From Catajapyx aquilonaris (Eukaryota): DNA of 44,143 nucleotides. Where the stretch lies: contig JYFJ02003280.1 of the NCBI GenBank assembly GCA_000934665.2, positions 1-44,143 of the forward strand. The letters run 5' to 3'. The notes beneath the pieces are model-generated. The model was not told where the DNA came from. It saw nothing but the letters and a program-made list of their open reading frames with translations, and made no database searches. Position 1 is the stretch's first letter. Each line of letters begins with the position of its first letter. Shown here piece by piece: positions 1 through 44,143 of the stretch. Position numbers and translations under genes: made by a program.

Positions 1-1869
1 GCCCAGAAAATGGCACGAAACATTCCCTCACATGGTTCACCGTGGATAACACCATGTCCCCCACAATTTTTGGACAACCCAATTGCCCGAATGCAACACT
101 GACGCAAGCTGCGTGCATTGCCTCGATTTTCGTGTACACCCAGCGCATCGCAACCTGCCAGCCGCAACTTGCTAGCGTAGCCCGTCCAAAATTGCGGCTA
201 GCAGCGCAACCCCCCCTGCCAGTCACACGCCAGGATGCTAATCCATCGCGTCACCTGTCAGTTCCCGGCACACAACCAAGGCAGGGCAAAGACACCTGCG
301 TAGGTACCGAAGGGGTGGGCAGCACAACAACGAGTTTTGCAGCCAACTATTGATGAGCAGGAGGTGGACATAAAACATCAGGATGGGCTCCAACCCATGC
401 GTCACTGATTAATGAGATAATGAAGCCGCTAATCACCGCCCCCATTAACACCCACCGAAAAAAAAAACAATCCGGGGCAACATCGCCAAAAATATTACGT
501 CACTTAATTAATCCTTTCGCAATTTGAAACGTTCCTTGCCCTGACAGTTTGATTGAATCCACAACAATCGTGGCCCCGCAAAAATTGGAAAGCAGACCTC
601 AATTACAACGCCCACTCCGCACGTCGCCCAAATACATTTCAAACATGGCGGTGGGTTCAGGTGTTAAGCCAAAAAACCGTTCAACCGTCCCCTCCGGGTC
701 ACTAAATAAGAGAAGGTTAACGACACGACCACATTCGAACTTTTACGCAATCGCTCGCGAAAAAAAAAAAACGTCGCGAATCTTTCTTTTCGCAAAGTCG
801 ACAGACCCCGCGGATTTATTACGCCTGCAACTTAATACTCAAATAAGCGTGAGCACAAAAAAAAAACGAGCCGCCTTAGCCAAAACGGCTGGAGATGCCA
901 GGACCACCTGGATTGCACACAGATTATTGCAAATCACGTCCTTGGCTCGCTAACTCTCCCACGCGCCGTCTTTTACGTGCCTGATTTGTCGTCCTCCCCT
1001 TGAAAACACTGCCGGCAGATGTCTCTGCCCAAGCGGTGCTACTGTATCGGTGCGCCCAAGCTAACAGCCGGCCCCCCGCCATTGTGTCACCCGACACTTT
1101 TCCGCAACAAAAAGGCACTTCCCCCCGTGTGCATCGCGTACCGAAAAAACCGCCGAACCTGCAACTCCGCATACCTATCGATCTTCCCACCCGCCTGTCA
1201 AGCGCAGGCTCCGTTTTCTTCACACATATCGCCCCTAGGAAACGGCAGGGGAAAAAAACCTGCCGGGGCGAGAATTTGGCTACCGGGCATTGAGCCGCAA
1301 TTGGCATTGATAGTCGACACGTCTCCAGCCGCGGCGTCCCTTTCAAGTCATCACCTGGGATGCTGTACCTTGAATCAACCCAGAGGATGTTTAAAGAAGT
1401 TGGGTAAAAGTGTGGTATGGGCTGGAGCTGCAAGAACAACATCCTGGGGGACAGGGACCCTCCTTCTTTTTCCATAAGAAAGCAGGTGTGGCCCCATGGC
1501 GCTTCCACTTGTTTGCCATGCCGAGCCCTCAAGAACAACATGTCTCTTGACTTGTCCGCAAACTACACCCCCACAGGGTCATGGCCAAATACTCTTACAT
1601 TTTACTCTTTTTTCTTTTTTTAAAATGAACCATCCCCCCCTATCAAAATATAAACTCCATTTCCTTTCTTCACAGGGGGTCACCACACGCATATTTGGAC
1701 AGCAGCTGGCGTGCGAGGTTCTAAGATTGTGCCCAAAATGTTGACAGCTCATGCAGCAGGTGAACTTTGAGGCAGGTCGTTGCATTGCAAGTTTCGATCG
1801 CGCTACTTTTTTTCATTAAAAAAAAAAAAAATCAACCACCCCCAGCCCCCCCGCAAATTCAGTACTTAC

Positions 1870-1941
1870 AACTCTTTGAGCCGTGGCAGCGAGCCGAAAA
1901 CGCTGGCGTTCACGCTTCGCAGCTGGTTGGAGCTCAGGTCT
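1870..1941 (-). CDS. LRIG: LRIG-like exon 3 (one 24-aa LRR)
   Basis: tttttcag|A GAC CTG AGC TCC AAC CAG...GAG TT|gtaagt; 72 bp; DLSSNQLRSVNASVFGSLPRLKEL. Confidence 0.88.
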
Positions 1942-4900
1942 CTGAAAAATCAAGCGAAAAAAAATACAGTGAATTACCAATCAGCCGGTATTTCATTCGT
2001 ATAAAACTACAAAAAGTTCCTGAACTACTTGCACCATGGACATTCAGGCATTGCGATTGGCGCAAACCCGTGGCATTGACCGGCGTGTAATCTAACCCCC
2101 AACCGTAAACCCAATACTTGATGACACTGCTTGGTCAGATCCCTTATCGACACGACCGGCCATTTCCTCGGTGTCAGGATAACATGTCACCCGGGAGCAC
2201 CTGCTTGCCACCGTGTCACCCCCTAAAATAGCAGGGTGGAGGGGAAGAGGTCACCCCGTGTTTGGCTGCCTAGTTGCACAATACATAGCCCCATACCGGG
2301 GTCAACCAGGTCTCGCAGGAAATGGCCATGCACGTGCTCCCTGAGCTGGCACACCACAATTCCTGCTCGCCCACTCCCTATACGGCACGACACGAATCCA
2401 CCATAAAAATCCCCTTAACTCTAGCCCCAGCCACCGATGTGTAGTACCACATATTCCACTCAGGGCCCCCATCTGGTCATACACACCAATAATCGGTGCT
2501 GACCACCCAGAGAGAGTACAGTCAGGAAATTCCATCCCGCTGCTGACCTCGCCGAAACCACGCGTCTCGTGTTGCCATATGCGATTGCACACACAAAGCG
2601 TGTCAAAGGTCGACCAGCAATACTCTTGTAACCAGACCGGCAGGGTTGCCCATTCTTCTAGCTTTGTTTCCGGCCAAACCCTGCCTATACAACCCTCCCT
2701 ATTGTATGCGCCGATTCCTGATCTATGTCACAAAGCATGTCTCCCCAACAGATAAACCATTGTGTACCTTACCTGGGATGCTAATGGCCCATTCTATAGG
2801 GTAGCCCAACCACTCCCAGAAAAAAAAAAGTACCAACCTAATGAATTATGCTGATCATTCACACCTAGCCGGCCATCTTGAGCTAATTCTAGAAACCTCA
2901 AGCATCCCTCCTCCCAAAGTCCTAAGAAGAAGATGAAGAACAAAAAAAAAAAACTCAAAAATCCAAGCTACAAAAGCACAAAGGCCTTCTTGGAACCCAA
3001 AAAAAGATCCCCTTTTTCTCCCTAAGGCCACGCTTGGTTCCACAGCAGGGGCACCGGCGCCTCGGCCGCCAGATTTATGTGCCCCCTGCGTCTTTTGCCC
3101 CGGGCAACCTCACACCTCTTCCCTTCCTGACCAAAGACCCTTCTTTTTTTTTTTTGCTCTTTCCTGCAGTACCCCAGTCCCCCNCCCCCCCCCCCCCCCC
3201 CTTTAGAAAATTTCAGTTCGGCTGAACAAGTGTGTGAATTAAACGTGACGTTGACGGTGCTTGTTCGTGACAAATGCACGTCAAAGTCGTTTGAAGGGTC
3301 GTGACCCCCCCTCTTCTAGGAGCGGCCTCTATTCAAGGCCCACCAAGGTCACATCTTAGGGTCTTCTGGCAGGTGGAATGCCCCCATGAAATAAATTTTT
3401 ATGCCAGTTGATGGCGTACTGGATGTATATATATGGAACAATGTTGCAATATATATGGTACGTATAATACCAGCCAATATTTCAATATCGAACAATTATT
3501 TGGCCATCTGGCCCGCGATGATGATCAGCCCCATCACAAATGACGCCATGTAAATCTCCACCGCATACAATCCGTGGCTTTGGTGGGCCCAGGTACAAGA
3601 TGAGTCCCCAGATAAAACCTGCGGCCCCCCCATTTTTTTTACTCAAGTTTCAGGATTGACTCGCGCATCACGTTGTGGTCTCCTCGCAGGTAGGACCTGC
3701 TCTAAATTCGGGACAGTTGTAAACACGGTCGGTTTCCACCTCAATAGTACCCCCCTGTCCTATCCGATTATGTCTTCTACCGCACCCTATTTGAACAATG
3801 ATAACTTATCGCAATACCAGCACACACCTGCAATGTTGCATAACTACACCCAGGTGCTACTTACACTGCCCAAAAAATGTGGGTGGCGGCTAGATACCCA
3901 TCGTGTGAAGGTTGTAGGCTTGTGCTAATGAGGATTTTATTGGGCTCTAAGTAGAGATTGGGCTCAGCAGGGGGGTGCTTGACGCGTGGGTGGGGCTTTT
4001 GGGACCCTCTCTGGCGCCTGTCGGCAAAAGTCCCTAATTTGTGAACGGCCCCGTGGCAAACTCCTTTTTTTTTTCTAGACATGTGTTGGTGGAATGTCGC
4101 CATGAATCGTCTCTCGGGCCTTCATTTGCCTCCGTAATGGTGCATTAGTGACAAAATATCCAGAGAGCTTAAGTGGCTCAATTAAATTCTATCTTTGTGG
4201 TTTTGCAGGGGGTCCAACACATTCCATCCGTTACAAACATTTGTTGGACTTTCCCACTATACCCCTGTTATGAATCGTACTTATCTATTTTATGGAGCAC
4301 TCTTAACCCTACAGATAACACCGAGTCAACACTAAACAAGGAAATATCTCCACACAACAACACCTGCCCCGTCCTACAACAAACGCCTTCGCAAATTAAC
4401 ACAATTTAGACTTACAACCTTTTTCCGTGCCACAAAGCCCCATTACGAAAGAAGGGCGTACAATTTCTGACCCCAACTGCCCCTTTCCCACCCTCCTAAA
4501 ATAGAGGTGGGTCACATATGGAGGACCTTGACAGTTCTCATATTCGTGTTTCTCCCAAGCCACTCCTACATCCCACATGGAAAACACCTGTCATGTGTCA
4601 AGGCGGGTACGCCGCGTTTCACGTCCAGATCGGTTATACGTACTCGGGGGTACCACCAAAAACGTGAAGACTTCAACTGTGGGACGGACAAGCATCGCAA
4701 ACTGCTCCACATCATTTCTAACCAAACGGACCGAGTTAAAAAAAAATGTGCGGTTCACCTTGAGAATGCAAATCAGGGGGTACTTCGTAATGTGACAATG
4801 GGTAATTAGACTGTCGATAACGCCAGATAACTGGTCTCGCCCACGCTATGTTCTCAACGCGAAAAAACACTTTTTTGCGCCCCAGTTGAAAGAGACGTAT

Positions 4901-7900
4901 CTTCAAAAAGGAGCGGGGTCGGAGGTCACCTGGCAGCCCCATTCATACGTCCTGATGAGTAAGTAGCCCACTACCAATACCGGAGTTTTATTCGCGTGCT
5001 TTATGGAGTGCGCACCAAGAAGGATGGTTATTGCTTCATTGTCCCCACCTCCTCCCCCTAAAGATGACCCATGTGGGCACAAACAGACACAACCCACACC
5101 AGGCCTTTCTACACATGCTGGAAACATCCTTAAGACAAACGAGCCTGCAAGAGGCGACGATTTATATGCTTATGGTAGCCCAGGTAAAAGGTGAAACGGG
5201 AGACGGTTTTTATACACATCCGCTGAGGTCACGCTCGGAGGTCGTCGTGACTGGTCCTGCTGTCACCAAACCCCAATTAATCTTCGGCTTTTAAATATAA
5301 ATGGCAAAAAAAGGCAGTACCCCGCAATACACAGGGTGTTCCACAAACTCCTTGGGCAGCCATATCGTGCTCAATATCCTCACAAATAGTTGCCAACAGT
5401 GCACGGGCGGTCACGTGCCCCGGCACACGTGTGCGTGTGTGGGTATATGAACCTGCGAGTGTGTCGCCTGTCACGCAGGCACACCGCCGCCTTAAACGTG
5501 TCCTGTGTGCCAACGCCCCCCTCAAACCCCCAAGCCCGCCCCCAGCAACTAACTAACCCCCCGTCACGACTAGAGAAAAGGAGAAATTGCTAATACTGAT
5601 AACCTACTTTGCATTTCGCGCTCTCTGAGACAAGTTTATATTTCCCATTCTGCTCTCTCTCTCTCGTTACAGAATGTGTTATGTTGTGTATACATTTGCC
5701 CGTATGAAATTAAAGGACCTGTGCGTCCATATAAGGACAGGCTGGCCAGAAGCCAAAATGGACAGGATTGGGTAAAGGTGAAAGAGGTAAAGTTCCTGTT
5801 ACCTTTAAAAAAAAAATGGGTCGCAAGGGGTCACTTATGGATGTCTAATATTTTCGAATGTACCAGGTACGTTCACCTAACAGCAAATCTTATCATACAA
5901 CCCAAGGCGTTTCCTTATCCAGCGCAAACTTCCTCAGACATGTTTACCCTTAGCACAAGGGGCGGTTTTACATAGCAAAAAACCCCCAACATGTGCGCGA
6001 TAAATAAATCAATGCAAAATATTCCTGGCACCACCACCTCAGCAAAAGGATGCCAAGAAAATTATGAGAACTGGTTCTCTGCTTTGCACATGAGCAACAC
6101 CCCGTGTAATCACGCCCCCAAGCAGGATTATTAATTGGTGGTGTCATAAAAATGCCGGCAGGTCAGCCATCCAAAAAAACACCGTGCACATGCCCCCCAA
6201 CATTAAAGCGCGGTAGCCCCCTCTTCTTAAACGTCACGCGCAACTAGGTGCCACCCAGAGTGACTAACGACAGCCGACAAATTGACACATTTTTAAAGAA
6301 AAAAAAACGAACCGACCCCTTGTAACACCTTCCATTAGTGGTCACAACCTCAGCCCAAAAAAAATCGGGGCTGAACACAGGTAGATGGGGGGGGGGGGGG
6401 GGGGGCNGGGGCACCCTAACCTGCAATCAGAGGGAGGGTCCGTACCCGCCCATCATGCCCCCTTCCAGGGTTCTTTTTCTGCAACTGGGGATTGTGTCAT
6501 TAGGACATTTGAGATGGGCCGGACTCATCAATTACTGGAGCCTTAATACCTGATGATTTTGGTCCCACGTAATAAAATACCTTGAGGGCACCTAAACATG
6601 CACATTCCTATTTGTAAGGAGGTGACACTTTTGAAAAATATGTGCGGACAGCATACGGATCACGTTTCCACTTCCAAGATATCTTAATTAGACCCCGAGC
6701 CTGTCCATTACACCGTAAGTGGGTTGGAATATGGATAGCTTAGAGAACAATGGCCATCGACTATTTCGCACTACACGACTTTCTCATCAAAACGAATGGA
6801 GGTCCTTTCTGATTAGCAGCAAACTACAGGGTTGCCACAATTATTTTTTTAAAGTTTAAGTCGAAGGCTGGCATACCTGTGAAAGCCCGTTATATATACA
6901 AAAAGCAGGGTGTACCTTTTTATCGGGGACACTTCACGCCACACCTGTGTCGTGATTCGAGGGCAGGTGGGCCAGGGTTCGAAGGCTTTCGCTCTTTTTG
7001 TACCTCCCCCTATTTTTTCCTATACGGCGACGCGCCCAGAATAGCTTCGTTAGTTAAAATGTCAGTATGCAAAGTCACACGTTCCTCCGGGTCGCCTTGT
7101 TGAGCACGTCTCCTTCCGTACTTTCAATATTATCGCACCCCCACTTCAGTCCACTCGATGTCACCCTACACCTCGAGTGTATCCGCCAACAATTTTCAAC
7201 AACACGGTACGTGTTATGCCAACAACTCGCCATTTTTGGTACAGCATTTCGCGTCATACTGCTTGCGACATTTTCTGTTACGGCAGAAGTGCAAATCGAA
7301 GCCGTGCGAGTAAGAAGAGGTAGGCCTTGAGTGACGTCACCCAAGGGCTACCACTTCTTACTCGCACGGCCCGTTGCACATCTGCCGCTTCGGAAAATGT
7401 CGCTAGCAGTATGCCGGACTGTACACTCAACGCATTTCTTGACTTTCATAGGTGTCCGGGGGAATGTCCACAAAAACAACTAAATTACTTCTCCGTGGGA
7501 CATGACAGAGACTGAGTGTCATCCTCGCACCCCACGCGATGACAGCAGGCCTCGACGTCAACAATCACTCTTAGGAAACCCTCCTGCAACTATTACTAAT
7601 CCTCCGGGCAGGGCCGGGAATAGGGACTGGAGGCGGAGGTACTAATAAGCTTAGTGGCTCCCATAAATCTCTTTTGCGGCTTCACCCACCCTACCTTCGG
7701 GCGGGCAACCTGGGGAGGCATAAGTGACCTTTGTCCCATCAAGGTGTAAAAGCTCTCGTTTTCAAAAGCTCCCGGGCGCCTTTTCAGGTGTCACTGATCT
7801 CCTGACGCCGACACTTGAATCCTTCTTTTTTTTGCACCAGTATCCTTGAGGACTCGGGACTCACAAAGGTGATATGGCCGTATAAATAAAGAGGAATCAA

Positions 7901-10900
7901 CGTTTATAGCCTGGGATGGATAACGGCAGGTTATATAAGGGATCGTAAATTTGTACTTTTTTAGGCGGGTGTAATGAATATTTAATTGTTAATCGTGTTA
8001 CGCCCAAGCCTTGCTCGGATTTATGCAGTTCCCTCGCTGAATATTCACACACGTTCTCAGAGCTGACACTCAATTGAATTCCTCCTCTGGCCTGCATTCC
8101 TACGATGAATTGCACATCCTGTGATTCCTCATCCTTGAATTTCCTCTCACCCCAGGAATACCAAATCAAATGCTCTCCGAATCGCTATTGTTGCTACACC
8201 ACAAAAAAAAAATATCGCGCTCTGGTAGGCCTCTTAAAAAGCGACACCTGGAAACCTCTTTTGAACAGCGCAGCGCCTCTCCAAAAAAGAAGGTCCTAAG
8301 CCCAGGCAGGGGAATCAGGTCCTTGTGGGAACAAAAGCTAGAGTCACGCAGATAGGCACAAAAGGTGCCTGGGACAGAGATTAATCGGAACCGTCTCCTG
8401 CTATTTCCACCCCCACACCCCTTATGCACCTCGCAACAAAAGGCCGGACTATTTCATATCAGGCCTCGGTGTCAAACTCAAAGGCACCGTGGGAGTCTCC
8501 CAGAAATTGGGGGTCTACCAGGGGGGGCACCACCTACTCAATAATTCGGTCTGGTCCCCCTTAATTGATTGGTCCTAAGTGGACCACCTGGTACGCCATA
8601 CCTGGCCATTTCGTATAATTCAGTTGTCTATGGCAGCGGTTCCGGAGCCGCTGGTCTATGGTGTGCAGGTGTAATTTATTTACATATCAACCACTTGTTC
8701 TGGTTTTACCATCAGTTGTCCAAATCATTACGAAACACCCTTCCCAGAAGAATTAGTGCTACCCCACCCGTTTTTGTCTCCATAACACCCGGTTCTCCCA
8801 CTTGATGTCCCACCAAAAAAAAATATAAGGGAGTTGCACATGAAACCAACCGGGTAGATGAAAATAGTGTGATTTTATGCCGAACAAGCCGTATTTCAGA
8901 TCCCCTCTGTCTAGAGAGGGCCACTCGGAGCCGGGGCTCTAAATCCTCGAAATATGTGGCCCCATAAAATTCCTTTTGAGACCGATGGAAAGAGCATCAG
9001 AGACGCGTCAGGAAGCCCGTTGGAATGACAAACGACGGTTATTGCTTATATACACATGCAACCGGGCTCCTCATATACATATCATGAAAAAATCCGGGGA
9101 GAGCCTCTGCATCACTGAAATCCGGATCGCTCCTATATACGCTACAAAAATCCCTATAAATCTTCCCTTTTTTTCGGTTGGTTGGTTGAGGCCTTTTCTT
9201 AAGGCCCCCCCTCCAGTTCACTTCTATGGGCTCCTCAAGTCGAAGGTTATATGGGACGTGTCAGAAATGAGCCCTTCTTAATTTTTTTTTTTCTTCCTTT
9301 GCCTTCTTCACGGTGTGACTTGCATGGAGTCGGCCGGATTTTGGGCGTAGACCATGAAGAAAGGTTTCAAATTGAACAAAGACTGGGCTAGCTGAGGATT
9401 CAGCGTGGTTGGGGTCAGTTTCCCCGGTATGATGCGAGTCGATTTGCTGGAATAACCCATGTCTCCGGTGCGGTTTGTTCCCATGAAGCCTGAGACCGAG
9501 CTCAGATCTGGCCAGATATCTATCCAACCACCAACTGCTAATCACACACTTGATATGCCACCAAAAATCAACAAATTTTCAATTATTACACAAATTATGC
9601 CATACGGCTGTATATATAGTACTTCCATCAAATTAACTGGTATCCTAAAATGGCCACACAACCTTTTTTTCTTCTTCTTCTTTTTAAACAGGTGCGTGAG
9701 GATCCTAATGGCGACAATGTCCACTATAAAGCCTGGGACAAGCTAAGGTGCATGTTCTGGGAACCCATTTTCGATCGGAAGACCGCCGAAAACACCGATG
9801 GCTTCTCTTGCCTTCTTTTTCCCCTCTCCCTGTTTCTCTAATCTCGTAGAAATGCTAATTGGTTGTAAAGGGAGGAGAGAGGGGTTGGTTTCTTACATCG
9901 CACCGCTTCGGGCCATCTTCAGGATGGTCACACGCACAAAAAAATATAAGGACAGACCGGTTCACGCCCCGTATGTACATCTTGTCAGTCCCAACTCCCA
10001 GCTAAATCTAGCAGACATGTGCATACACAACACGCGCACAGTATCCATTTTCTCAGCCGGTCCTAAAATGGCGGATCCAAAATGGCCCCCCTATACTCTT
10101 CTGGGTTATTGGGCTGGACATGGCCGGGACCCGTTTCCTCGCCCTAATTGCTATTGACAAATGAGGCGTCGCCTTCTCTTTACACATGTTGCCATAGACC
10201 GACCCCCCCCCCCCCTTTGCCCATGCACATGTCGCCACCTGTCGGCCTAGACACCTCATTTCACACTCTTAAAAATACCGCACTATGCGTAACGCAATTT
10301 ACGACATCCTCGTCCTGCAAGGTACTGCCTAATTTACATTTCCTGGCCAATAAGTTAATGACCTCTACAGGCCTGCTTATGAATGACCCCACCACCGCTA
10401 TAAATATTAATATGCGCCTCGATCTGTCGCCACGTTACATATCTTCCGGGGCGAGAGTTGGGCAAGATAAATAAATATTGCATTTATGCAAACCCACGTG
10501 TAAATACATATTTATACCAGTTGCCCACTGGCAAATTTCGCAATCGAAAAAAAAGGTCAACCCCGTGCCACCTATCTGTTATAACCAAGTCAGGTTGATT
10601 TATGTCATTTCGGAGGTGGAGCTAAATTATGTCTCTACATACAGATGCACAGGTATGGCCCACACTTGAGTTGAAAATATTGTCTGCGAGCGCTCGTTTA
10701 AAACCAACCTGCCTCAGGAGTGACATTGCAATTTCTTTCTGTGTTTTATATCGCACTGTCCTTTGCAGGTTTTTTATGCATGCAGATTGGGCCAGGTGAA
10801 AGTGCTTTTTGGAGAGGGTCAAAGGACTGTTTCGTCACCCTCAATGAAACCAATATGGCATTTTTTTTCCTGACCCAAAATATTCGGTCCCGCGTCCCCA

Positions 10901-11508
10901 TGATCTGGCACCCAGGGACACGTCTGGACCGTTTGGGACACTAATCTTGTTTATGGCGCTGCCAAGGGGGGGAAGGAGAGGTTTGCCTCCAACGCCCCAG
11001 GGGGAACAAACCGCCCCGGCATTCTACGCATGGCCGCCTCGGGGCCTCTTATTACGCCCGTTGCACGTGCACGCACGCCGTGTAATTTCATGCTTCGCAC
11101 TTGCACTCTTTATGCTCACATTGTTTACCACCACCCCAGCCCTCTTCCGCCCCTGCGTTTCCCATTACACATGCTGAGCGTTTTCGCACCTGGTCCCCCT
11201 AATGAAAAAAACAGGCCTCTCTTGCCCCCCCTGGTATGCCCTTGGCAACCCCCTAAACGTTACGGTGCGTTACGCACAAAATCTGGCAGCCAAGGCAACA
11301 ATCCGGCAACGCAGTGGCCCGCACAATGGCCTGCAACAACCATTGACAGGTCCTCCCGTTGGACTTGATGGATTCTTCCCGGGGAAGGAAAAGGGAATGA
11401 CCAGCTGGCCGCTCATATTTTTCTATGGCCGGGGCCAAACGCAGCATCCTTGGGGCTTGTTTTCAGAAGGGAGAAATTGACACAGGCATTCACTCCAGAG
11501 ATTTCTAA

Positions 11509-11575
<67 letters not shown>

Positions 11576-14500
11576 CCCCCCCCCCCACAGTCTCCCTTGC
11601 GAGGGTGACAAGTGGCCAAGAATCGATTCAAGATACTCACAGCTTCTCCAGGTTTTCCAAGCCAGCAAAGGCGTCCTCCTCCAGCTCCGATATCTCATTG
11701 TTACGCAGCTCCCTGAAAAATGAACAATGGTGTTTATAAAGAGTCGAGACATATTTTTTTAAAAATTCATTAAAAATTTGTAATCCATTGTGTCCATGTG
11801 TTTTCAAATGCCTCATTGCCAATTGCCAGCCACCACCACGTGTGGGTTTCCCTCGCACCCTGCCCAAAGATACCTGACTTCTTAGTCACCTCAGTGTGTA
11901 CACAGACTGAATGTACCAAGGGTGTGGCATGTATTCAATCCGCATGTGAATGCCGCTTGTCTTTTACCCCGGCGGATTTTGGGCATGGCCTCAAAACATG
12001 TCTCAGAGATGAGCTGGCGCCTTCGACCAAAATGCTAACAAATGGTAGGAAGGGACGCCCAAATTGGTAGCAGGTTTCCTAACCCTCCCTCGAATACAAA
12101 ACCCTTTTCTTATGGTGCCCCAGACACCCTCCACTTGTTTGACGCCTAGGCTCAAATTGAACCAATGTGTATGTGTGGTCTCTTTTTTTTTTTTTTTTTG
12201 GCTAGTCGCGTTGTCATCTTCGCAGCCACATGTCAGGGGTCAACTGCCACCATTGCCCACGAGTGAAAGTCGCCATCGAGGTCGCATCTATTAAGCCTTC
12301 CTGCTTCATTTTTCACGCCCGACTTCATCCCTCCCGGGTCAAGCCCCAGAAAAAAAACCGATTCCATCTTCACAAATCACCGCCCTGGTTATTGCCTCCC
12401 AGCCCCCACACCTGACAAACATGATTTGCATTGCGACAAGGTTGCGTCACCAGGTCACACATCAATTACGCATGACCTATTCGGGTTCAAATTTCCGGGA
12501 CTGCGCATTAGGGATGGGGAAATCTTTGTCCCCTTAGCTTGAAAAAGTTGAAGGCCGCTGGGACATGGGTGGAGCAGTACAAGCTGGAAAGGCCCAAAAT
12601 GCCTCTTTTGTGAGTTCAGGTGGCTGCTTCGTCTGTCCTGACGGTCACAAAGGGGGTCGTGGCCTTTATCCTCCTCAGCCCCCAACCAGCATATAAGCCC
12701 TCAGGGTTCCTAAGAAGCGCATACGCGGGAGGGCCCCTTTGGTTGTCTGTCACATAAAATCCCAGCCCCAATTCCTCCTCCCTAAACCTGTTCCTCACCG
12801 GTCCTGGTGGCATAAATGATGTTGGAATCCATGTTCCCTTTCGGTTTTTGTTGCCCCTCCTTATCTCCCCCATATTTTTTTTTTACTATAAATAGTACAA
12901 CAGCGGACTCCACCTGATTTATCCTGCAAAACTGGAAAATCGAGCATTGTTGTTGCACCAAGGTCCGCATGGTTGCCAAATTTTCAAGCAGTTTTGACAC
13001 TTGACAAACCGTAGGAACAGCCTTTCCGGCTTGTAAAAACGATCATCTCCCCCCCCAACTACCAAATCAGCTGGAGTCCTCCTTAGGGGAGGCCCTCAAG
13101 AAGGACCACATTCCTGGATCTCTGTGTGCTGGTTTGGAATGAGGACGAAACGTCTGGAGCAAAGGGGGGAAACAAGGGATGAAGAAGTTGAGGAAGAACC
13201 AGAGGAAGTTGCCCACCCCCACCAACCACCCCCATCCTTCCTTATGCATTGGGGCGCAGCTGGTGGAACAAGTTTGGAGGAACCAAAGAACACTAAATGG
13301 TCCCCCCCTGAATTTCAACCGATAACACCCTCCCACAAGAAGGAATTGATTTGCAACACAGCTGGCTTCAAGCTGTCTCCAAGTGTCCGGTAATAGTCCC
13401 GCTGACCTTGGTGACTCGCCAGATAAGGAAAATTACTATCGGGGGGTTGCGATAAGCCTGCGCCTGTTACCGGGCAAGAGGGGACGCGATGGACTGACGT
13501 CACCACCTTTCGCAGACTGTCTGACGAGCTTGGCTATAGGTCCCACATAACCTATTTTGTTTTTATGTAACGTCAGAACTAGTCCGGGGTAGTTGCGGGG
13601 GCTACTTTGAATTTTACAATACAAGTTTATCACCTTGAATGGCAAGCGAATGTACTGTACATGAAATAAAATAAATATATAAATAAATGATATTATTAAT
13701 AACAGGAACAAGAATAATAATATACCGGCTTGTGGCATATGACAGCCGTATCAATTCATATTAACGCCACGTTTCGTTCTCAGTGCTCATTAAGCCCGAA
13801 GTAATCAACAGACAATTAGGGCTAATTGGAGGGGGAAAATTTAGTAACATTCCATATTAACCAGATTAATTAGCATGAAACGTGATTACATTTTGCTGCG
13901 ACCTACGTCGCTTTGCCCCCGCATTGATCACTATTGAAAACGGGCCACTTCAATGCAAAATGCTGTTATTTCAATATTCGATTAATTTCGAAAAAAAAAA
14001 AGCTGCAACATTTCCAAATCAACTAATAACGCATATAGTTGTGGCAAATTCGTGCCAATATTCATACTGCACTAATGACTCTTCACGCAGCTTCGAGGAC
14101 CTTCCCAATATTATTACAACAGCAACATCAACTTCAGCGGTGTTTTGGATGCCACAATCCCACGACCCTACTCGATTCATGCCTGGCATCACTCCAGCAA
14201 CACACTCCATGTAGCAAACTATGGGATCCATTCACAATAAGTCTACCATCAAGTTGGTGTGACAATAGCATCCAAGCTGGAATATCTCCTTGGCTGTTGG
14301 CCAATCACTAACAAAGGGGCCTTTCCTGTCAAAATCTAACGCACATCTAATGGCCATTAGCAGCTGAACTACGCAACATGACTAGGTAATTCCTGGCTCC
14401 TTGAGTGTGAAGTATGCCAAGCGCTTCAGTGTTGCGAAGATCATAGGCAATATTGACATATTGACATGGGATTTGACATATGAGAAAGACAACCACATAT

Positions 14501-17413
14501 TCTCATTCGCAATTAGTGTTTGCCCATGGGCATGACACTTCAGGTGAGAACCTCCATTGTTTAGTCACACACGTGACACCTGCCTTGTATGATCAACTGG
14601 ATACCGAGCAACAAAATATGGTGCACACAGAAGGATCATTTCCTTGCTCTCTACCTGTTATGGTGTAACTGACGGGTGCACCCGTAACATATTCATTGCA
14701 GATGGTATCGATGATGCCATTCCCATACATAACTCGGCGTCGATCAAAATCGCCCATAATTATTAGGTAAGCATGACGTAAGGGGCACATATTGGCAGAC
14801 AATAATTATGGTACACTTCATCAGGAAGCCATTTACGCAGCTGTGAGTCCTGTAAACATGCTTCAAATGTCAATCCCAACATGCTTGTTATCACCGATAC
14901 TAAACATCAAATATGAATGTCTCATAAATATGAAAAACGTGTGTAATTTTAAATGGCTTACACATGTTACACAAATTGTCAGCACACTACGGAATTCCTA
15001 CCACACATGCCTTGCTTTCACATGATAATAAAAATTTTATAAAAATACAACTTTCTCAGTAAGAGGACTACTGGATAAGGTGTCAATGGATTTTTTTTTG
15101 TACAATTTGCTTTTACTTCTTTTTCTAGTGTTCAGTCAACTTAAAAGGTTGTCAAATCCCTTGAGAGCACAATGTTGTGGGCTCATGATGGGTGGGCTAG
15201 CTTAACTAATGTAGTGTTTGTTTCACATGAAACCCGTGGGCAGTGTGTCAATGAGCAACTCTAGTTGCATATACATGCTGTGCTGTCACTTGAATTGCAT
15301 CATAAATCTTAGTATCGCAAAATGCCATTTGAAAAGGAAAGTAGCCTAATAATGTCAATAAATTGTAATAAGCCTTACATCTTGGCTGCACAGCAGGCAA
15401 ATGCTGCAGTTAAATTTTCTACCACCATAAAAATATAAGCAATGTCAAACTTGATCAAATCAATATTCACCACCACCTCTACAAGTGTCCCTTTAGCATC
15501 ACAAAGGCCTCATGTGGCCACAATTCATGGAATGCTGCAGTTCAATATTCTCAGAGGAGCACCTCAATTCACTATTGCAGGTGATACTGAGCCTATATTG
15601 CTTCCCTAAGGCCCTTATCTCAACACAGCATCATTCTATTCCAGACTGTAGTAAATGATTATATTGCCACATTTTTTCTTATGAACTGTTCCATTGCCAA
15701 GCGTCATCACAGTTCTGGCTGTCATCACAGTTCTGGCTGTCGCTCCAAGCAATTAGCCACTGCGGATTTTTACAGATACGGATTTTTACAGATATGAAAG
15801 TTATTGTTGCTGCTACCAACCTGCAACCAACTCTTGCAGCACATCCCACTTGTGTTCATTTGTGACTCTGGATGCAAGGAATCACCTCATGCATAAACAA
15901 TGCCACTTGCACCTGCCCTTCCATTAATCCTTAATTGCTTGCAACCATTTTACAAGCAGCTCCCTGGTGTATTGGTTTACGCAGTTACACCACCTCATAA
16001 GTCTGAAGTCTGATCTCCTCAGAACAGCTGAAGAGTTTCTTATATGAAAATAGTTTCAATGGATTTAGCATTTGCATGGGGTTTCCTATGGTTCTCATAT
16101 TTTCTCCCACTTTCAAAATCTATCCGCAACAATAATCAAATAGCCTTTTAAATTGTTCCAATTAGTTACCACATTTAATCAACTGTGCTGCTGATTGTGA
16201 ATTTTATTGTGAGAGGAAATGAGAGAAACCCGATAAAACCCATGCAAACATGAAAAGTACCCATCCAACTCTTTCCATATGAGACTATCCTCCGTCCAAC
16301 CTGGGTATCTAATTTGAAAGCACGGAGGGCTGTGATTATCCACCACACCACCATAGCGCCCTAATCAAGTCAGTCATTCTAAAGACTACGAAGCAAATAG
16401 CTATTATGCAATATCCTATTAAAATCACACCCAGCATTTTCAGAGAAAGACCTGACACAAAATTATGGTTCCATACTGAATATCTCACAGGAAACATTAC
16501 TTGCATTTGTTGTCACAATTACTGCCTCTAGAAGTAAGAGCTATCAACACTACTTCATGAAAAATTGAATCTAGCTCATATATTGTCCTATAAAAGCAGT
16601 CAGACTACCTGATATTTTGATTCCAGCAACCTACACTAATATCCGCAGTACACAATAAAAAAGTGATGTAACGTAATATTTCCTTATAATAAAGTCTGTT
16701 ATTGCTGACTTAGTTACATAATAGGCAGCGAAACTTGACCATTATATGGTCCTGACAGGTTCCTATATTCAATGCGATCATGGCGGACATAACACAAACC
16801 CACTCGGTAATAAAAATGTGTGCAAAATGGTACAACTCCTTTCTAGGCAGACTTTAACTACACTACTTTGCTGTACAGCCATTGATTCTGTTGCGCCATA
16901 AAAATCTCTCAATCACTACACTACATTTCTTACACATGTAGTTCTCTTGTGGTAGTGCTCTGCTCTTTACTGGCGCAGTAATGTACAGCACGTGGTCACG
17001 CTCACCCGTGGGGAGATTTGTTGTCTAGCTTACTACCATGTTCGGTACGGTACACCATCGTGGCAGTGCCTATCTGTCAGGCCACAGCCATTACAAATGC
17101 GGCCCAAGCCTTGTCGTTCCCAACCCGCAGCTTCACCTGCTGACCCGAACCCCAACCCAGATCCAAACCATACTCACAAGTTCTCGACCCATGGCGGTAA
17201 GTACTCCGGCACAGCCACCAGCCCCTTCTTCCCACAGTCGACAAAGCTCCCAAGACAGCTGCACATCTGTGGACATCCCTGCCCCGGGGCGGCCCTCCTG
17301 TCGATGAGCCTTCCCTGCACCATTCCTCCCCATCCCCAAAGCCACCAGCACCACCACCACCAGCTGAAGACGACGAGGAGTGTCCTCCTAGAGCAGCCCC
17401 CTCCGGCCGCCAT
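1870..17413 (-). CDS. LRIG: LRIG/lambik-like leucine-rich-repeat receptor, 5' part (coding exons 17413-17178, 11712-11641, 1941-1870); gene continues beyond the left edge of the window
   Basis: Spliced translation: MAAGGGCSRRTLLVVFSWWWWCWWLWGWGGMVQGRLIDRRAAPGQGCPQMCSCLGSFVDCGKKGLVAVPEYLPPWVENL / ELRNNEISELEEDAFAGLENLEKL / DLSSNQLRSVNASVFGSLPRLKEL. It has a signal peptide, an LRRNT cap (CPxxCxCxGxxVDC...LPxW, the form seen in LRIG proteins) and two 72-bp phase-2 LRR exons with GT-AG sites. The Ig domains are not in the window, so the LRIG assignment rests on the N-cap. Confidence 0.8.
7242..7421. mobile_element. Palindromic (foldback) MITE, copy 1, with TA flanks
   Basis: TA-CAG...CTG-TA ends; imperfect inverted arms over the whole length, centred on GTGACGTCAC (7331-7340); a reverse-complement copy lies at 26671-26842. 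Confidence 0.8.
11512..11572. repeat. (CT)n microsatellite
   Basis: About 30 TC units just inside LRIG intron 2, near the exon 2 donor. Confidence 0.95.
11641..11712 (-). CDS. LRIG: LRIG-like exon 2 (one 24-aa LRR)
   Basis: tttttcag|G GAG CTG CGT AAC...AAG CT|gtgagt; 72 bp; LxxNxIxxLxxxAFxGLxNLxxL. Confidence 0.88.
15703..15794. repeat. Two adjacent perfect short tandem duplications (18 bp x2 and 16 bp x2)
   Basis: gtcatcacagttctggct at 15703 and 15721; cggatttttacagata at 15763 and 15779. Confidence 0.9.
16205..16361 (-). mobile_element. Degenerate tRNA-derived SINE fragment
   Basis: Plus strand reads gaggaaatgagagaaacccgataaaacccatgcaaacatgaaaagtacccatccaactc...ccaccacaccaccatagcgccc. 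This resembles the reverse complement of common metazoan SINE central domains followed by an A-box-like TGGTGTGGTGG. Recognised from memory; heavily diverged. Confidence 0.35.
17178..17413 (-). CDS. LRIG: LRIG-like exon 1 (signal peptide + LRRNT)
   Basis: ATG in aagATGG context at 17413-17411; ends GAG AAC TT|gtgagt (phase 2). Confidence 0.88.
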
Positions 17414-17689
17414 CTTGCCTCTCTTTCTCTCTCTCTCTCTCTCTCACCCTCACTTGGAAAGGGACGACGCCTCTTTGCCCTTCGACTGCCGCTCCGTCCT
17501 AGGGGCGCTCACTGCCCCATGTCCGCCCCTAGTGTATATCGCCCAGCCCTAGCCTCCGAGTGAGTCGTACAGCAGCTTCGGGGCCATGATGGCCGCGGGT
17601 GGACACTCTATGCAATGACCCGAGAGGAGCAGCACAACCAGCCGCATTCCCAGCCCTCCCCGCCCGCCCCTACACACCAAACGCCTCTC

Positions 17690-17714
17690 ATTGGTCAAGA
17701 GAGAGTCACGTGAC
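17690..17714. promoter_or_regulatory. LRIG upstream promoter elements: CCAAT box and palindromic E-box GTCACGTGAC
   Basis: ATTGG near 17690 and GTCACGTGAC at 17705-17714 (USF/MiT-TFE CLEAR-type motif), in a GC-rich region about 290 bp upstream of the ATG. Confidence 0.45.
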
Positions 17715-17824
17715 CACGGTTGCCAAATGGGCACTGCAATGTTGCCGGATCGAACGGCGGGAGCTTTCAATTTAAGACACAGCGTAGCGGGAAGTGCTAA
17801 TGACTCGGATAGTAACCAGGGAGA

Positions 17825-17972
17825 GTAGCTAATATAGCCATTTCCCCCCCCCCCAAATAGCTATATTAGCTACTTTTAGCTGTTATTATGTAGCACCAAT
17901 TTTGGATGCAGCGGCGAAATGGCTATATTAGCTACATTTAGCTAATAAAGCACCTTATTTTTAATGCAGCGG
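17825..17972. repeat. Inverted plus tandem repeat of a 19-bp motif within two ~60-bp units
   Basis: gtagctaatatagccattt (17825) is the inverse of aaatggctatattagctac (17917) and nearly of aaatagctatattagctac (17855). Both tandem units end in ...atgcagcgg. Confidence 0.75.
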
Positions 17973-20900
17973 TTACAGGGTGTCCAACAGGTCACATGGC
18001 AACAATAATTCAACCCCCTGGTAGTGATACCGTGCATTATTGAACCGCATTCCGGAGGGTTCCCTCCAATTTGACAGTATGAAAAGAGCTGGCGTGAATG
18101 AACGGTTTTAGTGAGAAAAAAAAGATGGTGGAAAAGGGGTCTCCAAAAAGCGATTGTGTGTAAATGAATAGTGGAGCTTAGAAATACCTTTTCTTGACTG
18201 CTGAGTGTGCACAGTGTACGGGTATAATATCCGGGGGGGATGAGGGGTTGGAAATAATTTGTGTGGAGGGTTTTAGTGGGGACTCAGCGTGGGGGCCAGC
18301 TGCAGATGGTTGACCCTATTCAGGGGAAAATTTTGGGGAGAAGCTTTTGGAAAATTGTTGGACTGTAAAAGGTCCGGTTTGATTCTCACACCTTAACAAA
18401 AAGGAGGCTGAATGAGTGGAAATATTTGGTTGAACAGTTGCTATAGTGAGCATAATATCTTATACCAAAATTGGTAATTTGTAGATTTTCTTGAGATGTT
18501 TTTTCCAAGGAGTTTACAAGGTGGAAGTGTTCAACGCCATTTGCTTGGTAAACGCCGAATATTCTATTGATTTTCCATTCTGAAGCCTGCAGCAGCACAG
18601 CAGGAAGCCACCCCTCAGTCCCTTGAGATACACGCTTTTTCTGGAAATTCACACCAACTCGCGTGTATTCATCCGTGTTACTTTTTTGGACCACTTTTGA
18701 TTATTATCCATATACATTAAGGGCCAATCATCCAAACACTGGCAGCTGAAAGCATTATTATCAATATGTTATCAGTACTTATACTTAACAGATACCAGTA
18801 CACTTAAAGGGGGCATACCAGTGTATGTCCACTTGACCGGTTCGTCAGTTAGAAACACATAGTTATCTTAACTGAGATTAATTTTAACGTACACAGTACG
18901 CCATAGGGGGCTATAACCCCCAATATCTACGTCTAAAAGGAGGAAAGGTGGTGGGTGCCATATAGTCGTGACAATTGATTTAATGTTTATGGGATTCTAT
19001 CAACAATTCTTGCTCAACTCCAACCATACATGGATTTAAACCAATGTCCCTTTCCTATTCGCCACATCACTGAAACATTGGCCTGTTGACAACGAGGCAG
19101 ACGACTACAAATCACAAACGGCGTAGGTTTTGCTCATGACAAAAAAAAAAAGGAAAGAAACGACAAGTCCTACGCAATTTTGTCGAAACGTTTGCACGTG
19201 CAGGACTTTGTTCGCACAGGTGCATACTGCATATGTGTATTGTATAAAGAGCGCTTACTTAAAACGAGTGTGACGTGTGGGAAGGTAGGGCGGAGTTGAT
19301 GGGTGAGGCATTTTGGAGGACACGGTGGTTTTCGTGCCAAAAAGTAGAGCCGGTTACGGCACCATGTCATGGTGTGATATATTCGCACCTGTTACCAATT
19401 ATACAGGTGCGCATCTTGCAAATAAAAATTATAAAAATAATGTTACGTTTTTAAATAGAATTTCTTAGACGACCATATCATGTTGTGAACTATGACCGGT
19501 TCAAATCGGTACAGGGTAGTACCCCCTGCAGCAATATTTTGTGGGCAGATGGGGGACTTGCACCATCTTTATTTATGCTTCCGTTCTTGTTTCAGGCCAG
19601 CCTCCACTTTGGGCCACCCCCAACATCCCGGATGTCGCTTAATTAATTAAAGGGTGTTTTATTCGCCTGCAATTGGCCGATTAGGGAGAAACGGTCCACT
19701 TTTTTTTTCAGAAGGGAGTATTTGATTTATCCTGTTCATTTAGTACCATTTTATACTAGTAACGTCTGGACTATCTAACTCACTTTCAGACTACTGAGAC
19801 AGCTGAAACTGGTATGCTGTAAAAGCCCAAAAAACGGTCTTAGGACTATTTATTTACTAATTTCTACTCTTCCGTGGCCATACTGCAGTGCTTCTAATTG
19901 TAATCCTTTCGTGATTGGTTATAGCCGTAACTTCCGCCCACACTTCCGTTCCAATCAGAAGCTTTGCACTAGTAATCGCCATAAATCGGACGCCTTGCTT
20001 TTTTGACACCCTAAATATTCATGAGTCCTAATACCGGTACATACCTACGCAAAACTAAAGAAAAAGTTGCCCTTGCAACACATTCACATGACAACATGTG
20101 GGTGACTCTTTCGGTGGGTTTTATCGGAATGTAGCTGATCATCCGTAACAACCACACCCTTTTTTTGACATGTTAGACAGCAGGGTGCCACATGTCACAC
20201 ACCGTCACGTTCCGTCACCCAACAAATAAAACTCCATGTTTACTCCCCCTAAGAGAATCTTCGAAGTTGGCAGACTGCGAGGTTTCCCAGCATCACAACA
20301 GCTGGTGCCCTTGCCCACTTCCCCACACATTGCTCATTGCCGCAATTGCTCGCGAAATGCACTGCAAACACTAGGAGTTGGTGGGGGGGAGGGGGGGTGG
20401 CAACATTTAATCTTAGCTCCTGCACATGGAAGTTTGCCAACCCCTTTTTCGCCCACCCTGTAATGTTACTTCACACCGCTCGAAGCGCTGTAGAAAAGGT
20501 CACCTGTCTTTGTCATTTCGTCGCCATTTATTTTTTTTGGCTAGACACTGTAAGGTGACATATATTTTTGGTAACAAAATTCGAGATATGATTTGGCCAC
20601 ATTTGCTAATATGACATTAATTAAGCAGGCATGGGGATTGCATAGTACTGCATTTTTTGGGGGTTCATCTAGATATTACAGGTTGGATAGAAAACCGTGG
20701 GGGGATAACATCTTTGAGTCTAAGGGTGGAGCCTATCGATTAACCATTATCCAAGCTTCAACCTGAACTCCCCTCTGCCATCCCCCCCTACTACCATCTC
20801 AGTGTTTGTCGCACAACGTTGCCAATATTTCCTTTTTTTTTTTGTACCCAGCATCCCAAAGGACTCTAACAAACTTCGAGAAATTAATCAGTATATACAC

Positions 20901-21340
20901 CCGACTATTCTTCACAATTTGATCTCAAAAAGCTACGGAGTCAGCCAAGTGCTAAGTGCGGTCCGTTTGTCGCGGTAAGATCAGACAAAAGTACGGCTGA
21001 ATGAGAAGCCAGTAGTCCAAAGCGCTGACTGTTTGTCTTTAGTCACTAAGACACACCCACAGAGAAAAGCCGAAACCAGCAGGTGTTTCTGCCATTTTGT
21101 GGGCATCCTATTTTGACACCATGCTATTTCTAGGAAGGCTACGTCATTAATTGTCGAGGCACACCTGATGATGCATATACGATACTTGTGAATGACGTTT
21201 TTTCTTTAGCTGTCATGTTACTGGTATGGCCTTGTTCGTTTCCTTCACTTTGACGTGGGTCTAACCGGAGCCAATCATTGCTTCAAAACTTAGGAAGGAA
21301 AATAACAATTCCGACGTGATTTGCATCTTCATTTACCCTG

Positions 21341-21388
21341 CACTCTTAACCATTTACCCTCTCTAGAGAAGGTAAATGGTTAAGAGTG
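21341..21388. repeat. Near-perfect 48-bp palindrome
   Basis: cactcttaaccatttacc-c-tctctagaga-a-ggtaaatggttaagagtg: 18-bp perfect arms, one mismatch, then a palindromic 10-bp core. Confidence 0.92.
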
Positions 21389-21409
21389 TGTAACCGGTCA
21401 TACTGATGA

Positions 21410-21715
21410 AGACAATGCTCAATACCAGTAGATGTATCAATTACATAAAATTTGGAGTTCATATTTATCTAGCTGAAGCCAGTCATAAATACAGGGTATC
21501 CAAAAAACAGGTCCTGGCTGCCAGTGGGGGTTAACCTCAACCTGAGCATCTCTTTTTGGAAAAAGCAAAAGCAATTCAATGCCCACATAAATCTTGTCTC
21601 TGGCTTTGTTATCTAGGGAGGACTTAAAGGGGGTTTGGGATTGGACACTGGGAAAAATTATTGGTCTCCGGAAACTCCACCTGACTCTAGCCTCAAAAGA
21701 TGGAACCATTTTGAA
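21410..21715 (+). pseudogene. Possible heavily decayed Tc1/mariner (DD37D-like) transposase C-terminal remnant
   Basis: Colinear frame-broken fragments: NAQYQ*, FIFI*, EASHKYRVSK, WLPVGVNLNLSISFW (cf. WPPxSPDLNPxDxxxW), PHKS, and DG/NHFE (cf. terminal GxHFE). Weak; recognised by eye only. Confidence 0.3.
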
Positions 21716-24118
21716 TGCTGGACATGCCACCCATTACTCCTGTTCCGAGTTAACGTTTTTATTTTTTTGTAAATTCAACTAAAAATTATGTGCCCATACT
21801 TCATTTCTGACAATTTGGCCGAAACTGTACACTCATACTATTTGAGACGCCATGTTTTTCAATTGATTTCAATGAGCAATCAGGCTCTTAAAATGTGGGC
21901 ACGTCCTTGGACTTGGTTCACTCGAGGCCGTGACTTGATTGTAGCCTGTCATCCTCCATAGTTTGTCCGCTAAATTCGGCCTATAAATCAACCCCCCCAA
22001 CCAAGAGACAAAAAGTGTCTCCCCCACGGCGCCTGACCAGACTTGTTGAGAATTACACCTGTTTATTATACACAATTATTACATATAACTATTACATATA
22101 AAGAACTGGCAGGCTTATAGTTGGCTCCCCCACGTTGGGCGCCATTTGTGACGACTGCGACACTTTCAATAAAATACCGTCGCAATTTATTAATATTATT
22201 AATTATCATTACTATTGTACTATTTGCACTTACTAGTACAGCCTATAGTGCTTTTGGAGGCATGCAAAAGGCCATGGAACTCTGAATGTGGGGGCGGTGT
22301 TAGGGGGATGTGAATTTAACCCCATGCAGGGTGTTAAGAAAGAGATTGATGGCCCTCTACCACTGGTTGGTCAGAGTGCAGCATAATGTCCGGACTCGCA
22401 ACCTCGATTGCTATGAATTAATTTACGCCCTCGCCCAGCTTGGGCCGCCCTAATAATTTCCTAAGGGCTATAGGAATAGCACAAAGCTAGGGATTACTGC
22501 ACACAAATCTGAGTCGCAATTTAGGTAGAGAGGAGTAAACAACTGTGCTTCATTTGGAAATTATGGGTAGGATTAATTGTGCTCATTTAAAAATTTAAAA
22601 ATTTAATAAAAATGTAGTGTTGCCAACAATGTCTCCCCAACATATGAAACATGCGACCTGTGCAGGTGACCACTCCTCATAATTACAGCACTCTCCATAG
22701 GTGGCTCGCGCATCAGCCATGACCACAAAGGATCCTCCATATTTTTTTGTGACTCGTCCTGTGGTGTAATTGGCACATTAAAGGACCGGAGGCATAAATC
22801 CTAGCTTGGCCCGCTCTGAATGTCAGAGCCATGTAACATATAAGGAATGGGGATGAGAGGGCAACACCAAGATGGCCGAAGACTCAGCCTCACTGATTTC
22901 CCCTACCATCATCATAACGATGCTCGTCATGATCATAGTGATTATTACTCAGAAGGCGACACGGATCATTTCAATGATGACTTATGAGAGTTGGTCCAAA
23001 CTGGAAGAATGGGTACCCCCTATTGCTCAGATTTAACCTATCATCATCCATTATGGTCACAAGGACACTATTGCACTTAATGGTGAAGGAAGTGACTAAC
23101 ACTATACCAAAACTAAAAATCGTGCACATTTGACAGTCTTAATTAGCTGACATTAAACTAGTCACAAAATCGTAGAACAACGTTGTCCGATGTCAGTTCC
23201 GTTCGATTTAATTACAAGTTAGGTTGACGAGGGCAAGTCACGGTTCCAGTTTATGGTCGATGGTAAGTAAGCTTGGGGTTGAAACAAATGGCTCCATGAT
23301 TGGTGGGCCGCTAACAACAACAACAAAAAAAGAGTGTATAAGTGAACTGGAGCTGGGCCGTTGGCCTTTGTCAGTTGGGGACACATACATCCAAACTGAT
23401 TCCTTAATTGATTCACTTTCCCTGCCAGGGCGAGAGGATTTGATTGAGACGAATGAATTATTGATTGGCTCGTTACTCTGTCCGGTTACATGGGGGAATG
23501 CAACAATGTGTTGCTAAGGAGCTGGCTCTATGACAGTTTCAGGTCACGCACTAGGCAAGCCCTGGTCATTTTCTGATGATGAAATTTTGCTGGAAGATAA
23601 TTAATTAGTACAATATCACTTTTGGCCCACAATTTCAACCTAAGTCATACGTATTCGTCCCAAATGACATTTCATCTGATATGATATTGATTACATGATA
23701 AATCAGTGGATGATTCGACAATTCCGTCGGATGAAATATTATGCAATGTTCAGACCATGTGGTATGTATTTTCGGGTGCTTTACAAGGGCTAAACAACGG
23801 TACTTTTTCACTTTCAGCGACGTTGTACCGGTGTATCCTGACCCCCCTTAGTCCTATCAAGAGGTCAGAGTGTGCCTCCGTGCCTCAAAGTTTTGGTCAT
23901 CAATTGGCCACGATTTTTCACATTTTATAACGCCCGGTTAAAAGTCGTGCTCCTCCCGAAGTACTTTCGCGACTATCGGTAGGGTCAAAAAGGTCTCGCA
24001 TCTGCCTGCCCAGCTGGAATATCCTGTTCTACACCTGTACGATAAGCCACTTTTTTATCAATAAATTTTTAAATCGCATGCATTTGGTTTTACCAGTCCG
24101 GTCGATCGCGTTAAAATG

Positions 24119-24188
24119 CCTGCCACGGACTTCCGGTAGATGTCGCCATTAGAGCAGAGACATCTGCCGGCAGTCCATCGATGGCAGG
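24119..24188. repeat. GC-rich stem-loop
   Basis: cctgcca-cggacttccggtagatgtc / 14-nt loop / gacatctgccggcagtcc-atcga-tggcagg. Confidence 0.8.
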
Positions 24189-24229
24189 AGTGGCTAATTT
24201 TGAATAACAATAATTTAATCACATTCCAT

Positions 24230-24745
24230 ATAAAATTTAATGAAATTTAATAACTAAAAATGTAAGAAATAAACTAAAATTTAACGAAATTTAATCGCTA
24301 AAAATTTTATAACTAAAAATTCAATAAACAAACTGCAATTTAACGATTTAATTTTTTATTTATTTATACCCCATTGGGAGAATCGGCTCTCCATTAGGGG
24401 GGGGGGGGNGGGGGGGTGGAGTACCACCATTGGGTGGGGCCAAGGATAGGGAAGGAAGGAAGCGGCTGTGGCCTATTATATGGAAGCGATCCCGAAATTA
24501 TCCTGGGAGGACCGTGGAAAACCACGGTTCGGGTTGCCGGCTCCGGGATTCGAACCTAGGACCTTCCGATTAGCAGTCGAACTCCACCACACCAACTTGC
24601 TTCGGCAAATTTAACGAAATATAATATCTAAAAATTTAATAAACAAACTAAAATTTGACGAAATTTAATAACTAAAAATTTCATAAATAAACTAGAATTT
24701 AATGAAATTAATAGCTAAAATGCTATAAAATTTAATAACTAAACA
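24230..24745. repeat. AT-rich minisatellite, interrupted by a SINE
   Basis: Repeats of aaatttaacgaaatttaataactaaaaatttaataaacaaacta-like units at about 24230-24346 and 24608-24745. Confidence 0.8.
24347..24606 (-). mobile_element. tRNA-derived SINE, apparently full length
   Basis: On the minus strand: A-box-like TGGTGTGGTGG (24594-24584), B box GGTTCGAATCCC (24556-24545), body ...GTGGTTTTCC...TAGGCCACAGCCGCTTCCTTCC typical of arthropod SINEs, and an A-rich tail (24368-24347). Flanked by AATTTAACGA at 24337-24346 and 24608-24617 (candidate TSD). Confidence 0.8.
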
Positions 24746-26122
24746 TGTAAATAAAATGGCATATCCTACAGATGGACATTGGGAAATTCAAACTTTAGGC
24801 TTCCACCATATAGTGACATCTACTAGCATGAATTCTGCAACTGGTATGAATAGTCTCCATCTATTTGTCCGCTATAGTACCTTAGTGGAGGGTCATAAAA
24901 GCCTTCTTCTGCCACCTGGGCCGGACCAATCGAGTTCAAATCGTGCCAAAGAAGCTCTCAACCAGCTTAGGGGCAAACCCTGACTTGGGATGCGGGGTCA
25001 TGCCCCCTCGATTCCTTTACCTGCCACCTCCACCTCCTTAACCAACCTTTCACCCCTGGCATAAAGCAAGCACACAATGCAACTGAACCGCATTGTCCAG
25101 GGATTACCACAACCCTTTCAAAATTTCCCTTGCCCCTAATAACGCTTTATATTGCTTTACACTGCGATGGGGGTTACTATAGGGATTGAAAGAAACGTGA
25201 CATGCCATTTTGCACTGCCAAAATTAACACCAATAAATATATATGGCTGAATTCCTACCATTTTTCAATAAGTAAGACAATGCAAGGTATCCATGTTTTG
25301 AAAACGCGTGGGTTCTTTTTTGAAAGCGTGAATAAAAATCTTCACGGAAAATTACCCTGGTCGACTTTTCTCTGCTGAATCATTTCCGCAGGGGGTGTCA
25401 AAAGGAACTTACAGATAAATCCATTAGTCACGAATTTGCTCCCTTTCATGGCGGAAAAAAGGAGGGGTGAAAAAAACATCCATTGTCACTTGTCACACAG
25501 ATGGCGTCCTTTTTTGTGTCATTTATCATAGGTTCTAATCCCTATTTTACAAACACTTGGGCGAATAGTTTGGGTTAAATGGATGCTCATGAGGTGGTAA
25601 TAGCACGTTTATAGACGGTTAATTACTGAACCATTCATATACGTAAAGGATAAATTTCCTTATTGTTGCTATTGCAAAATGGTCACTATTCAGGCTAAAA
25701 TTGAGCAATCTATTTTTAAAACCTAGTACAGAGTTTGAAGGCATTTTTCAATGTCTGCTTAGAAGGTCAGGCCTAATCCCACCTCGGGTAATGCCAAGTG
25801 ACAGAAAAGTGCCGACAATACCCGCCTTCTATGAGCCCTGCTATTCAGTCACTCTAAGCCCACACCTTATGGGCCACAATAAAACCCAAAGCGTCACCCC
25901 AACTATTTTTTCTTTTGTCAATAGACCCTATTCCCTCGTTAGGAAACGGAAAGTGCAGGGTCATGGATCAATGACATGAGATGAAAGACATGCAAAATGC
26001 GTCTTTGAATTGAACATTTACAAGCTGAACGATTCTGAAAAATAAGAGTGAGATTTACCATAAGGAGACATTAATGCTTATTTGCTTTTATTACAAAAGT
26101 ACAAAAAAAAAATTGGTGTTAT

Positions 26123-27046
26123 TCAGTCTTTGAAGCTCTCGTACATACTAAGAGCCCTATCTACACGATCAGACAACCAGTCCAAATCTGCCTGTCTGCC
26201 CATTTCCTGCAAAATAAAACATGTGATCAGGAAAGTCGAATGAGGAAAGTAGTAAAATGTTATCAACATTTAATGGCCATATTTTGCTGGGAGATGATGA
26301 AGTTGGCAACAAAATTGATGGGAATGTGCCAAGTTTCAAATTATGGCTCAATAAGTATCACAATAATGCATGAATTTCTTGACAGGCCAAAATAGAGGAC
26401 ATCCTTTTTTAAACATGCGACACTTGAGTCAACTTACGACAAAATTCCTAGCGTAGGATGAGATGGGGAACCAACGGAAGAAAAGCAGAAGTAGGATGAC
26501 GACTCCAGCAATGGTTAGGCCTGTCTTCATCAGTGGTGACATGTAGGTGTTGACACTCACACTGCCTCCAGGAAGATACAGAGTCTTTCCATATCCAGTA
26601 GCAAACGGGGAAATGAACGATCCTGTAATTACAGAGTTATGAATTATGACGATTTTTTTATAGAAAATATGTCATACTGCTAGCGACATTTTCCAATGCG
26701 GCAGAGGTGCAAATCGAGTGCAAGTAAGAAATGGTAGCCCTTGGGTGACGTCACTCAAGGCCTACCTCTTCTTACTCTATCACTTCGATTTGCACTTCTG
26801 CCGCAACAGAAAACGTCGCAAGCAGTATGACGCTACGCTATAGCCAACACTTTCCTCCTCCCACCCACCAGAGGCGTTGCGGGAAACTGTGCGCCAAAAT
26901 TCCTGGACATGTTCCCAAATCATAAAAATAATAGTTGGGCACTTACTTGGTTCAACAGTGTTGGCTTCATCCTCTTGAGCCCAGCTGAAGAAGATAAACC
27001 CAGCAACGATGAGGGTCCACAACAGAAGTGAAGATGCGTTGGTCAT
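26123..27046 (-). CDS. Cluster gene A: 122-aa signal peptide + single-TM protein (exons 27046-26947, 26622-26438, 26206-26123)
   Basis: MTNASSLLLWTLIVAGFIFFSWAQEDEANTVEPRSFISPFATGYGKTLYLPGGSVSVNTYMSPLMKTGLTIAGVVILLLLFFRWFPISSYARNFVEMGRQADLDWLSDRVDRALSMYESFKD*. GT-AG introns with matching phases (1, 0); upstream UTR exon donor at 27101; AATAAA at 26092-26087. Confidence 0.8.
26671..26842. mobile_element. Palindromic MITE, copy 2, inside an intron of gene A
   Basis: Aligns along its length with the reverse complement of 7242-7421; central GTGACGTCAC at 26745-26754. Confidence 0.82.
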
Positions 27047-27455
27047 CTAAACATATTCACAATTAAAAACAAATCTTTAACACTCCAAGGAACAAACTCA
27101 CCTTTGCGTCTTTCAACGATGGTGTCCTAACTCACTGATTTTCAGAATGCAAGTGGATTTTGCCCCAGCTCTTCTTCCCTTTTAAACCCTTTGTTCTCCA
27201 CCCCCCAAAAATGCCTCCAGAATTTCCAAAAGTAGATGCAAAATCCCCAAAAAGCTTTTGGAGTAACCTGTTCCAGCTATATTGGTACCAGAAGTCGGAT
27301 TTTCCCCATCCTTTGACCCTGAGTGAACCCAGGGTATTTCCATCCGAAACAAAGGGCATTGCCTGAACAATTTCAAATATGCACCGTTTTATTTGAACAC
27401 ATGCATTGTTACATATTTAAAGTTGGTTCAGTATGTAAAAATATGTAAACAATCA

Positions 27456-28026
27456 CTAGATGCGCAATTGTGCTTCAGAATATTTCCTAAGAGCAAAGTG
27501 GACATTCCTGGTCAATATGTCGCCATCATCATTGGTGGTGACCCTCTCTCGCCTTTTGTTCCGAGGCCTATTGCCCGCCAAAAGTGGCAATCGCACTGTT
27601 GCTAAAAGCACTGTTGCCAACAGCACTACCCACAGCACAAGAACAATCTGAAACACCTGGGCCCTCAGGATCATCATCATCATTTGAGAGGTCAGGCCTG
27701 GGTTGGCCTGAGGGAAAGAAGGGGCAAACGGCCCCGGGGCATTGATGTGAGCATGTGGAGGAGGATGAACTGGAAGGGGCAACGGAGGATGCAGGTGGTC
27801 ATCCAGATGATGGTGGTCAACATGGATGTCGTGATGGTGGTGATGATGGTGCTCGATGGGTTGGTCCTCATCTTGATCCTGGTTATCACCGGAGTCTTGT
27901 CTGTTCAGCAACACATTTTTAAGAAAATAAGATTTAAAATTTAAAAAATAATGCAAATTATACATACCCAGATTGCACCTCTTCGTCTCCTCGTGGCAGG
28001 AACCATCGGTTGTATACGTAGTTCAT
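27456..28026 (-). CDS. Cluster gene B (3' ORF): His/Pro-rich single-TM protein, 167 aa from ATG 28026 (exons 28026-27968, 27900-27456); true N-terminus uncertain
   Basis: MNYVYNRWFLPRGDEEVQSGQDSGDNQDQDEDQPIEHHHHHHHDIHVDHHHLDDHLHPPLPLP...VFQIVLVLWVVLLATVLLATVRLPLLAGNRPRNKRRERVTTNDDGDILTRNVHFALRKYSEAQLRI*. Phase-2 GT-AG intron; AATAAA at about 27393-27388. Confidence 0.72.
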
Positions 28027-28116
28027 GCTTACACAGTTGGATTTTTGGATTCCCTTTCTTTTATGACAACGGTACCGGTACCGTGTTGTGCTCTACTTGC
28101 CCCTTGGTAACTATTT

Positions 28117-28405
28117 TTACGCATCGTTTTCAACATTGTCCAAATATGATATGATTCTGGGTCCAACAAGGTACGGCAACTGAGGTGGGGTAATCAAGGC
28201 AAACACGGACACTATAACCATATGCAGAAGCAAAATAAATCCAACCGCTCCCATAGAATAAAATATGGCATCCAATCCAAACTGATCCGAATACAAACTT
28301 GGGCTGAAAATTTTTAAATAAATAAATGTCATTGTTAACTACAAAAGTACACAGTATGGCCGATAATTACTTGTTGACTGTCGCAAAATTAAACTCAGCA
28401 GACAT
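28117..28405 (-). CDS. Cluster gene B (5' ORF): 73-aa single-TM peptide, or the first exons of gene B (exons 28405-28371, 28303-28117)
   Basis: MSAEFNFATVNNPSLYSDQFGLDAIFYSMGAVGFILLLHMVIVSVFALITPPQLPYLVGPRIISYLDNVENDA*. TATA box CTATAAAA at 28449-28442, caaaATG start, and a phase-2 intron (gtaatt...ttttcag). Confidence 0.6.
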
Positions 28406-28441
28406 TTTGGAGCACTCAACTGCAGCTCTGAAGAGTCCTAA

Positions 28442-29171
28442 TTTTATAGTAGGTCTTGCACTATGACCCCTTCCAGCTGGCCCTCTACCGGACACTTGAT
28501 CTAGATAGATCCCGTTTTGTAAGCACTTTTTCTACACCCTGTTTTCAAAATGTGGAAGCATTTCAATAGGATTTTTTTTTGAAGGAAATAAAGTAGTGGT
28601 CAAAATAGTTTACGCTGAAAATTTTGTGCTATTACTATTTGAAGGCTATGGTCCTGACATTTTTACACTATTTCCCACTATGGCCAAGTTGTGCCTACAC
28701 GCCATCTAGGGATCGTCTGGTCCTCTGCAAACGCAATATTTTCTGCAATTGTCGTGACAATTGTCGTGACATGTCAGTGCTGTCGGATGTGGGCATTATT
28801 ATGGGCAGCCAAACCCACGAAGGTCGACAACAACAGAACCGGTCCCAAATAGGGCTGGGGGCCAACCAAAAAACCCTGAACGTTACATGCATGTAATAAA
28901 CATGGTATCCTGAAAAAATGCAACCCACTGAGCAGGCTACCTAATCAGGCCAAATATGACCTCTGTAGGCTTTTAAAAAGCCCAAATATGTGTCCTACTT
29001 TGAAATGAAATCAATGTCCAAAACCGGAGTTTGTAGCCCCCGAAGTACAGTTGCGATTTCCCCCAACACTATTGGTTCTCAAACTGGTTCGAAAAACCGT
29101 TCCTGAGTTTTTGGACCAAAAATGACCCATGCCCCCTGAGTGACCCCACCCCCTGAAGTGGGGGTATAAAA
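28442..29171. promoter_or_regulatory. Divergent promoter region between genes B and C, with two TATA boxes and Grainy head-like sites
   Basis: TATAAAA on the minus strand (28448-28442) and on the plus strand (29165-29171); GAACCGGTCC at 28836 and AAACTGGTTC at 29081. Confidence 0.55.
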
Positions 29172-29255
29172 ACCCATCCAGGTGGGGTTCACCGTCACAA
29201 ACCACCTGAAACGCCCTCAAAGGTCATCTAGTACAGCACCAACTCCAACTCCAAA

Positions 29256-29921
29256 ATGGCCATCGGTCTTGGTAAGTTGTCACTTTGATTACTTTTGTAC
29301 CATCATTGCCAATATGTTCCTCCTCAGCTGTGGTGCTTCTGGCTGTGTGCGCCGTGTCTTCAGCAGCCACTGTTGAATCCAGGCAAATGGGACCTGGAGG
29401 ATATGGGATGGAACCTGTTGGCGGACCTATGGGCGGGCCTCCACCTGGGGGTATGATGGGTGGTATGCCTCCACCACCTATGGGAGGCGCACCACCCATG
29501 GGCGGCCCCGGGCCCTTCCCCTTCCCGCTGAAAGACCCTGGATTCGCAGTGACCTCTGGCTTCGAAGGCTTCCTGGTGCCCAACAGCTGGTGGGGCGGTC
29601 TTCTTCCATGGGGTCTCGACGGTGTCCTGATCGTCGGTGGGGTCATCCTGGTCGTCGTGGTCTTCGTGGTGCTTCTGGGGGCCATCTTCGCCTGGCCCGA
29701 AAACTGGTGGAAGGACGGAGGTATCTTCGCCAAGAAGGCTGACAACAAGGATGGCGATGCCAGGTTAGTACAAAACAGTACTTCAAGTTGACCCGTACTG
29801 ACCCCCATGTCTTTTCAGGGGGTTCATCAACTCCCAACCATTCTTGGAGCTGACCACCACTGTGCTGGATGCCATCGACAAGTACAGCAATGCCGGTATT
29901 GAACACGCCAAGAAGGAATAA
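29256..29921 (+). CDS. Cluster gene C: 184-aa signal peptide + Gly/Pro/Met-rich + single-TM protein (exons 29256-29271, 29328-29763, 29819-29921)
   Basis: MAIGLAVVLLAVCAVSSAATVESRQMGPGGYGMEPVGGPMGGPPPGG...KDPGFAVTSGFEGFLVPNSWWGGLLPWGLDGVLIVGGVILVVVVFVVLLGAIFAWPENWWKDGGIFAKKADNKDGDARGFINSQPFLELTTTVLDAIDKYSNAGIEHAKKE*. TATA at 29165, aaaATGG start, 56- and 55-bp GT-AG introns, AATAAA at 29975. Confidence 0.88.
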
Positions 29922-30165
29922 TTTGTGCGACCTCGTGACCTACTGTAATTTAATTATGTTGTTATTTACTGTGCAATAAATTATTAGACGCTACGCCTAA
30001 ACGGTATCGTCCTTGACCCCGCTTATTTCCGGAAAAAAAGCAGACTTTTAGGAACCAGTTTGGTGGGTTAAAATAGAAGGTCATTGTTCCAGCAGGTACG
30101 ACAGAAGACATCACTGACCAATATTTCAGAGCATTGGAACTGTTGCAACAGACGGCACTGACACC

Positions 30166-30592
30166 ATGGATCAAATCAGGTGAGCCTAGGTATTGTATTG
30201 GGTAACACTAACAATGTAACTAACAATTAACATGTACCGTCAGGCTGACCCTAATATTACTGGCTGCTCTGTCAGTGGTGCTTGGAAGTGTATATAAGAC
30301 TGATGTCCAACGGTACCGGTACGTCCAGCCCACAAGCTGTTGCATACACTGGCCAACAGCTAGGAGGACCTACCGACAAAACAAGCATCCAAAACGTCGA
30401 CGTCACAAACACCCCAACAGACGTAACGACCATGAAAACCCTGGGTACGGCACCGGACGACTAGTCAACATATTCTTCGGCACCATCCTCCTGGTGTCAA
30501 TGATGCTCCTTCAAGGATACATCAACTGGCTTTTGGGCATATCAAACAGCGACGGTAGATCAATAGAGCACGCCCAACATGTATTCGCATGA
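30166..30592 (+). CDS. Cluster gene D: 120-aa signal peptide + Arg/His-rich + single-TM protein (exons 30166-30179, 30244-30592)
   Basis: MDQIRLTLILLAALSVVLGSVYKTDVQRYRYVQPTSCCIHWPTARRTYRQNKHPKRRRHKHPNRRNDHENPGYGTGRLVNIFFGTILLVSMMLLQGYINWLLGISNSDGRSIEHAQHVFA*. accATGG start; 64-bp phase-2 intron gtgagc...cag. Confidence 0.72.
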
Positions 30593-30669
30593 ATGTACAC
30601 TTGGGGGCATATAAAAAAAATTGAGTAAAATTCACTTAAAATTTTGTCCAGTAGTGTTGTGTCCCGAAA

Positions 30670-32067
30670 TTAGCGTTCTTCTCCAGCGCAGTCTCCAGCA
30701 GCCGACTGGCTCTTGGCGTCCGTCTTGGTCTTGTCATCCTTGCTGGCCTTCATGTCTTCCTCTCTGTACATCTGCTGCTTGTTCCTCCTGTGTGCGACCA
30801 ACTGATGCTCCAGTGGACGGGCTGTATATGGTCGGTCGTACTCTTCGTCGCTGTCCACACTAGTACCACCGGATGGCTCGCAGGGGCAGCCTTCGCCCGA
30901 TATGCCCACACCTTCAACGCACAGGTCCAGCTGGCTGGTTGACCCACGATTGCACACCAACTGGGGGTCGCTACGTATGGCCCGGAGACCCATGAACCGC
31001 CCACGGGCCGCCAGTGATGTTGGGAGAGGCACTGGGGGCAGCTTGTCCTCCCTAGGAGGGGTCAGCTTCTCCCAGGTGGTATGCAGACCAACGCGGTTCT
31101 CACGGATGTGGCAGGCATACACGGGTACGGTGGCGAAGGGCTTGCAGGTCACATCGGAGGAGTCCGGTGACACGTAGGTGTAGGTACATGGGGGTATGCC
31201 GAAATTGCGACGGGTCAGCTCTCGGAGGCAGGACCGCTCCAGGGCAGGGAGGCCGTACTGGGCTGCCATACACAGAAGGTCGGTCACCAGTCGCTCTGAC
31301 CCGCAATGACGCTCCCACATCATGGCCTCACCCAGTTCGCCCAGTCCTGCACGGGTCAAAGGTCATGCCAATGGGCAGTAGCAAGTTGCCAGGCAATGGC
31401 AATTTTTATTTATTATTTACACGTGTTAATAACTCTTCAGAAATGTCCATGTCCCACTTACCCTCCTGGACGTCCCGGTCTTGAAGTTCGATGACTTTGA
31501 TCTTGTTGGCCAGCTTGCCCTCAACTGTGCCTAGGTCGATGCGACAGATGATGGTGACCTTGTCCTCTTGCTCTTGTAAGAATCCCATCCGGTTCTGACA
31601 GAATCGGTCCTTGGGAACCAGGTCGGGGAAACCCGATCGGTTTTGGCCCCGGGGCGTATGGAAGACAGCCTTGCCCTCCCTAGCCACCATGGGCTGCCAG
31701 GGGTTAAGGGACACTCCCAGCAGGTACCGGATGTCCGCCTTTTCCTCCTTCTTCGAAGGGGTCTCCATCCTTATGTACAACCCCAGCTTCTCTTCCGTAT
31801 CGGACGACGGCGACGGTACCACTTCCAACCGCCATCCGTGCATTGTCTAACAATAGTGGACAACAATCACGCTCTCTGCTAACTCGCTTATTACGACTAT
31901 AAACTGACCTCGACCCCCATGTAAGGGTCACCGGTCCAGAAGATGGGGGACTCCAGCACGCATCCCGGCGGTAGCAGTCCGATGTTGCAGACAATCCATC
32001 GGAACTCATAAGTGTAGTCAGACCAGAGATCCTCCAGCGAAGGTTCCACCATTTCCTTCGAGTTCAT
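30670..32067 (-). CDS. Divergent SPOP/roadkill-like MATH-domain protein with only BTB remnants, 406 aa (exons 32067-31909, 31846-31462, 31346-30670)
   Basis: MATH hallmarks: YEFRWIVCN, LESPIF, GWRLEVVP, LGLYIR, SGFPDLV, DKVTIICRI. These are followed by a BTB C-terminal-like segment DLLCMAAQYGLPALERSCLREL (cf. SPOP [22 protein letters not shown]). GT-AG introns with phases 0 and 1 keep the frame open. Confidence 0.8.
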
Positions 32068-32710
32068 CTGTAGAAAAGTACAATGGCTACCTGCCACACC
32101 TGGTTCAATACCAGCTAAAGACAATACCCACGGTCAACTCAGAGGGCCAACTCTTGAATTTCGGCAACTCTACGAGGCCCACCAGAGACGGGGACGTTCC
32201 ACGAACCGACTTGTGTCAGCTCCACTGTCGGGTCACCTCTCAACAAAAGCTCAGTTTACCATAACGACGGTGGTCACCATGGCATTGCCAATTGGCGACA
32301 TTGCTTTGCGGGGGTCAAAGCCCCAAATCTGGGGCAGGTCAAGGAACAGGACAACATGGGGTGCATTAGAAAGGGGCAATCGGAAAGGGAAAGAGATAAC
32401 AGCACTTCCTTCCTAACGGAACATGGCCTTCAACCCACATCTGGAGGGTCCATCAGGATTTTTGGGTTTGTTGCCAGATGGACAGAGCTATTATAGGAAA
32501 GGTGGAGGGACCCAATTTTGGGGGTCCAATGTGGCACCCTGTTATAAGGGGGGGACCCGTTAGGTGTTTTGAGAAAAAGGGACTGCTCTTGGGGTGGAGG
32601 TTATTGTCCAAAAGAGAAGGTGGACTGCACAGGTGAGTTGCAGGTATCTCACACAGCCGCAGAGTTGTGGTACTGTATGGTGCATCCAGTCCATTATTGT
32701 TTCTTACAGC

Positions 32711-33787
32711 ATGATGTTCTGGTGTGTTCTGCTGGCCGTTGGCCTGCATACGGCTGCAGCCTCCAGTTTGGAGAAACGCATGCTCATTGTGCCTCCAGGA
32801 GAGCTCATGGAGAATCCGTCATCCAACATCCTTGGGGAAGCACGCGGAGGGTCCAACGACCATATTCAGCTCCCTAAGGCTCTGCTGGAGAGCTTCCAGG
32901 ATGACGACGACCACCTTACTATTTCCAACAAGTTGGTGCCCGACGACAATAATAACCACACGACTGAGAATGACACCCTACTGGAGACACCACCAACGAA
33001 GAGTGGTAAGTAGTATTTCATACAAAATCAATGTATCAATAAATGTGGTAATCTGACATTATTGGATCCTTCATTGCATACCCAAGTGGCCAGTTCTCCA
33101 GGTGGACTAGGCTGGACACACTATGCTATACATGATCATACTTTTAGAATCTCTGTGCAAGAAAATTTTAAAACCACGAAATCCACCATCCAAGTCATGC
33201 TATTTACTATATCTGCTTTTAGGTTTGAAGTCATTCTGGTCCATCATTCTCCGCTTCATACGCAATCTGACACACTCATACGCTGTGAAGGGGCAAAGGC
33301 GAGATGACCATGAAGATGAGATCCTCACTCATCCTGTGAAAAACAGTATCACCAGGCTCATAGGAGCTGTAATGGGTCACGAGGACTGCCGCCGACATAC
33401 TGCCTGCAAAGCTGGGAAATACATGGAGGCCTTCCGGGGAAAGAATATTGTCCTTCTGTATGAAAACAATTTTTTATATTTTATATTTTCTGAGCAAGTG
33501 GCATAGTTGCTTTTTCATTGTGGTCTAAAACAAAGTTCAGTATGTGGTTGAATGACAGGTGCCATGCCAAATGACATCATTAGACATTGTCTTGACCCAA
33601 GTGTCCCAAGAGAGGAAATAAGGAACAAGAGGTCCCAAATTGATTGTAATAACACTATTCTTGCAGAGTCCTGGAGAAATGGGCCCCAGACACCTGGATG
33701 GACACTGTGACAGTTGCCAAGAAAGCAGCCACCTACGGAGACGACTGCACCACCTTCATCTGCAGCCTGCCAGTATCCGACTCTTAA
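32711..33787 (+). CDS. Cluster gene E: 216-aa secreted-pathway protein with a C-terminal 4-Cys module, DM4/DM12-like (exons 32711-33005, 33223-33457, 33667-33787)
   Basis: MMFWCVLLAVGLHTAAASSLEKR...PPTKSGLKSFWSIILRFIRNLTHSYAVKGQRRDDHEDEILTHPVKNSITRLIGAVMGHEDCRRHTACKAGKYMEAFRGKNIVLLVLEKWAPDTWMDTVTVAKKAATYGDDCTTFICSLPVSDS*. UTR intron 32633-32709; AATAAA at 33818 and 33839. The DM4/DM12 label is inferred from Cys spacing only. Confidence 0.8.
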
Positions 33788-34912
33788 CTTATTCACCAAT
33801 CATTATTTATCACCTTGAATAAAGAACCCCACTTGTGAAATAAAAATATCTCTTAAACGCAGAGGCAAGTTCTTTTATTGTTGCACAACCACTGTTCACA
33901 TATACAGACAAAAAAAGCCATTACTTGAAACTTGCACTGCTCAACTTCGTTGTGACATAAAAATAGTTTGCTGGAATACCCTGCACAGTTAAGCATCACT
34001 TGTAATTAAGCTGCTCGAGAGGAATCATTATAAAAATGGAATAGCGATAGTTAGTTTTATCTTTGTTATAAATTTGCTCTGTTAAAAAAGGAATGATAGT
34101 ACTCTGCAACATATGAAAAAATATATGTGACTTGCCACCTTGTAGCTGGTTCACATCAATGAACCAATGTTTGTAGGGAATTGCAGAGAGAATGAATCAG
34201 GCCCATTTGGTCTTAGAGGTGTCAAAACAATGGCCTTATTGAGATCTCAACTTATGAAGATGGAGCAAAGTTTCGTCATTCAGTAATGTTCCGATATTGT
34301 TTTATGGACCCTAGACCCCAAATTCCACCCCTAATTAATTGCTGTGTGACCTGATGTAATTTTTGCCCCTCCAATGGTATCTGCACCTTGCCATGGTGGT
34401 GGGGGAATGCGTTTTCCCATGACCCCGAAGAGCTACGCCAGCAGCAGCTTCGTCAACTGGCAGGGTCTCCCAAGCCAGGCAGGACTTTGGGATAGGAGAC
34501 AAAGAGAGATAACAGTCTTTCCTTTCTTTTTCCTCTTCGTTTCTGTCTCCACCTGTTCCACCTTTGTATCTTCTAATGGCCAGATAGCCTTAGTTCTTTG
34601 GCTCCTTCCCACTCAAACAAACATGAAATTTTTGTCCCAATGATTGGCCCTAATAGCTGCAATCAAGCTGCAATCTACAATCTTCATCACACACTCTAAG
34701 ACCAAGCAGACCTGAACCTTTCCTATATTCCTCTACCAAACATAGGCCAGCTTCTTCAATCCTGCTACAGATATTTGTTCTGGAAGCCCTGTCACTATTG
34801 GCACATAAGCGTCACCATCTGGCTATTGTAGAGAGGCTATACATATAAAAAATATACCCCAGTCACTTAAAATAAAACACCACTGGGAATGTTCACAAAA
34901 TTGCACTGGAAC

Positions 34913-37900
34913 TCACAAGTACTGCTGCTTCCTCCTTGGGGTTACAACGTCTCTCTGCAGGTCGGCTACACGACGGTGTGGTGTGACCACATGGGTTGAA
35001 GGAGAGGTTGCTGCCATTTCCCGCGCCCTCTGTGACTGCTGGTTGGGTGGCGACCTGAACCGTGACTTTATGTTGGCTGCCGTGGCTTGGAACATGCCGA
35101 GAGCCCTCACCAGTGGCTTCGGAGACGTAGGGGGAGGAGCCTGTACAGTGGGGATAGGGGAGATCACAGGTGGGGGAGGTGGAGCAACCCTCATACGCTC
35201 TTTTCCCTGCATGGTTTGGGCAACACGGTCTAGATCAACACCAGGAGGTGAAGGGGGACTGTCTGTGGCGGGGGGAGGGGAGCCCCACACTGACAATACA
35301 AGACCTCCAGAGGCACCTCCGGAATCACTGGCATCGATCAAGCTATGCCTCATCACCACCACACTGGAATTGCGCTTTATCCTTGGAGGAGCTTGCGGAC
35401 GGAGGTCCAGGTCATCTCGAGAGGCGTGGATCCGCCTTTGGACTGGCTCAGCTAAAAGCAAATAAGAGTATGATCAACCACCCGCCAATACTGTACAAAA
35501 TATCTAAGCCACACTGACTTACATGAAACACTGGGCTTTGCTAGTGGAGGAGGTGGCACCTTGGGCAATACAACATACGGTGAGGTGACAGCCATCTTGG
35601 GAGAAAAGCTATTTTCAGTCACCACAACCTCATACTTGTGCAATGGCGTATGGTGAGGGGAGCCTACAGTTCGATGGTTGGCAGCTGAATGTTCATCTCT
35701 CCGTTCAACAGGAAGGTTATTTTTTGGGCGGTCATGACGATCACAGGAGTGGTTGACTATAGGACGGTCATCACGACGTTCACTGGGTTGGCTTGTAACT
35801 GGGCGATCTTCACATCGTTCAGGGGGAAGCTTTACAACAAGGCGCTCGACCGGATGGATTACATTGGGCCGGTCATCACGACGTACACTGGGATGGTTGG
35901 CAGGTTGTGGATTCTGACGTTCGCCAGAATAATTCCTTATTATGCGATCATCACAACGGTCTCTGGAAACATGGTCTTCACGTCGTTCACCAACATGGTT
36001 TCCAAGTGGGCGGTCATCATGTCGACCAACCTTAACATGGTCATCCTTACTTTCAGACTTAGAATGATCATCACAACTTTCAACTTTAGCATGGTTATTG
36101 CGACGTTCAACTTTGGGATGGTCACCAATTCGTTCTGCCTTTGCTTGGTCAACACGCCGTTCGATCTTGGCATAGTTGTCAACATGCTCCAGCTTTGCAT
36201 GACCATCAGGTAAATGGTTGTGAGCCTCAGACAGTTTCTGGCGCCCTCGTTTCATCTCCTCCAGCAAACTCTCAACAGCCTTCTTGGTGTCTCTCAACTC
36301 CCTGTCCTCTTTACCTCCACTTTCCTCTTCTTCTTCAGATGTGGTCTGACAGGCCTTGTCCACCACCTGTGGCCAGATGGCCTCATAGTCCCTCCGCTTA
36401 CGAACATCTGCCTCTTTGCACACTGCCTGCCTAAAGCTGTGCCGCCTTTCCCGCACACCCAGGCTGGCAGCTGCTGTCATTTTTCGGGGCATGTCTGCAA
36501 TATCATGTGAGCCTGAGGGTGATACCACCAGTGAGGAAGGTCTGGGGTGGTTCTGGCCTCTCCGGTTGCGAGGCACCACCTTGGCATATAGGGCAGACAG
36601 GTTGCGAGCCTTCGTTGCCTCAGAGTATGATGGGGGCGACCTGGTCTCATCTGGAAGTTGCCAGGTACAGCTGCGGCTTCTAGTCAAGGCAGAAGAAGTC
36701 ACTGGCTTGGGCTCTGGAGCATCCCCCAGTGATGGGTGGCTCCCATGTATGGTCTTCACATTAGCATACTGATGACCACCAACTGCAACTTCCTCACGCA
36801 CATCCATTGATTTCTGCCGTGGTGGGACTACAGGTTTTCTTGGACCTCCGCGTGTTTCCAGGCCAAGGTATGGAAGTGGATTGCTCTCCACCACAGGCTT
36901 TGACTCATCTGAAGCCACTGCTTGGAAACTGCGCCCTGACCAGTGTATCTTGACTGACTTGCTGCGCTTGATCAGAAGAGATGGCTTTTTGGCTGGAGGT
37001 GTTGCAGGGACATAAAATGTGCTCTGATTTGCTTGCTTTGGCCAGCACTCTGCTGATGATGGCTTTTCGAAAAATGCCTTGAGCCTCACTATACTTGGTT
37101 TACGAAGCAGTGCATTGCGAATTGGACTTGCCCTGGAGCTGCTAGGTTCTGAGTGTGACTCGGATTTGTCCCCTATGGAAAAATTGAAGAGCCTGTGTCT
37201 CCGTTTCTGCAGGCTTCCTGAATTGGATGACAATTCCAGACTGTCTGAAGATGACTGCAGTGGCGAGGGTGATGCTGATACTGGCTGGAAAGACCGCTGT
37301 TTTGCATTCAGATTCTCCACTTCTTTCTCCAACTTGGAGACAGCAGCTGTTACTGGATCCTTCCGATGATTCTTCTTTGGAAGTGGAGGTGCCTTGTCTC
37401 GCACTAATGCAAGGGGTATATTGGTATAGTTGGGAGGGGGTTTTGGAAGGGGCCGAGATTGGGGGTCTGACTCATCAGATGCCTCAGACCCTTCCTTCTC
37501 CTTCTGGTCAACCTTCTCTTCCTCCCGTAGTGAGTCTAAAGACTCATAGAGTGGGTCTATTTTGTCCATTAGAGGAAGGCCCTCTTGGTCCACATTCGCA
37601 TAAGGATGTGCATTTATTATCTTGAGCTGCTCTTCAAAAAGCTCCCGCACAGCACGGTGAACTAGGATGTATTGCTCCTTGGTTTGGACCATGGCTACAC
37701 GCTGTCGACGCATGTCACACACCAATGCTGACAGGCTGAATGACTCAGTCAGTTTCTACATGAAAAGAAAGGTCATGAGTGCAAATGTTAATAAAGCTCA
37801 TGCACATTTTTCATCTTGCAGTTGCATCTACAGATTTCTGAATAACCAATACTCTCAATGTACAGTACTGTATAGTATACGTAATAATTAGAGAACGGAT

Positions 37901-40900
37901 TTCTAGGTTTTTACCTACTTTTTCTTTTGTAGGTAGAACACCGGAACCAAAATATCTATCCGTTTCATAACACAAGGACCTAAAAAATCGTAGTTTTATA
38001 GAACCTAAAAATGCTTATTTCGGGTGTTGGGACCTAAATGGCGTATTAGCACCTATTAGTGCCTATTTCGACCTTTTTCACGCCATTCGGTAAGATTTTC
38101 GAGAGTTCTGCAGGTTTTCCACTCAAGGAATCCCTCCCACTTCAACCTGTGACGAGAGAAGAAGCGGTTGATGGGTAAGATCCCGGGAAATATGCCGTTA
38201 ACCGATATTGCGACTCGAAATAACTGTTATTAATAGCCGTTAAATAAGCTGCTACATTCGGCCCGACGGCTTTTCTATCTGCCATATTGGTTCCCCGTGA
38301 GGGAGGATCTTAACTGTCGCCGAAAATCTGCGATTAACCACCGAAAATATGGAATAACTGCTAGTTTGTTACTATGCTGCAAAATTCCATTGTGTAGAAA
38401 TTAAAATAAATTAGAACCAGCCTGATTTAAGAGCCTATTTTGACTGTTTTCAGGGCCTAAATGCCTACCTATTTGAGGGTTTTTTAGAACCCAGAAATCC
38501 GTTCTCTAGTAATAATATTCTTTCAAGAATGTCATTTTTGCCATTTGGTAACCTGTTGCCCCCGTTTCCAACTGGTGGCAATTCGAAAGTGGGAGGTTCC
38601 AGAAGTGCACTCTCAGATACCCATTGCTTATACAGCATATTATTATAAGAAAAAGTCTCATATAGCCAAGGTGAGGTGAAAAATGAGCCCGATATATCCG
38701 GAGTAAAAATACACAGGATCTTATGGAAGTTTGCTAGGACAAGCCTTTCGAGTCTGTTATATCTGCGGTCAACTGCACTTTATGGAATGAGTCAGATTTC
38801 TGAAGTGCTGTGTGAATGACCCAAGCGACTTAGTTACTAACATCTCAACTAGTAAGCGTTGAAGGTTGAATCACATCTTTCAAATGATAGTGGTGATGTT
38901 GGAAATCCCAGACAAATTGTTGATAATACTGATAATGCCATCAAAGTAGGCAAAGCAGGCAAGGACTAACAACTATCTTTATGGAGCCATTTATAGCCTT
39001 GTGAAAACACTGATAACACCTGAAGCTTCCACATGAAGTCTAAGAAAAAGGAATGCAAGAGTTAACACCCTGTCTGATAAAAACCTCTAGCCTTACTTTC
39101 TCATCAAAAAATTCCAGTGGACTATGAACATTACAGTACAGTTGAATCCAGATATAACAGCCTCGGCTATAACGGACTTTTGGTTATAACATACTCGAAG
39201 CGCCGTTCCTGGCAAATTTTCACAAGGCCATGTGCATTTTTACCCGTAACCAATAACAGACCATTTTTTTGATTACTCAGCTTCCTTTCCCACGTGAGGA
39301 AAGCATTGAATACTGGAGAGGGGGGGATTTTCACATGTCACTTATCTAACACTTGCCGAAAAGGTCAAAATCATTATTTTTTTGGTATATTTGGCAAGTT
39401 GGAGACAGCAGGAGAAAGTGACGTTTTTTTTGGTCCTGCGTAATTTACAGATAAGCTAAATTCGCATTTCGTGGATAGTTTCATTAATCAGTATGCAGTA
39501 GTGTACATTATAAACATATGGAAAGCAGAAAATTGCATGTATTTGTTGCAAAATTGGTGATTTGGCTATAAGAGACACGGTTACAGCATAACATACTGAT
39601 TTCCTCAGTCCCTTGAAGCCTGTGATATCTGGATTCAACCGTATTTCATACCTAAAAATACACATAAGTGATTCGAACTTTTGAAACTTGGTCAAGGCAT
39701 TGCCCAAGGTGAGGTACTAACGTCACTATATGCATTACTGTAAGCTACTGCATATCTAAGGACAACAACTCAAACTTCCTCATGCGCACCTGCCCTTTCT
39801 TGCAACACTTATCAAAGTTTGCAGGGGTCAAAGGACAGAGCCAAAATTGCCCCACTTTGTGAATGATGTGCCTGTTATGAAAGTACACAACAAATAACAA
39901 ACACCTGTGAGATAAGCGATGAACAAAAGGACGCTTTCAAGGCACTAGCCCAACTGCTGATGGAATAGAGATGGCAGACAGTAAACAAAACTCACCCCAG
40001 TGCGCAACAACCCCCACACATAATCAATGGCGCAGATAGTTCCTGTTCGGCCACAACCAGCACTGCAATGAACCAGGACAGGGAGAGTCTCTGAGGCTTG
40101 GCAGTCCCTCACCAGGCGCACCATGTCCAGCAAGGGGCGAACCATGGGTGGGACTCCATGATCAGGCCATGTTGAATAGTGGAACTGGCACACTGTCCTC
40201 TCCTCTGCAATTAGTGTCACCAATCAATAAAAGTGCTAATGGAAACAATACACAGTGGTTTGGACAGTACACTATTAGCTTGCATCAAAGCACAAAGGTT
40301 GGGGCATGAAATCTAATCTTTGGAAACAATTGTCATACTGAAGTAGTCATACGAACTCATGCTTATTACTAGACTTGGCAAGTGAAGAGATTGTCGTATA
40401 TTGTCAAAATCGTTGCGAATTGATTAACAGAAGCAGATAGCCCTCAAGGATAGCTGCTAACTGATGGGGAGAGTGGGTAGATCTCCATATACCTCATTCT
40501 TACCCTTCTTAGAAGAAATTGTTCACATCCACATATTTTCTTACTTTTAAAACGTCGACATGACAGCAACCTATACCAACACACCCAGCCTTAGACCTAT
40601 GTGCCAGTCTATTCACCAGGTGTGCATTTTACAAAATCAGGTCACCCCTGCTTTTACCAGCATATAATTTGCAGCATATTTTTAGTTGGATACACATTTT
40701 AATACAGATGTTGACAACTAGCAGACCTTCCCAATGTCCCCATGTCCCACTAATGTGAAACATGACACATTAAATTTCTTATTCACAGAGCGTATATCAC
40801 CATAACTCAATAACCCGTGTCCTCGGGATTACCTTACCAAATTTTCCTTCATCATTGGAATAGCGAATCTGCATGGTTCGCACAAGGAAATCAGGGCAAA

Positions 40901-43654
40901 CTTGTCTCGCCTTCACCAGGCTCACTGTCACCTTCCCAAACTGCTTTTCTTCCCCTTCCTTCTCTGCCCAGTAGTTCTCACACTTGTGCTGAAAAACAAT
41001 CATCAAGAGATGAACAAATAGTCATTTAAGCAGTAAAAGACTCAGTTCAAATTCTATCTTATGATTAGCGAAACGCATTTCCCTGATGCCCCAATTAGCA
41101 TACTTTCACACCCAAACTCCCTGTGGCAGTGGTTGGGGGCCTACTAACCCACAAAGGCATCTCATTATATGCCCGGTGCCTACTTTGCAAGCCTCCACCC
41201 GTGCATTTTTGTCCTCACCTCACGGACGGCTGCCTGCTCTTCACCGTACTTCCTCTTTTTTGTGTGCTTATTTTGCCTCATCCCCCACCCCCTCCCAAAC
41301 CTTTTCTCCTCTGGACCCATGATGCTCCAGTAATGAATGCAAAGGAGACGTGTGGTAACAAGGTCATGGTCTTTTTTGTGGGCTAAGGAAAAAACCTGAT
41401 TCAGTGCATAGTGAAACTTGGCCAATTTAGATTTCTTTCTTTCAGATCTAGCACCACGTTTAAGCCATACCAGCTGGTTTTGTGTGCTGCTGTGTGTAAT
41501 TAGGACCTCATTGTTTTATTGTTCCTGGCAATTTCCTGTTGAATGCACCACAACAAATATTACGTAAGGTCATGATCACAATAATGGATTCTGTAACACT
41601 CAAAATTTACGACTCTACACCAAATTCCACAGGTGTCTTGACCTACAAACATATTGCCAATTAACAGGTGCCTTGAAGCATACAATTCTAATGGGAAATA
41701 TAAATAACATGCCATGTGCACAGCCTGGTAATGATTTGCCTAGGTGTATTAACCTAACAACTTGCAACACACATGCTCAATGAAGAAAAGTTTTATAATC
41801 ATTAGATTTGACATCTTCTATGTAGTCCTCCAATTTTCCACCAGACATCCCACAGTCTAATGACGTCATGATTTTTTTAAACCTAATTGACCTTTATATT
41901 TAAATGGCACCTCACCTTCCCAGATTCTTGCTCGTTGCAGGCCATGACAATGACTTGCACCTCGCACTCAACCACCATCCTCCAAAAGTCAACCACCGTG
42001 TTAGGTAAGGGGCCCTGACAAGTGATGTATGCTGCCGAGCCACTTGCCCCCTTGATGTAGCTGGCATTGGTGTAGTCACTTCCAGGAACTCCGCCATAGT
42101 CACTCAGAATCACTCGTGTGTGGTCAACTGGGAAATAAGTGTCACCATAGAGCACAGTGACTTATGAAGAAATGTATCTAAAATTGTTATCAGGCTGATT
42201 CACCCTAGGTTCAGCTTAATCACACATCCTTAGAAAACTAGAGTGGTTGGGAAACAAAAATAGGAGCATACATGGAAGGATGTCCTTGTATCTGTTCTTC
42301 TTTCTATTGACATCCTTCTCCCCTTGTTGGCATGTGTACTGCGGTGACCGCTTCAGGCTCTCGCTGAATGCTTTCAGTTCCTGCCCAATAAAAAAAATTA
42401 TGGATATCTGTTAGTAAAATGTAGCGATTGATTGGCTCGAGTAGTCACTAATTATTCAAGTAAATATGTTCCATTGAATTAACCTTGGACAGTGATACAA
42501 GTCGGCACCTTATACACAGACAAACACATGTGCCGCTTCATGTAATCATTGTTATGTCACCCAACATTAGATAACAATAATCATCCTGTGTAGCTGACGT
42601 CACATTTTACTTATTTAGTCCAGCTGTCTCACTTCCTCATGCTGTTTAGCACACCAGCATACTTGACAGGGCCAATGTAGACTGCTTTCCTAAGACACTT
42701 GTCAAAAGTGTTAAGGGTTGCATTGCAAAAATAGTCGCATTCAATTTTCTGGGAAGCCATAACAGAAACCAAGTTTCAATACAAGTGATTCAATGCTGTT
42801 GACATAAATTAAGCTTGATTCATGTGAATGACACAAAGTATCTGATTCAATCTACTACGCAGTATTCCTTACAATACTTTTTGGTTGCCCTGAATCCTAA
42901 AATTGAGTACTGCATCACTTTTACAATGATGTGCCTTATCTCCACATGGTTATTAACTACTGATGAATTGTAACAGTGAAAAAGTTACGTTAGTTACACT
43001 TCCCCATGGCTATATGTACGTGAAATGAGTTTGGTAATGTTGACTGTATTCTTTATTAAATGTCCAAATTTCACTGATTCATTAGGTTCCTGACCAGCAT
43101 GTTACTTCCCACAATTGATGCTATTTCAGAGTCACTGCGCACCCACATGTCACAACACGAACATGTCACCCACACTAAAGCGTGCCCACGAATAGAATCC
43201 CTGCGAACAAGTAGGTCACACACATTAGATCAACATTCAATGTGTCACAAGCCACTTTCAAACACAAAACTCATTGCCTGTGGTAAGTGAAGAGCAAATG
43301 CGGCGGGCAGATTTTGGAAATTAACAAATCATATCTGTGGACTACTGCCCACTGAATGTTTTAATCCGATCGCTAGTGACACTTGTCAACTTTGGTCTAG
43401 ATGATATGGACTAATGTTGCAATGACATGTACAGTAACATGTAGTGTCCCCGAGTGACGCGTGGTCATTTCAGCAATGCACCTGTCCCCATGTTGCGTTA
43501 CCTGGAATTCCTTCTCGAACTGGTCGTCCCCCCTGAGCCTCCTCTGCTCCAGGTTCTCAACGTGGTTGACAAAGTTCTGCAGCACCGTCCTGAGGGGCAC
43601 CCTCTGCTGCTGCTCCCCTGCCCCACCACCACCGCCGCCCCCGTCGCCCTTCAT
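34913..43654 (-). CDS. PTPN12: Non-receptor protein tyrosine phosphatase of the PTP-PEST family (PTPN12/18/22-like), 1201 aa (exons 43654-43502, 42380-42272, 42127-41916, 40988-40838, 40204-39996, 37755-35523, 35451-34913)
   Basis: N-terminal PTP domain with KNRYKDILPFDH, DYTNAS, QGPLPNTVVDFWRM, KCENYW, WPDHGVP, HCSAGCGRTG (the form found in PTPN12/18/22) and VQTKEQY, followed by a long Pro/Ser-rich tail. All six introns are GT-AG with consistent phases (0,1,0,1,0,1); minus-strand AATAAA at 33879-33874. Confidence 0.92.
35671..36216 (-). repeat. Degenerate coding tandem repeat (9-aa and 12/13-aa ERxDD units) in the phosphatase tail
   Basis: EHVDNYAKI/ERRVDQAKA/ERIGDHPKV/ERRNNHAKV/ESCDDHSKS/ESKDDHVKV/GRHDDRPLGNHVG/...ERCEDRPVTSQPS/ERRDDRPIVNHSC... 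Confidence 0.75.
37889..38508 (+). mobile_element. Non-autonomous hAT-type DNA transposon (620 bp) in PTP intron 5
   Basis: TIRs TAGAGAACGGATTTCT(A/G)GGTT at both ends; perfect 8-bp TSD GTAATAAT (37881-37888 and 38509-38516); internal remnant ILTVAENLRLTTENME*LLVCYY from 38307. Confidence 0.9.
39139..39641. mobile_element. Tigger/pogo-like MITE (503 bp) in PTP intron 5
   Basis: TA-CAGTTGAATCCAGATATAAC ... GTGATATCTGGATTCAACCG-TA; TA TSD; subterminal G(C/T)TATAAC repeats. Confidence 0.82.
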
Positions 43655-44143
43655 GCCGCCCGTCCAGCAGGAGTGTCGTCGTCGTGGTCCTCCTCCCTTC
43701 CGGGCGCATGTCACCCACACTGGACCGGAGTTGAAATGTTCCCCCGTGTCAGGCGCAGTAGTGTTCCTGAGCGAGCACGCACAGCCCGGGCCGCATGTGT
43801 CCGTCGTCGTCTGAGGAGCGGCGACAACTGCGCAGCATGACACACGACGGGTGGGTGGGTGGCGAGGGGGTGCACTGCACTGGCAGCGGCAGCGCTGCTC
43901 AGGAAATGCCACCCTCCCCCCCCCCCCCGTCCACCAATGCAGCTCGAGACTTGTGGTGTGTGGGAGAAAAGATTAGAGAGAGCCAAGCGAATGAGTGCGT
44001 GAGTGTGTTGCGATGGAAGCGACGCTGGGCGGAATTCCTCTCTGGAATGCGATGGTGGTGGTGGTGGAGGAGGAGTGGCGGGAGTGTACGCGTATTCCTT
44101 AACCCTACCTGGGCTCAACTGGCGCTTCCGAATGCGCATCACC

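Follow-up and report, generated by a model that had tools for sequence, protein, structure and literature searches.

A conserved cluster of small genes in Catajapyx aquilonaris and its possible relation to the arthropod DM4/DM12 group

Six small unnamed arthropod genes (A–F) lie together within positions 26123..33787 of Catajapyx aquilonaris contig JYFJ02003280.1, and the locus raises the question of whether they form one old module and to which group their proteins belong. Our preferred answer, which we hold tentatively and at slightly less than an even chance, is that the cluster is ancient and syntenic, and that its small proteins of the secretory pathway would be outliers of the arthropod DM4/DM12 (PF07841)-type group and would act by the mechanism proposed below. 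Throughout, the window refers to the whole analysed stretch of 44,143 nucleotides.

Gene models and exon structure

The splice models first proposed for A (122 aa), C (184 aa), D (120 aa) and E (216 aa) held up, with open frames and GT-AG introns. Signal peptides and membrane helices were called from hydropathy; an N-terminal hydrophobic stretch is present in A, C, D and E (hydropathy 1.6–2.4), and one membrane segment each is present in A, B, C, D and F. The layout of a signal peptide plus one internal membrane-type helix, which the initial annotation had assigned to A, C and D and, with an unsettled N-terminus, to B, is found in A, C and D but not in B, where two 5' models gave no signal peptide.

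Gene A (26123..27046, minus strand) has exons 27046-26947, 26622-26438 and 26206-26123 in an open spliced frame that encodes a signal peptide, a short outer part, a membrane helix (aa 64-82) and a tail helix (26141-26176) ending in a YxxPhi-type tetrapeptide, with an AATAAA at 26092. Its outer part had been called low-complexity, which is not clear from the residue counts (6 Thr, 6 Gly, 5 Val and 5 Ser in residues 23-75). On the plus strand, gene C (29256..29921; exons 29256-29271, 29328-29763 and 29819-29921) encodes a signal peptide, a Gly/Pro/Met outer part, a conserved pre-membrane segment, a membrane helix (aa 104-122) and a tail helix (29850-29885), and gene D (30166..30592; exons 30166-30179 and 30244-30592) encodes a signal peptide, an Arg-rich outer part and a membrane helix (aa 78-96). 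The early stop reported for D is real in the window, where its tail is cut short, but it is not general, as the D orthologues described below keep the tail helix. Gene E (32711..33787, plus strand; exons 32711-33005, 33223-33457 and 33667-33787) encodes a signal peptide, an acidic spacer, a long helix (motif register 33324-33359) and a four-cysteine helical domain, with C154, C160, C204 and C209 located after the helix. E, whose tail had been listed as a variant, does not share the membrane layout of the others: its best internal 19-residue hydropathy is 0.71, which leaves it without a membrane helix, and it is instead a secreted protein with a four-cysteine domain.

The last exon of B (27456..27900, minus strand) has a phase-2 acceptor, is open with either of two candidate first exons and encodes an acidic and His/Pro-rich outer part, a membrane helix, an Arg-rich linker and a tail helix (27480-27515), with an AATAAA at 27393. 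One candidate is a putative first exon of its own (27968..28026, minus strand) with an open frame, a phase-2 GT donor and a 67-nt intron. The other is a short exon (28371..28405, minus strand), near a TATA-like box at 28448, that can be joined in frame to either F or the last exon of B. Neither candidate carries a signal peptide, and by hydropathy none is present in the F model or in either B model. The hydrophobic frame that lies upstream of B constitutes a conserved exon of its own, the membrane-helix exon F (28117..28303, minus strand), which was missed when A–E were first listed. It was recognised against L015 F (z 12.7; tblastn E 2.6e-7), on one of two unrelated metagenome contigs, L013 and the springtail-like L015, that were fetched with the E-family profile only. 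The tail helix of F is degenerate in the window and kept in the L015 orthologue.

Such exon arrangements could also mean that one first exon serves both F and B as alternative last exons, and that the front end of D splices over an antisense gene onto the cysteine exons of E to give a full membrane-plus-cysteine-domain protein. The openness of exon 28371-28405 with both F and B is in line with this, as are a similar phase-2 first exon in L015 that is open with three downstream exons, the missing AATAAA at F and downstream of D, and a phase-1 GT of D at 30555 that matches the phase-1 acceptor of E exon 2. However, the D donor is weak, both D orthologues (L013 and L015) are single-exon genes with their own tail helix, and B has a plausible first exon of its own with a typical 67-nt intron. 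Taken whole, we regard this reading as improbable; its F/B part is the more likely and quite conceivable, its D–E part very unlikely, and both are compatible with our preferred explanation.

Conservation of sequence and gene order

The existence of the genes is established, and in other arthropods both the sequence and the order of C, D, E and F are conserved. For C, D and E, orthologues are clear on both L013 and L015 and stand in the same order, and L015 keeps the order F-C-D-E, nearly the same as in the window. Pairwise comparison gave z values of 28–34 for C orthologues, 17.2 and 20.2 for D against its L015 and L013 orthologues, and 30.6 and 34.1 for E against the same two contigs, with identical intron phases in E. 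Gene C had 20 profile matches, including three springtail proteins, XP_021961345.1 (Folsomia candida LOC110857040), CAL8082169.1 (Orchesella dallaii) and CAG7825131.1 (Allacma fusca), which are full-length orthologues with 36–46% identity in the conserved part and a retained tail helix. These three are uncharacterised, carrying no name, family or function; a literature search by identifier did not find them, and in the literature searched, mostly outside subscription journals, no paper on the cluster genes was found.

Gene A has no significant orthologue (z 2.9 to the L015 gene in the same position), and tblastn matches of B in L015 were rejected as poly-His noise. In L013 and L015 a further gene, G, sits between C and D. 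The two G genes show no significant likeness to each other, and a counterpart sought in five window gaps was rejected (best z 3.3 among 180 comparisons). When segments of A, B, C and E were searched against the own genome, they returned the window alone, besides two chance matches (L010 and L012), while the L015 B2 exon gave one weak match (E 0.19) and the L013 G exon none.

Six genes together, four of them syntenic in a springtail-like contig, and a common tail helix point to an old gene module, and gene order surviving between distant arthropods indicates that the cluster is under long-term selection. We conclude that the cluster is real and old. This bears out the original description of a tandem group that is old and joins unrelated outer parts to a common post-membrane helix. 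The group has no Pfam family, and the conservation of F-C-D-E order in another hexapod is stronger than what the sequence alone could have told.

Synteny with the LRR and PTP neighbours, named LRIG and PTPN12 in the initial annotation, was not found. Domain searches of the flanking genes identified a signal-type exon with an LRRNT below the cut-off and PTP domain exons, and LRR and PTP neighbours are absent from the orthologous loci, such that the flanking genes are not conserved. Between D and E lies an unrelated antisense coding region (30670..31846, minus strand; open frames 31846-31406 and 31362-30670), unmentioned in the initial annotation, which by its pattern may be MATH-like. It has no Pfam or PDB match, its frames tested singly have no match in L013-L015, and the own-genome search found it in single copy.

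The shared tail helix and the DM4/DM12-type domain

Several members have, after the membrane segment, an amphipathic helix of 12 residues. Among 88,282 six-frame window positions, the pattern L[TS]xxVxxA[LI]xxY was found 3 times, and all three instances lie in last exons, those of A, B and C, 5–11 residues before the stop; this count is circular on its own because the pattern was drawn from the same genes. For an independent test, the tails of 14 C-family orthologues, with window C left out, were made into a matrix of 12 columns. The proposed alignment of the tails was upheld for B (score 13.7; 0/2000 shuffles as high) and A (8.2; 28/2000), with E at 8.4 (18/2000), whereas the D and F tails fail (232/2000 and 324/2000), and no other frame of D or F searched for a frameshifted tail scores. 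A C-orthologue tail profile built without the window recovers B (p ~2e-4) and A (p ~9e-3), from which it follows that the helix exceeds chance, the nulls being shuffles and unrelated frames and the general likeness of amphipathic helices staying in these p-values. With matrix and HMM built from C orthologues alone, 200/200 tail shuffles scored below L015 D, below L013 D and below the gene at the A position in L015, 195/200 below window B and 189/200 below window A; the two methods disagree on the L015 F tail (4/2000 versus 107/200 shuffles as high), and the L015 B2 tail had a matrix p of 0.21.

This likeness could be convergent if any short post-membrane amphipathic helix looks alike, and the locus would then be a co-regulated conserved neighbourhood of mostly unrelated genes. 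Consistent with this, whole-protein comparisons of window pairs are mostly insignificant (A versus others z at most 1.2; the best pairs are B-C at 5.4–6.7 and C-E at 5.2–5.6), the HMM result for window A is borderline (11/200 shuffles), and matrix and HMM diverge on L015 F. Yet twelve-mers from unrelated real frames reach the A score in 1/3170 cases and the B score in 0/3170, and no tail shuffle equals the D orthologues or the L015 A-position gene; we consider convergence unlikely.

DM4/DM12 proteins have four conserved cysteines near the C-terminus, according to PMC12825958. Within the cluster this feature is present in E only, not in A, B, C, D or F, and the four cysteines are kept in L015 E and in the E homologues P0009 and P0016. 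The E domain is predicted to be all-helical (AlphaFold model of P0009). As in DM4/DM12, a C-x5-C pair is preceded by an amphipathic helix, and some DM4/DM12 members have a membrane segment and a GRS-type linker before the domain, such as L006, a gene of this genome with membrane exon, GRS linker, helix and cysteine pair in frame. E differs in its tighter cysteine spacing and a helix about one turn longer, E and its homologues fall below the HMM, and A, B, C, D and F are without any cysteine part. No PF07841 match (curated cut-off 22 bits) was found in E exons scanned singly or in window exons and full-length E homologues at E up to 1 or 10 (up to 10 for P0009 and P0016), and the window is not among the 5 PF07841 matches of the genome.

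The view that the motif is private to the cluster is not supported: of 7 DM4/DM12-type frames of the genome that were scored, the C-tail matrix picks up 3, in each case at the helix directly ahead of the C-x5-C pair (p 1e-3, 4e-3 and 9e-3; one over the PF07841 cut-off, one a sub-cut-off match and one a neighbour without Pfam match). The other four, among them the strongest PF07841 match, are not picked up. The matrix gave p 2e-3 in window E; the motif was not recovered in 3/4 scored E homologues, the fourth being weak (p 0.024), and among 16 E-family rows only Leu/Ile at motif position 9 is kept in all, with L-T at positions 1-2, as in E, in 1/16. Comparisons by hhalign were not significant for the C tail (E 0.078) or the E family (E 0.5) versus the DM4/DM12 set, both aligned in the proposed register, or for C versus E (E 0.47). 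In the ESM Atlas, E-family domains adjoin clusters with 13–16% PF07841 members (scores 0.85–0.89), which we treat as leads only. A fold search with the low-confidence, helical P0009 model against 48,161 PDB chains gave none at Z of at least 5. E exon 2 had one match among PDB sequences, judged to be chance, and a word-based search among longer proteins yielded 0/2 candidates; a phmmer match to a gastropod repeat protein (P0001) was likewise rejected as chance.

These results are suggestive, though not significant, for the cluster tail being the first helix of a DM4/DM12-type domain, kept without the cysteine part. Alternatively, A, B, C, D and F may share a homologous cytosolic sorting tail by tandem duplication as an independent undescribed family, with the tail and E unrelated to DM4/DM12 and E a co-clustered secreted partner. 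No member or homologue of the cluster has a Pfam match, hhalign was not significant and the motif is weakly conserved in E orthologues, all of which suit an independent family, as does its avoidance of a topology conflict. It does not account as readily for the helix standing in the same register ahead of the cysteine pair in three DM4/DM12-type frames of the genome, the ESM Atlas neighbours of E and its four-cysteine spacing, and we see it as rather unlikely, if a serious contender.

Osiris and a possible cuticle role

Osiris genes shape cuticle nanostructure and, to our knowledge, are described as insect-specific. The cluster is by its sequence not Osiris, because DUF1676 (PF07898), the N-terminal two-Cys region and AQXLAY are absent, the last two as the initial annotation had noted. 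No DUF1676 match was found in window exons or homologues, the genome matches lying on other contigs only (C135 and, weakly, C4581); AQXLAY is absent from all seven window models tested; and A, B and F are without Cys, C has one inside its signal peptide, and the adjacent Cys pair of D is absent from both D orthologues. Osiris offers parallels, namely a conserved syntenic cluster with signal peptide (here predicted from hydropathy in A, C, D and E), one membrane segment, a Tyr-bearing tail and variable parts conserved within orthologue groups (PMC3284338), and YxxPhi motifs (PMC3674991). Differences are the B and F models without signal peptides, mixed orientations and the presence of the cluster in springtails. 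Here, YxxPhi occurs in 11/14 C-family tails and in window A, is absent from the window B and C tails, and Phe replaces Tyr in 2/14 C-family tails, a pattern that a helix face would explain as well as a sorting signal would.

Under our preferred explanation, the ancestral layout would have been signal peptide, variable outer part, membrane segment, helix and cysteine domain, and the cluster would hold a split form, in which A, B, C, D and F kept the membrane segment and helix with nothing beyond, and E kept the helix and cysteine domain without the membrane segment. The membrane members may be single-pass proteins made together in epidermal cells, where the retained helix, YxxPhi-type in most C orthologues, could serve as a cytosolic docking and sorting element that routes them along an ER-endosome-apical membrane path. 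Their unlike outer parts (Gly/Pro, His/Pro and Arg-rich) would there meet the cuticle as it forms, and E would be their secreted partner. A topology conflict speaks against this explanation, in that the helix would lie in the cytosol where it follows a membrane segment, yet would be luminal in secreted E.

The cuticle role is proposed only because of the analogy to Osiris 17 and 24, which carry DM4_12 after the membrane segment and whose knockdown leads to cuticle and hatching defects, as reported in PMC12825958. Drosophila Desiccate (Desi, CG14686; 261 aa), a small single-pass protein located at apical microvilli and the assembly zone of the epidermis (PMC4661605), may be a functional analogue with respect to where the cluster proteins are proposed to act, likened by description and not by sequence. 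At its most speculative, and with little probability in our estimate, the cluster would be a pre-insect Osiris counterpart in non-insect hexapods and crustaceans, in which the DM4/DM12-derived helix is also the ancestor of the AQXLAY region and outer cuticle is patterned by ER-to-apical membrane traffic, as by Gore-tex/Osiris23 in flies. Such a module would be over 400 million years old; the nanostructured epicuticle of springtails is an example of such a patterned outer cuticle.

The locus thereby raises the question of what shapes cuticle nanostructure in springtails and crustaceans, given that Osiris is described as insect-specific, and the genes of this cluster, with its conserved order, are concrete targets for RNAi in Folsomia candida. 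Should the tail indeed be the first DM4/DM12 helix, small arthropod membrane proteins that lack annotation, a large class, could be explained as truncated members of one superfamily, and would also be tied to Osiris 17 and 24.

Gene models and layout of the cluster

The window is one entire 44-kb contig of a 286-Mb assembly, and the homologues described below suggest that it comes from a non-insect arthropod. Its spliced models of A, C, D and E translate openly throughout with all introns GT-AG. Hydropathy assigns A, C and D a single membrane helix each, behind a signal-type N-terminus, as the initial annotation described. E, which had been taken as a variant of this membrane layout, has a signal-type N-terminus and no membrane helix by hydropathy, and carries four cysteines C-terminal to the helix that had been aligned. 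Neither of two 5′ models of B contains a signal peptide. The hydrophobic frame that lies upstream of B belongs to a separate exon, F, which joins a short first exon (28371-28405) that is also open in frame with the last exon of B. In the springtail-like metagenome locus L015, a short phase-2 first exon lacking a signal peptide stays open when joined to any of three membrane-helix exons further downstream (2290-3680, −), possibly an alternative-last-exon gene. A Pfam scan of the window exons gave no family match near its cut-off. About 3 kb left of A, a 55-codon frame stands isolated (22878-23047, +) and includes a membrane-type stretch (hydropathy 2.7).

Conservation and gene order in other arthropods

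By querying with E exon 2, phmmer returned five matches, four of them true homologues that each end at the same exon boundary, and an E-family profile recovered 14 proteins (8000 candidates scored), none informatively named. A six-sequence profile of the E family matched 52 metagenome stretches, of which three were confirmed; the rest of the cluster is present in two, L015 (20 kb) and L013 (7 kb), and in the third, L014, an E-type gene is the only one within 3 kb. Local alignments scored against shuffles gave z-scores, for the L015 and L013 orthologues respectively, of 33.9 and 28.8 for C, 17.2 and 20.2 for D, and 30.6 and 34.1 for E; a second E-type gene in L015 (E2) scored 16.4, and F scored 12.7 in L015 only, as the L013 sequence starts just before C. 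A has a positional counterpart only in L015 (A′, z 2.9), and B has positional counterparts only (z 0.7-1.0).

The gene order is A− B− F− C+ D+ (antisense gene) E+ in the window, A′− B2− B1− F− C− G+ D+ E2+ E+ in L015 and C− G+ D+ E+ in L013, so that C is inverted in the window. No counterpart of G was found in the window; the site expected for an inverted G (28640-28911, −) has a good acceptor and, behind it, 45-70-codon frames that contain hydrophobic and helical stretches and whose similarity to G is not significant.

A C profile recovered 20 proteins (8000 candidates scored), of which the three named are all uncharacterised springtail proteins; no insect name occurs, a weak negative with 3 of 20 named. 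Over the conserved part, identity to these three is 65-70% for L015 C, 48-50% for L013 C and 36-46% for window C, which indicates that C is common to at least three distant lineages and that L013 and L015 derive from different animals.

The proposed synteny with leucine-rich-repeat (LRR) and phosphatase neighbours did not hold, as the window flanking genes have no match in L013-L015. Left of the cluster, the neighbouring gene is represented by its first exon (17178-17413, −), which combines a signal-type stretch with a sub-cut-off LRRNT match; a pattern scan over the remaining 17 kb of the contig on that side gave no further LRR exon. Right of the cluster is a protein-tyrosine-phosphatase gene. 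In L015, the genes flanking the cluster encode Snf7, nitrilase, RRM and molybdopterin-binding proteins. In both metagenome loci E is closely followed by a nitrilase-family gene, adjacent in L013 (5973-7059, −) and beyond the Snf7 gene in L015 (13102-13857, −).

The shared tail helix

The strict tail pattern occurs three times among 88,282 six-frame positions of the window, once each in the final exon of A, of B and of C, in agreement with the initial annotation. We scored 21 regions with a 12-column matrix derived from the tails of 14 C orthologues, window C excluded. In the window it recovered the tails of A (region p 9e-3) and B (2e-4) together with the E helix (1e-2), and in the metagenome loci A′ (6e-5), L015 F (1e-3), B1 (3e-3) and L013 D (3e-3), with L015 D and L013 G borderline (0.05); window D, window F, L015 B2 and three E homologues gave no match. 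Among 3170 twelve-mers from unrelated real frames, one reached the score of A and none that of B. We also built an HMM of membrane segment plus tail and shuffled the tail alone 200 times: no shuffle scored as high for window C, L015 D, L013 D or L015 A′, and elsewhere the number that did was 1 (window D), 3 (B1), 5 (window B), 11 (window A), 15 (L013 G) and 107-124 (L015 F, L015 B2 and window F). Window E scored negatively in this HMM, and motif position 9 is the sole position kept in all 16 E-family rows. The nulls are shuffles and unrelated frames, generic amphipathic helices lying outside them; read against these, recovery by matrix and HMM supports a tail common to C, the D orthologues, B and A′, with moderate support for window A and weak support for E. 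A YxxPhi motif closes the helix in window A and in 11 of the 14 C tails, and is absent in window B and window C.

In window D and F, the tail helix and the canonical poly(A) signal are both missing, which is unexplained. Directly behind D is an antisense coding region unrelated to the cluster genes (30670-31846, −; between D and E), convergent with D, the two stop codons being separated by about 80 bases; D may have been clipped when this region was inserted. A search of its own genome found a single copy; it has no Pfam or PDB match, and its frames have no counterpart in L013-L015. The region is diverged and looks MATH-like.

Relation to DM4/DM12 and Osiris, and putative function

The PF07841 (DM4/DM12) profile gave five matches in the window's own genome, three over cut-off. 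One gene below cut-off (L006) joins a membrane exon, GRS linker, helix LMARVDDALSDF and C-x5-C pair in one frame, the helix overlapping the start of the PF07841 match. Eight DM4/DM12-type frames were found, seven scorable with the tail matrix; in three of these the tail register immediately precedes the cysteine pair (p 1e-3 to 9e-3), and it is missing in the other four, including the strongest PF07841 match. In the ESM Atlas, E-type domains lie near clusters with 13-16% PF07841 members (scores under 0.9), and the AlphaFold model of the E-family homologue P0009 (mean pLDDT 60) places the motif in a long helix (pLDDT 81-86), with three further helices around the cysteines. The PF07841 HMM does not match E-type proteins, and by HMM the cluster genes are not members; profile-profile tests, made with small alignments, were not significant. 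We regard a DM4/DM12 link of the cluster genes as about evenly balanced, descent from a wider DM4/DM12-type stock being the most likely reading. DM4/DM12-type cysteine frames also occur in small clusters on contigs C238 (L020 7897-8508 − and 6328-6972 −) and C1240 (L022 2648-3094 −, 6912-7220 − and 7833-8183 +); some of the frames next to true PF07841 matches are missed by the HMM, one of them with a CxxKTAC pair resembling that of the E family.

Shah et al. (PMC3284338) define Osiris by five features; three were tested and are lacking in the cluster genes, which are therefore not Osiris; the initial annotation had noted that the Osiris Cys pair and the AQxLAY motif are missing. A true DUF1676 match lies on another contig, C135 (L026, 55329-55601), so that Osiris-type genes coexist with the cluster genes in this genome.

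The comparisons establish conserved genes, conserved order and a shared helix. From their sequences, the membrane members would cross the membrane once and carry a cytosolic tail, as suggested for B by four basic and no acidic residues among the 15 after the helix, and the tail may be a docking and sorting element. The helix would then be cytosolic in membrane members versus luminal in E, a conflict that is unexplained. A site of action can be proposed only by analogy with relatives in layout: Osiris proteins contain YxxPhi motifs and function in endolysosomal traffic (PMC3674991); Gore-tex/Osiris23, an ER protein whose N-terminus is luminal, drives the formation of nanopores (10.1101/2024.08.20.608717); Osiris 17 and 24 contain DM4_12 and are required for cuticle and hatching (PMC12825958; PMC11151929); and Desi, a small protein with a single membrane pass, is found in the assembly zone of the epidermis (PMC4661605). 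At best, the cluster genes would work in the manner of Osiris.

Syntenic clusters of signal peptide-membrane-Tyr-tail genes are already known as a kind, and our literature search found no paper on such a cluster with split layout in non-insect arthropods. The cluster is real, conserved and unnamed, any Osiris-like function being putative.
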